The notes under the pieces were generated by a model. That model was not told the DNA's origin, did no database searches, and was given only the letters and a program-made list of their open reading frames with translations. A DNA stretch of 63,728 nt, counting the filler, from a bacterium (GTDB lineage: Bacteria > JALSQH01), in the NCBI GenBank assembly GCA_026985515.1. It is 9 parts of 9 records of this genome, joined end to end, with 100 filler letters (N's around TTAATTAATTAA, not from the genome) between each part and the next. Parts side by side here need not be neighbours in the genome. Positions count along the whole stretch, not along the records: positions 28,632 to 38,341 come from JALSQH010000033.1; positions 38,442 to 47,061 come from JALSQH010000034.1; 7 more parts are not named here. The stretch is one strand, 5' to 3'. Positions within the stretch are counted from its first letter, which is position 1, and every line of letters begins with the position of its first letter. Below are positions 1-63,728 of this stretch, one piece after another. The translations under genes were made by a program, and so were the position numbers.

Positions 1-1680
1 AATGAGATCCCACTGCTTCTGCTGGGCAGCCATCAGTATCATGAGAATGTTGGCACCGGCACTGAAGTTCCTGCTCTGACTTCCAATAACAAGACCCTCT
101 AACTTATCCTCTTCCAGCATATCCACTGCCTTATTCAGCATACTGATAATTCCATCGTCAATGGCATTCATCTTGGTATGAAATTCAACGAGTCCAACTC
201 CATCCCCAAGATCAATAAGGCTTGCAGAGGCGTTCTCTTCAATAACTTTCTCCTGATCCTTAAGGGACTTGAGAATAATAACATTGGATGGCTGAGGTAC
301 AGGTTTATACTTCAGAGCCTTAGGATCATAGTAGAACTTCTGACCACCAACCTCAATGTAGAAATAGCCATAGCCATTTGTGATGACCCTCTTTATGATT
401 TTGGGTACCTCAATACCCTCTTTTTCCATTCTTTCAATGGATTCCTTAACTCCTATTGCGTCCCATGCTTCAAAGGGACCTAAATCCCAGTTGAAACCCC
501 ATTTCATTGCATTGTCAATGTTGACAATATCATCTGCTATTTCGTAAAGCCTGTTGGCAGTGTATACAAGTGTGTCTCTCATCACCTTCCATGCAAACTG
601 TCCCGCTCTATCATCAGCATACACCAGTTTTCTCAATCTCTTTCTCAGATCCTCCTCAGCCTTTGCCTCTTTAAGGGAGGGATAATCATACTTTTTGACT
701 TCTCTGTATTCAAGGGTCTTTGGATCAATAACAAGTTTAACCTTTTTGCCCTCTTCATTCTTTTCCTTTTTGTAGAAGCCTGCCTTCGTTTTATTCCCGA
801 GGAGACCCTTTTCCACCATCTTCTTTATGAAATCAGGTACCTTGAAAATCTCTCTCTTTTCATCATCTGGTACGCCCTCATAAATATTCTCCACAACATG
901 GACCAGGGTATCGATACCAACAAGATCAGCGGTACCAAAAGCTGCACTTCCCGGTCTGCCCATTGGCTTTCCAACAATGGCGTCAACCTCATCAATTTCA
1001 TAACCATCTTCAAGCATCTGATGAATGGTGGCCATCATTCCAAAAACACCAATTCTGTTGGCTATGAAATTGGGCGTATCCTTGGCAAAAACGACCCCCT
1101 TACCCAGAACATTGGTTCCAAACTTTGCCATAAAATCCACAAGTTCTGGATCAGTTTCTTCACCGGCAACAATTTCAAGAAGTTTCATATAGCGGGGTGG
1201 ATTGAAGAAGTGTGTCACCAGGAATCTCTTCTTAAAATCATCACTTCTACCTTCAGTCATTACTTTTATTGGAATACCTGAAGTATTGGATGAAATAATT
1301 GCACCCGGTTTTGCATATTTCTCTACCGTTTCAAAAACCTTCTGTTTTATTTTGGCATCCTCAACCACAACCTCAATGATCCAGTCTGCGTCACTGAGAT
1401 AATCGAGGTTATCCTCCATATTTCCGGGAGTTATAAGCTTGACATCTTCCTTAGTAATTTTAGGCGGAATTTTCTTCTCACCAACAATCCTTTCTATGGC
1501 ATTCAGGGCAAACCTGTTTCTTGCCTTTGGATCCTTTTTCTCTTCCTCACTCAGATTTGGAGGAACAATATCCAGGAGGTAAACGGGATATCCCACATAA
1601 GCCAGCAAACCAGCTATGTCACCTCCCATTACCCCTGCACCAATCACTGCAACTTTGTTGATTTTGTATTTTGAAGCCAT
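1..1680 (-). CDS. fadN: 3-hydroxyacyl-CoA dehydrogenase/enoyl-CoA hydratase (FadN type), N-terminal 560 aa, runs off window start
   Basis: Missing from ORF track. Manual translation: MASKYKINKVAVIGAGVMGGDIAG (Rossmann), HFFNPPRY..LLE, FIANRIG, NFSAGAN crotonase motif. GGAGG SD. Follows the thiolase gene. Confidence 0.92.
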   Translation of the reverse strand, partial: MASKYKINKVAVIGAGVMGGDIAGLLAYVGYPVYLLDIVPPNLSEEEKKDPKARNRFALNAIERIVGEKKIPPKITKEDVKLITPGNMEDNLDYLSDADWIIEVVVEDAKIKQKVFETVEKYAKPGAIISSNTSGIPIKVMTEGRSDDFKKRFLVTHFFNPPRYMKLLEIVAGEETDPELVDFMAKFGTNVLGKGVVFAKDTPNFIANRIGVFGMMATIHQMLEDGYEIDEVDAIVGKPMGRPGSAAFGTADLVGIDTLVHVVENIYEGVPDDEKREIFKVPDFIKKMVEKGLLGNKTKAGFYKKEKNEEGKKVKLVIDPKTLEYREVKKYDYPSLKEAKAEEDLRKRLRKLVYADDRAGQFAWKVMRDTLVYTANRLYEIADDIVNIDNAMKWGFNWDLGPFEAWDAIGVKESIERMEKEGIEVPKIIKRVITNGYGYFYIEVGGQKFYYDPKALKYKPVPQPSNVIILKSLKDQEKVIEENASASLIDLGDGVGLVEFHTKMNAIDDGIISMLNKAVDMLEEDKLEGLVIGSQSRNFSAGANILMILMAAQQKQWDLI

Positions 1681-1710
1681 CTTTCGCCTCCTTTATTAGC
1701 GTTTCTTAAA

Positions 1711-2967
1711 TTATTCAATCTCAATTGCTGTTGCAATACCCATTCCACCACCGATGCACATTGTGGCAAGACCAAGGTTCAAACCTCTTCTCCTCATCTC
1801 ATACATAAGTGTGGTGAGAATTCTTGGTCCAGAAATTCCAAGGGGATGCCCAAGGGCAATGGCACCACCATTTACATTGACAACTGATGGGTCAATACCG
1901 AGTTCCTTTATACTTGCAATGGACTGGGAGGCAAAAGCCTCGTTTATCTCAACAAGCTGGAAATCCTTTATTTCAAAGCCGTACCTCTTCATGAGATCCC
2001 TGGTGGAGTAAATAGGTCCAAGACCCATAACCTCTGGTTCGAGACCCTTTACACCAATTGCCCTAATTTTTGCAAGGGGCTCTATTCCAAGAGCCTTTGC
2101 CTTCTCATAGGACATGAGGACCATCGCCATTGCACCGGCATTAATTGGAGAAGAATTACCTGCGGTAACCCTTCCATTAACTCTGAACACTGGTTTCAAC
2201 TTGGCAAGTTTCTCAAGAGATGTGTCTCTTCTCGGTCCCTCATCCTTATCAAGCAACTTCCACCCTTCAGGGACACCCTTTTCCTTCCTGTAGATTTCCA
2301 CATCCCCTGTCTCTGACTTTACAATAACCGGGACAATTTCATCGTTGAACTTCCCTTCATCCTGAGCCTTAACTGCCTTCATATGGCTTTCATAGGCAAA
2401 CTGGTCAAGTGCTTCCCTGGTAAGACCATACTTATCTCCATACCTGTCAATTACTCTCTCTGCAGTTTCTCCCATGGGGATGTAAACATTGGGGAGATCC
2501 TCTGGAATTTCAAAGGGTTCCTCAATCTCTTCTCCAAATGTTTTTTTGACAAATTTAATATTTGGTGTGGGCTTGTTGCTTGTCATGGGAACCAGAGTCA
2601 TGCTCTCTGTTCCACCAACAAGAATGATATCCATGGCTCCAGACCATATCATTCCAGCTGCGTAGTGAAGTGCCGTCATTGCAGAACCACACATTCTGGA
2701 ATATGTAGCCGCAGGTACATCTTCAGGGATTCCCGCAAGCAGTGCCGCAACCCTTGCCACATTCATTCCCTGCTCAGCCTCAGGGAAAGCCGTGCCTGCA
2801 GCAATATCATCAATCTGGGTCCAGTCCTCAAGCTGGGGAATTCTCTCCAGTGCGGCCTTGAAAGCTATGGCGAGCATATCATCTGACCTTGCATTTCTGA
2901 GCAAACCTTTTTTGGCTCCTATGGGGAGCCTGACAGCTGAAACAATTACCGCATCTCTGTCTTTCAT
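1711..2967 (-). CDS. fadA: Acetyl-CoA C-acyltransferase (thiolase)
   Basis: RMCGSA, NEAFA, GHPLG and TMCIGGG thiolase motifs. Confidence 0.95.
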   Translation of the reverse strand: MKDRDAVIVSAVRLPIGAKKGLLRNARSDDMLAIAFKAALERIPQLEDWTQIDDIAAGTAFPEAEQGMNVARVAALLAGIPEDVPAATYSRMCGSAMTALHYAAGMIWSGAMDIILVGGTESMTLVPMTSNKPTPNIKFVKKTFGEEIEEPFEIPEDLPNVYIPMGETAERVIDRYGDKYGLTREALDQFAYESHMKAVKAQDEGKFNDEIVPVIVKSETGDVEIYRKEKGVPEGWKLLDKDEGPRRDTSLEKLAKLKPVFRVNGRVTAGNSSPINAGAMAMVLMSYEKAKALGIEPLAKIRAIGVKGLEPEVMGLGPIYSTRDLMKRYGFEIKDFQLVEINEAFASQSIASIKELGIDPSVVNVNGGAIALGHPLGISGPRILTTLMYEMRRRGLNLGLATMCIGGGMGIATAIEIE

Positions 2968-2993
2968 ACCTTCCTCCTATTTTTGTTCTTCAA

Positions 2994-3011
2994 TGAATGA
3001 ATACTCATTCA
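2994..3011. promoter_or_regulatory. FadR/YsiA-type operator TGAATGAATACTCATTCA
   Basis: 18-bp palindrome matching the B. subtilis FadR box TGAATGANTANTCATTCA; lies over the predicted TSS of fadA-fadN. Confidence 0.8.
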
Positions 3012-3016
3012 GGAGT

Positions 3017-3045
3017 AGTTTAACACACAGAGTTTTTGTTGTCAA
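3017..3045 (-). promoter_or_regulatory. sigma70-type promoter of fadA-fadN
   Basis: TTGACA-17nt-TAAACT on minus strand. Confidence 0.75.
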
Positions 3046-3095
3046 ATGAAATTAAGGGTGTACCACCTGAGGTAATATGGGCAAAATACAGGTCT

Positions 3096-3527
3096 TTAAT
3101 TTTCAGTCTTTATATCAAGAGGGTTGAAGGTTGTCTTTATCCACTCTGAAATCATATCCCTGACCTTTCTGAACACCTCCAGCTTCAACTCTTCAGAACC
3201 TTCAACATTAGAGGGATCAGGAAAGCTGTAATGCATGTAACTCCTGGCACCAGGAAAATAGGGACACACCTCCCTTGCATGATCACACACAGTTACAACC
3301 AGATCTATTTCCTCACCGAGGAAGAGATCTACACTTTTTGAGAAATGGGTAGAAATATCCACTGCTGCTTCTTTCATAACCTTAACAGCAAAAGGATGAA
3401 CTCTCCCTGGCTCAGTTCCCGCACTGAAAACCTCGTAAAAATCACCATAAAAATGCCTCAGGAAACCCTCCGCCATCTGAGATCTTGCAGAGTTGTGGGT
3501 ACAGATGAAAAGAACTTTTTTCTTCAT
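3096..3527 (-). CDS. arsC: Thioredoxin-type arsenate reductase (LMW-PTP fold)
   Basis: CTHNSARSQMAE P-loop, VCDHAREVCP, DP motif. Start placed at MKKKVLF, 7 nt after TAAAAT. Confidence 0.9.
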   Translation of the reverse strand: MKKKVLFICTHNSARSQMAEGFLRHFYGDFYEVFSAGTEPGRVHPFAVKVMKEAAVDISTHFSKSVDLFLGEEIDLVVTVCDHAREVCPYFPGARSYMHYSFPDPSNVEGSEELKLEVFRKVRDMISEWIKTTFNPLDIKTEN

Positions 3528-3550
3528 ATCCCACATTTTACATGAAACAG

Positions 3551-3583
3551 AAAAAATCGGCCACTCAGAGGAGTGAGTGGCCG
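3551..3583 (-). terminator. Rho-independent terminator
   Basis: 10-bp stem CGGCCACTCA/TGAGTGGCCG followed by a T-tract on minus strand. Confidence 0.8.
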
Positions 3584-3602
3584 GCTGGGAGAAGGGGGGA
3601 TT

Positions 3603-4995
3603 TTATAGTTTGTTTACCTTCTTGATAACCTTCTTTCCATCCTTTCTGATTTCAAATTTAGCTTCCTTTCCCGCATCCACTGACACATTTATGACAGTCA
3701 CGCTTCCATCTCTGTTATAAATCCTTACACTTCCCTCCAGGGATCCATCAGGGTAGTAGTAGAGTTTTCCATCAGAATCAGGGGATTGAGGCGTTGTGAT
3801 GTTATCCTTCTTGAAAGTTATCACCGCAGAACTATCGACAAGCCTCTCAATTCTGAAAGCGATTCTGACACCCTTCAATTTGTTTCCAACATCTCCAGAA
3901 AGAACCCTGCTCAGTCTCTTCTTAACCTCAACAAGTTTTCCTCTCCATCCATCACTTCTCACAAAATTGATGGTTCTTCTCCCATCATCAACGGAAACTT
4001 TAGCATCAACACTCCTTGTTGTTCCATCGGCAAAGTATATGGTTCTATGAAGTTCTCCTTCACCATCATTGAATCTCGGTAAAACCCCCGTTGCTTCAAT
4101 CTTCACAATAGCTGATGTATCTGGAAAATTGTGCACAATTTCAAATTCACCAGTGTTTAAATCAACGTTTCCTTTAGATTCCACCCCTTTAAATCCTTTT
4201 CTGTAGTATTCCACCACATCATCTTCAAGATGAGCATGGGATGTGGCAACTGAACCATCCTTACTGACAAGTCTTTTCAGTTCGTAAATTTCATCAAATT
4301 TCAACTTATCCCAGTCATCAGGAGAATCAGGTGCCACGCCCAGGGTTATACTGTCAGAGTAACTTTTCAATTTTCCCCCACTCTGATCAGACCATTGGGC
4401 ATAGGTATTTACCCATATGGTATCTGGTTTATCATCCACCTTAACTGCCGGAGTTACTTCCACAGTGTAATCCATATAGGAACCATCCTTCATCTCCGTA
4501 TAAACATCCACTTTTTTGATAAGATTATCATCATCTGCAAGGGTGTCATTCTCATTTAGAAGGATTGTGGATACTGTAACTTTTCTTTCATCATCCTCTC
4601 CATAGTAGCGAGTCTCTGATACCTCCACCCAACCTGTTAACAGATTATTATCCTCGGGATATCCTTCAGCCTCCTTGATTTCCACAACACTGGTTGTTTC
4701 ATCCTTGTAAGTTACCTCTGCTTTCCAGTATGTAATCTGACCATTGTCAATGTCGCTGTTAAAATAACCTTTAATTGTAACTGTTACTTCCTTTCTGTCG
4801 TCACCCATTGGAAAATCATCAGAATAATAGACACATGTTCTGAGTTCACTGGTATTCTGATTAAGGGGAGGATCACATGTGAAGGACTGATTCATGGGGG
4901 AAAAAGCAGGTGATAAAGAATTTGCTGTGGGGAAATTCAACTCTTCCCCTACTACACTCAGACCCTCAACATTACCCGCTGCCTGATCCATGGTA
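3603..4995 (-). CDS. Hypothetical beta-rich protein, N-terminus lost in gap
   Basis: >460-aa ORF with an acidic N-part and basic C-part; own terminator; no family recognised. Confidence 0.75.
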
Positions 4996-5095
4996 NNNNN
5001 NNNNNNNNNNNNNNNNNNNNNNNNNNNNNNNNNNNNNNNTTAATTAATTAANNNNNNNNNNNNNNNNNNNNNNNNNNNNNNNNNNNNNNNNNNNN
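4996..5095. other. Artificial contig linker (first of eight)
   Basis: N-run with TTAATTAATTAA six-frame stop; same linker at 10064, 28532, 38342, 47062, 52051, 56971 and 61815. Confidence 0.98.
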
Positions 5096-5262
5096 CGATG
5101 AGAAGTCAATAAATTACCTCACAGGTCTTGTGTTTTACGATATAAATCAGAGGCTGAAAAGGAGACCACCTCTATGGCACAAATAAAATTTTTGTGAACA
5201 AAACTTGACAGTACCTTACAGGCCTCAATCTTGAAACCCATTTTGCAACCTTTGATACCAAC

Positions 5263-5769
5263 TTGATTTTCATCAAAGATACTTCCGCAGGATATAACAT
5301 TGCAGGTTTAGCCTTTAAGGGGGATCTGGTGGTGGGAATCTGGGGGGAACTTTTTTACAGTTTTGACACAGGATTAAAAAAGCACATCCTGAGATTCTCA
5401 GCAGGAGCAGATTATTCCTTTTTAAAATACTGCTATGTTGCGGTTGAATATTTCTACGACAGCAGTGGAGAGAAGGATTACAGAAAATACTTTAAACTCC
5501 TGCCTCTTAACAGAATGACTTTGGGCAGAGAGTATTTAATGAGCAATTTTACCTTGATCAGGAGTGAAACCACAAATTATGGAATAACTGCACTCATCAA
5601 CCTTTCAGACGGGAGTACCGTTATTTTCCCTTTTTTACAGTATGAGTTTCTTGAAAACACCACTCTGGGAGTGGGAATTTACAATTTTCAGGGAAAGAAG
5701 GGAAGGGAATTTTCTCCTGAAAATAGTGGCAAATTTATTACTGATCTCTTCCTCAATGTGAGATTCTGA
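5263..5769 (+). CDS. Outer-membrane beta-barrel protein, C-terminal part (possibly truncated)
   Basis: Alternating amphipathic strands and terminal Phe (FLNVRF); no signal peptide; in-frame TGA shortly upstream. Confidence 0.55.
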
Positions 5770-5827
5770 ACATTTCAATCTTGCAAAACCAGGTTCCACC
5801 TGTATATTAAAAGTAAAGGAGGTATCT

Positions 5828-5935
5828 ATGGGAAAAGGAGATAGAAGAACAAAGAGAGGCAAAATCTGGCGGGGAACTTACGGGAAATATAGAAGGAGAA
5901 AAAAGAAAAATAAAACAGTTCAGGAACCTGAGTAG
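5828..5935 (+). CDS. thx: 30S ribosomal protein Thx (bTHX)
   Basis: [35 protein letters not shown], near-identical to Thermus Thx; AAGGAGGT SD; TTGCAA-16-TATATT promoter at 5781-5808. Confidence 0.93.
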
Positions 5936-6000
5936 CTGCTGAGCCTGTTTCCCTTTCCCTTCCTTGCAATGGATGTTTTACTGTGGTAAACTTGTGGTGT

Positions 6001-6624
6001 ATGAAGAGGGTGATTTTAACATTGTTTATTCTTCTAAGCTGGAGTGTTGCAACGCTAACTGCAGGTACAATCTATTATTACATTGATGGCAACGGGGTAA
6101 TTCATTTCACCGATTCTCCACCAGATTTAAAACATTACAAACCCTATATTGTTACTCCTCAAAGGAGAGAAAGCAGGAAACAATTCAAAGTTAAGGCGAA
6201 GGTAGTAAAGGAAGACCGATATGATAATCTTATCAGAATCTATTCCAGGTCCTTTTCGGTTCCCTTTGAGTTAATCAAGGCTGTTATAAAGGTTGAATCT
6301 GATTTTAATCCTTACGCTGTTTCGCCTGCAGGTGCCATTGGACTCATGCAGTTGCTGCCATCAACTGCCAGAAAAATGGGGGTGACCAATCTCTGGTCAC
6401 CTGCAGAAAATATTTACGCTGGAGTCAAATACCTTCGCTATCTTCTTGATCTGTTCGACTGGGATTATGCACGGGCCCTTGCTGCTTATAATGCTGGAAG
6501 CCTGAGGGTTCTTAAGGCAGGAGGTGTACCGGATCTTCCTGAAACCAGAAATTATGTGAGAAGAGTTTTTTACTATTACAGGTATTACATCTCCAGGTCA
6601 CTCTCCAGGATAGCCAGAGAATAA
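6001..6624 (+). CDS. Soluble lytic transglycosylase with N-terminal DUF4124-like domain
   Basis: Signal peptide, IYYYIDGNGVIHFTDSP, VESDFNPYAVS, GLMQL, ALAAYNAG, ETRNYV. Confidence 0.92.
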   Translation: MKRVILTLFILLSWSVATLTAGTIYYYIDGNGVIHFTDSPPDLKHYKPYIVTPQRRESRKQFKVKAKVVKEDRYDNLIRIYSRSFSVPFELIKAVIKVESDFNPYAVSPAGAIGLMQLLPSTARKMGVTNLWSPAENIYAGVKYLRYLLDLFDWDYARALAAYNAGSLRVLKAGGVPDLPETRNYVRRVFYYYRYYISRSLSRIARE

Positions 6625-6627
6625 CCT

Positions 6628-7836
6628 ATGGATAAAAGAGTAGCAGAGGCGAAGAGACTTCTTGAGAGTGGAAACCTGCCAGAGGCCAGGGTTATTGTTG
6701 AGGAAGTTCTGAAGGAGCACCCCTCTGACCCTGCGGCAAGGAATCTTCTTGGCCTTATCTATTTCCAGCTGGAGGATTACAACGAAAGTATTAATATTTT
6801 CAAGGACCTGGTAGAGGAGTATCCAAATGAAGTTTCTCTTCTGGTAAATCTTGGACTGGCCTATTTGAAAAAGGGTGATTCTCTTGAGGCGGTAAGGGTT
6901 CTGGAAAAGGCTGTCAGATTAAATCCCCATCATAAAAAGGCCTATAACTACCTTGGACTTGCATATGCAAATCTCAATCTCTTTCAGAAAGCAAGGGATG
7001 CGTTTAAGCTTGGCGATTCTCCCAAAATGGTTGAAAAGATGGAGCAGATCCTCGCTTCTCTGACCAGAGAGGAAGAAAAAAAAGCGCAGCATTTTGATGA
7101 AGTTTCCGTACCCCACAGGGAAGAGGAGTTGAGCAGTGCCCTTGATGTGAAGGGAGGGGATGTTTCGTCTGAGAAATTGCAGAAGCTTTTAAATGCCGTT
7201 GATGTGCTTTCTGAAGGAGAAGAAGAGAAAGAATCTTTTCCAGGAATTGACCTTGACAGAGTGGGGCAGGAGGGACCGGTCAAGGTTGTGGATGACTTTA
7301 TATACTGTGTCATTGATGAGGGTCCCTGCTACGGTGTAATAAAAGACCTCGTTATAAAAACTGGTGAGATTGAATTCAAACCCCGGTACAAGAAGTACAA
7401 GGGCAGGGAGCTGAAGACTTATTTTTCCACCAATTATGGCATCATAAATGAATTTGAAGGATTGACGGGGAGAGTTGTTCTCAATCCAGGGAAAAAAATA
7501 TTTTCCTTCCGTTTATATGAAGGTGAAGTTATCTATTTTTTTGAAAAAATTATCTATGCGTTTGGTGGTGATCTGAAGTGGGAAAATGGAAGACTCCCTT
7601 CCCCCAGAGAAGGCGAGGATCTTTATCTGGTACAGTTCAGAGGAAGAGGGTCAATTGTGGTGGCATTTGATGGGAAGCTGTGTTCCCTCTCACTTGGTGA
7701 CATTCCAGTTTATGTCCCCCTTGGATCGTTTGTTGGATGGAAGGGGGATGCCATACCTGCTTTCATAGAGGATTCTTCAGGGAATCTCATGGTTGAGTTG
7801 AGTGGTTCTGGCTCTGTTTTTTTCAAGGTGGAGTAG
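6628..7836 (+). CDS. TPR-repeat protein with C-terminal AIM24-like domain
   Basis: About 4 TPRs, acidic linker, then WENGRL...LVQFRGRG...GWKG...LSGSGSV beta domain. Confidence 0.7.
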   Translation: MDKRVAEAKRLLESGNLPEARVIVEEVLKEHPSDPAARNLLGLIYFQLEDYNESINIFKDLVEEYPNEVSLLVNLGLAYLKKGDSLEAVRVLEKAVRLNPHHKKAYNYLGLAYANLNLFQKARDAFKLGDSPKMVEKMEQILASLTREEEKKAQHFDEVSVPHREEELSSALDVKGGDVSSEKLQKLLNAVDVLSEGEEEKESFPGIDLDRVGQEGPVKVVDDFIYCVIDEGPCYGVIKDLVIKTGEIEFKPRYKKYKGRELKTYFSTNYGIINEFEGLTGRVVLNPGKKIFSFRLYEGEVIYFFEKIIYAFGGDLKWENGRLPSPREGEDLYLVQFRGRGSIVVAFDGKLCSLSLGDIPVYVPLGSFVGWKGDAIPAFIEDSSGNLMVELSGSGSVFFKVE

Positions 7837-7840
7837 CGTA

Positions 7841-8446
7841 ATGTCCGGAAAGGAGAAAATTTCAAACATTCCCAATATCCTTACAATACTCAGAATACTC
7901 ATAGCCATTGCCCTCGTTTTCTTACTCTATGCTCAAAAGGGATTACCCGCGGATAGACTTGCTCCCTGGAACTGGATCTCGCTCATACTTTTTGTTATTG
8001 GTGCGGTTTCAGATTATATTGATGGGTATCTTGCGAGGAAGTATGGCTGGGTGACCAATTTTGGAAAATTGTTTGATCCCCTTGCAGACAAGTTTCTGAT
8101 AGCCTTCTCACTTATTATGCTCACAGATCTCCAGAGGGTTCCCGGCTGGATAACTGTTATCCTTGTCGGAAGAGATATTGCAGTTACAGGATTGAGAGGG
8201 CTTGCATCGGAAATGGGTGTTGTTATTGCTGCTGCATGGAGTGGCAAATTCAAAACTCTGGCTGAACTCCTTGCAGTTGGCGGCTATATTTACTGGGGAG
8301 ATCTCTGGTTTCTTAATGGTGAAAAGTGGGGAAATTTTTTTGTGATTTTTGCAATTATCCTGGCTCTCTGGTCAGGTTTTGAATACTTTGCAAGATTCTG
8401 GAAAGTGGTCACCATGGAGGAGAAAGTTGAAGAGGGAAAACAATAG
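7841..8446 (+). CDS. pgsA: CDP-diacylglycerol--glycerol-3-phosphate 3-phosphatidyltransferase
   Basis: NIPNILTILR and DYIDGYLARK...FGKLFDPLADK CDP-alcohol phosphotransferase motif. Confidence 0.92.
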   Translation: MSGKEKISNIPNILTILRILIAIALVFLLYAQKGLPADRLAPWNWISLILFVIGAVSDYIDGYLARKYGWVTNFGKLFDPLADKFLIAFSLIMLTDLQRVPGWITVILVGRDIAVTGLRGLASEMGVVIAAAWSGKFKTLAELLAVGGYIYWGDLWFLNGEKWGNFFVIFAIILALWSGFEYFARFWKVVTMEEKVEEGKQ

Positions 8447-9296
8447 AAGCATAACAATTTATCTTTTCAGGGGTGACAGAAAGAAAAAATATGCTTTCTC
8501 CTCTGCAAAAGTCAGGTTTATCAAGGGAATTCTGTGGTTTCTCGTAACGGTTTTTGTGGTATCCATTTTGCTGAATATCCTCATGATCAGGCATATCCCT
8601 GATTACATATCTTATAAGAGGGGAGTTGAAAAAGACAGAGAAATGTTCAGGCGCATCACTCTTTTTCTTGATAAAAAAAATTCTCAGCTTCTCAGAGTTA
8701 CAGGTAAAATCTGGAAACTTTCGCTGACAGGGGAAGAAAAGAGATGGGAGGGTGGGGATCCAGAGGCGACATCTCCGGTCAATCTCAGGGAAAGCGTCAG
8801 GGCTTCTCTTGACGAGATAGGTGGCAGGATAGAAAATTTAGAGTCTGTTACAGGTGAACTCTACAGGATTTTCACATCATCAGATTCTCCTTACCAGTGG
8901 ATTCCCAATGCGTCGCCGGTTACTGGAGAAGTTGCCATTCCTTATGGAGAGTTTAAGGACCCATTTACCCAGAAAGTTGAGCAGCACAATGGTATAGGAA
9001 TAGTGGTACCTTTTGGTACCCCTGTGAAAGCAGCTGCTTCAGGCAGAATAGTTTATGTAGGGAGACATCCAAGATATGGCAAAATTGTAAAAATTTCTCA
9101 TGGATTTGGACTGGAAACAGTTTATGGGCATCTGGGATGGATAAAGTATCCTGAGGGTCACTATGTGAAGAAGGGAGAAGTGTTTGCCACCACCGGTAAC
9201 ACGGGGAAACTTATTGAGCCTCTCCTTTACTTTGAAATTGATTACAACGGAAAACCTGTGGATCCAGGAAATTTCATTCTTTCAGGACAGAAATGA
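8427..9296 (+). CDS. M23-family peptidase with TM anchor and coiled coil
   Basis: HNGIGI, GTPVKAAASG, TVYGHL, TGNTG. TTG start chosen from GGAGG SD. Zn ligands degenerate. Confidence 0.8.
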   Translation: MKRENNRSITIYLFRGDRKKKYAFSSAKVRFIKGILWFLVTVFVVSILLNILMIRHIPDYISYKRGVEKDREMFRRITLFLDKKNSQLLRVTGKIWKLSLTGEEKRWEGGDPEATSPVNLRESVRASLDEIGGRIENLESVTGELYRIFTSSDSPYQWIPNASPVTGEVAIPYGEFKDPFTQKVEQHNGIGIVVPFGTPVKAAASGRIVYVGRHPRYGKIVKISHGFGLETVYGHLGWIKYPEGHYVKKGEVFATTGNTGKLIEPLLYFEIDYNGKPVDPGNFILSGQK

Positions 9297-10063
9297 AGAG
9301 AATTTATGACTTTATTATAGTTGGTGCCGGAATTAATGGACTTCAAATTGGAGCTCTCCTTGTAAATGAGGGAGCCAGTGTCCTTGTTCTGGAAAGATCT
9401 GGTCATATTGGGGGAAGGGCTTATGTATGGGAAAAAGACGGGTTTCTTGTGGATTATGGTATTCATCTGATAAGATATGGACCCGAAAGCGCTATTGCAA
9501 AAACATTCAGAAGGCTTGGTTACAGGATAAAATTCAAGAAACCGGGCACTTCTTACCTGTATGAGGATAGCAAAAAATATATTTTCCCCACTGGTGTATC
9601 CCAGTTTCTGTTTACAAGTCTGATTTCTGCCGGGGAAAAGATAAAGGCGGCCCCCCTGCTCCTGAAAGTTAAGAGGATGAAAGATCAGTGGAAGGAATTG
9701 CTCCATGTTCCAGTTAATAGATGGATGGATGAAAATGGAATTAAGGGAGGATTGAGGAAATATTTCGAACTCGTCACGGGATCAATGCTTGTCTGTCCCT
9801 TTACCGATATTGCATCTTCAGGTGAGCTACTTTTCAACATGGCAAAGGTTCTCAGAACAGGTATTTCTGTTATGTATCCTTCAGGGGGGTGGAAACCACT
9901 GTTTAACTTCCTTGAAAGCAAAATAAAGGAAAATGGAGAGATCATTACGGGAACAAAAGTCACACAGGTGGTGATTGATGGAAACAGAGTCAGAGGAGTT
10001 TATGCGGGTAGTGATTTCTTTGAAGGAAAAAAAGTTGTGGTGAATGTGCCAGTGCAGGAAATG
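9293..10063 (+). CDS. FAD-dependent oxidoreductase (phytoene desaturase-like family), truncated
   Basis: IIVGAGING, LERSGHIGGRA, DYGIH, YPSGG. Confidence 0.85.
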
Positions 10064-10163
10064 NNNNNNNNNNNNNNNNNNNNNNNNNNNNNNNNNNNNN
10101 NNNNNNNTTAATTAATTAANNNNNNNNNNNNNNNNNNNNNNNNNNNNNNNNNNNNNNNNNNNN

Positions 10164-10194
10164 CTCCACCACCAAGTGCAAGTGCTACCTTCAT
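10164..10194 (-). CDS. Patatin-like phospholipase, first 10 codons
   Basis: MKVALALGGG; ATGA overlap with the upstream stop; runs into the gap. Confidence 0.75.
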
Positions 10195-10772
10195 TTTTTC
10201 TCCCTGTTCCATTCATCATACTTTTTCATGTAATCATTTACAACTTCATCAATATTTTTGAGTTTAAGAAACCTTGCATAATTCATAACAAATCCCCTAA
10301 CAAAAACTCTTGCCGGCAGTTCCTCGTAATTCTCTTCCTCTATTGCTTTTAAAAATGACACCTGAATTCTCGTTACCCTGGCCACATCTTTCAAATCTAT
10401 GCCCTTCAATTCCCTCACCCTGCGAAAGAGTCTTCCTCCAGTCACATTCTCCTCAAGCACCGGTTCTTTCTCCTCTTTCTCCTCTTTCTCCTCTTTCTCC
10501 TCTTCCTCCCCCACCACTCCCAGTTCCCGTGAGGAATAAATCCCTTTATTCAGGAGTTCAAGATCATATTTTCTTCTCTTTTCTGGATCAAGGAGTACCT
10601 CTGCTGCCTGATCTATTTCTTCAACAATTTTTCTAACCCTATCTTCTTCATAAATTGAATAGAGAGGAAGGCTCTGGGAAGTGTACAATCTTCTCAATCT
10701 CCTGTGTGCATCCTTTATTTTTTCCATTGAATCTCCAGGTCTGACTCCGAGCAATCTATAGTAATCTTTCAT
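10191..10772 (-). CDS. DnaJ-like domain (no HPD) fused to RodZ-type HTH
   Basis: DYYRLLGV...VLLDPEKRRKYD; RELKGIDLKDVARVTRI...AIEEENYEELP..FVRGFVMNYA. Confidence 0.8.
   Translation of the reverse strand: MKDYYRLLGVRPGDSMEKIKDAHRRLRRLYTSQSLPLYSIYEEDRVRKIVEEIDQAAEVLLDPEKRRKYDLELLNKGIYSSRELGVVGEEEEKEEKEEKEEKEPVLEENVTGGRLFRRVRELKGIDLKDVARVTRIQVSFLKAIEEENYEELPARVFVRGFVMNYARFLKLKNIDEVVNDYMKKYDEWNREKK
10467..10502. repeat. 9-bp tandem repeat (TTTCTCCTC)x4 encoding an EEK linker
   Basis: Four exact copies, in frame. Confidence 0.9.
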
Positions 10773-11667
10773 CTTCCTCAAAAACCAGTTCCTTACTTAT
10801 TCTATCCACAACGTTTTCCACATCTCTTGTGAAAACAGAATCGGGAAAAGTGGCAGCTGCAAGAACCTTTCTCCTGAGGCTCTCAACAACCCCGTTGTCA
10901 TAACTCACATTTCCCAGAAATTTGAGCTGAATCCCGAGAAGATCCTCTGTAACTCTGGAGATGTCATTTCCAAACTCTCTTTCATTTTTCACCATATTTA
11001 CGATGAGATAGGGTCTGAAACTTTCAATGCGATTCTGCAACTTGTTATACAGATCAGGGAAAAATCGAGCAGTGTCTTCTCTCAACATTTCCAGATCATC
11101 GAAGTAAAAACTTCCCTTTTTATCCAGGTATTTCTTTACAAACTCTCTCCATTCCTTTCCACTTTTAATCTGAAGAATTCTTCTCGTAAAAGCAGCTCTC
11201 AGAAATCGGTAAAGATTTTCAACTGAAGCAGGGTCAGGTAAAGTTATCAGAATTCCCGCATCTATGTTGAAAAAATCAAGGGTATGGGGACTTATTCCCG
11301 CACCAAGATCAATCAGAATAAAATCATAGGTGAGTTTTTTTAAATGTCTTATTAATTTTGAACGCTGTGAAGCTGGAATTGAAACCTCAGGCAGAGCATT
11401 AACAAGGCCGGGAATAAAATCAAAAAAATAGGCATCAGGCTTTAAAATTATCTCTTCGAGACTTTTTGCATCTCTTCTGAAAAAATCGTGAATGGTCCTT
11501 CCTTTCGGGAAGACGCCAAGGATTGTGTGGAGATTTGCTCCACCCAGATCCAGATCCACCAGAAGTACTCTTTTCCCCTCCTTTGCAAGAAGATACGCAA
11601 TATTGGCCGTCAGAACAGTTTTACCAATCCCTCCTTTTCCACCACCAAAAGCAATAATTCTTCCTAT
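10756..11667 (-). CDS. MinD/FlhG(ParA)-family ATPase, probable ATA start
   Basis: Frame extends upstream of the track start to GRIIAFGGGKGGIGKT (deviant Walker A); DLDLGGANLH; DLGAG. Confidence 0.88.
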   Translation of the reverse strand: MGRIIAFGGGKGGIGKTVLTANIAYLLAKEGKRVLLVDLDLGGANLHTILGVFPKGRTIHDFFRRDAKSLEEIILKPDAYFFDFIPGLVNALPEVSIPASQRSKLIRHLKKLTYDFILIDLGAGISPHTLDFFNIDAGILITLPDPASVENLYRFLRAAFTRRILQIKSGKEWREFVKKYLDKKGSFYFDDLEMLREDTARFFPDLYNKLQNRIESFRPYLIVNMVKNEREFGNDISRVTEDLLGIQLKFLGNVSYDNGVVESLRRKVLAAATFPDSVFTRDVENVVDRISKELVFEEDERLL

Positions 11668-11678
11668 AGTGTACTCCT

Positions 11679-12296
11679 TTACTTGTTATCGTTTTCAAGC
11701 TCAACGTTCCAGTAGGCAGCATCAATGAAATTGAGAAACTGCTTCCACTCTTCTCTGATATTATTTTTAGTGAAATTTTTGAGAAAATTCAAGTAGGAAG
11801 GCTTGTAAGGTTTCCTTATAAGTTTCATTCCCGCTTCTTCAGGAGTCCGATTCCCCTTACGGGAGTTACACTCAACACAGGCAGTTACCACATTCTCCCA
11901 TACAGTTTTTCCTCCCCTTGACCTGGGTATAACATGATCAATGGTAAGTTCTTTTCGTGGTAGCTTTCTCCCGCAGTACTGACAGGTGTTGTTGTCCCTC
12001 AGAAATATGTTGTATCTGCTGAATCTAACCTCCCTCTTGGGAATCCTGTCATAACTCACAAGAAGAATAACCTGTGGAACTTTTATCACCCTGTTAACAG
12101 TTCTGATTCCAATTTCATCAGCTGCAACCCTCAATTCAAGCCATGAATCAATGGAAAAAAGGGTGTAATCAGGGCCTACCGCTTTTGCCACGCCTTTAAA
12201 AAGCATGGCAAAAGCCCTTCTCACAGTGGTCACATGAATAGGATAAAAAGATTTATTCAGTACAAGAACGGGGGCATCAAGAATCGCGTCACTCAT
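11679..12296 (-). CDS. HNH endonuclease
   Basis: VLVLN N-domain, RDNNTCQYCG, TIDHVIPRSRGG, CVECNSRKG. Confidence 0.93.
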   Translation of the reverse strand: MSDAILDAPVLVLNKSFYPIHVTTVRRAFAMLFKGVAKAVGPDYTLFSIDSWLELRVAADEIGIRTVNRVIKVPQVILLVSYDRIPKREVRFSRYNIFLRDNNTCQYCGRKLPRKELTIDHVIPRSRGGKTVWENVVTACVECNSRKGNRTPEEAGMKLIRKPYKPSYLNFLKNFTKNNIREEWKQFLNFIDAAYWNVELENDNK

Positions 12297-12327
12297 TAAA
12301 AGTTAGTATACTCAACTGAAAGAGTTT

Positions 12328-13629
12328 TTACAACCTTCTCTTATCTATCACTCTTTTTGCCTTTCCTTCAAATCTCTGAAGTGTTTTCGGCTCAACCAGC
12401 TTGACTCTAACTTTCAAACCCAGTACCGAATATAGCTTTTCCTCTATTTCCTCTATGATCTGTTTTTGACGCTTCATTTCGTCGGAGAAGATTTTAGGTG
12501 AAACCTCAACCAGAACCGTCAGTGTATCTAGGCGTCCCTCCCTATCCACAATTATCTGATAATGCGGCTCGGTTCCCTCAATATTGAAAAGAACCTCCTC
12601 AATCTGGGAGGGGAAAACATTAACACCCCTCACGATAAGCATATCATCTGTTCGACCCTTTACCCTCTCCATTCTGGCAGTTGTCCTGCCGCACCCGCAT
12701 TTTTCATAGTGCAAACGGGTTATATCTCTTGTCCTGTAGCGAATCAGTGGAAGTGCCTCTTTGGTAAGGGTGGTTATGACAAGTTCACCCTCCTCCCCGG
12801 GTGGGAGAGGCTCACCAGTTTCAGGATCAATAATCTCAACCAGAAAGTGATCCTCTGCTATGTGCATCCCGTTTTTCATTTCACACTCACCAGCCACACC
12901 GGGACCAATTATTTCGCTCAACCCATAATTGTCGTAGGCATCTATCTTTAATTTTGCTTCAATCTCCTGCCTCATGGCCTCTGACCAGGGCTCTGCTCCA
13001 AACAGACCAATCCTCAGGGAAAGACTCTGGGGGTCTATTCCCAGCTCCTCAATCCTGTCAGCAATGACAAGGGCATAACTCGGGGTGCTTACCAGAACTG
13101 TTGTGTGGTAATCCTGCATTATCATTATCTGCCTGTCTGTGTTGCCGCTTGATATGGGAATAACAGTTGCACCGATCTTTTCTGCTCCATAGTGGAGGCC
13201 AAAACCACCTGTGAAAAGACCGTACCCAAAGGAAATCTGGATAATGTCATCCTTTGTTACCCCTGCAGCCACCATTATTCTTGCTACTAAATTGCTCCAC
13301 AGTTCAAGATCATTCTTTGTATAACCAACAACTGTTGTTTTCCCGGTTGTACCGGATGAGGAGTGAATCCTCACAATATCCCTCAGTGGAACGGCAAACA
13401 TTCCATAGGGATAATTCCTCCTCAGATCCTCTTTGGTTGTAAAGGGTAATTTTCGCAGATCGTCCAGAGATTTTATATCCTCTGGCGAAATCTTAAGCTC
13501 ACGAAACTTTTCATTGTAGAATTTCACATTTCTGTAAACCCTGTTAACAACACTCTGGAGCCTTTCAAGCTGAAGTTGCCCCAGTTCGCTTCTTTCCATT
13601 GTTTCATACTTTTCTTCCCACATCTTCAC
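12328..13629 (-). CDS. paaK: Phenylacetate-CoA ligase
   Basis: [39 protein letters not shown]. Confidence 0.93.
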
Positions 13630-13640
13630 ACCTCGCTCAG

Positions 13641-14390
13641 TTATTCAAAGAAATCACTTTTACCAAGATAAGCTCTCTGAATCTCCTTGCTTTTTTTCAA
13701 TTCTTCTGAACTTCCGGAATATACGAGGCTTCCCGACTCAAGCACATATCCTCGATCTGAAATTTCAAGAGCCTTTCTGGCGTTCTGTTCCACCAGAAGT
13801 ATTGTGACACCCATATCTTTTCTCAATTCCTCAATTACCTTGAAGATTTCATTTACAATGACCGGTGCAAGTCCCATAGAGGGTTCATCAAGAAGCAAGA
13901 GCCTTGGTCTGCTCATAAGTGCCCTACCTATGGCAAGCATCTGCTGTTCTCCCCCACTCAGCGTACCTGCCAGCTGATCGCTTCTTTCTTTTAGCCTCGG
14001 GAAAATTGCAAATACCTGCTCAATCCTATCCTTCACAATCTTACTGAAATCGCCATTTTTTTTCAAATAGGGATACGCTCCCAGAAGGAGATTATCCCGA
14101 ACAGTTAAATTGGGGAACAATCTCCTCCCCTCCGGCACATGAGAAATTCCCATATTTACAATAACATGAGGGGGTAATCCATTTATCCTTTCATTTTCAA
14201 AGATGATTTCTCCCCTTGTTTTAACCATTATTCCTGATATTGCTCTGAGAGTTGAAGTCTTCCCGGAACCATTGGCACCAATAATTGTGACAATTTCACC
14301 TTCGTTAACATGGAAGGAGAGAGATTTAACTGCTCTCAATTTGCCGTAAAATACCTCCAGATTCCTCACAACCAGCATTTCATTCTCCAA
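13641..14390 (-). CDS. livF: Branched-chain amino acid-type ABC ATPase
   Basis: [28 protein letters not shown]. Confidence 0.93.
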
Positions 14391-15147
14391 GATAGGCTGC
14401 TATTACCTGCGGGTCTTTTTTAATCTCATCCGGTGACCCCTCAGCTATTACCCTGCCAAAGTTAAGGACCACCACTCTCTCTGCAAGGTTCATAAGGAAA
14501 TCCATATCATGCTCCACAACAAGGATTGTGAGATTGTGTTTCTCCTTTACTTTGAAGAGAAGCTCCATCAGGTCAAGAGTTTCTGAAGTATTCAAACCAG
14601 AGGCTATTTCATCAAGCAGAAGAAGCTCCGGCTCAGTGACAAGGGCCCTTGCTAACTCCACCAGCCTCATTTTTCCAAAGGGGAGATCTCCCGCAGGGGT
14701 ATTTCTGAAATCCTGCAGACCCACCTCCTCAAGAAAATACTCTGCCTTTTCAATTGATTCCCTTTCACTTTTCCAGATTGAGGGGAAAGCGAACAAGTTG
14801 GAAAAAAAACCGGCAGAGGTAAGAACATCTGCTCCCACCATAATATTTTCAATGACGCTCATTTCAGAAAAAACTCTCAGATTTTGAAATGTCCTGCTCA
14901 TACCCATTCTTGCTATTTTATGCGGCGGATGAGAGGTTATATCAACACCTTTAAAGATTACCTTTCCCCCATCAGGTTTTATAAAACCTGAAATTATGTT
15001 GAAAAGTGTGGTTTTCCCCGCTCCATTTGGACCAATCAAACCAAGTACCTCTTCCTGAGAAATGGAAAGGGAAACATCGTCAAGAGCCTTAACACCACCA
15101 AAATGCTTAACGATCCTCTCTGCCCCCAGTATTTTTGAATTTCCCAT
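14380..15147 (-). CDS. livG: Branched-chain amino acid-type ABC ATPase
   Basis: GPNGAGKT, RTFQ, VEHDM, AYLG. Confidence 0.93.
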   Translation of the reverse strand: MGNSKILGAERIVKHFGGVKALDDVSLSISQEEVLGLIGPNGAGKTTLFNIISGFIKPDGGKVIFKGVDITSHPPHKIARMGMSRTFQNLRVFSEMSVIENIMVGADVLTSAGFFSNLFAFPSIWKSERESIEKAEYFLEEVGLQDFRNTPAGDLPFGKMRLVELARALVTEPELLLLDEIASGLNTSETLDLMELLFKVKEKHNLTILVVEHDMDFLMNLAERVVVLNFGRVIAEGSPDEIKKDPQVIAAYLGE

Positions 15148-16066
15148 AAATATCCTCCACTGCTCCGGCTATACCGCCCGGCATGAAGATTATAACAAGA
15201 ATCAACAATGAACCATAAACGATAATATCGTAATCTTCGAAAATCCTCAGAAATTCAGGGAGATAGGTTAAAAAGATTGCTCCTGTAACCCCACCCCAGA
15301 TATTTCCCATACCTCCCACCATTACCATTGTAACAAGCTGGATTGACCTCTTAAAACCAAAGGAAGCGGGACTGATAAATATAACCGTGTGAGCATAGAG
15401 GCTGCCGGCAATACTTGCAAAGACTGCACTGACAACAAAAACGAGGACCTTGTAGTGATAGGTATTCACACCAAGAGCCACCACAGCTTCTTCGTCCTGA
15501 TGAATAGCCCTGAATATTCTGCCAGCTTTGAATGAAGCAAGATTTTTAGAGAGCCAAATAATCACAAATGTGATCATTGCAGTAACCACATAAATTGTGG
15601 AGTAAGATGAGAATGTCAAACTTCCAAATCTCATGTATGGAATTCCCACGAAACCTGATGGTCCACCCGTTATGTCAACAAGTTGACTGAAAAATATGTA
15701 TAGAATCATACCAAGCCCAAGTGTTGCCATGGCGAGGTAGTGACCTCTGAGTTTGAGTGTTGGAAGTGCAACAAAAAATGCAACAATCCCCACAAGGACA
15801 AAAGCAGTTATCATTGCAAGCCAGCAGTTCCAGTGGTAGGTGGCAGTAAGAATGGCGGATATGTAGGCACCAAGACCCACAAAACCAGCGTGACCAAGAG
15901 ATATCTGACCTGCATACCCCATGAGGAGATTCAGTCCTGTCACAGTAATGATATTCTCAAGGGCAAAAATTCCCACATTGAGTCCGTAATTGTCTGTAAT
16001 AATCAAAGGATATGCAATCAAAAGAAGTGCAAAGATCAGGATATCGGCGTATCTTTTCAATCTCAC
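15107..16066 (-). CDS. livM: Liv-type ABC permease
   Basis: GYAGQISLGHA, LRGHYLAMATL, GGMG. Confidence 0.92.
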   Translation of the reverse strand: MRLKRYADILIFALLLIAYPLIITDNYGLNVGIFALENIITVTGLNLLMGYAGQISLGHAGFVGLGAYISAILTATYHWNCWLAMITAFVLVGIVAFFVALPTLKLRGHYLAMATLGLGMILYIFFSQLVDITGGPSGFVGIPYMRFGSLTFSSYSTIYVVTAMITFVIIWLSKNLASFKAGRIFRAIHQDEEAVVALGVNTYHYKVLVFVVSAVFASIAGSLYAHTVIFISPASFGFKRSIQLVTMVMVGGMGNIWGGVTGAIFLTYLPEFLRIFEDYDIIVYGSLLILVIIFMPGGIAGAVEDIYGKFKNTGGREDR

Positions 16067-16935
16067 ACCCTTTCCGCTTTAATTTCTCCAACAATTCCCT
16101 GGGGTCTCATGTAGAGGAAGAGAAGAAGCAGACCAAAAGTTATGGCATCCTTATAACCGGATGATATTAATCCTGCGCTGAAAGATTCCACAATGCCGAG
16201 AATTATTCCACCCACCAGTGCCCCACTCATCCTGCCGAGTCCGCCCACGACAGCGGCAGCGAAGCCTTTGAGGCCAAGGGAAATACCAATATCGTAAGAT
16301 GTCAGGGTAACTGGTGTCATCAGGGCTCCTGCCATTCCGCTGAAGAGAGCGCTGATAAAAAAAGAATACATGGTAACTCTTTCAACATTTATCCCCACAA
16401 GCCTTGCGGCAACGGGGTCTACAGAACTTGCAAGCATAGCTTTTCCCGTAATGGTGTAGCGAAAAAATCCACCTAACAGAAGCATGGATATAATGGAGAC
16501 CACGATAATCCATATATACTGGGGAGAAACTGCAGCACCTAAAAATCTTATGGGGATATCCCCTGAAAATGAGGGAAGGGCATGTGAATTTTTATCCCAG
16601 ACCAGCATGGCAATTCCTCTTATGAGAATTGAATCACCAATCGTTACAATGATGAGGGAAAGTATTGATGCATCTCTGATGGGTCTGATGGAAAGTCTCT
16701 CCACCAAAATACCAGTTACTCCTGCAAGGAGTATTCCGGACAAGATTGCAAATATAAGGGGAAAGTGAAGGTAATGATAGAAATAAACACTCCCCATCCC
16801 TCCCAGCATAACAAATTCACCCTGAGCAAAATTGATTATACCTGTGGCGTTATAGATCAGATTAAAGCCAATGGCAATCAGTGCGTATGCACTGCCAATA
16901 CTGATACCTGAGACAAGATACTGAATGAGATCCAT
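16063..16935 (-). CDS. livH: Liv-type ABC permease
   Basis: IINFAQGEF, GLKGFAAAVVGGLG, RPQG. Confidence 0.92.
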   Translation of the reverse strand: MDLIQYLVSGISIGSAYALIAIGFNLIYNATGIINFAQGEFVMLGGMGSVYFYHYLHFPLIFAILSGILLAGVTGILVERLSIRPIRDASILSLIIVTIGDSILIRGIAMLVWDKNSHALPSFSGDIPIRFLGAAVSPQYIWIIVVSIISMLLLGGFFRYTITGKAMLASSVDPVAARLVGINVERVTMYSFFISALFSGMAGALMTPVTLTSYDIGISLGLKGFAAAVVGGLGRMSGALVGGIILGIVESFSAGLISSGYKDAITFGLLLLFLYMRPQGIVGEIKAERV

Positions 16936-16944
16936 TTTTCCGAT

Positions 16945-16969
16945 AAAAAAGAGGGGGTGAGACCCCCTC
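16945..16969 (-). terminator. Internal terminator/stabilising hairpin after the SBP gene
   Basis: GAGGGGG/CCCCCTC stem followed by T6 on minus strand. Confidence 0.7.
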
Positions 16970-16974
16970 AGAAA

Positions 16975-18171
16975 TTACTCCTCTAAAAGTTCCCAGTTTC
17001 CATTGTGTATTCTTACAAGTACAAAAGCATCCTTTGAGAGACCCTCATGATCCTGCGGAGAGAGATTGTAAATTCCACCGGTGCCGGGGAAATTCTTAAT
17101 GGTTTCAAGGGCGGCAACAATCTTATCTCCATTGGTGCTCTTTGCCCTCCTTATTGCTTCAAAGAGTAGATGGAGGGCATCATATGCATGACCACCGAAG
17201 GTTGAAGGCTCACTACCATATCTTGCCTTATACTTTGCTATGTAATCCAGGAGCAATTTTTTCTGTGGATCTGTGTCAGGAAGCTGATCAGCCACAATTA
17301 ACCTGCCGGCAGGGAGGATTATTCCCTCAGCTGCATCTTTCCCGGCAAGTTCTATGAATTTCTTTGAAGCAACTCCATGGCTCATGAAGAGAGGTGTTTT
17401 AATCCCGAGCTGCAGACGGTTCCTGGCTATAACAGCGGGACCAGGATTTGTACCCCATACCACAATGGCGTCTGGATTGAGTCCCTTTATCTTTGTGAGC
17501 TGAGCAGTCATGTCAGTGTCCTTTGGACCATAGATTTCATCTGCCACGATTTCAATCCCATATTTTGGTGCCAGGAGTTTCAGCTGCTCCCTGCCGCTTG
17601 CACCGAAGCCATTGTTAACGGTGAGAATGGCGATTTTTTTGTATCCCTTTTTGTTGAAGTACTCGTAAAGTTTCTCTACCGCAAAAGTATCAAGCTGAGG
17701 AACGGTAAATACATACTTTCTCTCACTTACAGGCTGAACGATCTTCCTGCTTGCGGCACAGGAAATAAGTGGTATCTTCGCTCTCATAACGATTGGAATC
17801 ACTGCCAGCGTAGTTCCTGATCTGCTTGGTCCAATTATTGCCACAACTTTATCCTTCTGTATCAATCTGTTAACAGCCATAACAGCCTTCTGTTCCTGAC
17901 CTTCCGTGTCGTAAACAATCAGCTTAACCTTCTTTCCAAGCAAACCACCAGATTTGTTGATCTCATCCACAACCATAAGAGCCGTATTTTTCTCTGGCTG
18001 ACCGAGAAAGGAAGCAGGACCAGTGACTGAAAATACTGCTCCAATTTTAATTACATTTTCCTCTGCAGGTTTTGCCTTAGCCTGCTGTTCCTTACTCTTC
18101 TTCTTGCAACCGGTGGAAACCAGACCGGCAAGAAGGAAGAGAACAAGTAATATTTTTAAATTCTTCCTCAT
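16975..18171 (-). CDS. Liv-family ABC substrate-binding lipoprotein
   Basis: STGC lipobox, IKIGAVFSVTGPASFLG, AYDAL. Confidence 0.92.
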   Translation of the reverse strand: MRKNLKILLVLFLLAGLVSTGCKKKSKEQQAKAKPAEENVIKIGAVFSVTGPASFLGQPEKNTALMVVDEINKSGGLLGKKVKLIVYDTEGQEQKAVMAVNRLIQKDKVVAIIGPSRSGTTLAVIPIVMRAKIPLISCAASRKIVQPVSERKYVFTVPQLDTFAVEKLYEYFNKKGYKKIAILTVNNGFGASGREQLKLLAPKYGIEIVADEIYGPKDTDMTAQLTKIKGLNPDAIVVWGTNPGPAVIARNRLQLGIKTPLFMSHGVASKKFIELAGKDAAEGIILPAGRLIVADQLPDTDPQKKLLLDYIAKYKARYGSEPSTFGGHAYDALHLLFEAIRRAKSTNGDKIVAALETIKNFPGTGGIYNLSPQDHEGLSKDAFVLVRIHNGNWELLEE

Positions 18172-18188
18172 TTTCTACACCTCCCTTT

Positions 18189-19661
18189 TTACATGTAGAA
18201 GAAAACGAATTCAATGAAGAAAACATCATTCTTTACTTTATTCCACTTCACATCTCCCTTTGGACCCTCAAAGTTAAAGTAGTACTCTGTCTGAATCCAT
18301 GCCCATTTAGCGAGGTAGGTCTTGAGTGAAAGCTGGATCTGCCTCTTATTCCAGAGGGCACTGTAAGCCTCAGAATCAAATCTGTGGTTACTGAAATCCT
18401 CGTGGGTGTCGAGTTCCGCATATCTTGCAAGAAAATCAAATCTTCCGGGAAGAACCTTATAGACCCCAAGTATGTGAAAACCTGTGATCTCCAGTCCACC
18501 TGTGTATCCGTAGAAAAATTCTGCATCAGAGGAAAATCTTCCGAGGATCACCCTCATATCTGCACCGGCACGGTATTTATTTCTGTTTTTAAACAAATCA
18601 ACAGGTATATTTAGCTTATTAGAATCAGTAAGTGTTTTTAAATCACCATTAGTGAGTCTGTTTCCATTGGTTCCGAATATATCAAACTGAAAATACTTTC
18701 CATTTGAATGATAAGCTTTTGAATATGATACACCTGCAGGCCACTGATAACCAAGTTTAACACTTACTCCTTTATTTTTGTCATTATCTGTGACTTCGGA
18801 CAATGGCCCAGGACCAACTCCAAACATCTCTCTGTCAGCAATTATTTTCACCTTTGGTGGATTTACAGGGTTGTTGGGACCAAAGGGTCTATCCCCTATT
18901 CTTAACCCATTGAAAACTGAAACTGCAAAGTTTATCATTCCGCTGAAGGAAGAAATATACTCAATTCCGGTAACCCTGTCATGAGTGAAGGCTTCTGCTA
19001 CGAGGCTGTAATCTGAAATTTTTCTGTTTGGATACTTGGGAGGAATACCAAAAGCTGAACGATACCACTTACCTATCCTGAAGGATTGCGTATATTTACC
19101 AAGGGTAGGTAATTTTAACTCCGCCTGCGCTCGTTCAAAATAGGTGTATCCTATCATTTCGGAAGGATAGTATGGAGGAACACCCGATAACACGTTGGAA
19201 AGAGATATCTGATTTGGATGCCACCAGACATTTATCCAGGCAGTGATATAATCAGCAGGATGATAGGCCAGATTGAATGTGATTTCTTCAAGACTTATGG
19301 CAGAGTATGTTTTATCAAGGCTGTCAACATACCTCATTCTGAGATATCCCCAGAATTTCAGATTACCAAGAACAAGATGGGTATCTTTATTCTCAAGAAC
19401 TTTCACCTTTTTCTCAAGTTCATCCAGGCGGGCTTCAAGATCCTGGATTTTCTTCTCCTTTTCCTGCATCATCTTCTTCATTTTTGCATTCATACCTGAC
19501 ATACCGGCAGAATTCACAGAGACGGTTACGGGGTTTTGCATCGCTTTCATCATTCCCATGCTCTGTTTTGAACCCTGATTTTTACCCATATCCATTTTTC
19601 CCTGTGCCAGCAATCCCAGAGGTAACAGGAGCAGGACCCATAAAATTAAAACTCGTCTCAT
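18189..19661 (-). CDS. Outer-membrane porin with Met-rich and coiled-coil N-terminus
   Basis: Signal peptide, coiled coil, KFWGYLRMRY first strand, aromatic C-terminus; first gene of the liv-paaK operon. Confidence 0.75.
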   Translation of the reverse strand: MRRVLILWVLLLLPLGLLAQGKMDMGKNQGSKQSMGMMKAMQNPVTVSVNSAGMSGMNAKMKKMMQEKEKKIQDLEARLDELEKKVKVLENKDTHLVLGNLKFWGYLRMRYVDSLDKTYSAISLEEITFNLAYHPADYITAWINVWWHPNQISLSNVLSGVPPYYPSEMIGYTYFERAQAELKLPTLGKYTQSFRIGKWYRSAFGIPPKYPNRKISDYSLVAEAFTHDRVTGIEYISSFSGMINFAVSVFNGLRIGDRPFGPNNPVNPPKVKIIADREMFGVGPGPLSEVTDNDKNKGVSVKLGYQWPAGVSYSKAYHSNGKYFQFDIFGTNGNRLTNGDLKTLTDSNKLNIPVDLFKNRNKYRAGADMRVILGRFSSDAEFFYGYTGGLEITGFHILGVYKVLPGRFDFLARYAELDTHEDFSNHRFDSEAYSALWNKRQIQLSLKTYLAKWAWIQTEYYFNFEGPKGDVKWNKVKNDVFFIEFVFFYM

Positions 19662-19693
19662 ACAACACCTCCTTTGAGTTTTGGATTTTTCTG

Positions 19694-19750
19694 GGCCAGC
19701 GAAAGCTCCATTTACCCCTGGACGGGTAATATGGGCCTCCCCTGCCAGCC
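19694..19750 (-). promoter_or_regulatory. Structured 5' leader hairpin
   Basis: About 23-bp interrupted stem whose G-U pairs work only on the minus strand. Confidence 0.55.
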
Positions 19751-19774
19751 TCCGGTTTTTCAGTGTCCTGAATT

Positions 19775-19803
19775 TTTATAACATAAGGTAACTGTTCTGT
19801 CAA
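19775..19803 (-). promoter_or_regulatory. sigma70-type promoter of the porin-liv-paaK operon
   Basis: TTGACA-17-TATAAA with TG extension. Confidence 0.75.
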
Positions 19804-19821
19804 TCCCTGGAGAGATCAGGG

Positions 19822-20802
19822 TTACTGGAGAGGGGTTATTTTATAACCATTCTGGGAAGCAAACATTATAGCATTTGTGGCAATCTGGGTGAGGTTGAGG
19901 AGCCTTGCAACCTGTACATTAACGGCTATCTCAAGGCCCCTGGGATACTCATACGGGATCTGGGAGGGGGGTATTCCGCTGAATATACGCTGGGCTATCT
20001 CGCAAGCCTGAGCTCCAAGACTTACATAATCACCCACGGTGAGGGCAATGAATGCTCCACTCTTTACCAGCGCCTTTGAAAAAACGAAGAAGGGAATCTT
20101 CTTCTCATTTGTGAACTTTAAAATTTCAACAAAGGACTTCCTGGTTACCACAGTTGGATCAGGAATTAGCCAGTAGGCATCAATTCCCCCCGCAAACAGC
20201 TGAAGAGCATCAAGAGTGTCATCCTCTGTTTCAACTCTTCCTGCAATGAGCTGAAGTCCAAGTTTCGCAGCAACCCTCTTCGCTTCCTTTATGATGTTCT
20301 CGGAGTTACGGGGATTGTACAGTACACCAATCTTTTTTATATTGGGGACAATTGCCTTTATTGTCTTGAGCTGGACTTCAACAGGAATTTCAAGTCTAAC
20401 ACCGGTTATATTTGGAGCCTTAATATTCAATCTTTCTGGATTAAGTACCACTGTGAAAACGATGGGGATTGAACTGCTTATGTAATTTTTCGCGGCTATA
20501 AGAGCCCTTGCACCAACTGCAAGTACGAGATCAGGATGTTCTGCATTTATTTGATCTGCGTAGGTCTTTGCAATGGCATAGTTGTTGTTGATGTTGAATT
20601 CCTTATACTCCCCGGGACAGTTGCTTTTGAAACCGGCAATGGCATCATTGTAGAACTTGTTGTCCATGCTTTTTAATATGTAAATACGCTTCTTTCCCTG
20701 AGCGAAAGTTGTACTCAGTGTGAAAAAAATAAAACCAATCAGGAGAAAAAATGTTATTGAAATTAATGTGGTAACATTTCTGCTTTTAACTATCATTATC
20801 AA
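19822..20802 (-). CDS. ABC_sub_bind-family periplasmic substrate-binding protein
   Basis: IPIVFTVVLNP, NITGV, KKIGVLYNP, AVNVQVARLLNL; own TTGACA-17-TAATAT promoter at 20814-20842. Confidence 0.85.
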   Translation of the reverse strand: MIMIVKSRNVTTLISITFFLLIGFIFFTLSTTFAQGKKRIYILKSMDNKFYNDAIAGFKSNCPGEYKEFNINNNYAIAKTYADQINAEHPDLVLAVGARALIAAKNYISSSIPIVFTVVLNPERLNIKAPNITGVRLEIPVEVQLKTIKAIVPNIKKIGVLYNPRNSENIIKEAKRVAAKLGLQLIAGRVETEDDTLDALQLFAGGIDAYWLIPDPTVVTRKSFVEILKFTNEKKIPFFVFSKALVKSGAFIALTVGDYVSLGAQACEIAQRIFSGIPPSQIPYEYPRGLEIAVNVQVARLLNLTQIATNAIMFASQNGYKITPLQ

Positions 20803-20852
20803 CCCTTTTTAAAATATTAACGCAAAAATGCCCGCCTGTCAATAAAACACAT

Positions 20853-23099
20853 TTAAAAAGTTGCCCTCACAAACCCCATGAGAATCCTCGGGATCTTTGA
20901 TCCTCCAAATGTCTGGGGGACTGAATCTGGTGTGAATTTCAGGTTATCGTCACCTGCAAACTCTCTGTGACCGGGGGCCACAAGATTTTTACCGTAAAAG
21001 CCAATCTCTATTTCCTTCGTAACCAGAAAAGAAAGTTTCAAACTCAGATCCAGATAATTCCCCAGTTCCTGATTCTCCACATAGGGCACAAAGACACTCC
21101 CCTTGATGGGGTTAGTGAGCTCTACATATCTTTTGGAAATATAATGTCCAAGTAAAGCGTAACTTAATCGATCAGAGATGTTGCCCAGGACTCCAAAATT
21201 AACGCTGTTTTCGGGGTGGGTATCTTCATAGGTATTAAGATTGACATTTTTCACTTTAAGATATGAATAATTAACGAATCCACCTATCATTTTTGAACCA
21301 TACCTAAAACTTATTTCACCACCGTAGTAATCTCTGTCGTTACCAGTGTTTGTGAAAAGCAACCTGCTTCCAGAAAATTGAATCGCCTTTCTGTGTTGAT
21401 TGTAAAAAAGGTCAATATTGAATCTCAAATTCTTACCATACTTGGCAGCGTAGCCAAGTTCGTAGGCTGTCATCTCCTCATTTTTAAGTTCAGGGTTGGC
21501 CCATGTGAGATTTAAATTTTCAAGTCTTTTTAACTTCATCTGATTCTGGTAAAAAGATGGTTTCAGGAAAGCTTTTGAATAACTGATTCTAAATGAATTG
21601 TTATTTATGGGTGTTATTATCAAACATACTTTGGGGCTGAAAGCAGGTTCCTTAGTTGTGGAGTTCCAGTCGTAACGGGCTCCGAGGGTCAGAGTGACAA
21701 GATCCACAGGATACCACTCATTCTGGAGGTAAACTCCCACCCTCTTTTCATCAGAATACTGTGGGTCAAATATTTCAGATTTATAAAATGAATATCTAAC
21801 ATTCACACCGCCAGTCAGCCTGTCAACCTTGCCAACTTCTCTGGAGTAAAGGAAATCTCCATCAAACATGTCATTGGTACCATAGATATTTCCAAGCAGT
21901 GACTGGAAAAGGGGATTCTCAATCTTAACATCAGCATAAGTATCTGACCAGAATACCCTTGCTTTAAAATTCTCAAGTGTGTAAATGGCATTAATATAGT
22001 TGATTTTCCCATGGGTGGGTACCTCGCCTAAGTTCGAAAATATGTCTGCATACGCATCTATAACTCCACCACTAAGTTTCAGGTATGATTGTTCATAAAA
22101 CTTGTACTTGACAACGCTCCTCATTAACTTAGCCTCAAAGCCAGTTTCATTTCTGTCATAAGCCCTTGATTTTCTATACATTCCTGTTAGAGAATATGAG
22201 AGAGATTCATTCTTTTTGGCACTGAGGCTCACTGTGGAATAAAGGGTGTCATAGTTCCCCACATAGGTGGCAAGGTAGTAACCCTGCTGTTTATCTGGAT
22301 CAATGGAGATTATGTTTATAACAGTGGAGAAAGCATTGGCTCCATAAAGAGCTGAACCGGGACCCCTGATTATTTCAATTCTTTCTACATCATGAAGAGA
22401 AATTGGAATTACTTCACTAAACGCAATTCCAAACATTTGATTATTTAATTCCATTCCATCGAGCAAGAAAAGAGACATGTTGTTCGATTCATCTGCCATT
22501 CCTCTGGCCCCAACTATATAATAACCAGGGGTAAATTGATAAACTTCCATGCCAGGAACATACTTTAGTAATTCCGCAAATGAAAAAGTCCCTGTTTTCC
22601 TAATAAATTTTTTATCAAGAACAGTAATTGCAGCCGGTGCTTTTGTGGCTTTCTGTTTGTGACGGGCAGCAGAAACAACGACATCCTCAGCCTGGAAAAG
22701 TTCAAATTCCTCTTCCAGCTCTGATCGCTTTTTCGACTGCAGGGTAACTTTAATTTTGAATGGTTTGGCTGCGCTGGCAAAAAGGAGATGCGTCTGACCG
22801 TTCAAATCCATATAGTAAATGAAAAGGGAAATTTCAGGGGGTATGACATCCTTTCCCGGTATATATCCAACAAAATATCCATTACTTCTGCTCAGAACAA
22901 CAGTTTTGTACCTTGATTTTGCATTTTTGTAACTGACTATTATCTGGGAAACCTGGGATGGATTGCTTACTCTCAACTGTATTTTGACATCCTCACCCTC
23001 CACCACAGTAAGAGGTGGGAAAAATTCAACCAGTTTCACAGCGGCTTTAAGGCTTGCTGTGAAGAAAAAGATGAGAAGAAGATATTTAAGGAGTTTCAT
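20853..23099 (-). CDS. TonB-dependent receptor with N-terminal Ig-like extension
   Basis: VVVSAA TonB box, KAPAAITV, ERIEIIRGPGSALYGANAF plug, NPELKNE, terminal F. Confidence 0.92.
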   Translation of the reverse strand: MKLLKYLLLIFFFTASLKAAVKLVEFFPPLTVVEGEDVKIQLRVSNPSQVSQIIVSYKNAKSRYKTVVLSRSNGYFVGYIPGKDVIPPEISLFIYYMDLNGQTHLLFASAAKPFKIKVTLQSKKRSELEEEFELFQAEDVVVSAARHKQKATKAPAAITVLDKKFIRKTGTFSFAELLKYVPGMEVYQFTPGYYIVGARGMADESNNMSLFLLDGMELNNQMFGIAFSEVIPISLHDVERIEIIRGPGSALYGANAFSTVINIISIDPDKQQGYYLATYVGNYDTLYSTVSLSAKKNESLSYSLTGMYRKSRAYDRNETGFEAKLMRSVVKYKFYEQSYLKLSGGVIDAYADIFSNLGEVPTHGKINYINAIYTLENFKARVFWSDTYADVKIENPLFQSLLGNIYGTNDMFDGDFLYSREVGKVDRLTGGVNVRYSFYKSEIFDPQYSDEKRVGVYLQNEWYPVDLVTLTLGARYDWNSTTKEPAFSPKVCLIITPINNNSFRISYSKAFLKPSFYQNQMKLKRLENLNLTWANPELKNEEMTAYELGYAAKYGKNLRFNIDLFYNQHRKAIQFSGSRLLFTNTGNDRDYYGGEISFRYGSKMIGGFVNYSYLKVKNVNLNTYEDTHPENSVNFGVLGNISDRLSYALLGHYISKRYVELTNPIKGSVFVPYVENQELGNYLDLSLKLSFLVTKEIEIGFYGKNLVAPGHREFAGDDNLKFTPDSVPQTFGGSKIPRILMGFVRATF

Positions 23100-23109
23100 C
23101 CTCATCCTC

Positions 23110-25260
23110 CTAATAATTTGCATCCTTACAGCATCTGAAACCTATATCTTTATCATGCCTGAAATATGCCTTCGGTCTCCTGGCAGAACATCTTGATTCA
23201 CCTTTTGTTCTTCTGTAAGATCCACCCTTTGTGACAAACATATTCTGTGCAGTCATGGTAGCAGTCCACTCAAGGAGATTGCCACTCATGTCATAAACAC
23301 CAAAACCACTTTTACACCCGGGAAGGGAACCGGAGGGAAGTATTTTTCCAAATCCTGCCTCAGAGGTGTTGCAGGCTCTGTTTTTGAAGCTCATCCCGTA
23401 GGGGAAGAGATTGTTTGAAGGACCCTTGCAAGCTCTCTCCCACTCAGCTTCGGTGCATAATCTTTTTCCCTGTGCTTTGCACAGATTATATGCCTGGGTA
23501 TAGGTCACTCCTGATCGGGGAACAGCACCCTTTTTGTTGGGGTACTCATATTTATCTATGCAGAATCCCTTTATGTATGTTCTGCCAAAATACTTATCAA
23601 AGAAACTGTCACGATACGGGTCATCGGGAGGTGAACCGTAAATAAAGTAACCTCCCGGGATATACACCATACCGGGGGGACAGCGGGGAGGTTTTGCCAT
23701 GGCCACTTTTTCAGGCTTCTGTTCTTTACTTACAGACTCCTTTTTCCCACCTGCCTCTGCCTTCACAGTTTCTTTTACTCTTTTCTTTTCCTCAGAGGCC
23801 ACTTTCTTCTCGGTTTTTCTGACCTTAACTTTCTGAGCAGTTTTCTCCACCTTTCTTTTAGATTCTGCCACATTTGCCTGTTTTTTTACCTGATTTGTTG
23901 AAGCTTTTACAGTTAACTGAGGCGTGGCAATACTTTTTCTGGCGACTCTTTGTGTAGTTTTGGGTGAAGTTAAACTACTTTCAGATTTATTTCTTCCCTT
24001 CCCCTGAAGAAAAACAAATGCTCCAGCCCCTCCTGCAAGTATCAGGAGAATAAGAAGTATCAGTGCCAGAGGGGATTTTTTCTTCTCAGGCTTCCTTTCA
24101 ATCCTCTCCTCTTCTTCCGGAGAAATCAGTTCTTCTTCAAACAGCAACTCCTTTTTCCGTTCCTTCTTTTCTTCCTTCTCTTCCCCCATTTCCTCTTCTG
24201 CAAACAGATCAACTTTCTTTGAAGGTTTCTCCTCTTCTGGGGGTTTCCCTTCCACTCCAGGTCCCTCTTCTTTTTTCTCCGGTTTTGCAGCTTTCCTCTG
24301 CTCCTCTTTCTTTTTCTTTATTGTTTCCTTCAGCAGTGACACCTTGCCTTCTCTTCCAGCAACGCGGCCAAATTCGTAGTGAAATTCCTCAATACAGCAG
24401 AACCTCTTTTCGGGATCCCTTGAAAGAGCTTTGAGAACTATTTCATCCACATCCCCTCTGATATCCGGGTTTATGGAAGAAGGAGGAGCAGGTTCAGCTT
24501 TGGGGATTGAGCAGGTGAGCATTTCATAAAGAATTACACCGAGGGCGTAAATATCAACTTTCTGGTCTATCTGGTCTGGAGCAGTGATATACTCCGGAGA
24601 AAGGTAGTAGTAAACATCTCCCAGAGCAAGCTGTACAGATACGAAATCCTGGGGAGGTAGAACTCTGCTGATCACATAATCGGTGACCTTTACACCACTG
24701 GCAGTTATGATCACATTTTCAGGTTTAAGATCACCGTGAAAACTGAATGTATGAATTTTCTCAAGGGCTTTTGCAATTCCATCAAAAATGGGAAATATCT
24801 CACTCAGAGAGAAAAACTGCTGTTTGTTCTTCTTTGCATTTATAACTTTCCTCAGGTCGATTCCGTCAATGTACTGTGTTACAATGAAGGGAACTCCCCT
24901 GAATTCGTCAATTTCAAAGTACTTGACCAGATTCTCATGATCAACTTCAAGAACCTTTCTGTGTTCATCAAAAAATCTATTTCGGATTTCCTGATCCTCG
25001 CAGAACTCCCTGTTGAGCATTTTAACTATGGAAATGACATCATACTTTGTGTCGTAAACTTTAAAGACGGTGCCTATTCCTCCGCTCCCGAGATTCTGCC
25101 TGATTTCAAAACGATCCTTTATCAAATCCCCCTCTTTGAGTGTCGAGGGATCAAGGATTTTGTCTCTGTCAATCTTTAAAATGGGCTTGATAATCTGACC
25201 ACAGTATGGGCAAACTTCAGCATCATCGGGAACTTCCTGAAGACACCTGAAGCATTTCAC
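23110..25260 (-). CDS. Membrane Ser/Thr kinase: Zn ribbon-kinase-TM-FGE/sulfatase-modifying domain
   Basis: CFRC/CPYC, GSGGIG, HGDLKPEN, YLSPE, DIYALG; TM; RLCTEAEWERAC, YDMSGNLLEW, GFRCC. Confidence 0.9.
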   Translation of the reverse strand: MKCFRCLQEVPDDAEVCPYCGQIIKPILKIDRDKILDPSTLKEGDLIKDRFEIRQNLGSGGIGTVFKVYDTKYDVISIVKMLNREFCEDQEIRNRFFDEHRKVLEVDHENLVKYFEIDEFRGVPFIVTQYIDGIDLRKVINAKKNKQQFFSLSEIFPIFDGIAKALEKIHTFSFHGDLKPENVIITASGVKVTDYVISRVLPPQDFVSVQLALGDVYYYLSPEYITAPDQIDQKVDIYALGVILYEMLTCSIPKAEPAPPSSINPDIRGDVDEIVLKALSRDPEKRFCCIEEFHYEFGRVAGREGKVSLLKETIKKKKEEQRKAAKPEKKEEGPGVEGKPPEEEKPSKKVDLFAEEEMGEEKEEKKERKKELLFEEELISPEEEERIERKPEKKKSPLALILLILLILAGGAGAFVFLQGKGRNKSESSLTSPKTTQRVARKSIATPQLTVKASTNQVKKQANVAESKRKVEKTAQKVKVRKTEKKVASEEKKRVKETVKAEAGGKKESVSKEQKPEKVAMAKPPRCPPGMVYIPGGYFIYGSPPDDPYRDSFFDKYFGRTYIKGFCIDKYEYPNKKGAVPRSGVTYTQAYNLCKAQGKRLCTEAEWERACKGPSNNLFPYGMSFKNRACNTSEAGFGKILPSGSLPGCKSGFGVYDMSGNLLEWTATMTAQNMFVTKGGSYRRTKGESRCSARRPKAYFRHDKDIGFRCCKDANY

Positions 25261-25362
25261 AACACAACTCCTTTTGCTTTTCGATTCATAATGAAGATAG
25301 CATAATAGGGGTACATTTGCAAGGGGTGGAAGAAGGATAAAAGTTTGATATAATGGTTTTTG

Positions 25363-26943
25363 ATGATAGAAGTAGAATCAATAGTCGCCATACTTGTTCT
25401 TTTTTTGGTTTCTTTTTTCTTAAGCCTGATACTGAATAGATTTACAATTTTTGTCGGGAAAAAGATTAAAATTCTAGACATACCTGATCACAGGAAAATA
25501 CATACACAATCTACACCAAGGTGGGGTGGAGTGGCTTTATTTCTTTCAACCTGGCTAACAGGCCTTCTGGTTCTTCCAGGTTCTAAGCTTTTTATTTCGC
25601 TTCTGCTCGGGAGTTCAATTTTAATAATTATTGGTACCCTTGACGATAAATGGGGAGTAAGGGCGAGCTGGAAACTGTTCTTTCACCTTTTGAGCTCAAT
25701 GATCTTTGTGATCATAACAGGTTCAAAATTTTCTTTTATTACCCTTCCATTAACAGGTATGATCAAGTTCCCAGCATCTCTGGGATATATTTTAGCTATC
25801 TTCTGGATAACTTTAACTATAAATGCTTTTAACTTGATTGATGGACTTGATGGACTGGCCTGTGGCCTTGCAATTATAGCACTAATCGGCACCGCTGCTC
25901 TTTCCAGTAATTTCACGACTTTTAATCTCACAATAATCCTCACCGGATCACTTCTGGGATTTTTGTTTTACAATTATCCACCGGCAATGGAATTTCTGGG
26001 AGATACGGGATCAATGTTTATTGGTTTTATGATTGGAAGTTTAACTTTAGTTTCGGGAAGCAAAACTTACTCTTTTTTCTCCATCTTCCTTCCCCTTTCA
26101 CTGATTCTGATTCCGGTTCTGGATACCACCTGGGCTTTTATAAGAAGAATAGCAAAAAGAACTCCACCCTTTCAGGCAGATAAATTGCACATACATCACC
26201 GGTTACTCCAGCTTAATCTCGAAAATAGAGAGGCCCTTGTTATAATTCTTTTTATCAGCGCCTCCATAGCAATTGCAGGAATTCTTCTCTCATTCTCAAG
26301 AAGTTTATTGTCAATATTTTCTCTTCTGATTCTTGCTTCTTCTTTTATTCTTATTGTGCTTATATATTCTGAATATTTCAGGTTGGGAAAATTGACAAGT
26401 GATATAAAACATTTTTTTGGAGTAATAGCCCAAAAAAGAAAAAAATTAAAAAAACCTGCATTCCTCGAACTTGTCGTAAACCTTTTAATTGCAGGTTATT
26501 ATCTGATCCTGCTCTTTAGAAGTGTTGGGATAACCCATATGATAATGATAGTCGATATGACGTTCATCCTGATAATAGGGTATGTCTTCTACTTAAAGAC
26601 GAAATTCCAGAGAAACCTTGGTGTTGTTCTTTTTCTCTCCGGGATATTGCTTGTGGCGAATCTGTTAATCTATTTAATTACCCTTCCTTCCTTTGATCCC
26701 TTTGCAGCTAAAAAAGATGTCATCCTTATAATAATCCTTGGGTATCTTTTTTATGAATTCTTCTTCCTGTATTATTACAATCTGCTCCTCCCCTATCCTG
26801 AGGATGTATTATTTGCTTTTTTGGCTGCAATTATTTCACTTTCAATAAAATCTTTTATTCCTTCATGGTGGTCAATTATTATGGTAGGAGGCATTATGTA
26901 TCTGGCAGTAAAGCTTCTGCTTCTCAAAATTGAAGAATGGTGA
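25363..26943 (+). CDS. WecA/TagO (MraY-family) polyprenyl-phosphate GlcNAc-1-P transferase with extra C-terminal TM domain
   Basis: TPRWGG, DDKW, NAFNLIDGLDG, FLGDTG, ADKLHIHHRL. Confidence 0.88.
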   Translation: MIEVESIVAILVLFLVSFFLSLILNRFTIFVGKKIKILDIPDHRKIHTQSTPRWGGVALFLSTWLTGLLVLPGSKLFISLLLGSSILIIIGTLDDKWGVRASWKLFFHLLSSMIFVIITGSKFSFITLPLTGMIKFPASLGYILAIFWITLTINAFNLIDGLDGLACGLAIIALIGTAALSSNFTTFNLTIILTGSLLGFLFYNYPPAMEFLGDTGSMFIGFMIGSLTLVSGSKTYSFFSIFLPLSLILIPVLDTTWAFIRRIAKRTPPFQADKLHIHHRLLQLNLENREALVIILFISASIAIAGILLSFSRSLLSIFSLLILASSFILIVLIYSEYFRLGKLTSDIKHFFGVIAQKRKKLKKPAFLELVVNLLIAGYYLILLFRSVGITHMIMIVDMTFILIIGYVFYLKTKFQRNLGVVLFLSGILLVANLLIYLITLPSFDPFAAKKDVILIIILGYLFYEFFFLYYYNLLLPYPEDVLFAFLAAIISLSIKSFIPSWWSIIMVGGIMYLAVKLLLLKIEEW

Positions 26944-28104
26944 TCATCTCTCAACCGAAGTGTATATCTCCATAAGGTCAAGATAATTTCTACTTTCTCC
27001 AAACCTCTCAACGAATGCATTGTAAGCCTGTCTAGATATCTTTTTCCATCTTGCTTTTTTCTTCAAGTTATGTAAATACTTTTTTAACTTTTCACCATCT
27101 TTCACCGGGAAAAGAAATCCATTTACTCCATCCTGAATCATAGACTGGAGTGCCCCAACCTTGCTCGCCACCACCGGAGTGCCCACTGAAAAAGCTTCCA
27201 TGATAATCATTCCAAATGTCTCATACCACACCGATGGTACAATCAGGGCTATTGCTCTTTCCATATAATCGTAAACCTTTTCATGGGGAACATAACCAGC
27301 ATAGGTAATGTTTTTAAATTTTTTCGCATAATCTCTCACCATATTTTCCAGCGGACCGGAACCCACTATCACAAGTTTCTCAGGAATCTTTTCCCATGTT
27401 TTCAAAAGAAAATCCACACCCTTTTCAACAGAAAGCCTGCCCACATATAAAAAAAACTCTCTATTTCTGTTGCTGTAACCTCTGGCATTTGGCAGGAAGT
27501 GTGGCTTTACTCTTATCTTCTCTTCAGGTATTCCCAGTTCCACAAATTTCTCTTTGCCAAATTCCGTAAAGACGATAAATAATGAAATCAAGTCAAACAC
27601 CTTCCTGTACTTCACAACATAGAGAGGTAAAGTAGCAAGAAAACTTTTTAAATAGGAATTCTCATAGCATCTGTTCAAAATAGCGTTATGGAGCCCTTCT
27701 CTGGCACATTTTTCACAGATTCTTCCGTTTCTGAAGAAAAAAGCAACGGGACAGAAAAATCTGAAATCGTGAAGAGATTGCACAATAGGGATTCCTTCTT
27801 CGTAGAGAGCAAAGTAGATGGAAGGTGAAAGCAGGGGAAACCAGGTATGCACATGAGCAATATCAAAATTTTTCTCTTTTAAGAACTTTTTTAACCTGTA
27901 ATAACTCTCCCATGACCATGGAATCTGGCCAAGGTGAAGAAATTTTCTGAAAAATGAAGATCTATCCACTTCGCTGTTATAACGGGCGAAAACCTCTACA
28001 TTGTGGCCATGATCCTTCAGCAGTCTGACCTCATTTCTCACCACTACATCATCACCACTTGCGGAACCCTCTCTATGGAAATTGTGGATGAAGAGGATGT
28101 TCAT
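26944..28104 (-). CDS. GT4 glycosyltransferase
   Basis: YVGRLSVEKG, PSVWYETFGMIIMEA. Confidence 0.92.
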   Translation of the reverse strand: MNILFIHNFHREGSASGDDVVVRNEVRLLKDHGHNVEVFARYNSEVDRSSFFRKFLHLGQIPWSWESYYRLKKFLKEKNFDIAHVHTWFPLLSPSIYFALYEEGIPIVQSLHDFRFFCPVAFFFRNGRICEKCAREGLHNAILNRCYENSYLKSFLATLPLYVVKYRKVFDLISLFIVFTEFGKEKFVELGIPEEKIRVKPHFLPNARGYSNRNREFFLYVGRLSVEKGVDFLLKTWEKIPEKLVIVGSGPLENMVRDYAKKFKNITYAGYVPHEKVYDYMERAIALIVPSVWYETFGMIIMEAFSVGTPVVASKVGALQSMIQDGVNGFLFPVKDGEKLKKYLHNLKKKARWKKISRQAYNAFVERFGESRNYLDLMEIYTSVER

Positions 28105-28531
28105 TTTCTGTCTCTTATCTTCCTGGCAGGAATTCCAACATTAACGGAATAAGGTTCAACATCTTTATTTACCAGAGATTTTGCACCAATCACTGCCCCC
28201 TTCCCTATTTTCACACCCCCAAGAATTGTAACATCAGCACCTATCCACACATCATCTTCAATCTCAACTGGCAAAATCTCAACACCCTGCTCTGCAATTG
28301 GAAGATTTTCATCATAAAAATTGTGCTTTTCAGAAATTATTGTTATACCCGGACCCATTAATACATTTTTCCCGATCCTTATACCACCTGTTGCACCTAT
28401 AAAACATCCATAATTGAAAGAACTTCCCTCCTCCATTATTAAATATCCATCACTTGACTCAATATTTCCAGTTCTCACATATGAATTTTTCCCAATGGTA
28501 ACACCATCCTTTAAAATAATTCCTTTTTCTG
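28101..28531 (-). CDS. Hexapeptide-repeat O-acetyltransferase, N-truncated
   Basis: IEDDVWIG, IGKGAVIGA, VGIPAR. Confidence 0.88.
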
Positions 28532-28631
28532 NNNNNNNNNNNNNNNNNNNNNNNNNNNNNNNNNNNNNNNNNNNNTTAATTAATTAANNNNNNNNNNNNN
28601 NNNNNNNNNNNNNNNNNNNNNNNNNNNNNNN

Positions 28632-28979
28632 GACTCCAAGAATAACATCCACTGCCATGCTTCCGTGATGGGGGGAAGAAATTGTTGTAAGGGAGGCAAC
28701 CTTTTTATGCAGGCCCAGCTTTGTTATCGCGTAACGTGCATCAACTCCACCCAGACTGTGCCCGAAAAGATTCACCTTTTCAAAACCCAGCGATTCCACA
28801 AAATTTTTTATCTCCATGGCCCTATTTTCAATTCTGTCGTATGCGGTGAGATGAGGAACAAGAACCGTATAACCATGGCTTCGCAGATGCTCTTCAATTC
28901 TGTAGAAATAGGTGAAGCTGAAAATCTTATCAAAACCACCTGCACCATGTAAAAGGACAATGGGATATTTTGTTGCCAT
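28632..28979 (-). CDS. Alpha/beta-hydrolase lipase, C-truncated
   Basis: YPIVLLHG, GHSLGG nucleophile elbow, SPHHGS. Confidence 0.88.
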
Positions 28980-29122
28980 CCTGTCTTTATTATACTTTTT
29001 CAGACACAAATGGCAATTATTTTAGAAGAAAAAACAAAAATGTCTAATTTCAGCTAATTAGGGATAAATATTTGAAATTTTAATCCAAATGAGATAAGAT
29101 TGAAATGCAGAGGGGGTGTCTT

Positions 29123-30184
29123 ATGAGCTGTGAAGAAGAACTCATCGAACTTAAAAAGATCAATTCAAAATTACTAAAAACCAATCAGCAACTTGAACAA
29201 AAATTACTTGAACTTTACACCCTTTACAGCATTTCAAGGGAGCTGACTGATGCAACAGAGCTTGAAGAGATGTTGAACGCAACCATGCAAATCATGAAGG
29301 ACACTCTTGGAATAGATGGTTTCGTTGTTTATCTCAAAGATGACCTGTCAGATTTTTTTGTCCTGCAGAGTGTCTACGGAATAGATCCTGAGAAAATTCA
29401 GAACATCAGAATCTCCCCCAACGAGGAGATAATTAAGGAACTTTCTGAAAAAAACAAAATAATGGTGGATCTCTCAGAAAACAACATTCCAATTCTTTCA
29501 CCCGACCTGATAAAAAAAGGGAAAATGCTGCTCCTTTCCTTCAGAAACCTCGAAATGGTCGGTTTTATAGGGATTTTGAGAAGCAGCAGGGAATTTGAGA
29601 ATCATGAATGGGAATTTTTTGAAAATATGTCGGAACAGCTTACAAAAGCCATAGAAAAGTTTCTCCATCAAAAGAAAGTTCAGGACATGATAATCATTGA
29701 CACTGAGACAGGACTCTATAATAGAAAATTTTTCTTTGAGGCAATGAAAAGGGAATGGGAAAGAGCAAGAAGGTACAAACGATTTATGAGCCTAATGATA
29801 ATAAAAGTTAACAACTTCAATGAATTTTTTTCAAAACATGGTAGCAATCTCTCTGAAGCTTTACTGAGAAGTATTGCCCAAACCCTTTCAGCCAACATAA
29901 GATTCAGCGACATAATTGCCCGTTTCGGAATTGATGAATTCGCAATAATTCTTCCTGAAACCAATTCGGAAAAAGCTGAAAAAGCTGCAAGAAAGATTCT
30001 CAATATTCTGGAGAAAAAAAGATTCCTTGGTGAAAGCGAAATGGGAGAAAATGGAGTTACTTTCTCAATTGGTATTGCATCATATCCTGAGTCAGGAGAG
30101 GAACCTCTGAAAATTCTGAACAGCGCTATTGAAGCTACCAGGCTTGCTCAAAAAGGCGGACCCGGTAAAATTATTGTTGCATGA
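29123..30184 (+). CDS. GAF + GGDEF protein with degenerate site (GIDEF)
   Basis: DTETGLYNRK, ARFGIDEF, FSIGIA. Confidence 0.85.
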   Translation: MSCEEELIELKKINSKLLKTNQQLEQKLLELYTLYSISRELTDATELEEMLNATMQIMKDTLGIDGFVVYLKDDLSDFFVLQSVYGIDPEKIQNIRISPNEEIIKELSEKNKIMVDLSENNIPILSPDLIKKGKMLLLSFRNLEMVGFIGILRSSREFENHEWEFFENMSEQLTKAIEKFLHQKKVQDMIIIDTETGLYNRKFFFEAMKREWERARRYKRFMSLMIIKVNNFNEFFSKHGSNLSEALLRSIAQTLSANIRFSDIIARFGIDEFAIILPETNSEKAEKAARKILNILEKKRFLGESEMGENGVTFSIGIASYPESGEEPLKILNSAIEATRLAQKGGPGKIIVA

Positions 30185-31212
30185 AAATAGACGAATTTGA
30201 CTTTCATCTTCCTGAAGAACTCATAGCAATTTACCCGAGGAAAGAGAGAAGTTCCTCAAAATTGCTTGTGCTGTACAGGGAAAGTGGGGAAATAATACAC
30301 TCCTCATTCAAACATCTTCCTCAATTTCTTGACAGCAGTTTTCTCATCGTTTATAACGACACAAGAGTCATACCTGCAAGATTGTACCTTAAAAAAGAGA
30401 CAGGGGGAAGAATAGAAATTCTTCTTGACCACCCGGTGGGAGAAAATAGATGGACCGGGATCTTTTCAGCTTCAAAACCACCAAAAGTGAACTCGGACCT
30501 TTACTATGGGAAAGAAAAGGTGTTTAAAGTGGAAAAAGTGGAAAAAAATATGATAACCCTCAGATTCCTGGGGGAAGATTTCAAATCCTTCATAGAAAAA
30601 GCAGGGAATGTTCCCCTTCCTCCCTACATTCTCAAAAGAAGAAAAGGTGTGATACTTCCAGAGGATAGGGAATTTTATCAAACAATCTTTGCTGTAAAAA
30701 ATGGGGCTGTGGCAGCACCCACGGCAGGGATACATTTTGACGAGGAGGTATGGAAAAAATTAAAGGAAAAGAAAATTGAAAGTGTCCCGGTGACCCTACA
30801 TGTTGGAATTGGCACATTTCTCCCTGTTAAAACAGAAGAAGTTGAAAAACACAAAATGCATTCAGAAAGGGTGATTATCACAGAAGAAGCTGCAGAAAAA
30901 ATATCAATGTGGAAAGAAAAAGGGGGGAAAGTTCTTGCAATTGGTACCACGACAGTAAGAGCCCTTGAAGGAGTAATTGCAAAGACAGGAAAACTCACTG
31001 CCTTTGAAGGTGAAGTTGATATTTTCATATATCCGGGATTTAAATTTAAAATCGTTGACGCAATGATTACCAATTTTCATCTCCCAAGAAGCACACTGAT
31101 TCTCCTTGTTGCAGCCTTTGCAGGTAAAGATAAAATCATGAAAGCATACAGAGAGGCAATTGAGAAAAAATACAGATTCTTCAGTTACGGCGATGCAATG
31201 CTGATACTATAA
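30181..31212 (+). CDS. queA: S-adenosylmethionine:tRNA ribosyltransferase-isomerase
   Basis: PLPPYI, AAPTAG, TNFHLP, YRFFSYGD. Confidence 0.97.
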   Translation: MKIDEFDFHLPEELIAIYPRKERSSSKLLVLYRESGEIIHSSFKHLPQFLDSSFLIVYNDTRVIPARLYLKKETGGRIEILLDHPVGENRWTGIFSASKPPKVNSDLYYGKEKVFKVEKVEKNMITLRFLGEDFKSFIEKAGNVPLPPYILKRRKGVILPEDREFYQTIFAVKNGAVAAPTAGIHFDEEVWKKLKEKKIESVPVTLHVGIGTFLPVKTEEVEKHKMHSERVIITEEAAEKISMWKEKGGKVLAIGTTTVRALEGVIAKTGKLTAFEGEVDIFIYPGFKFKIVDAMITNFHLPRSTLILLVAAFAGKDKIMKAYREAIEKKYRFFSYGDAMLIL

Positions 31213-32352
<1,140 letters not shown>

Positions 32353-32361
32353 TCATTATTG

Positions 32362-35112
32362 TTAGTACCACAAAGGTTCAACTTTTTGAGGTGTAATTCT
32401 CCATGGATAATCTTCCAAACCTAAAATACCATACTGGCTCCTACCAAAACAATAGGCCTTATTATCAGAAGCAATACTACAGGTAAAACTGTTCCCTGCT
32501 GAAACATCCTGCCAAGTCTTAGAACTTTTAACTTTTACAGGAGAATAAAAAGACCCCCTACTTTTTATTCCCAATTCCCCATAATTATTATATCCCCAGC
32601 ATCTAATTGTATTATCCATTTGAATTGCACAGGTATGGAGCGGTCCTGCATCAACAGCTTTCCATTCATAATCTCCATCAACTTTTAAAGGCTCAGTTTC
32701 TCTATATGAAGAGTATCCAAGTCCAAGTTTACCCCATCTGTTGTCTCCCCAGCAGTAAAGAGAATGATCAGATTTAATAGCACAGTTATGGATAGAACCA
32801 GCTGTAATATATACCCAATCATTGTCACTACCAACCTGTTGAGGGGTATTGTAACTACTGGTATTTCCAATGCCAAGCTGTCCAAAATTATTTCTTCCCC
32901 AGCACCAGATAGTTCCATCATCCTTCAATCCACAAGTGTGATCACTACCAGTAACAACCTGTAACCAATCAGTATCTGTTCCAACCTGCTGGGGAGTATT
33001 ATAATTATTATTATCCCCAAGTCCCAGCTGTCCATAATTATTTCTTCCCCAGCACCACAGAGTTCCATTACTCTTCACGCCACAGGCATGGTAATATCCA
33101 GATGAGATATCACTCCAGTTGGAGTCGCTTCCAACTTGCTTTGGAAAATAAGAATTACCTGTATTTCCAATACCTAAGCGGCCATAAGCATTCCTCCCCC
33201 AACACCATAAAGTATGATCATCCTGTATCCCACATACAAAATTATTTCCAATGGAAAAATCTTGCCATTTCCCTGTTCCTGTATCTGAAACCTGCTGAAA
33301 AGTATTATAAAAATATATATCGGTATTTCCCACTCCTATTGTACCATAGGAATTATCACCTGTACATAGAAGCTTATCCTCACTGTTAATCAAACAGGTG
33401 TTATTTCCAAAAGTACCACCCTTGATCATTTTTACCGTTTTACCACTATAAGTCATAGTTGGCTCAAAAATATAACCGTTTTCTCCTATGCCAAGCTGTC
33501 CATCCCTAAAAAAGTTTCCCCAACAGTATAACCACCCATTTTTTATCATACAGGTGTGATCTTCCCCCCCGCTCATATAAGTTATACCAGGATCATCAGA
33601 GATAATATGAGGTGAGTTGACACGGTAGGTAGTACTTTCAAATCCCAATTGTCTGTAATCATTTTCACCCCAGCAGTAGAGTTTAGTATCATTTATGCCA
33701 CAGACATGTCTGCTTCCAGCTTTTACAAAACTCCACTTTGTACTTGTTCCAACCTGATTTGGAGAATTTTTACTTGCATAATCACCAGTACCAAGCTGAC
33801 CATAATAGTTGTGTCCCCAACACCAGAGGGTACCATTCTGTCTTAGCCCACAGGTAAAATAACCACCAGTGGTTAATTCAATCCAATCTGCATTAGCTCC
33901 AACCTGGTGGGGTGCATTGTATTCAAGATAATTTCCTGCACCAAGCTGCCCACTATTATTTGCTCCCCAGCAGTACAGAGTCCCATCTGTTTTAAGAGCA
34001 CATGTGTGATAGTAGCCTGCACTGACAGATTTCCAATCAGAATCACTTCCCACCTGCTGCGGAGAAGAATAATTTGAGTTATCACCCAATCCAAGTTGTC
34101 CGTTATTATTGTTCCCCCAGCACCACAGGGTACCATCAGCTTTCACCCCGCAGGTATGATAATATCCAGTGGTTACATCAACCCAATCCGTATCTTGCCC
34201 AATCTGCTGGGGAGTATAATAACTATTGTAAAATTCACCTACACCAAGCTGTCCATCATAGTTATACCCCCAGCACCACAGGGTTCCATCACTCTGGATA
34301 CCACATGTATGCATATATCCTGTGGATACGACTTTCCATATGGAATCATTGACTTTAACAGGATAATAATAGTAGCCTTGACCAGGGACACCAACTCTTC
34401 CCCATCCATTGTTTCCCCAACAATAGAGAAAACCCGCCTGGTTGATCCCACAGGTATAGCTTCCCCCAGCATCAACCATTTTCCAGTAAGTAGCTGTTAC
34501 TTCCCAGCTATAGGTGGCCGGGGTCTCATCTTTGTTTCCTGATGGATCTATTGCCCTCACATAAAAGGTGTGATGTCCTATAGAAAGACTTCTGTTTTCA
34601 TAAGGTGGCTTGCATGGAAACCAGTCTGAATTGTCAATCCTGCACTCAAATTCATCCACATATCCTGCAGTTCGATCAACTCCCGTGAAGGTAAAAAACG
34701 CCCTTGCAGTTGGTTCAGAGGGGCTGATATCAATAAATGTATCTGGAGGGAAAACATCTGGTGGTACAACAGGTTCTGTGGTTACACTTACTGCAATACC
34801 CTTTGAGTTAAACCCTGTTAATCTGTACACATAAGATATTCCATCAAACACACTATAATCTGTAAAAACATTCACTGAATCGGGAACCTCTGCCACTTTC
34901 ACAAAATTTCCCGATCCTTCCCTCCTCTCTACGAGAATTTTTCCACGGGCCTGAGAGGAAACTTTCCAGGAAACAACAATAGCTTTTTGTTCTTCACTCC
35001 ACACAGCACCGACTTTACTGAAAAGAGCTGTCTCAACGCTGGTTAAATGATTGTTGTTACAGGAAGCGAAGAAAAGAAAAAAAACAGGGATAAACCAAAC
35101 AAACTTTCTCAT
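32362..35112 (-). CDS. RCC1-repeat lipoprotein with FN3/Ig-like domains
   Basis: FASC lipobox; about 14 repeats of HTCG..LWCWG.N..GQLG. Confidence 0.9.
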   Translation of the reverse strand: MRKFVWFIPVFFLFFASCNNNHLTSVETALFSKVGAVWSEEQKAIVVSWKVSSQARGKILVERREGSGNFVKVAEVPDSVNVFTDYSVFDGISYVYRLTGFNSKGIAVSVTTEPVVPPDVFPPDTFIDISPSEPTARAFFTFTGVDRTAGYVDEFECRIDNSDWFPCKPPYENRSLSIGHHTFYVRAIDPSGNKDETPATYSWEVTATYWKMVDAGGSYTCGINQAGFLYCWGNNGWGRVGVPGQGYYYYPVKVNDSIWKVVSTGYMHTCGIQSDGTLWCWGYNYDGQLGVGEFYNSYYTPQQIGQDTDWVDVTTGYYHTCGVKADGTLWCWGNNNNGQLGLGDNSNYSSPQQVGSDSDWKSVSAGYYHTCALKTDGTLYCWGANNSGQLGAGNYLEYNAPHQVGANADWIELTTGGYFTCGLRQNGTLWCWGHNYYGQLGTGDYASKNSPNQVGTSTKWSFVKAGSRHVCGINDTKLYCWGENDYRQLGFESTTYRVNSPHIISDDPGITYMSGGEDHTCMIKNGWLYCWGNFFRDGQLGIGENGYIFEPTMTYSGKTVKMIKGGTFGNNTCLINSEDKLLCTGDNSYGTIGVGNTDIYFYNTFQQVSDTGTGKWQDFSIGNNFVCGIQDDHTLWCWGRNAYGRLGIGNTGNSYFPKQVGSDSNWSDISSGYYHACGVKSNGTLWCWGRNNYGQLGLGDNNNYNTPQQVGTDTDWLQVVTGSDHTCGLKDDGTIWCWGRNNFGQLGIGNTSSYNTPQQVGSDNDWVYITAGSIHNCAIKSDHSLYCWGDNRWGKLGLGYSSYRETEPLKVDGDYEWKAVDAGPLHTCAIQMDNTIRCWGYNNYGELGIKSRGSFYSPVKVKSSKTWQDVSAGNSFTCSIASDNKAYCFGRSQYGILGLEDYPWRITPQKVEPLWY

Positions 35113-35179
35113 AACCTCCCCCCTTTCCAGAAGATTTGAGTGATTATACCACATCGGAAGAAAAAAATCCAGCGGATAC

Positions 35180-35213
35180 TTGACATTCGATATTACATTT
35201 GTATAATAACGAA
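35180..35213 (+). promoter_or_regulatory. Consensus promoter overlapped by a ModE box
   Basis: TTGACA(35180)-16-TATAAT(35202); 28-bp inverted repeat TTCGATATTACA-TTTG-TATAATAACGAA = CGATAT-N12-ATAACG. Confidence 0.85.
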
Positions 35214-35216
35214 CAA

Positions 35217-35579
35217 ATGAAGATCAAATCCAAGATATGGATCGAAGACAACGAGGGTAAAACAATTATAAGTTACGGTAAGTATCTCCTGCTGAAGGAG
35301 ATTTCAAAAACTCATTCTCTATCAGAATCAGCATCAAATCTTGGCCTTTCCTTTCGTAAAGCGTGGATAATGATCAAAACTATGAATGAGAGAGCTGGTA
35401 CCCCTCTTGTAATTACAAAGAAGGGAGGAGCTGGTGGTGGAGGAGAAACTTTTTTAACTCCAGAGGGTGAAAAATTGATCCAGTTTTTTGAGATACTCAA
35501 CAGAGAAGTTGAACATCTGACCGGAAGTTTTGAAAAAGTAATATGGGATAATCTACCATCAAACCCTGAAAAGGAGTGA
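35217..35579 (+). CDS. modE: ModE-family regulator, wHTH domain only
   Basis: KSKIWIE, SLSESASNLGLSFRKAW, KKGGAGGGET.LTPEG; no TOBE domains. Confidence 0.88.
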   Translation: MKIKSKIWIEDNEGKTIISYGKYLLLKEISKTHSLSESASNLGLSFRKAWIMIKTMNERAGTPLVITKKGGAGGGGETFLTPEGEKLIQFFEILNREVEHLTGSFEKVIWDNLPSNPEKE

Positions 35580-35582
35580 AAG

Positions 35583-37517
35583 ATGTTGATTCACCTCGTT
35601 TTTTACTTACTCACAGTTACATCATCCACTTTCTCGTCTCCCCAGACTACAGTTTCAAATCATTATTTCAAGCAAGTAAGTTCGGTAACTCCTGGAAGCT
35701 TCACCATAGGAGAAGTAGTGGTGACTGCCAGAAGGGTTTTACCATCAACCCGTCTCTACATAAGAAAACAGGATATTGAAGAAAAGGGAGCAATTTCCCT
35801 TGAAAAAATCTCAAATCTAACCCCTGTAATAAACACCCAGCAAACATCCAGAGGTGATACATACATCTACCTCTCTGGCTTCAACCACAAGGAGATTCAG
35901 ATATACCTTGATGGGATTCCGGTTTATATCCCTTACAATGGTGATATTGGAGCTGACATACTCAAACTGATAAATGTTGAAAAAATTGTTATTGAACCTG
36001 TGCTCCCTTCCCTCTTTTATGGTCCCAACGCTATGGGGGGAGCAGTTAATATTCTCTCAGCATCTCCTGAGGAAGGCTTACATGGAAAGGGAGTTGCGGA
36101 GATAAGCAGTTCGTGGGGGAAAAGTTTTAAACTGATCCTTGGAGACAGAAGCGGTCATCTCTACGGTGGAGCATCAACATATCTATGGAAAGACCCTGGA
36201 TTCATTCTCTCTAAAAAATTCCACTCCTCTTTAAATGAAAATGGAGGATTGAGAGAAAACAGTTACAGCAACGGATACTCATTTTTCGGATACACAGGAT
36301 ATCAGGATGAGGAAGATTTCCTCACGGTAAGATACTACAAAACATCCATGGAGAAAGGTGTACCACCTGAAGTCAACTCCACCAGGCCCAGATACTGGAA
36401 ATTTACCGACTGGGAAAAAGATTTTCTAAATCTGGTGGGTAAAAAACACTTCAAAAAATTTCTACTGAGGTTTAACTCAGCATATACCGGTTACTACAAT
36501 GTCCTTGATTCATACGATAACAGCTACTATACGACACAAACCAGACGATATGCATTCCACTCCACATATGATGACTACACCCTTCTTGATACATTGACTG
36601 GATCCATGTCCATTGGAGAGGCATCCATCTCAACAATGCTCCTGTACAGAAAAGATATTCACAGGGAACAATCCGATTATAATAAAGAATGGGAAAAGTA
36701 TGGTCAGGAATTGTACTCAACTGCAGTAAGGGCAACATTTCAGCATAAAAAATTGATCTTCCTCACAGAGGGCAGATACGACTACCTTGCAGCATTCAAA
36801 TACCACAACAGTCAGGCAACAAACTACCGCTTTGGCACAAGGTATCTTACAGATTCAGGTAAAATTGACATTATCTTTGGTTCCACAACAAGATTTCCTA
36901 CAATGAAGGAAAAGTACTCCCATCATCATGGAAAAAGCATTCCAAACCCGGATCTGAAACCTGAAAGTCAGACGGCAGTTGTTCTGAAGTATCAAAATGA
37001 TTTTTCAAATCATTTCCTTCTTACCACCTATGCTTTTTACTCCAGAATAAGAAATCTTATTCAATCCAAATATGTTGATGAAAATATCACACAGAATCAG
37101 AACATTGCAAAGGCAGAAATTGAAGGATTCTATGTTTTCGCTGAATACTTTCAGAGTAATATGAACATATCCGGGAGCCTAACAGGTACATGGGCCAAAG
37201 ACTTAACAAATAATTTGCACCTTCCATACAGACCCAGGTGGAAAATCAACATTTCAGGGGATTATTCAATATGGAAAATAAAAATCAACTGTGGTATCAA
37301 TGGAGAATTCATAAATTTTTATCAGGATGAAAAAAACGGCGAAATAAAAAAATTACCCTCCTGGTACACTGTGGATATGGGGTCAGAGTTTAATTTCTCC
37401 AGCAACTTCTCAGCATATTTTCGAGTGGAAAACGTTTTCGACCGTAACTACGAGACAGAACAAGGTTTCCCGGCCCCGGGAAGAATGATATATGCTGGAA
37501 TCAGGGGAAAATTTTGA
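35583..37517 (+). CDS. TonB-dependent receptor
   Basis: EVVVTA TonB box, YLDGIP, YGPNAMGGAVNI, NPDLKPE, ENVFDRNY, terminal F. Confidence 0.92.
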   Translation: MLIHLVFYLLTVTSSTFSSPQTTVSNHYFKQVSSVTPGSFTIGEVVVTARRVLPSTRLYIRKQDIEEKGAISLEKISNLTPVINTQQTSRGDTYIYLSGFNHKEIQIYLDGIPVYIPYNGDIGADILKLINVEKIVIEPVLPSLFYGPNAMGGAVNILSASPEEGLHGKGVAEISSSWGKSFKLILGDRSGHLYGGASTYLWKDPGFILSKKFHSSLNENGGLRENSYSNGYSFFGYTGYQDEEDFLTVRYYKTSMEKGVPPEVNSTRPRYWKFTDWEKDFLNLVGKKHFKKFLLRFNSAYTGYYNVLDSYDNSYYTTQTRRYAFHSTYDDYTLLDTLTGSMSIGEASISTMLLYRKDIHREQSDYNKEWEKYGQELYSTAVRATFQHKKLIFLTEGRYDYLAAFKYHNSQATNYRFGTRYLTDSGKIDIIFGSTTRFPTMKEKYSHHHGKSIPNPDLKPESQTAVVLKYQNDFSNHFLLTTYAFYSRIRNLIQSKYVDENITQNQNIAKAEIEGFYVFAEYFQSNMNISGSLTGTWAKDLTNNLHLPYRPRWKINISGDYSIWKIKINCGINGEFINFYQDEKNGEIKKLPSWYTVDMGSEFNFSSNFSAYFRVENVFDRNYETEQGFPAPGRMIYAGIRGKF

Positions 37518-38341
37518 TGGACACTCTGCTGATTGTGGAGGGTCTGAGTTTCAGGAATCCATTCACAGGTGAATTTATACTAAAGGATGTTACCTTCAAT
37601 GTAAAGAGGGGGGAAATAGTAGCGATACATGGCCCATCTGGTTCAGGTAAATCAACTCTTCTAAAAATTCTGGATGGTTACAGGGAACTTGACATAGTTT
37701 CAGGTAAAGTTGTAAATAAGAGCAGCATGATAAGGGTCCCACAGGAACCATACAGCAGGATGCTTCATCCTGCAGTTAAAAATATTCTTTCTTCTTATGC
37801 AAGAGAAATGCTTCTTCACAGTGGAAAGGGACAACTGCTTACCAGAAAAACTTTTCAACTTTCCTATGGAGAGAAGAAACTGATTACAATTATTCACGCC
37901 CTCAGCGAAGAGGACCCTCTGATTATCATGGATGAACCTTTTGCAGGCTTGGACGAAGAGGCAAAAGAGTTTGTAAAGGAAGAAATCAAAAGGGCAAAAG
38001 AGAGGGGTAAGGGTTTTATAATCGTTGATCACACCGGCACATTGTCAGAAAGTGAAAAAAACTTTTATATTGATACAGAGTTAAGAACATTGACGGATAA
38101 AAAGAAAAAGCATCAGAGGAAGAATTTCTCAATAAATTTTAAAAACGACGCAGATGAAGAGGTTCTTTTAAAAATAGAAAAAATTGAGATAAAAAAGGGA
38201 GAGAGAATTATAAAATTACCTGCCTGTCTTGAAATAAAAAGAGGCAAAACCTTTTTCATCACAGGTAAAAATGGAAGTGGAAAAACCTCCATTCTCAGAG
38301 CCGTGGCAGGATGGGAAAAAGTGGTAAGAGGTGAAATAAAT
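37514..38341 (+). CDS. Tandem-domain ABC ATPase (ECF A-A' like), first part
   Basis: GPSGSGKS, LSYGE, IIMDEP, second Walker A GKNGSGKT. Confidence 0.85.
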
Positions 38342-38441
38342 NNNNNNNNNNNNNNNNNNNNNNNNNNNNNNNNNNNNNNNNNNNNTTAATTAATTAANNN
38401 NNNNNNNNNNNNNNNNNNNNNNNNNNNNNNNNNNNNNNNNN

Positions 38442-38825
38442 ATGAGATGGAGTAAGATAGAAGACAGAAGGGGAAAAATCTTTTTCCTGACCCAGATTCC
38501 CGAAACCAATTTTTCAGGCAATACTCTGGAAGATCTGATAAAAAAATTCAAAATCACCATGGAAAAAATTGAAGAATATGCTCTTATTAAAAATCTGCAC
38601 ACACCCCTCGTTTACCTGAGTTACGGAGAAAAGATTAAGGTGAATCTACTTATTGGTGAGGTCCTGAAACCAGAACTCATAATGGTAGATGAAACCTACA
38701 CATCTCTTGACTCCAGGAGTCTTGAATCTCTGTTTCAGTTTGTTACCAGATGGACAGAAGAAGGTTCCAGCGTTATAATAACATCACCAGAACCAGTTGC
38801 GGGGAGTTTTTCACTCAATGGGTAA
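38442..38825 (+). CDS. C-terminal part of the same tandem ABC ATPase
   Basis: Q-loop, LSYGE and MVDE complete the second NBD begun before the gap. Confidence 0.8.
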   Translation: MRWSKIEDRRGKIFFLTQIPETNFSGNTLEDLIKKFKITMEKIEEYALIKNLHTPLVYLSYGEKIKVNLLIGEVLKPELIMVDETYTSLDSRSLESLFQFVTRWTEEGSSVIITSPEPVAGSFSLNG

Positions 38826-39345
38826 AAGCATTTCATATGGTGCAATATTCGGGATTTTGATTGCTATGTGGGAGATATTTGCAGGCAATTTTCTTCATCA
38901 GTTACAGCTTCCATTTAAGGGAGAAATATTATCCACTTTTGACATCTTTATATTCAGTTATGTTCTTGCAAAAACAGGGAAAAGAGAAACAATTCTTCTA
39001 ATCACTGTGGTTGCCCTTGTCATCAGAGCTTTCATCTCCGGCACATTCATTCCCGGTGCAGTCATAGGGCTTGGTGCCACCGGCACTCTCTACTTCGCAG
39101 GAAGCTATTTTTCAAGGTTTAAATATTACATTTCTGGACTTCTGGCAGGCTTATGGGCACCATTCTTCTTTGGATATATTCAGTTAAAACTGCTGGGACC
39201 CGAAATTCTCCAATCATATAAAATCCTCTTCAGTAAAATAGGCCTGGGAACTTCACCATCAGCCATAATCAATTTCACCCTTTTAACAGGGGCAATTGCA
39301 GGTTTAGCAGCTTCACTTACCGGGAAAAAAATGGCAGGAAAATGA
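38818..39345 (+). CDS. Membrane protein, putative ECF S component
   Basis: 175 aa, about 6 TM helices, WEIFAGNFLHQLQLPFKG motif, follows the tandem ATPase. Confidence 0.6.
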   Translation: MGKSISYGAIFGILIAMWEIFAGNFLHQLQLPFKGEILSTFDIFIFSYVLAKTGKRETILLITVVALVIRAFISGTFIPGAVIGLGATGTLYFAGSYFSRFKYYISGLLAGLWAPFFFGYIQLKLLGPEILQSYKILFSKIGLGTSPSAIINFTLLTGAIAGLAASLTGKKMAGK

Positions 39346-39845
39346 AACTCCTCACCGGCGTTCTCCTGATAATTTTAAGTTTAATCCACATGGATATCAA
39401 TTTTCTCTCCATAATCACAGGCTTATCCCTTATTCCTCTCGTAATTAAAAGAAAAGGAGTGGGATTATCCATCATCCTTCTGAGTTTTCTGCCGGTAGTG
39501 GTGCTTCCCACAGAGTATAAAATGCTTCTACCCAATTCATTAAAGCTTCTCCTGAGATTTCAGGGCTTTTACATGATAGCAAGCTGGACCGGAAATTATG
39601 TGTCGGAAAAACTAACACTACCCCTTGCAAAAAAAACACCTCTGGGATACTCGCTTCTCCTGGCACTTAACATATTCCCCCACATCTCACAATTTGTTAA
39701 AGATTCCTTCAATCAAATGAGACTGAGAAAAAGGTGGGTCAGATTTTTCCCGGGATACCTGTCCTTCCTTCTACTATATCTTTCCCATTATGCTGATGAA
39801 CTCGGTTATGAAATTGAAAGGGTACTTTCAAGGGAAGAGAAATGA
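39342..39845 (+). CDS. Membrane protein, putative short ECF T component
   Basis: N-terminal TMs, then LALNIFP...QMRLR coupling-helix-like segment. Confidence 0.5.
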   Translation: MKLLTGVLLIILSLIHMDINFLSIITGLSLIPLVIKRKGVGLSIILLSFLPVVVLPTEYKMLLPNSLKLLLRFQGFYMIASWTGNYVSEKLTLPLAKKTPLGYSLLLALNIFPHISQFVKDSFNQMRLRKRWVRFFPGYLSFLLLYLSHYADELGYEIERVLSREEK

Positions 39846-40300
39846 TCAGGAAAATAAAAAAAGGTAACATACTTTTTATTTCGGGACCTGTCAACTCTGG
39901 CAAAACCACATTTCTGTCAGGCATCATTTCACACGACAATGAAAAATTTATAGGTTTTCTGGCACCTTCCGGCTATCTCTTCGGGAAAAAAATCTACTAC
40001 CTGAAAGGAGTTAACATTCCATTTTCTGGAATCATAGCCTCAAGAGACCCCACCCTGATCCATCCACCAATCTTAAAGTGGAAAAACTTTTTCTTCTCAC
40101 TTTACCTATTTAACTCTGTCACAAGTTACGTTATTGATAATGCAAAGAAATTTCACTACGTGGTTATTGATGAAATAGGACCCCTGGAATATGAAGGTAA
40201 AGGATGGAACAATCTTTCTGATTTTGTTGTCAAAAGAAATATGAAAGCGATAATTATAACAAGAAATTTCAAAGAGCTAGCAAAAAAACTTGAAATTTGA
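39842..40300 (+). CDS. THEP1/NTPase_1-like P-loop NTPase
   Basis: GPVNSGKTT, GFLA, VVIDEIGPLE. Confidence 0.8.
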   Translation: MIRKIKKGNILFISGPVNSGKTTFLSGIISHDNEKFIGFLAPSGYLFGKKIYYLKGVNIPFSGIIASRDPTLIHPPILKWKNFFFSLYLFNSVTSYVIDNAKKFHYVVIDEIGPLEYEGKGWNNLSDFVVKRNMKAIIITRNFKELAKKLEI

Positions 40301-40324
40301 TTTAGAATGTGATATATTATGAAA

Positions 40325-40406
40325 CAAGAAAATTAAAACTGTGTTTTGCTTATACCCCTCCCCCCTCCCCCGGCGGGAAAGCGGCCTGCTTTCCTGCCGT
40401 TTTTTT
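40325..40406 (+). ncRNA. Candidate C-rich sRNA
   Basis: TTGAAA-17-TATATT promoter with TG extension (40290-40318), CCCCTCCCCCCTCCCCC tract, terminator. Confidence 0.45.
40371..40406 (+). terminator. Rho-independent terminator
   Basis: 12-bp stem CGGCGGGAAAGC/GCTTTCCTGCCG followed by T7. Confidence 0.85.
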
Positions 40407-41625
40407 ACCCACATCCAAGCAGTTCGGTAAACAGATCCATATAATTGCTGAGAAGTCTTGTGATCAGAAACTTTTCTCTAACAAGTTCTTTTCCTCTTTT
40501 ACCCATCACCTCTGCCATTTCAGGATTTCTCAGCAATTCAATAATCCTGCTGGCAAATCCTTCTATATCTGTGGGGTCAAGAAGGAAGCCATTATAGCCA
40601 TCTTTAATCTGAAGCGGTATACCTCCCACATTGGAAGCAACCACAGGCTTGCCCTTCCACAGAGCCTCAGTAACCGTCAATCCAAATCCTTCTCTCAGAG
40701 ATTTCTGAATGACCACTGCGGCTCTTCTCTGGAGAGCATTTACAAGGAAATTGTTCTCAATATTTATCAGCACAAGATCTCCAGACTCAATCAACTTTGA
40801 GTATTTTCTTTCTATCCTTCCAAAGATATGCCATCCTTCCGGGTCATCTGTCGCCATGCTCCCGCAGAGAATCAACCTCACATCAAATTCTTCTTTTACA
40901 AGTTTCCAGACCTCAATTACTCCCTCTGGATCCTTCCATTTGTCAAACCTGGAAACCTGAAGTATAAATGGTTTCTTATGAAGGTCAGGGACAAATTTTT
41001 TGAGAAAATTGTCAAACTCCTCTTCCGGGAAATCTCTGTTTTTTACAGACAATGGATCAATGGCGGGATAGAAAACTTTCTGTTCTATGGGTAGTTCTTT
41101 CCTTTTATAATTCTCGTGGGAAACGATCATAACATCATACCTTAATATCAATGGCTTGAGAAAATCACATATTTCTTCATTGGGATTGGAAAGATCCACA
41201 TGACATCTCCACACCCAGGGTTGTCTTTTCTTATAAAACTTTATAAGGGGCAGTGGCTGAGGATCGTGGATAACCACAATATCATGCTGGATGTGAGTGT
41301 AAACGGAAAAATTCTCGTTTGTTTGAAAATAAAGGTCCTTTTTGTGTTCCGTCAGGCGTATTTTGTCACCCTGAAGAGCATTGTGAATCTTTTTGGTTAC
41401 TCCAAAGAAATCCTCATTGGCGTGAAGGATTCTCCAGCCTGCATCAATACCAACATCATTCATAAGAGGCACAAGGGTGGTCAGCATTTCAGCAACTCCA
41501 CCACCCTGAAAAGTGGAGTTAATGTTCAAAATCCTCTTATTGTAAAGTCTCCTTGCCTTTCTGTAAATTTCCGTAATAACAGCATCGTCAACAATACCCC
41601 TGTAATTTTCAAGTGTTATCACCAT
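40405..41625 (-). CDS. treT: Trehalose glycosyltransferring synthase (GT4)
   Basis: NSTFQGGGVAEML, FFGVTKKIHNALQG, IHDPQP, WRCHVD, SRFDKWKD, EGFGLTVTEA. Confidence 0.88.
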   Translation of the reverse strand: MVITLENYRGIVDDAVITEIYRKARRLYNKRILNINSTFQGGGVAEMLTTLVPLMNDVGIDAGWRILHANEDFFGVTKKIHNALQGDKIRLTEHKKDLYFQTNENFSVYTHIQHDIVVIHDPQPLPLIKFYKKRQPWVWRCHVDLSNPNEEICDFLKPLILRYDVMIVSHENYKRKELPIEQKVFYPAIDPLSVKNRDFPEEEFDNFLKKFVPDLHKKPFILQVSRFDKWKDPEGVIEVWKLVKEEFDVRLILCGSMATDDPEGWHIFGRIERKYSKLIESGDLVLINIENNFLVNALQRRAAVVIQKSLREGFGLTVTEALWKGKPVVASNVGGIPLQIKDGYNGFLLDPTDIEGFASRIIELLRNPEMAEVMGKRGKELVREKFLITRLLSNYMDLFTELLGCG

Positions 41626-41626
41626 A

Positions 41627-43810
41627 CTACCTCACTTTTAAAATTTCTCTGAGAAGATCTCTTACACAGGCAGGTTTTTCAACAAAATATTTGGCATGAG
41701 ATGGTTTTATTCCCACCTTTATTGAATAGGCAAAATCAGGCAGAGCTTTAAACACATCTTCGTCAGTTCTGTCATCACCAGCTGCCAGGATAAAATCCCA
41801 TTTCTCCTCAAGCCACCTTCCAAGGGCTGTTCCCTTATTGACACCTGCACTCTTTATTTCAATCACCTTGTGTCCTTCCAGAACAGAAATAGCCTGATTC
41901 GCAATATATGGTTTCAATGCAAATTTTAACTCTGCAACTTTCATTTTACTCTGCTCAGGATCAGCCATCCTGTAATGCCAGGCAAGGGAATAATCCTTCT
42001 CCTCGATAAATGTTCCGGGAGTGGCTATCGTGAATTTCTCGAGCATCTTTCTTATCTCATCTTTCCAGGAAATATCTAGTGGTCCAAATGTTTCCCATTC
42101 GCTTCCTCTTCTTTTTATCCAAACTCCATGTTCTGCCACAAGTGAAATATTGAGATCACCAAACCACTTTTCCAGAAAATCTTTCCCCCTTCCACTTATT
42201 ACAATAACTTCGGAGCCACTGGTTACTGAAAGAGATTTCAAAATCTCAATAATCTCATCGTCAGGGACTGCAAGTTCCGGGCTTTTCTGAAGAGGAATCA
42301 GTGTTCCATCATAATCAAGAACAAAAAGCCTCTTTGAAGAATTTGTGAAATCTTCAATTAACTTTTTAACAACTGCATCTGAAAGTTTCTTTCCCCTCTT
42401 TTCAGCCTGCTCCCTTTTGACCATTAGAAGATGATTTATGAACTCTTCAGCCCATCTGTTCACATCGTAACTTTTCAACCTCTCCTGCATTCTCGAATTC
42501 CTTCTAACAATTTCATCTTCATCAACATTCAGTGCCTCCATAATTGCATCGGCAATTGACTTAACATCATAGGGATTTATTAAAATTGCCTCATTCATTT
42601 CTTTGGCGGCCCCCGCCATCTCACTCAGGATCAAAACCCCCGGCTCCTTCTGTTTTACAGCAATGTATTCTTTGGCAACAAGATTCATTCCGTCCCTCAA
42701 TGGAGTAACAAGAGCAATATCAGCTGAAAGGTAGTAACCGGCCAGCGTATCCTTATCAAAAGAATGATAATAAAACAATATAGGGGTCCAGTTTCTTGTT
42801 GCAAAGGCACCATTTATTTTGCCGACAAGTCCATCCACTTCTCTTTTGATCTCGGCGTAAAATTCCACATCTTCCCGGGAAGGCACTACAATCAGGATAT
42901 AGACAATTTTTTCACGATATTCTGGATGATCCCTCAGAAACAGTTCAAATCCCCTGAGTCTGTTTACAATCCCCTTTGTGTAATCAAGACGATCAACAGA
43001 CAGCATTATTTTCATTCCAGGATACTGGGATCTGAGTTCGTTTACTATGTTCCTGACATTTTCTTTTTTTCCCTTAGATGACCATTTTTCATAATCTATA
43101 CTGATCGGAAAAGCTTCCACTTTAATCGATCTGCCATCCACTATATAGAAGAGCTCATTTTCCATACCAAGAATTTTAAGAACGCTATTTAAGAAGTAGT
43201 TTCCATACTCATATGTGTGGAAGCCAATCAGGTCAGACCCGATCAATCCCTCAAGGATCTCTTTCCTCCAGGGAATAATTCTGAACATCTCATACGCTGG
43301 AAATGGAATGTGGAGAAAAAAACCTATTGTTGCATCCCTGAATTTCTCTCTTATCATACCGGGGACAAGCATTAAATGATAGTCATGAATCCACAGGATA
43401 TCATTTTCATCCAGTATCCTTTCGATAACCTCTGCATATTTCCTGTTAACATCAACATAGTTTTTCCAGTGTTCATGGTTGAATTCCGTATACTGAGGAA
43501 AATAGTGAAAAAGTGGCCATATCACCTTGTTGCTGAAACCCTGATAAAACCCCTCAATATTTTTTCTGGAAAGAAGGACAGGATAGCAATTATCACTGTT
43601 GAGCCGGTGAACCACCTCTACTATATCATCATTGGTCAACTCCTCAGAGGCAATTCCTGGCCAGCCAACCCACAGAGTCTCATATCTGGAACTCAGAGAG
43701 CTAAGGGCAGTGGCAAGACCACCCGAACTTTTGTGGAAAAGGAGCTTTTTCCCGCTCTTCTTTACAGTGTATTTGGAACGATTGGATACAATTATTAATC
43801 TCTGACTCAC
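41627..43810 (-). CDS. Bifunctional trehalose-6-P synthase/phosphatase (TPSP)
   Basis: [37 protein letters not shown], then HAD motifs DYDGTL and GDDRTDED. Confidence 0.95.
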
Positions 43811-43872
43811 CTTTGCCCGCCCTGAAAAGAGTGCTCAATTTAATAATAACTCTTTTTCGCCACATTATCAAA

Positions 43873-44565
43873 CTAAATTGAATCTAACAACTTGTTAATT
43901 CTTACAGCAAGATCAAGTTCAAACAGTGCCACAGTGGGCAACAACCAAGATATCCAGTATCTTGGTTTACCGCTCTTATTTTCACCAAAGTATGCAATAG
44001 CAAGTCTGCCAAACCCAGCTTCTTTCTCAATCTTTTTTGCTTCTTTCAGAAAATTACGGATAGAAGAAGGAAGTTCTTCAAAACTATAAGGTTTCCCTTC
44101 ATCCCCATCTTTTTTGATCAGTTCAACAGCTGTTCCAATGTTTTTCAGGGACTCAATTATGTTGATCAATTTGTTTTTTTTCAGAAAAGCCATAAGCAAG
44201 GTACCAGCAGGCAACCAGAAAATCTCAACATTCTCATCACCTTCCCTCAACTCTCCCTGAAAATATGCCGTTCCATTAACCATTTCAATATGTGCAAATA
44301 TTTTTTTGGCTGCCGGCATTTCTTTCAAAATTCTTTTAACCTCATACTCCACCCCCTCAACATTATATTTTTCACCCTCTTTTCTTGAATCAATTTCTGC
44401 AGTGAAAAATGTATCAACACCATTTTTCCTGCCCTCTATTAGGTCGAGGCCCCATCGTTTGAGAGATTTGAACTTAAATTCTCTCTCCCTTTCAGGCTGC
44501 CCGAGAGTTTCAAAGACGAGAGTATTTACAGCCTGGTACTCTTTCAGATCAGCTATCTTTGACAT
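43873..44565 (-). CDS. Conserved hypothetical protein
   Basis: 230-aa ORF with GGAGGT SD; resembles, from memory only, a Thermococcales hypothetical family. Confidence 0.75.
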
Positions 44566-44642
44566 CTCTTACCTCCACAATTTTCTTTTGATTTTATCAC
44601 CATTTTAATTATTTCTCAAAATTTGTTAAAATAGTTTCTCTG

Positions 44643-45395
44643 ATGAATGGGAATGATCTGTTGAGAAAAGCAGCAGAAATCCTTGTTAACTCCAGACACA
44701 CAACCGTCTTTACCGGAGCAGGTATTTCTGTTGAAAGTGGGATCCCGCCCTTTCGTGGTCCTGATGGACTCTGGTCAAAATATGACCCCATATTTCTGGA
44801 CATTGACTACTTTTACAGGAATCCTGAAAAATCGTGGAAACTAATTAAAGAAATCTTTTACGATTTTATGGGAAAGGCACAACCCAATCCTGCCCATTAC
44901 GCTGTGGCTGAACTTGAAAAAATGGGAATAGTAAAAGCGGTAATAACACAGAACATTGATAATCTTCATCAGGAGGCAGGATCAAAAATTGTTTATGAAT
45001 TTCACGGAACAACCCGTTTTCTCACATGTATGAGGTGCGGAAAAAAATGGGAGTACACTCCGGAACTTCTGGAGAAAATTCCTCCAGTGTGTCCAGATTG
45101 CGGAGGTATCCTTAAACCAGATTTTGTCTTCTTTGGTGAACCCATACCTGAACCCGCCCATTCAGCTTCATTGAGAGAGGCAGAAATTGCCGATGTGTTT
45201 CTTGTGATAGGGACAACGGGTGAAATTTATCCGGCAGCAATGATTCCAAAAATTGCGAAAAAGAATGGAGCCCAGATAATTGAAGTCAATGTTTCACCTT
45301 CATCTTACACATATGAAATAACAGATATTTTTCTTCAGGGAAAAGCTGGAGAAATTTTACCGGCACTTGTAGAAGAGGTGAAAAAATTAAAGTGA
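44643..45395 (+). CDS. cobB: NAD-dependent deacylase (sirtuin)
   Basis: TGAGISVESGIP, TQNID, HG, CxxC/CxxC, FFGE, GT. Confidence 0.95.
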   Translation: MNGNDLLRKAAEILVNSRHTTVFTGAGISVESGIPPFRGPDGLWSKYDPIFLDIDYFYRNPEKSWKLIKEIFYDFMGKAQPNPAHYAVAELEKMGIVKAVITQNIDNLHQEAGSKIVYEFHGTTRFLTCMRCGKKWEYTPELLEKIPPVCPDCGGILKPDFVFFGEPIPEPAHSASLREAEIADVFLVIGTTGEIYPAAMIPKIAKKNGAQIIEVNVSPSSYTYEITDIFLQGKAGEILPALVEEVKKLK

Positions 45396-46327
45396 AAAAC
45401 GCAATTCACCTACCCATAGATGTACTTCCATTACATGACAGAATCAATCTTCGGCAAAATTACCTCAGAGCAGTTATTGATGGGAGAGAGGAAAAACTTG
45501 GGGACCCTTTCATTCCCGTTCTGAGAAGCAAAGGATTTAATCTGATAAATATCGAAGTCCCTTCATACCTGACACCATATCCTGAAGAAGAAGATCTTCC
45601 ACTCATAACTTTTGAAAATTATCTCTCTTTTTTTCGTGAAAATGGGTTTTACCACCTTGTGACAGAAATAAAAAAAACAATTCATAAACTGAAAGACCCC
45701 TTTATCATCGTGTCTCCCGACCATTCAGTAACTTATGGTGCCATTGAATCCCTGAAAGATATGGGCATATCACCACTCATCATTATTTTTGACGCTCATC
45801 TTGATGTTGTTTCTCCAGATCTTCCTCAGGATAATCTGAACGCGGGGAATTTTGTAAAATTCATTTATGAAAGTGATCACAGGGGAATTATTGTTGCAGG
45901 CACAGTTGACGACCCGGAAATCAACACAGAGATTTATGATTCTATCCCCCATGTCATAAGAGAAGAATATCCACGATGGAAGAAGAGATTGAAAGTCATT
46001 GATTATACAAGATTTAATGACTATGAGAAAATTTTTAGAGAAGTCATCAGCCAGTGGGAGGGAGAAGAAATCTACCTCTCAATTGATATAGATGTAGCTT
46101 CGGGGGAAGATCTGTGGGGGGTAAGATTCTTTGAAGGACGGGGTATCTCACCTGAAGGTCTCCTTGAATCCCTCAGGTCAATCAAAAACATGATCGAAAA
46201 AATGGATAAGAAAATAGTGGGAATGGATTTCACAGAATGGGATCCCCTTCTCATGGCAATTCCGGTAAGGGGGAAAAAGGATAAGACACTACCACTTTTT
46301 GAGGAAATAATCAACCTGTTTTTCTGA
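45392..46327 (+). CDS. Arginase/ureohydrolase-fold protein
   Basis: PDHS, FDAHLD, YLSIDID, DFTE. Confidence 0.78.
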   Translation: MKNAIHLPIDVLPLHDRINLRQNYLRAVIDGREEKLGDPFIPVLRSKGFNLINIEVPSYLTPYPEEEDLPLITFENYLSFFRENGFYHLVTEIKKTIHKLKDPFIIVSPDHSVTYGAIESLKDMGISPLIIIFDAHLDVVSPDLPQDNLNAGNFVKFIYESDHRGIIVAGTVDDPEINTEIYDSIPHVIREEYPRWKKRLKVIDYTRFNDYEKIFREVISQWEGEEIYLSIDIDVASGEDLWGVRFFEGRGISPEGLLESLRSIKNMIEKMDKKIVGMDFTEWDPLLMAIPVRGKKDKTLPLFEEIINLFF

Positions 46328-46436
46328 AGAGCCAAAGATAACAACTCGTGCCACTTCATCAGAAGTATTACAGATTCTCTTATTCAGGGTCCGCATGATA
46401 AATATACAGTGATGCAAAAATAAAAGTTTTTTAAAT

Positions 46437-46467
46437 AAAAAAAGGGGGGTCAATCCCCCCTTTTTTT
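46437..46467. terminator. Bidirectional terminator
   Basis: A7-G6-TCAAT-C6-T7 between convergent genes. Confidence 0.85.
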
Positions 46468-47061
46468 AATTCCTCAATGGCTTATTATACATGAGCATGT
46501 GCTGCAATCTCTCCTGGGTCTTCTGTTCACCACAGAGACTCACGAAGGCCTCTCTTTCAAGATCCAGGAGATACTGCTCAGAAACCTTTGTTCCAGGCAG
46601 AACATCTCCACCGCTGATAACGAAGGCGATCTTCTTGGCCATGTAAGCTTCATACTCTGTTATGTAACCACTGTAGAGGAAGTTCTTGATTCCCAGAGAT
46701 ATTGTGGCGATTCCCTCTCTACCAGGAACAACGATCTCATCCAGTGGTCTGCGAGGCTTGAATCCTTCCTTAATCATCGCAAGAACAGTCTGTTTTGCAT
46801 CGTAAATAAGGCTGTCTCTGTTAAGTGTAATATTATCAGTTGACCTCAGATATCCAAGTCTTACTGCATCCTTTGCACCCATGGATACCTTGGCCTGGCT
46901 TACAAGTCCAAATGCGTGAATTGCAGCCTGAAGGGCATGCTGTGTCAGTTTGAGATTATCATCAATGTGGGGTTCCCCGAATGCCCTCAGGTAAACTTCC
47001 TTATTTCCTCCTCCACCTGGTAGCAGCCCAACACCGACCTCAACGAGACCCATGTAGAGGA
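46466..47061 (-). CDS. fadN: FadN-type protein, C-terminal part
   Basis: YMGLVEVGVGLLPGGGG, LLDLEREAF, HML..KPLRN. Confidence 0.88.
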
Positions 47062-47161
47062 NNNNNNNNNNNNNNNNNNNNNNNNNNNNNNNNNNNNNNN
47101 NNNNNTTAATTAATTAANNNNNNNNNNNNNNNNNNNNNNNNNNNNNNNNNNNNNNNNNNNN

Positions 47162-48726
47162 CAGAGCAGTTCAACACCCGCATTAAATGGTACAAGAACA
47201 CCCCATTGATCCGCCCAGAACTCTCCTTTACCATCAAGATCGACATCGCTGCTGAGACCAAGTTCAATCTGAAGTACATCGGTCCCTGGTCTCAGTGGAT
47301 TATCAAAGTGGAGTCCACTGAGAGTTGAAGAAAGATCGAGGAGACTTGTTGGACCGAAGTAATAACCGGGTGCAGGTTTCTCTTCACTCTCAAACTTATC
47401 TTCCATATAAGCTCTGATTTCAGCTTCCAGGAATGGGATAATTTCAGTCAACCTTACAGAAATCTTGTAGGTGGAATCATCTATGTAGGAATTCGTTGCT
47501 CCACCATTATCCTCTATTGTGGCAGATGTACCAAGCCATGGATAACCGGTGGGCATATCGGCTGGGTCATCAACACAGTTGTATTCATTGTCTGTGGTTG
47601 GATGATAATTGACTGTACCATCAGCTCTCTTGTAAGCCCACACTCCAAATCCATCTTCATGGGGTGTACTGGATGTACAATATGGACCATCATTCAGAAC
47701 AAGCTGAATATTTGTATCAAGACTGAGTTCAGTCAGCTCAAAACCAAGAGCAACAACTCTTGGATATACTTCGTCATTATAGGTTGAAAGGACCCTTAAT
47801 CCGAGAGAGATCTTCAAGGTAGGAATAATTAACTTACCATATGCCTTGAGATAATTGCTGAGATCAGTGGCTGGATCTGAAACTGCATCATCGTACCAGT
47901 CTTTTACCATTGTATCTGTAGTAACCTGATCAGCATGGGGTGGTTCAAAAAATGCATCAAGGACAAAATCATTCAATACGATCTGAACATCAAGGGCGTC
48001 ATCATCAGACCTTGGATTATCATCAGCAAAACCCATTGAGCTGGAAGGAATTCCAGAAACTTCTCTGTCAGATCTTACATCAGGAAAGATTTTGAAATAT
48101 GAGGTATTTGGATCATAATCAACAATCAGGCCTGCAGGATCACCGGGAGCATCAACATCATAGAGATACATATTGATACAGACTGTACCTACAAGAGGTA
48201 TGCTCATACAGGTGTTGCTGAGCATAGGTTTCATTTCCCACCCATTAGGAACTCCGTCACCATTGTAATCGGCATTTACATGTCTGAAGGTGTCTGTGTC
48301 AAAATCCACATGAGTGGAAGTATCTGCATCAGTAAATCTCTTTATCATCAAATCAAGGTAATTTCTGAAGTATGGAACTGTTCCATATTTTCCACCTGAA
48401 CCGCTTTTCAGCAATGAATTCACAACCCTCTGCAGGAATCCAAACATTGAATCAGGTGGCTGATTATCCGCATCAAGAGAACCCGTAAGCCTGAGTGCAA
48501 GGATCATATTCTGAGGAAATGTTGCAAACTGATTATTGGAACCAGCAGAGTAACTCCATCCAGGAGCAGCCCCTGTCACCATTACAGGGAAATCATAAAG
48601 ATCAATGAGGTCTGCCCTGGTGATGTTGTGAAACCTTGATCCGATACTCACATACGCTGACAATGCCGATGTGATAAATGGTACTATCAGCATACTGAGT
48701 AAAAATGTTTTAAACCATCGCTTCAT
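47162..48726 (-). CDS. Large secreted acidic protein, C-truncated
   Basis: Signal peptide MKRWFKTFLL..., DYNGDG and DLDGKG Ca-binding-like motifs; GGAGGT SD. Confidence 0.75.
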
Positions 48727-48885
48727 ATGCCTACCTCCCTTTAAAAATTCTTGAGTTGAAACTAGTCCCCTCTTTTTTCCAGGATCCCCCCTGATACGTT
48801 CTTTCGAAAAACATTCCTTCATTGCGTAACTCCCTGTTTTTATTTATTATTTCACCGCTTCTATACCTTTTCCTCATACACCATA

Positions 48886-48915
48886 ATTATAGAACAAAAA
48901 AATTAACCATGTCAA
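48886..48915 (-). promoter_or_regulatory. Consensus sigma70 promoter
   Basis: TTGACA-18-TATAAT. Confidence 0.7.
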
Positions 48916-48934
48916 GGGGGGGTATTTATTTTTC

Positions 48935-49273
48935 TTAACTGTGTCTGTACTTGATTACATGGACTTTTTCCAGAGTTATCAATCCCTCCTCCACAACCTC
49001 ATCAAGAAAGGGGAGGAGTTTCTGTATCTTTTCCTCTGTATCCACTATTTCAATTACGATTGGGAGGTCCTCAGACAATCTCAGAGTTTTTGCAGAATGC
49101 AATCTGCTATCAGCACCAAAACCAAGAATTCCTCTTGTTACTGTGGCACCTGCCAGACATAACTCTCTGGCTTTAAGAACTATTGCTTCATAAAGGGGCT
49201 TACCCCTGTATTTATCATTTTCTCCAATAAAAATCCGAAGCAATACACCTTCTTCTGGAAGTTTTATACTCAT
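48935..49273 (-). CDS. DUF190 (PII-like) protein
   Basis: LLRIFIGE.D, LAGATVTRGILGFG, LSEDLPIVIEIVD; downstream of crcB. Confidence 0.9.
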   Translation of the reverse strand: MSIKLPEEGVLLRIFIGENDKYRGKPLYEAIVLKARELCLAGATVTRGILGFGADSRLHSAKTLRLSEDLPIVIEIVDTEEKIQKLLPFLDEVVEEGLITLEKVHVIKYRHS

Positions 49274-49286
49274 AATCTTCTCCAGT

Positions 49287-49664
49287 TCACTTACTGAAAA
49301 TATAGTGAATTATCATCAAACCTGCAAATGTTGCGAAAAATGCTCCAAAATTATTAAGTAAAAAATTGAAGAGGGCTGAGTAATATTCACCCTCCCTTAT
49401 TAAATTTATTGTTTCAAGACTGTAACTTGAAAAAGTTGTAAATGCACCCAGGAATCCTATGAAAATAAAAGCTCTTAAATCCGGCAAAACTGCAAATCTC
49501 TCTGTAAAACCCCACGCCACTCCTATTAAAAAAGAGCCGATGATATTAACTGAAAATGTTCCCCAGGGGAAAAGAGAGCCGCTTAAATTCTGGAAAAACC
49601 CTGCTACTCCGAAACGGGAGAGGGCTCCTGCCATTCCACCAAGAAGAATCCATAAAATTTCCAC
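49287..49664 (-). CDS. crcB: Fluoride channel Fluc
   Basis: GALSR, FPWGTFSVN, GFLGAFTTFSS. Confidence 0.95.
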   Translation of the reverse strand: MEILWILLGGMAGALSRFGVAGFFQNLSGSLFPWGTFSVNIIGSFLIGVAWGFTERFAVLPDLRAFIFIGFLGAFTTFSSYSLETINLIREGEYYSALFNFLLNNFGAFFATFAGLMIIHYIFSK

Positions 49665-49788
49665 TTGAAACTCCAGAAGTTTTTTTAATTATACGGAGTT
49701 AAAAGTTTTTAACAATTAAATCAATTCTGGGAATAACTATTGATTTTTTTTAAAATTTTTGCTTTAATGTTTTAAAAAAAGGTGCACA

Positions 49789-50391
49789 ATGGGAAGAGGA
49801 CAGAAAGACGAAAAGAGAAAATTTATTATAAAAGTAGCCACGGAGATTTTTGCAAAAAAGGGATATGAGAATACAGACGTGGTAGACATTCTTAAAGCTG
49901 CAAATATTTCAAAATCCACCTTCTATTACTATTTTAAAAGCAAAAGGGATCTTTATGAGATTATGATTCAGGAATTTTTCAATGAAATTATGAAAGTTAT
50001 CTGGAGCACTGAATACAGAACCTTAAAGAACAGAGAGGAAATTGAAAAATATATTGAAAAACTTGTAAACACCTATGCCGATTTTGCAGAAAAATACTCA
50101 TCCATGATAAAAATCATCCTCTCTGAAGCTACAATTGTAAATCCGGAATTTGGTGAGGTCCTCGATAGAAATATTGAAGCACTCCTCCTCACAATTGTTG
50201 ACTTCGTAACAATTTATAAGGAAAAAGGAATTATCAGGAAAGACCTCGATCCCACCCTTTTTTCATATCTGATAGCAGGCTTTGTCAAAGAAGTAATAAA
50301 TCATGTTGTCATTAAGGAAACCTTCACCATTGAAAGAGACCGGGTATTGAAATTTATCTCAATAATTTTTGATTGCATTTTCACTCACTGA
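49789..50391 (+). CDS. TetR/AcrR-family regulator
   Basis: IFAKKGY...ISKSTFYYYFKSK HTH. Confidence 0.92.
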   Translation: MGRGQKDEKRKFIIKVATEIFAKKGYENTDVVDILKAANISKSTFYYYFKSKRDLYEIMIQEFFNEIMKVIWSTEYRTLKNREEIEKYIEKLVNTYADFAEKYSSMIKIILSEATIVNPEFGEVLDRNIEALLLTIVDFVTIYKEKGIIRKDLDPTLFSYLIAGFVKEVINHVVIKETFTIERDRVLKFISIIFDCIFTH

Positions 50392-51341
50392 CTGCAAAAT
50401 TCATTGGATAATTTTTTAACTTCAGAAACAATCTTTTTGAAGATCTCCTCAACACTTAGATCTTCCTTAATCAATCCTGCACTCTGTCCGCACATGACCA
50501 CACCCTTATCCATTTTTCCCCTGTAATAAACTTCCTCAGATTCTGCCATGCTGTTTATTATGCTTTTCACCTTCTCAGGATCCTTTTCTTCCTCCTGGGC
50601 AAGCCTCATGGCCTGAGGAGTTCTGACAACCCTTACAGGGTGGCCTGTGGCTTTCATTCCAATAAGCATGGTACCATTGTCAGGAGTATCTATTACAAGT
50701 CTTTTAACATCTGGATGAAGGGGAGATTCTCTGGAAATCATAAATCTGGTTCCCATCTGTACACCTTCGGCACCAAGTAGCCTCATTGCAAGAAATCCTC
50801 TTCCATCAGCTATGCCTCCCGCCGCGATAACGGGGATTTCAACAGCATCAACAACCTGAGGCACCAGAACGGACACAGGTATCTGGTCAGGGCTATCGTG
50901 ACCACCAGCCTCAATACCCTCAGCCACAACTGCGTCAACACCTGCCTCCTCAGCTTTGATAGCGTGAACAACAGAAGCGACAACATGATAAACGGTTAAA
51001 CCGCGCTCCTTCAATTCGGCTGTATACTTTTTGGGGCTCCCAGCAGAGGTGGCAATTATTTTTACACCCTCCTCAACAGCTATTCTTATCAATTGTTCAG
51101 CATTAGGTTTAAAAATGGGTACATTGACTGCAAATGGCTTGCTGGTTAACTCCTTGACCTTTATTATTTCTTTTCTAACATCCTCTTCATCTAAAAAAGT
51201 TCCCGCTGCAACAACACCCAGACCTCCTGCTTCAGAAACAGCTGCAGCGAGTTCCGCTCTTGAAATAAACAGCATTCCCCCAAGTATGATCGGATATTCG
51301 ATCCCGAATAATTCCGTTATTCTTGTTTTAAAGAGATCCAT
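50385..51341 (-). CDS. FabK/nitronate monooxygenase-family flavoprotein
   Basis: AAAVSEAGGLG, EGIEAGGH, PVIAAGGIADG, GVQMGTRF, CGQSAG. Confidence 0.9.
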   Translation of the reverse strand: MDLFKTRITELFGIEYPIILGGMLFISRAELAAAVSEAGGLGVVAAGTFLDEEDVRKEIIKVKELTSKPFAVNVPIFKPNAEQLIRIAVEEGVKIIATSAGSPKKYTAELKERGLTVYHVVASVVHAIKAEEAGVDAVVAEGIEAGGHDSPDQIPVSVLVPQVVDAVEIPVIAAGGIADGRGFLAMRLLGAEGVQMGTRFMISRESPLHPDVKRLVIDTPDNGTMLIGMKATGHPVRVVRTPQAMRLAQEEEKDPEKVKSIINSMAESEEVYYRGKMDKGVVMCGQSAGLIKEDLSVEEIFKKIVSEVKKLSNEFCSQ

Positions 51342-52050
51342 CCTTCACCTCCTTTGAAATTAAAAATGGATGGTGACACGCCACATAATGTTCCCCTTCG
51401 ATTTTTTCAAGAACAGGTTTCACTTTTCTGCACCTATCATCAGCAAAAGGACATCTATCGGCAAGAGGACATCCTTCGGGTTCAAAGTAGGGACTCGGGG
51501 GGTCTCCCTTCAGTTCCACATGTTTTATATACTCCGGTACTTTTTCCTCACCAGGTATGGAAGAAAGAAGGGCATGAGTGTAGGGATGCGCCGGTTTCAA
51601 AAATATATCTTCTGCTGTCCCTATCTCCATCACCTGACCAAGATAAAGTACCGCAATTCTGTCACTTACCCGCGCCACTACCCGAAGATCATGGGAAATA
51701 AATAGATAGGTGAGATTATACTCCTTCTGCAATCTCATTAAAAGATTCAGGACCTGTGCCTGTATGGAGACATCGAGGGCAGAAACAGCTTCATCTGCCA
51801 CCACGAAATCTGGATTCAACGCAAGTGCTCTGGCTATTGCAATTCTCTGTCTCTGTCCTCCGCTGAACTCGTGGGGATATCTGAAATAATCTTCCTCCCT
51901 TAACCCCACTTCTCTCAGAAGCTGAAAAACTCTTTCCCGTCTTCTCTTTTTGTCTCTTTCAAGAGCGTGTACAACAAGAGGCTCTTCAATGGCCTTTCCT
52001 ATCTTTATTCTGGGATTCAGTGAAGAAAATGGGTCCTGAAAAATGATCTG
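51328..52050 (-). CDS. Oligopeptide/dipeptide ABC ATPase (OppF/DppF type), N-truncated
   Basis: QIIFQDPFSSLNPR, FSGGQRQR, HPYT, C-terminal Cys motif. Confidence 0.92.
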   Translation of the reverse strand, partial: QIIFQDPFSSLNPRIKIGKAIEEPLVVHALERDKKRRRERVFQLLREVGLREEDYFRYPHEFSGGQRQRIAIARALALNPDFVVADEAVSALDVSIQAQVLNLLMRLQKEYNLTYLFISHDLRVVARVSDRIAVLYLGQVMEIGTAEDIFLKPAHPYTHALLSSIPGEEKVPEYIKHVELKGDPPSPYFEPEGCPLADRCPFADDRCRKVKPVLEKIEGEHYVACHHPFLISKEVKDGSL

Positions 52051-52150
52051 NNNNNNNNNNNNNNNNNNNNNNNNNNNNNNNNNNNNNNNNNNNNTTAATT
52101 AATTAANNNNNNNNNNNNNNNNNNNNNNNNNNNNNNNNNNNNNNNNNNNN

Positions 52151-52956
52151 GTGTAATAAAGGTTCTTCAGCGTGAAGGTGTCAGGATTGATATTGTAACA
52201 GGCACAAGTATCGGTTCACTTATTGGTGCCATGTATGCATCCACAGGTGACATTTACAGAGTTATTGAAAAATTGATTTCCTTTGTGAGAAGCGACCATT
52301 TCAAGGAGACAGAAATAGATTTCTTCAATGAAATGAGGAGGAGTTCTCATCAGGGATTTTTGAAAAAACTTGGTTACTTTTTCCGTCAGGGATATGCCCT
52401 GACCTATTCTCTTACAAGGGAATCCCTTGTTTCAAGGGACAGGTACTTTAAAAGTATTGAAATGCTCGTTGAGGATAAAAGAATTGAGGACTTCCCCATC
52501 AGATTTGCCACCGTAGCTGTTGATCTTGTCACCGGGGAGAAAATCAAGTTGACGGAGGGTTCAGCCAGATTCGCAGTTGCTGCAAGCAGTGCTATACCGG
52601 GTTTTTTACCACCTGTTATTGATGGTGAGAGATTGCTGGCAGATGGGGGATGGATCGAGAATGTTCCTGTTGCCCTTGCAAGGGAGATGGGCGCTGATTT
52701 TGTAATTGCCGTTGACCTCAATGGTAAACTGGAGAAGTCTCCACCGCTGGATAATGGTCTGAATGTGCTGCTTCGTTCTGATGATATTGCGAGGTATTAT
52801 CTTAAGAATTTTTACCTCAGAGATGCAGACATATTGCTTCAGCCCGATGTTTCAGATATATTCTGGGCGGATTTCAGACATATTGAAAAAGGTATCATGA
52901 AGGGGGAGGAAGAGGCTGAGAAAAAGATCAGGGCAATCCTCTCAAGAGTTTCCTGA
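52151..52956 (+). CDS. Patatin-like phospholipase, N-truncated
   Basis: GTSIG nucleophile (upstream of track start), ASSAIPG, DGG. Confidence 0.9.
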
Positions 52957-53897
52957 TGGAAGAAAAAATTCTTTTGTACTGCAGGGAGAGAGGCATAAGA
53001 TTAGATAAATTTATTGCCCTTTCCACAGGATTGAGCAGGAGTAAAGTAAAGAAGGATATTCTTTCGGGTCTGGTTCTTGTCGATGGCGAGGTTGAAGAAC
53101 CTGATGCAAAGCTGAAAGGGGGAGAGATTATTGAGTACACCCCTTCGCCGCCAGAAGAAGTTGAAATTATTCCCGAGAATATTCCCGTTGAAGTGGTATA
53201 TTATGACCAGGATGTCATAGTTGTTAACAAACCTCCCGGACTTGTTGTCCACCCGGGTGCCGGCAATCCAAGGGGAACTCTTGTAAATGCGCTACTTTAC
53301 CATTTTAAGGACTGGGATATAAATGGTTATGTCAGGCCAGGTATAGTCCACAGACTGGATAAAGATACCAGTGGAGTAATGATTGTTGCGAGAAACGAGA
53401 AAGCTCAGAAAGTACTGGTGGAACAATTTAAAAAGAGGATGGTGAAAAAAAGCTATATTGCTCTCGTTGTTGGTCAGATTCCTGAAGAGGGGGTTATTGA
53501 TGAACCCATTGGAAGGGACCCTAAAAACAGGATAAGATTTTCAGTCAACTATGAACATGGAAAGGAAGCTGTAACTGAGTGGAGACTTTTAAGGTATTTT
53601 GGAGAAGTTTCTCTCATAAAAGTGTTTCCAAGAACTGGAAGAACTCATCAGATCAGGGTCCACATGGCTCATATCGGTCACCCTCTGGTGGGTGACGAGG
53701 TTTATGGTGGAGTTAGAAAAGTAAAGAAGATCAGTGACGAAAGAATAAGGAGGATCCTGCTTTCCTTTCCAAGGCATGCTCTTCATGCCGGGTCGATTAA
53801 GTTTAGACATCCTGCAACGGGAGAAGTAATGGAATTTGAAGTACCTCTGCCTGAAGATTTTTCCAGTCTTCTTAAGAAGTTAGAGGAAATCACATGA
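52956..53897 (+). CDS. rluD: RluA-family pseudouridine synthase
   Basis: S4 domain, VVNKPPG, HRLDKDTSG, TGRTHQIRVH, ALHA. Confidence 0.92.
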   Translation: MEEKILLYCRERGIRLDKFIALSTGLSRSKVKKDILSGLVLVDGEVEEPDAKLKGGEIIEYTPSPPEEVEIIPENIPVEVVYYDQDVIVVNKPPGLVVHPGAGNPRGTLVNALLYHFKDWDINGYVRPGIVHRLDKDTSGVMIVARNEKAQKVLVEQFKKRMVKKSYIALVVGQIPEEGVIDEPIGRDPKNRIRFSVNYEHGKEAVTEWRLLRYFGEVSLIKVFPRTGRTHQIRVHMAHIGHPLVGDEVYGGVRKVKKISDERIRRILLSFPRHALHAGSIKFRHPATGEVMEFEVPLPEDFSSLLKKLEEIT

Positions 53898-54643
53898 TAG
53901 TTTTAAAGGAAGGAAATCTGCAGAAAATAGGGTGGCTTTTCCATGCTTTTTTTACCCGTTCAGGAGGGTGCAGCAGAGGACCCTTCTCATCCCTGAATCT
54001 CAGTTTCACCGTAGGAGATTCTCCAGAGGATGTATTTAGAAACTGGGAAAAGGTAAAGGATTATCTTCCCTTCAGGGAAATTCATCTGCTTCGGCAGATT
54101 CACAGCGACAGGGTCCTGGAAAGCAACGAATTTTATGGAAAAAGCCCCATATGGATAGATGAGGGGGATGGGCTGATTACATCAACTCCTGGACTTGGAG
54201 TCGGGGTTTTAACGGCGGATTGTGTTCCAGTCGTTCTGGTGAATCTTGATAAAAAAAGAGTCGCAGTTGTCCATTCGGGATGGAGGGGAACAGTCAGAAA
54301 CATTGCAGGAAGGGCTGTGGAGAAGCTGGGTAACCCGCATTCTGAGAAAATCATGGCTGTCATAGGTCCTGCAATTTCAGGTGAAAGGTACAGTGTAGGA
54401 AAGGATGTTGTGGAGGAATTTCAAAGGGCTGGACTGATGAGGAAAGATTTTTACTGGAAGGACACATCCGGTGTTTATCATCTTGACTTACAGAATGTTG
54501 TGAAGTTTCAATTGATAAGTTCAGGCTTATCCCCAGATTTAATAAATGTTATCCCCTGCTGTACATACGGAGAAGAATTGCTTTTTTCCTACAGGAAGGA
54601 AAAAGAATGTGGTCGGATGCTGACCGTGGCAGGAATTATTTAA
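53894..54643 (+). CDS. pgeF: PgeF/YfiH family protein
   Basis: QIHS, LTADCVP, HSGWRG, IGPAI, FSYR; adjacent to rluD. Confidence 0.92.
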   Translation: MIVLKEGNLQKIGWLFHAFFTRSGGCSRGPFSSLNLSFTVGDSPEDVFRNWEKVKDYLPFREIHLLRQIHSDRVLESNEFYGKSPIWIDEGDGLITSTPGLGVGVLTADCVPVVLVNLDKKRVAVVHSGWRGTVRNIAGRAVEKLGNPHSEKIMAVIGPAISGERYSVGKDVVEEFQRAGLMRKDFYWKDTSGVYHLDLQNVVKFQLISSGLSPDLINVIPCCTYGEELLFSYRKEKECGRMLTVAGII

Positions 54644-54716
54644 AATTGGCTCAAATTCTTGCAAAATGGGGATTATTGTGTTATAAGTGTAAATATAGCC
54701 AGATTGGAGGAAAATT

Positions 54717-56174
54717 ATGAAAAGAGGGTTATACTTACTGCTTGCAGTTTTATTATTCACAGGAAGGGTTTTTGCGGCTTCCATATTTGGAGGAAGTGGC
54801 CTTGTCCATGTACCCTATGCCGACACAGCTTTGAAGGGTTCCTATGATGTGGGGGTTTTTGCTGTTTATTCCCAGTATAAGAATGATCTCAGAGGACAGA
54901 CAGGTCACATTTTTCTCACCTCTTATTATGGAATTTTTGACTGGCTTGAACTGGACTTCAATTTTCCATTTTACATCGTGAGTCCCGAATGGATGGGTGT
55001 TTCATCACCCCTTTTAGGAGTCAAGGGCAGATTTTTGAACAAAAAATGGATCAAATTTTCTCTTTTCCCATATCTGAAACCTTCTTTTGCTGGAGATACA
55101 CATGTTGGAACGGGGAAGTTTGGCTACGGTGCTTCTCTTATCGGGCAGATGAATTTTAAAAATGTGGGTCTCTATGGAAGACTCGGCTATGAGAAAGGTG
55201 AATATTTTAACCCCTCTCTCAACAAATATACCCAGGAGGATCTTGTTCTTGGTGCAGCTGGGGTTGAATGGGATTTATCCGCAAAATTGAATCTCTTCGG
55301 GGAAATAATCGGTTCTTCCGCGAGAGAGAGTAAAGATGAGGATCTCTTCTTTCAGACTGGATTAAAATTTTTCCCCATTCCAGATATTTACCTCACCTTC
55401 TCCTTTGGTACAGGTCTGGCGGGAGAATTGAGGTCAAATACAGACAGAAGAGTTGTTGCTGGATTGACCTACTACTATACTCCTCTCCCACCTCCCCCGC
55501 AGCCTGTAAAGCCTGTAACAGTTAAAGCTCCTTCTCCACAGAAGAAACAGGCTCCTGCTCAGCCACAGAAAGCTGCACCTGCTGTGAAGAAACCTGTTGT
55601 TATGATTATTTCTTCCTGTGGAGATATGGAATCAGCAAGGCAGCTGGCGGCGATGTTTGAAAAGCAGGGTCTGGAAGTGATAAGACCCATAGTGGAATCA
55701 AAGGAAATGGTTTACACAACAGAAATCATTTTTTCCACTGCCCAGAGGCTTGCATTTCAAATTGCAAGATGGATTCCGGGGAGGCAGAAGTTGATAAAGC
55801 GAATACCCCTTGGGTATGATGCTGACATTGTTGTCAGGGTAGGATGTGATGTATCAAAGAAGGCGAAAGAGAAGAAAAAGCCAATTTCTGAAATAAAAAT
55901 AGCCGTTTTGAATGCCTGTCAGAGTGGAGTCTTAGTTGCGGAAAATGTGGCAAAAATATTGCTACTTGCTGGATACAATGTGGAGAGAATAGGGGAGTAT
56001 GAGAAGTATGATCACAAGAATTATACAGAGATACTTTACAAACCCCTGTACAGGGATTATGCTGAGATCATTGCAGCCAAGATTCCCGGACAGCAGAAAC
56101 TCACCCAGGTACCACCAACCTATGGGGAGGAAGAAATTATTATACTGGTCGGATGTGACCAGATGAAACAATAA
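54717..56174 (+). CDS. Outer-membrane beta-barrel + Pro-rich linker + two LytR_C-like domains
   Basis: Signal peptide, barrel ending GLTYYY, PPPP linker, IAVLNAC...TEILY...ILVGCD pattern twice. Confidence 0.65.
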   Translation: MKRGLYLLLAVLLFTGRVFAASIFGGSGLVHVPYADTALKGSYDVGVFAVYSQYKNDLRGQTGHIFLTSYYGIFDWLELDFNFPFYIVSPEWMGVSSPLLGVKGRFLNKKWIKFSLFPYLKPSFAGDTHVGTGKFGYGASLIGQMNFKNVGLYGRLGYEKGEYFNPSLNKYTQEDLVLGAAGVEWDLSAKLNLFGEIIGSSARESKDEDLFFQTGLKFFPIPDIYLTFSFGTGLAGELRSNTDRRVVAGLTYYYTPLPPPPQPVKPVTVKAPSPQKKQAPAQPQKAAPAVKKPVVMIISSCGDMESARQLAAMFEKQGLEVIRPIVESKEMVYTTEIIFSTAQRLAFQIARWIPGRQKLIKRIPLGYDADIVVRVGCDVSKKAKEKKKPISEIKIAVLNACQSGVLVAENVAKILLLAGYNVERIGEYEKYDHKNYTEILYKPLYRDYAEIIAAKIPGQQKLTQVPPTYGEEEIIILVGCDQMKQ

Positions 56175-56188
56175 GAGGGAGGTGCTTT

Positions 56189-56970
56189 ATGAGTACAAAA
56201 AAACTACTTGTGATCCTTTTCATTATGGTTTTAATTGGTCTTTTTCAAACCGGTTGCGGTGGAGAAGAGGAAACGACCCAGAAAAACATAATCCTGCCCC
56301 CGCCCCTGACTGTTCACACCCTTGATATCAAGTGGCCAGTGGGAGCGACCATCAATTATGATCTCCAGGTTACATCTGAGACACACTATTACTATCTGCG
56401 TGAGGGAGAAAGTTTAAAAGAGTATGATGTCAACTTCATGTGTAGACATGGTTACGATGTTGGAAATACTCCGAATGGTAACTGGGACTATACTGATCAA
56501 GTATGCAGCAGAGACGATGCTGGAAAATCACCTTTACACATTTTCAATGAGAATTTCAGTGGAGATTTCACCTTCAAAATTTATGGAAAAGTTGATGAGG
56601 ATTTAAGTCCCTGTGCTTCTGGATGTCAGACAAAGAGGGTATATTACTACTCATCTCTTGAAGCCAGGGGAGACGAGTTTACTAAAGAAATAATGAAGGA
56701 TGCTTGGTACTATGATAGTGGAAACAGTGTCTGGAAAACTGCTGATGATGTATTGACCGACAGCGATGAGAATTTCGTAAGAAGCGCTTTAAAGAGTTAT
56801 TATCTCAACCTGTCTGGCTACTATTATATTAGAGGAAATTCAATTGGTGGTACATTTGGGAGCTTACCTGGAGGCTTAAACAATTTTTTTGATTCTTTTA
56901 ATGTTATTAAATACCAGCCATGGAAGGATACCGCCTGGCCATCTGGAATCTTTGGAGGGGCCGTGGCTCA
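56189..56970 (+). CDS. Hypothetical lipoprotein, C-truncated
   Basis: QTGC lipobox, GGAGGT SD. Confidence 0.75.
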
Positions 56971-57070
56971 NNNNNNNNNNNNNNNNNNNNNNNNNNNNNN
57001 NNNNNNNNNNNNNNTTAATTAATTAANNNNNNNNNNNNNNNNNNNNNNNNNNNNNNNNNNNNNNNNNNNN

Positions 57071-57508
57071 AGCAGGAGACACAGGAGTAACGATAATCCT
57101 CATGTGGAGAATAGGAATTTACACGTAGTGAGGAAGAATGTGGGATATGGCAGATATACTGGTAAAAAGACAAGAGAGTTAATTAGTGAACTGTACTACT
57201 GGCTGGAATTGAAATATAATTTCTTCATCCCGACGATGAAAGTGGTGGATAAACAAAGGATAGGAAAGAGGTACATAAGAAAACCAGAAACCAAAACTCC
57301 GTATATGAGGCTAATAGAAGATGAGAGTATCCCTGAAGAAGTAAAAGAAAGATTGAGGGAAATGAAGAAAGAATTGAGTTTTAAGGAAGTAGAGGAAAGA
57401 ATAGAAGAGATAAAAAAGAAACTACACAAGCATATCAGATGGGGCAAACTATAAAATGGAGGAACATATGGATAAACAAGCAAGTAAAGTAAGATTTAAT
57501 TTTGAGCA
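57071..57508 (+). mobile_element. IS right part: rve/DDE transposase C-terminus (57071-57454) and probable end
   Basis: SRRHRSNDNPHVENRN..VVRKNVGYGRY, NFFIPTMK, TPYMRL; GTAAGATTTAATTTTGAGCA resembles ends of this element class (end is inferred). Confidence 0.75.
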
Positions 57509-57614
57509 AAAGGGACGCCACGAAAAAGCCCCAGTGAAAAGGATTTCTGGAGGCACAAAAGGAAGAAAAAAAGTTTCAAAAGAGGGGAACGAGCAAACCT
57601 CCGGGGCGGGTGGA

Positions 57615-57799
57615 GACCTTCTGTCCCGGAGTGGTTTGTGACGGAGACAGACACGATGGGGTAAAGGCGGAGCAATCGTGGAATACCCGCAGAGGAAGAC
57701 ATCCCTTTTGCGGAGCCTCCCATCGGGTCGGCTGGGGAAGTGGTTTATTCAAGTGAACTCACTGCCACGGAGTCACATTTAACGGAGGGACAGAAGGTC
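57615..57799 (+). ncRNA. Unidentified 185-nt structured element (ncRNA or MITE)
   Basis: Perfect 13-bp terminal inverted repeat plus nested stems; GC-rich. Confidence 0.5.
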
Positions 57800-57820
57800 G
57801 GAAAAGGGGGGAGAAAATAA

Positions 57821-57865
57821 GTAACCCTGCAGGGGTAAATTCTACCCTTCCACGACAGGGGTTAC
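57821..57865. terminator. Hairpin, possible terminator of the minus-strand oxidoreductase
   Basis: GTAACCC/GGGTTAC outer stem, GGGTA/TACCC inner stem, TTATTTT on minus strand. Confidence 0.5.
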
Positions 57866-57871
57866 ACCACC

Positions 57872-59233
57872 TTAGCTTTCACCATATCTTATCTTATCCT
57901 CAAGCCTCATATACCCCCTTATTGCCTGACTCAACACATACCTGAATGGCTCGGGGGGAAATGGGAAAACTTTCCTTCCCACAAAAAACAATCTCGTCCG
58001 GTCAGTATCCATCCCCAGGAGCAATTCAGCCAGAGTCCTTCCGGTATTAAAGGTGGCAGAAACACCATGCCCTATATATCCAAAGGCAAATACTGCATTC
58101 TTATCCTTACCTAAATATCCTATTACAGGAGCCATATCGAGGGTTATTGATACCGGTCCACCCCACTGATGGGTGAACTTAATACCCTTCAACTGGGGAA
58201 ATACCCAGAAAAGATACTGCTTCAACTCTTCAAAATTCCTCTCATCAAGGTCCTTTTCAATATTTCTGCCGTAGGTTATTCCTACATCTCTTCCACCCAG
58301 AACTATTCTGTTATCCTTTGTGAGCCTGTAGTAGTGAATGAGGTCCCTGGCATCTTCTATCCCTGCTCTGTTTTTCCAGCCAATACTTTCCATCTGTTCA
58401 TCTGTAAGGGGCTCCGTCATCACTATTCTGGTAAAGGCAGGAGTCTGATATCTGTAGAGTTTCGATAATAGAATGGAGTAAGCATTGGTTGCAAAAACTA
58501 TCCTCTTTGCATAAAGAATACCATCTGGTGTTTTTATTTTAAAATTGTACCCATCAGGTGGGTTTTTCCTCTTTTCAAACTCAAGAACAGGGGAGTACTC
58601 ATAAATTTTAACCCCTTCCTCCTCTACCTTCTCTTTTAAAGCTCTCACCCATTTGGCAGGATGGAGAATGCCGCATCTTGCCTCAAACCAGCCAAGCAGA
58701 AATTTATCGGTCTTAAACTCCTTCTCAAGTTTATTCCTGTCCCACACCTCAACCCCATCAAATTCCATTTCCCTTGCAACTTCAAGTTCATGCTCGAGAC
58801 GCTTTATCTGAGATTTATTGGTTGCAACCAGAAGGTATCCGCTGCCTTCGTAATCACAATCAATGTTATTTTCCCTTATGAAACCTGCAAGATAATCAAC
58901 AGCCTCTTCCATAAATTTCCTCGCTTCCTTTCCCTTTTCCACTCCAAAAAAGGTCTTTGTCAGGGAAGGTGTGAGACCAAATAGAGTCATATTAAAACCA
59001 CCATTTCTTCCACTTGCTCCATAACCGCAAATTTCGGCCTCAAGAAGTTTTACATCCACACTCTTATCATACTTTTTCAAATGGTACCCGGTGGATAATC
59101 CCGTAAACCCACCTCCAATTATGGCAATATCCGCCTTTTCCTCCCCTTTAAGAGAAGGATTCGGTTCAATCTTTCCAAGAGATTCAAGCCAGTAACTCCT
59201 TTTGTAGTAATCACCTTTGATTATCTTCTCCAT
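57872..59233 (-). CDS. FAD-dependent amine/amino-acid oxidoreductase (PuuB/DadA family)
   Basis: SYW, IIGGGFTG, GASGRNGG, ATNAY, WGG, GHGV. Confidence 0.88.
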   Translation of the reverse strand: MEKIIKGDYYKRSYWLESLGKIEPNPSLKGEEKADIAIIGGGFTGLSTGYHLKKYDKSVDVKLLEAEICGYGASGRNGGFNMTLFGLTPSLTKTFFGVEKGKEARKFMEEAVDYLAGFIRENNIDCDYEGSGYLLVATNKSQIKRLEHELEVAREMEFDGVEVWDRNKLEKEFKTDKFLLGWFEARCGILHPAKWVRALKEKVEEEGVKIYEYSPVLEFEKRKNPPDGYNFKIKTPDGILYAKRIVFATNAYSILLSKLYRYQTPAFTRIVMTEPLTDEQMESIGWKNRAGIEDARDLIHYYRLTKDNRIVLGGRDVGITYGRNIEKDLDERNFEELKQYLFWVFPQLKGIKFTHQWGGPVSITLDMAPVIGYLGKDKNAVFAFGYIGHGVSATFNTGRTLAELLLGMDTDRTRLFFVGRKVFPFPPEPFRYVLSQAIRGYMRLEDKIRYGES

Positions 59234-59359
59234 TCAAAACCTCCTTTTTTTTCAATGATATCATGAGGTTCCAGGAAAAAGCAAGAAATTCTTCAAAAAC
59301 TTTTCAGAGGGAGAATTTTATGCTATAAAATTTAAAACTCAAAAGGAGCGTTAAGAGAA

Positions 59360-60922
59360 ATGAAGAAAAAGGTATTGCCTGCATTTCTGATTGTTTTAAT
59401 TTCTGGAATTATCGTGGGTTGCGGTGGAGAAAAGAGTGAGAAACCATCTTACAGGGAGATAAAAAATTATTCCATATTTCCGACCCATGGTTCTCTATTT
59501 GGAAACTATCCCATAAGAATAACCATACCTTCATGGAAAAGCTTTTCTGATAATTTTGTAAGTGAAATCAGGGTTGGACCAAACATCATGTACAGATTCA
59601 CATTCAAAAACGGAGTGATTGAGGGCTACACGCAGGGTTCCCCTGAACCAGGATTTGTGGACATAATAATCACTACCAGGGAAGGAATATACAGAATAAA
59701 AAATGGATTTAAATTTGACGAGCTCAGGTACCCCCTCTTTAAAAACATGGTTGCTGTCGGCGCCAGTTATACTCAGGGATGGATAAGCATGGGGTTGAGG
59801 TATGATTTTCAGTTGCACAGTCCCTTTTCATATCTGGCAAAGCAGGCGGGAGCATATTTTCCGAATGGACTCGTTAAACCAGGTATCCTTGACGGAATCT
59901 CCCCCTATACATATACAAAAGGCTGTACAGTTACATCATGGATTACACCAATTGCTTCAAAAATGTTAGAAGCGATGAAACTGATGGAGGGGAAAGGTAA
60001 GAATAAATTCTTCCTGGCAAATTACAGATATGATCCGGACATTCTCCCCCACAATCTCGGAATAGGAGGAAACACAATAAGCGACACCATTGAAGGAGCC
60101 GGCCACGGGAGAATGGGTATCTTAACTGTTTTTGAACACCTCTCCTACGATCCCTATGTAAATCTAACAGACGCTCTCAATGATCCCATAAGCGGTGGTC
60201 CCTTTAAAACAGCCATGAGCCTTCATCCCACAGTACTCTTTTCCACTGATCTTTTCGCCGATGATATTCTTTACTTTGCACCCATGAGTCCCCATCCATC
60301 TGTGGAAAATGTAACACCTGTAGGTGATGTGAGAAGAGAATTGAGAAAGATGTTCAGAATCCTGAAAGAAAACAATGTTGAGGCATTTATTGCAAATCTT
60401 CCACAGATAACAGTTATGCCTGTATTCAGGTTATTCAAAAACTTTTACATTTCCCTGGGATACTCACAGGAGGAAGTGGACAGGTGGGAAGAGGAGGTCA
60501 ACAGAATTGCAGCGGAATACTCCATTGCATTCACAGAAGAAGCGTCACGATATCCCAATATTCACATCGTGGACTTCAGAGGAATCATCGAAAAAATAAT
60601 GGACACTGACAACTACTACACCTTTCCCGGCACTGTTACCCTGGGTCACGGGGGAATAACAGTTAAAGGAAAATTTTATCCCATAGATTTTCTGGGGGGA
60701 CTGGTCAGCCTCGATGCCATCCATCTCACATACACCGGTTACGCCCTTCTGGCCAACATGTTCATAGAAAAAGTGAATGAAGATCTTCACTACAACATCC
60801 CCTTCGTTGATATTGAAAAAGTGGTCCAGAATGATCCACTCTCCCCGGAGCACCTTGAAGAACTGGGAATAGATCTCAACCTGTGCAGAGAAGAATTTTT
60901 CTCACCAATTTTTAAAAAGTGA
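59360..60922 (+). CDS. SGNH/GDSL-like hydrolase lipoprotein
   Basis: IVGC lipobox, VGASYTQG block I, NLGIGG, SLDAIHL (DxxH). Confidence 0.75.
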   Translation: MKKKVLPAFLIVLISGIIVGCGGEKSEKPSYREIKNYSIFPTHGSLFGNYPIRITIPSWKSFSDNFVSEIRVGPNIMYRFTFKNGVIEGYTQGSPEPGFVDIIITTREGIYRIKNGFKFDELRYPLFKNMVAVGASYTQGWISMGLRYDFQLHSPFSYLAKQAGAYFPNGLVKPGILDGISPYTYTKGCTVTSWITPIASKMLEAMKLMEGKGKNKFFLANYRYDPDILPHNLGIGGNTISDTIEGAGHGRMGILTVFEHLSYDPYVNLTDALNDPISGGPFKTAMSLHPTVLFSTDLFADDILYFAPMSPHPSVENVTPVGDVRRELRKMFRILKENNVEAFIANLPQITVMPVFRLFKNFYISLGYSQEEVDRWEEEVNRIAAEYSIAFTEEASRYPNIHIVDFRGIIEKIMDTDNYYTFPGTVTLGHGGITVKGKFYPIDFLGGLVSLDAIHLTYTGYALLANMFIEKVNEDLHYNIPFVDIEKVVQNDPLSPEHLEELGIDLNLCREEFFSPIFKK

Positions 60923-60989
60923 TTTTGAAAAAAACTTGACATACAGGTCAACCAGACAATATAATTTAACCAAAAATGCGGAGGTCAAA

Positions 60990-61685
60990 ATGAAAAGAAT
61001 GGCAATCCTGCTTGTGGCAACTTTTCTTCCTTCTTTGCTCCTTGCTGACAAACCAGTAACAGGAACCACAAATCCAGAAGTAAAAAACAAACTGAGCAGC
61101 ATCGTAAAAAGGCTCAAAGATCCATACAAAGAATTATCCAATGAAGACTGGGAAAAATTGAGAAAGGGGAAGGTCATTGTCAAGGATTATATCTACACCA
61201 CAAAAGAGGGAAAGCAGGCTGGAATGGCGAAAGGAATAATTCTTGCCAATCTTCCTCCCGATGCTATCTGGAATGTGATCACAGATTATGAACATTACAG
61301 CGATTTTCTGCCCAGTGTAAAGAGCACAAAAATTTTAAAAAAATTCCCCGATGGAAGAATCTGGTTACTTCATATCATAAAAATAATTTTTGTGAAACTG
61401 CGATATGTTTGCGAATTAACACCAGTCAAATATCCTGATGGCAGCAGACTTCTTCAATGGAAACTGGTCAAAGCAAAGGGAATAAAAAATGATATAAAAG
61501 ATACCACAGGATTCTGGGAAGTGATACCGGTGGAAAATGGGAAGAAAACAATTCTCACCTACACTGCTTTTGTGGACACGGGCTGGGCTGTTCCAAAATG
61601 GGTCCAGAAGTTTCTCACAAAGACCCAGTTACCAAAGGTTCTCAAAGGAGCAGTGGAAGAGGCAGAAGAGAGGTATAAAAAATGA
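60990..61685 (+). CDS. Secreted SRPBCC/START-like protein
   Basis: Signal peptide, IWNVITDYEHYSDFLP, GFWEV, VPKWV; TTGACA-18-TATAAT promoter at 60936-60965. Confidence 0.8.
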   Translation: MKRMAILLVATFLPSLLLADKPVTGTTNPEVKNKLSSIVKRLKDPYKELSNEDWEKLRKGKVIVKDYIYTTKEGKQAGMAKGIILANLPPDAIWNVITDYEHYSDFLPSVKSTKILKKFPDGRIWLLHIIKIIFVKLRYVCELTPVKYPDGSRLLQWKLVKAKGIKNDIKDTTGFWEVIPVENGKKTILTYTAFVDTGWAVPKWVQKFLTKTQLPKVLKGAVEEAEERYKK

Positions 61686-61814
61686 AAAAACCACTTCTCA
61701 GGGGAAAATACAGGGAAATCTTTAGCTCACTCACCGAAGCTTTCTTCCCCGGTGACGGTCCCTTTTCGTACAGCGGGAAAGAAATAGTAAATCCAGATTT
61801 TGTAAACAGATACT
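61682..61814 (+). CDS. Hypothetical protein, truncated
   Basis: ATGA overlap with the upstream stop, GAGG SD, runs into the gap. Confidence 0.55.
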
Positions 61815-61914
61815 NNNNNNNNNNNNNNNNNNNNNNNNNNNNNNNNNNNNNNNNNNNNTTAATTAATTAANNNNNNNNNNNNNNNNNNNNNNNNNNNNNN
61901 NNNNNNNNNNNNNN

Positions 61915-63396
61915 AATCTCCGTGTCTCAATTGAAACGGCCAAGGAAGAAGGTGCCATTGTCCAGGGTGCAATATCCTACACCACAAGCCCCGTTCACAC
62001 CATAAGATACTTCGTTGACCTGGGAAAAGAACTGGCAAAAATGGGTGTGGACATCATCACCATAAAAGATATGGCCGGTCTCATAATGCCAAGAGACGCT
62101 TACACACTGGTGAAGGCACTGAAAGAAGAAGTGGGCTTACCCGTTGCCTTTCACAGTCACTGTACCACAGGTCTCTGCATGATGGCTCATTACGAGGCCA
62201 TAAGGGCAGGGGCTGATGTAATAGATGCAGCCATTTCTCCTCTATCACTTGGAACAAGCCATCCCCCCATTGAAACCATGGTTGCTGCCTTCAAAAACAC
62301 TGAAAGAAACACCGGACTTGATCTGAAACTTCTCTCCGAAATTGCGGAGTACTTTAAAAATGTCAGGAAAAAATACAGGAGATTCGAAACAGAATTTTAC
62401 GGTGTCGATCCCAGAATTCTTGTTTCCCAGATTCCCGGGGGAATGCTCTCAAATCTGATAAATCAGCTCAGAGAACAGAATGCTCTTGACAAACTGGACG
62501 CAGTTCTTGAGGAAGTGCCGAGGGTGAGAAAGGATCTTGGATATCCACCTCTGGTAACACCAACAAGCCAGATAGTTGGCGCTCAGGCGACTCTGAATGT
62601 GATAACAGGTGAAAGATACAGCGTAATTACCACTGAGGTTAAAAACTACATTAAGGGCATGTATGGAAAACCACCGGGAGAAATAGACCCTGAACTGATG
62701 AAAAAAGCTATAGGTGATGAAAAACCGATAAATGTCAGACCGGCAGACCTTCTTGAACCTGAACTTGACAAACTGACGAGAGAACTCGGGGATAAGGCGA
62801 AAAGCATAGAGGATGTGCTGAGCTATGCTCTCTTTCCCCAGGTGGCTCTTGAATTCTTTGAGCAGAGGGAAAAGGGTACCCTGAAACCTGAACCCATAGA
62901 ACCTCCAGAAGAAGAAAAGAAAGAAACTGCAGAAGAAGGTAGAGTTCACTTTGCTCCATCTGAATTTAGAATCACCGTTCATGGGGAAACTTACCATGTT
63001 AAGGTGGCAGGAGCGGGGCACAGAGATGAGAGACCGAGGCCCTACTTCATCAAAATTGATGGTCAGCTTGAAGAGGTTCTCCTTGAACCCCTCGTTGAAA
63101 TTGTTCCAAGTACAGGTGGCGTTATAGAAAGCACCCCTGCTGTTGAATCCAGAAGGCCCATGGCAAAGAAGAAGGGGGACATCACCACTCCTCTTCCCGG
63201 AAAGGTTACGAAAGTCCTGGTCAAAGAGGGAGTTTATGTGACTGAGGGAGACACCGTCCTCATCATTGAGGCGATGAAACTGGAAAATGAGATTCACACT
63301 CCAGTGACGGGATTTGTAAAAAAGATCTATGTAAAAGAGGGAGACCAGGTAAATCCCAAGGAAACCCTCATCGAGATAGAAGAGAAGGAGAATTGA
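61915..63396 (+). CDS. Biotinylated carboxyltransferase subunit (PycB/OadA family), N-truncated
   Basis: IKDMAG, HSH, QIPGGM, PPLVTPTSQIVG, EAMK biotin site. Confidence 0.92.
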   Translation, partial: NLRVSIETAKEEGAIVQGAISYTTSPVHTIRYFVDLGKELAKMGVDIITIKDMAGLIMPRDAYTLVKALKEEVGLPVAFHSHCTTGLCMMAHYEAIRAGADVIDAAISPLSLGTSHPPIETMVAAFKNTERNTGLDLKLLSEIAEYFKNVRKKYRRFETEFYGVDPRILVSQIPGGMLSNLINQLREQNALDKLDAVLEEVPRVRKDLGYPPLVTPTSQIVGAQATLNVITGERYSVITTEVKNYIKGMYGKPPGEIDPELMKKAIGDEKPINVRPADLLEPELDKLTRELGDKAKSIEDVLSYALFPQVALEFFEQREKGTLKPEPIEPPEEEKKETAEEGRVHFAPSEFRITVHGETYHVKVAGAGHRDERPRPYFIKIDGQLEEVLLEPLVEIVPSTGGVIESTPAVESRRPMAKKKGDITTPLPGKVTKVLVKEGVYVTEGDTVLIIEAMKLENEIHTPVTGFVKKIYVKEGDQVNPKETLIEIEEKEN

Positions 63397-63728
63397 ATTA
63401 CCTGTCCATCGCCATCCTCTCTATTTTTGTAGGTTCTCTGGCTGGTCTTGTTGCTGGTTTCTTCGGCGTGGGTGGGGGAGTTATTTATGTACCGGGGCTA
63501 ATCTTTTACTTTGAACACAGTGGAATTCATGAAGCGGTAAAATTATCCACAGCCACATCTCTCGGTGCAATTCTGATAACATCCTTCTACAGTGGTTACA
63601 TGCACAGGAAAAGAGGGGAAGCTGACCTCAGAGAGGTCATATTTATTGTAGCAGGAGGTATTCCCGCTGCTTTCATGGGTGCAAAGGTTGCCGTAATTGT
63701 GCCCGGCTTATATCTCAAGAAATTCTTT
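63393..63728 (+). CDS. TauE/SafE (TSUP) membrane protein, runs off window
   Basis: Not in track. TTG start after AGGAG; GLVAGFFGVGGGVIYVP, ATSL. Confidence 0.85.
   Translation, partial: MNYLSIAILSIFVGSLAGLVAGFFGVGGGVIYVPGLIFYFEHSGIHEAVKLSTATSLGAILITSFYSGYMHRKRGEADLREVIFIVAGGIPAAFMGAKVAVIVPGLYLKKFF

Follow-up and report, generated by a model that had tools for sequence, protein, structure and literature searches.

A six-gene cassette at positions 35180–40300 of the window (the whole 63.7-kb stretch of DNA that was analyzed) is probably an undescribed route for tungsten or molybdenum uptake. In the reading that we favor, with a probability of roughly 0.55, the cassette is a single transcription unit for tungsten or molybdenum uptake across two membranes, by means of a TonB-dependent receptor, an ECF-like importer, and an NTPase subunit. 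It is built on a gene set and its conservation, on fusions among relatives, and on an S-type fold and an NTPase family, all of which are demonstrated below. The following features were located:

35180–35207, + strand: sigma-70-type promoter, TTGACA-16-TATAAT, 12/12 against the consensus
35187–35212, no strand: possible operator, imperfect dyad TCGATAT-N12-ATAACGA over the promoter, spaced like the E. coli ModE consensus and sharing its outer bases
35217–35579, + strand: short regulator of the ModE type, consisting of the DNA-binding domain alone, 120 aa counted from the ATG (TIGR00637)
35583–37517, + strand: TonB-dependent outer-membrane receptor, 644 aa (Plug, PF07715)
37514–38341, + strand: N-terminal 276 aa of the fused double ABC ATPase, covering NBD1 and the beginning of NBD2 (ABC_tran 2.4e-27, two stretches)
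38342–38441, no strand: contig linker N44-TTAATTAATTAA-N44, about four ATPase codons missing here
38442–38825, + strand: C-terminal 127 aa of the fused double ABC ATPase, the remainder of NBD2 (weak ABC_tran and cbiO matches)
38818–39345, + strand: S-component-like membrane protein A, 175 aa (fusion-family HMM, 9e-12)
39342–39845, + strand: membrane protein B, 167 aa, short and T-component-like (at the place of the middle domain in the fusions)
39842–40300, + strand: THEP1-type P-loop NTPase, 152 aa (PF03266, NTPase_1, 30.6 bits against a cut-off of 23.9)
40371–40409, + strand: intrinsic terminator shared with a convergent trehalose synthase gene, 13-pair stem with 8 G-C pairs at 40371–40399, then TTTTTTT

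In the proposed mechanism, the cargo would cross the outer membrane via the TonB-dependent receptor and the inner membrane, presumably inward, via a dedicated group-I-type ECF-like ABC importer. Its parts would be a YkoD-type ATPase with both NBDs in one chain, a novel S-type subunit for capture, and a short scaffold of the T type, and it would work without a periplasmic binding protein; the double ABC ATPase would dock on B, and the THEP1-type NTPase would sit on the T-like protein as the fourth integral subunit, on the cytoplasmic side. Tungsten or molybdenum in some form is the most likely cargo, and the metal, free or chelated, seems likelier than a finished pterin cofactor. The product of the first gene, a short repressor of the ModE type, probably sets expression by acting over its own promoter in response to a presumed signal.

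ORF calling over 35180–40300 gave six co-directional ORFs, the adjacent ends of which lie 3 nt apart or overlap by 1–8 nt. An earlier note on this DNA had described six coupled genes running from a consensus promoter to a terminator, and all of these elements were found: the six ORFs are real and tightly coupled, with a perfectly matching sigma-70 promoter at one end and a strong terminator at the other. Between 34900 and 40700 there are 14 promoter-like sites, against 13.1 expected from shuffles, and the sole perfect one is that at 35180–35207; identical perfect boxes with the same spacing occur at positions 1922–1949 of L001, a locus from a second metagenome genome. The −10 box falls within the first ORF as listed with a TTG start at 35199, and the start of the ModE-like gene is the ATG at 35217, not this TTG. 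Because the ATG lies 9 nt past the −10 box, the operon mRNA is, from the sequence, probably leaderless, and L001 has the same arrangement of ATG and −10 box.

A single contig of L001 carries all six genes in conserved order, with 36–59% identity, and L003 contains the ATPase end, A, and B but lacks an NTPase gene downstream of B. A word search of 5.8 billion proteins found as few as 4 close relatives, and a search of 1.84 billion representatives with a profile of A matched 232 proteins at E≤1e-3. Among the 150 of these 232 that were listed, 52 are 530–630 aa, 25 are 370–435 aa, and 39 are 165–235 aa in length. All four long relatives scanned (P0007, P0009, P0013, and P0021) carry a C-terminal NTPase_1 domain (9e-13 to 6e-22), and a 46-row alignment of the fusions shows no variation in the G-K of Walker A or the D-E of Walker B. 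There is a large unnamed family in which a membrane domain, a second membrane domain, and a THEP1-type NTPase form one chain, and A is homologous to its N-terminal domain (E about 1e-11). As in P0007 and P0013, the window's A (9e-12) and NTPase (3.3e-12, on the C-terminal domain of the fusion-family HMM) correspond to the first and last domains and B sits where the middle domain is; unlike in the fusions, the parts of the cassette are separate genes and the operon includes a double ABC ATPase.

Neither A, for which an alternative upstream start at 38797 would give 182 aa, nor B had a Pfam or NCBIfam match. The Atlas model of A had a TM of 0.68 to the ECF_trnsprt cluster, and its Atlas feature matches were all PF09605 Trep_Strep (30/30); profiles of A2 and A3 found no ECF chain among PDB sequences. 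When the AF2 model of the fusion P0013 (pLDDT 90.2, pTM 0.86) was compared with VIA-align, residues 6–199 matched YkoE (5edl) with Z 14.1 (169 aligned, rmsd 5.1), followed by TmRibU (10.0), BioY (9.3), FolT (8.8), CbiM (8.5), PanT (8.3), ThiT (8.0), and NikM (7.9). In all, ten independent S-component structures, including two of FolT and two of PanT, were matched at Z 7.9–14.1, and the S-type fold of the domain homologous to A is clear in this model. Residues 209–393 matched EcfT (5d3m_D) with Z 7.9 (180 aligned, rmsd 6.4), which is within the range on which the tool cautions for helical proteins. The Atlas leads for B were to CbiQ (structure TM 0.44/0.46; a features cluster with CbiQ in 30% of its members), and in alignment A4 of this protein P113 is invariant and R72 nearly so. 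Our own model of B (pLDDT 72, pTM 0.42) gave helical-hairpin matches only (best Z 6.5), aligning B to the fusions with hhalign yielded E 0.083, the fusion-family HMM did not report the window's B, and a CbiQ HMM did not detect B in a related genome, G001. A T-type fold and role of B are therefore weakly suggested, so that the claim of an ECF-like inner-membrane part stood firmly for the S-type component and only faintly for the T-type one. Taken together, the fold matches of the fusion model suggest that the cassette is a group-I-type ECF-like importer in split form, with a double ATPase fused as in YkoD and with an NTPase subunit.

The third domain of the same model, residues 396–569, matched THEP1 (1ye8) with Z 17.4 and human NTPCR (2I3B) with Z 15.5 (VIA-align), and alignment A5 of the NTPase shows no variation at G20 and K21 of Walker A or at D110 and E111 of Walker B. 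The P-loop NTPase fold and motifs are common to the cassette NTPase, THEP1 of Aquifex aeolicus (aq_1292, 1YE8), NTPCR, and PF03266; however, those proteins are free and soluble with no known partner, whereas the cassette subfamily is bound to a membrane module through fusion or operon. G001 has a canonical THEP1 elsewhere, which scored 145 bits versus 27 bits for the cassette copy. To our knowledge, such an extra NTPase subunit is absent from every described ECF system.

The structure 5EDL is the YkoE of YkoEDC, the group I ECF transporter for thiamine of B. subtilis, in which two ATPases are fused in YkoD (PMC5037267). YkoEDC resembles the cassette in having a dedicated S, T, and ATPase set in one operon, two fused NBDs in the ATPase, and no binding protein. 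In contrast, the YkoEDC proteins have no detectable sequence similarity to those of the cassette, which has no THI-box riboswitch, has a much shorter T-like protein (167 aa), adds the THEP1-type NTPase, the TonB-dependent receptor, and the ModE-type regulator, and belongs to an apparently diderm host. The sequence of the ATPase is generic ABC, with EcfA2 just one match among many. With the ModE-regulated modABC and with wtpABC/tupABC, the cassette shares a ModE-family DNA-binding domain encoded together with a transport operon and the power of an ABC ATPase; it differs from them in having no ModA/WtpA/TupA binding protein, no ModB-type permease, and no Mop domains in the regulator, and in including an outer-membrane receptor. 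A literature search found no published description of such a system, in agreement with the earlier note, to which no characterized system of this kind was known.

The link of the cassette to molybdenum or tungsten is circumstantial, and one part of it is the ModE-type DNA-binding domain of the first gene product. A DUF364 gene lies directly upstream of the cassette in L001, and DUF364 has been reported beside molybdate/tungstate transport genes (PMC2954201) and within the modABC operon of M. maripaludis, which is cofit with nifH (bioRxiv 10.1101/2024.03.05.583561). The related genome G001 encodes a tungsten-type AOR (338 bits), a molybdopterin oxidoreductase, MoaC, and MoeA, and has canonical wtpABC elsewhere, with an adjoining Mop-domain gene. 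As had been claimed, no ModA, TupA, or WtpA gene occurs in the operon, and tblastn with the relative's WtpA as the query found no WtpA in the 63.7-kb window. That G001 makes its own molybdopterin (MoaC, MoeA) and has WtpABC speaks against a need for cofactor salvage, and with WtpABC present a second Mo/W route is not obviously required. Of the cargoes that had been proposed, a bulky Mo/W species or the cofactor, the latter is disfavored; the Mo/W theme itself is strengthened by the DUF364 gene of L001 and by the AOR, MoaC, MoeA, and WtpABC of the relative.

The same machine might carry another cargo (a corrinoid, a heme or iron chelate, a thiamine precursor, or nickel/cobalt), with the ModE-like HTH serving as no more than a small winged-helix repressor for another signal, but we consider this rather unlikely. 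The receptor has a Plug domain (PF07715, 5.5e-11, 43.4 bits versus a cut-off of 23.9), a full-length orthologue in L001 (54% identity), and no match among PDB sequences. Models of heme/hemoglobin (2.5e-25) and B12 (3e-22) receptors are its best family matches, weak and partial ones, as another cargo would predict; however, the scores are far under the family cut-offs (89 versus 317 and 79 versus 600 bits). Thiamine-binding YkoE as the top structural match of the S-like domain, and the resemblance of the NTPase domain of P0013 to the corrinoid adenosyltransferase CobA (1g5r, Z 9.1, VIA-align), point the same way, although Rfam gave 0 matches to riboswitches in the window, those for B12, THI, and Moco included. 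The DUF364 gene also argues for Mo/W, given its published context.

The regulator matched TIGR00637 at 3.2e-21 (75.2 bits, under the 98.5 cut-off) and ModE PRK10676 at 3.6e-14, has an orthologue with 59% identity in L001, and contains the only ModE DNA-binding domain found in G001. No Mop domain was found in it by domain-model search, which means that it has no known way of sensing Mo/W and favors another signal, but the ModE-domain match is specific, the next model being CbbR at 0.028. The dyad over the promoter was compared with the E. coli ModE consensus as quoted in PMC545781. Its core pattern, picked after the match was seen, occurs once in the window versus 0.05 expected, and the full consensus is matched at 12/20, a level attained at 74 places in the window. 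The Fur-box consensus fits about equally well (11/19 in the window and 13/19 in L001, the latter in favor of another cargo), so the likeness of the promoter sequence to a ModE box appears weak.

It is improbable that A, B, and the NTPase form a device in which an NTPase is anchored to the membrane and serves in sensing, in assembly, or in handing on a cofactor or metal, with a non-transport double ATPase. Most relatives are single chains with the NTPase and without an ABC domain, and A and B lie outside all transporter families by sequence; nevertheless, the S-type fold matches the ten ECF S-component structures, the operon couples the module with an outer-membrane receptor of the importer type, and the operon offers the ABC ATPase no membrane partner besides this module.

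The interval 38342–38441 is a contig linker and not a sequence gap; it is one of eight linkers by which the window chains nine contigs, and the right-hand contig, L002, begins exactly at 38442. In L001, the whole cassette lies on a single contig with an intact ATPase of 410 aa, with which the window pieces align at residues 20–279 and 284–398; the linker therefore hides about four codons, and the claimed continuity, which rests on L001, holds. That the contigs are not neighbors and the operon is a product of binning is hardly credible: the window is a chain of contigs and a Logan contig from run X1 likewise stops exactly at 38341, but the two contig ends encode stretches of one double ATPase that follow on from each other, about four residues being unaccounted for, and a 414-nt contig from run X2, of another study, spans 38152–38341 and continues 224 nt past 38341.

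The cassette consists of six + strand ORFs at 35180-40410, encoding in order a short ModE-type regulator, a TonB-dependent receptor (TBDR), a double ABC ATPase, membrane proteins A and B, and a THEP1-type NTPase, with junctions of +3 to -8 nt. The signals that bound it and the linkers that join the contigs of the window are as follows.

35180-35207, + strand: promoter TTGACA-16-TATAAT, matching at 12/12 positions
40371-40399, + strand: terminator of 13 pairs, then a T run
4996-5095, 10064-10163, 28532-28631, 38342-38441, 47062-47161, 52051-52150, 56971-57070, and 61815-61914: linkers N44-TTAATTAATTAA-N44

The linker at 38342-38441 is one of eight identical linkers between the nine contigs and splits the ATPase gene; gene order across the linkers is a scaffolding claim, not assembled sequence. 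A separate metagenome record of the right-hand contig (L002) begins exactly at 38442, and a contig from sequencing run X1, possibly the source run, also ends at 38341. In a second metagenome genome, G001, a 7121-nt contig (L001) has the complete six-gene set in unchanged order, and its double ATPase (410 aa) is intact; the two ATPase fragments of the window match residues 20-279 and 284-398 of this protein. Because the pieces end at 279 and resume at 284, about four codons are hidden in the gap. Furthermore, run X2, from another study, yielded a 414-nt contig that is identical over 38152-38341 and extends 224 nt further. The earlier note had taken the contigs on either side of 38342-38441 to be neighbors, and this adjacency is now well supported by the intact ATPase of L001, the aligned pieces, and the X2 contig. 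The operon is almost certainly real.

The promoter in L001 is perfect, as in the window. Because the -10 box lies inside the ORF when it is started at TTG, the regulator start was assigned to the ATG at 35217, which lies 9 nt past the -10 box (7 nt in L001). Given these distances, the regulator mRNA is probably leaderless in both genomes, and no Shine-Dalgarno sequence was found before the regulator gene in the same intervals (window 35180-35219; L001 1922-1959). Both genomes have tgt on the upstream side of the cassette (window 30181-35154; L001 3-1879). The interval between tgt and the cassette encodes a 930-aa RCC1-repeat protein on the opposite strand in the window, and a TauE-like permease and a DUF364 protein in L001; that is, the flank is swapped while the cassette is kept. 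On the other side, the - strand of the window (40405-43810) encodes a TreT-type trehalose synthase beside a fused trehalose-6-phosphate synthase/phosphatase, representing two trehalose routes, and these genes converge on the cassette terminator.

Proteins A (175 aa) and B (167 aa) matched nothing in Pfam or NCBIfam, even with the threshold relaxed to E≤10. A word-indexed search of 5.8 billion sequences found four close relatives of A, including A itself, and the profile of those four retrieved 232 proteins at E≤1e-3 from 1.84 billion representatives. Among the 150 matches listed of these 232, 52 were 530-630 aa long, 25 were 370-435 aa, 39 were 165-235 aa, and 34 had other lengths. When ten of the listed relatives were scanned with Pfam, all four long proteins (P0007, P0009, P0013, and P0021) had a C-terminal NTPase_1 domain (8.7e-13 to 6.3e-22, with DUF2478 weaker), and the other six, of 195-399 aa, matched no Pfam family. 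Across 46 aligned long members, the G-K of Walker A and the D-E of Walker B did not vary. An HMM built from 56 long members placed window A on the first domain (9e-12, with Z set to 1e6) and the window NTPase on the last domain (3.3e-12), and the pattern was the same for the orthologues of L001 and of L003, a locus holding the ATPase end, A, and B. For B, this HMM reported only the L003 orthologue (0.095, positions 243-371). Window B is related to the B proteins of L001 (4e-29) and L003 (3e-7, ten targets), and MAFFT put it on the middle domain of the fusions, with P113 invariant and R72 nearly so among 30 rows. The hhalign comparison of B with the fusions gave an E-value of 0.083 in the expected region, the B HMM gave marginal matches to stored proteins in the right region (E 0.016-0.25), and a homology search with B returned B itself as the only match.

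Judged from these alignments, the cassette is a split-gene form of a widespread fusion protein in which S-like, T-like, and THEP1-type NTPase domains form one chain. The A, B, and NTPase genes match, in order, the three fusion domains, and by the classical argument their products would act as one unit. A scan of genome and metagenome collections with the A profile yielded one genome locus and two metagenome loci; this profile had no match in the viral collection, and tblastn with P0007 gave none among plasmids. At L003, no NTPase gene follows B, and the NTPase may be dispensable or encoded elsewhere.

The fold of the fusion was examined in an AF2 model of P0013 (pLDDT 90.2, pTM 0.86). Foldseek with the whole model at E≤1e-3 returned only THEP1 and NTPCR, and VIA-align against 48,161 chains likewise matched residues 396-569 to THEP1 (1ye8, Z 17.4) and NTPCR (2i3b, Z 15.5). 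The membrane-domain matches were seen only by VIA-align, where chance arrangement of helices alone can raise Z to 13: residues 6-199 best matched YkoE (5edl, Z 14.1, 169 aligned, rmsd 5.1), followed by TmRibU (5kbw, 10.0), BioY (4dve, 9.3), FolT (4z7f, 8.8), CbiM (5x3x_M, 8.5), PanT (4rfs_S, 8.3), ThiT (4tkr, 8.0), and NikM (4m5c, 7.9), and residues 209-393 matched EcfT, the T component of a folate ECF transporter (5d3m_D, Z 7.9, 180 aligned, rmsd 6.4). The S-type assignment was made because of the top Z together with the many independent S-component structures that fill the list. In the Atlas, window A has a model of pTM 0.83, which aligned to an ECF_trnsprt/riboflavin cluster (TM 0.68) and a TrpP cluster (0.57), and 30/30 of its feature matches were clusters of PF09605 Trep_Strep (score 0.92), a family that NCBI names as putative ECF S-components. 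Protein A matches S components by fold only, with no match to an S-component Pfam family. For window B, a CbiQ cluster was the top structural row in the Atlas (TM 0.44/0.46), and its features matched a cluster with CbiQ in 30% of members; the CbiQ Pfam model did not match B. The AF2 model of window B was poor (pLDDT 72, pTM 0.42), and the VIA-align list for it had a best Z of 6.5, consisted of two-helix matches, and contained no ECF T chain. From these models, the middle domain of the fusion and B are tentatively regarded as T-type.

The double ATPase contains two ABC_tran domains, in a single chain in L001 and in two stretches in the split window gene, and its sequence is that of a generic ABC protein, not specifically of EcfA type. 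At the expected position of the ABC signature, both NBDs have LSYGEK, with WSYGEK in NBD2 of L001 (window 37514-38825; L001 4276-5508). In the translations, the second NBD of both orthologues (IITSPEP / IIITTPET) is without a histidine at the presumed switch position, and the ATPase looks asymmetric, with one putatively degenerate site. No gene for a substrate-binding protein is present in the cassette; with two ABC ATPase domains, no binding protein, and all parts in one operon, it agrees in these respects with a group I ECF transporter. The best S-type match, 5EDL, represents YkoE from the thiamine/HMP transporter YkoEDC of B. subtilis. PMC5037267 assigns this system to the ECF transporters of group I, describes a single operon for its components, and gives YkoD as an ATPase in which two NBDs are fused. 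The cassette resembles YkoEDC in its one-operon parts and its fused double-NBD ATPase, but profiles A2 and A3 had no match to 5EDL among PDB sequences. The inner-membrane part is likened to the group I YkoEDC type, yet it fits no ECF sequence family, and A, B, and the fusions had no sequence-level tie to any such family. Taken as a whole, the inner-membrane part is quite probably an ECF-like importer.

The cassette NTPase (152 aa) matched NTPase_1/THEP1 (PF03266) at 30.6 bits against a cut-off of 23.9. Its Walker A G20-K21 and Walker B D110-E111 were invariant in alignment A5, and the protein is a predicted NTP hydrolase. On another contig of G001 (C17, 2050-2541; L005), a canonical stand-alone THEP1 scored 145 bits, compared with 27 bits for the cassette NTPase. 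With a canonical THEP1 elsewhere in the genome, the cassette NTPase is to be regarded as a diverged paralogue, not the housekeeping copy.

The regulator matched the ModE model TIGR00637 at 3.2e-21 with 75.2 bits, and its L001 orthologue scored 88.5 bits, both under the curated 98.5; the match to ModE PRK10676 (3.6e-14) covered only ModE positions 23-94. On these scores, the putative regulator is clearly related to the ModE DNA-binding domain, below the curated bar, but it differs from ModE in that the C-terminal tandem Mop domains are absent from this 120-126 aa protein. The cassette gene is the only match to the ModE DNA-binding domain in G001 (1.5 Mb). Other ModE genes without Mop domains have been found next to mod operons, with a sensing mechanism that PMC545781 describes as unexplained. 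The dyad TCGATAT-N12-ATAACGA over the promoter is spaced like a ModE box and was found a single time in the window versus 0.05 expected, for a core pattern that was picked after the match had been seen. The full ModE-box consensus scored 12/20 at the promoters of the window and L001, a score reached at 74 places in the window, and the Fur-box consensus was about as good (11/19 in the window, 13/19 in L001). Elsewhere in G001 (contig C185, 3-2678; L011), wtpABC is preceded by a tandem-Mop ORF that the end of the contig truncates right at the domain boundary. In this genome, ModE may exist as two genes at separate loci, one for the HTH and one for the Mop part; alternatively, the contig may end within a second, full-length ModE gene.

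The receptor (644 aa) has a Plug domain (PF07715, 43.4 bits vs a cut-off of 23.9), and TBDR models align to residues 302-644, in keeping with a C-terminal beta-barrel; the Pfam barrel model had no match at E≤0.1. Near the N-terminus is the TonB-box-like sequence GEVVVTA, and the C-terminal residue is Phe. The best family matches were heme and B12 receptors, far below their cut-offs.

With regard to the cargo, the evidence for Mo/W is contextual and starts with the ModE-type DNA-binding domain of the regulator. In addition, the DUF364 gene of L001 (1118-1879, 6.1e-10) lies directly upstream of the cassette. PMC2954201 reports DUF364 genes as neighbors of genes for the transport of tungstate, molybdate, vanadium, and iron. 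The modABC operon of M. maripaludis contains one as well, and this operon is cofit with nifH (bioRxiv 10.1101/2024.03.05.583561). The sole characterised member cyclises a methyl-SAM to a methyl-azetidine carboxylic acid (PMC12930334). By analogy, DUF364 proteins with a Mo/W link might conceivably make a small aminocarboxylate chelator. G001 encodes a tungsten-type aldehyde:ferredoxin oxidoreductase (AFOR_C, 338 bits), one molybdopterin oxidoreductase, MoaC (179 bits), and MoeA (144 bits), indicating that the lineage requires W or Mo and synthesises the pterin itself; import of the metal is therefore favored over salvage of the ready-made cofactor. The evidence against a Mo/W cargo includes the canonical wtpABC in G001 (WtpA 393 bits vs a cut-off of 355), the Mop-less regulator, the weak ModE box, the sub-threshold heme and B12 receptor matches of the TBDR, and the lack of a riboswitch of any kind in the window. 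At gathering thresholds, neither a THI-box nor any other Rfam family was found in the whole window, RF01055 (the Moco/Tuco riboswitch) was likewise found neither there nor in the incomplete G001, and the cassette leader is only approximately 9 nt. On balance, we lean toward a Mo/W-related cargo.

Our best explanation for the cassette is a two-membrane Mo/W uptake route composed of the TBDR, a group-I-type ECF-like importer, and an NTPase subunit, to which as a whole we assign a probability of roughly 0.55. At low Mo/W, the short ModE-type repressor would presumably leave the promoter that it overlaps, and the TonB-energised receptor would deliver tungstate or molybdate in some form to the periplasm; the presence of a receptor suggests very low concentrations or a chelated form. 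S-type A would then capture the cargo without a soluble binding protein and topple against T-type B, driven by the double ABC ATPase, steps that we propose because ECF transporters are known to behave in this way (PMC5037267). The THEP1-type NTPase would be seated on the cytoplasmic end of B; in the P0013 model, the NTPase starts approximately five residues past the last helix of the middle domain, a placement shown for the fused relatives only. Because the cassette contains both an ABC motor and the NTPase, the latter is unlikely to be a mere replacement motor here, and a gating or hand-off role is favored with low confidence.

A wider reading, which we consider rather unlikely, is that the cassette represents, in unfused form, an undescribed but widespread Mo/W pathway in which a TBDR and an ECF-type importer take up chelated metal and the NTPase is a fourth ECF subunit. 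The chelate would then be a "tungstophore" or "molybdophore," possibly the product of the neighboring DUF364 SAM-cyclase-type enzyme, and the NTPase on the T subunit would either release the metal or hand it on in the cytoplasm, or be a second motor that took the place of the ABC ATPase in the fused relatives. With separate genes for the ABC motor and the NTPase side by side here, both roles would be separable by experiment, such as deletion.

Known Mo/W uptake depends on the binding-protein-dependent importers ModABC, TupABC, or WtpABC, and neither a dedicated outer-membrane step nor an ECF-type route for Mo/W was described in the papers searched. In the main texts searched, we found no paper on an ECF-type or TonB-dependent Mo/W route and none on a THEP1 protein attached to a transporter. 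The available text of PMC11734730 describes no such TonB/Mo/W uptake system, and that of Regulski 2008 (PMC2408646) contains no mention of TonB, COG1618, or NTPase. The distinguishing features of this cassette are its split form, its co-existing ABC motor, and its putative control by a protein regulator, through which, and not through a riboswitch, the module is linked to Mo/W. If the two-membrane route is correct, ECF transporters would gain a new substrate class as well as the THEP1 NTPase as a subunit type, which would be the first physiological setting for that orphan NTPase family; TBDRs would acquire a role in Mo/W uptake, and short, Mop-less ModE proteins a defined target.

Apart from the cassette, the - strand of the window at 20853-25260 encodes a second TBDR (756 aa), which adjoins a 716-aa protein that fuses a Ser/Thr protein kinase to an FGE-sulfatase domain; downstream lies the gene for an ABC_sub_bind protein.
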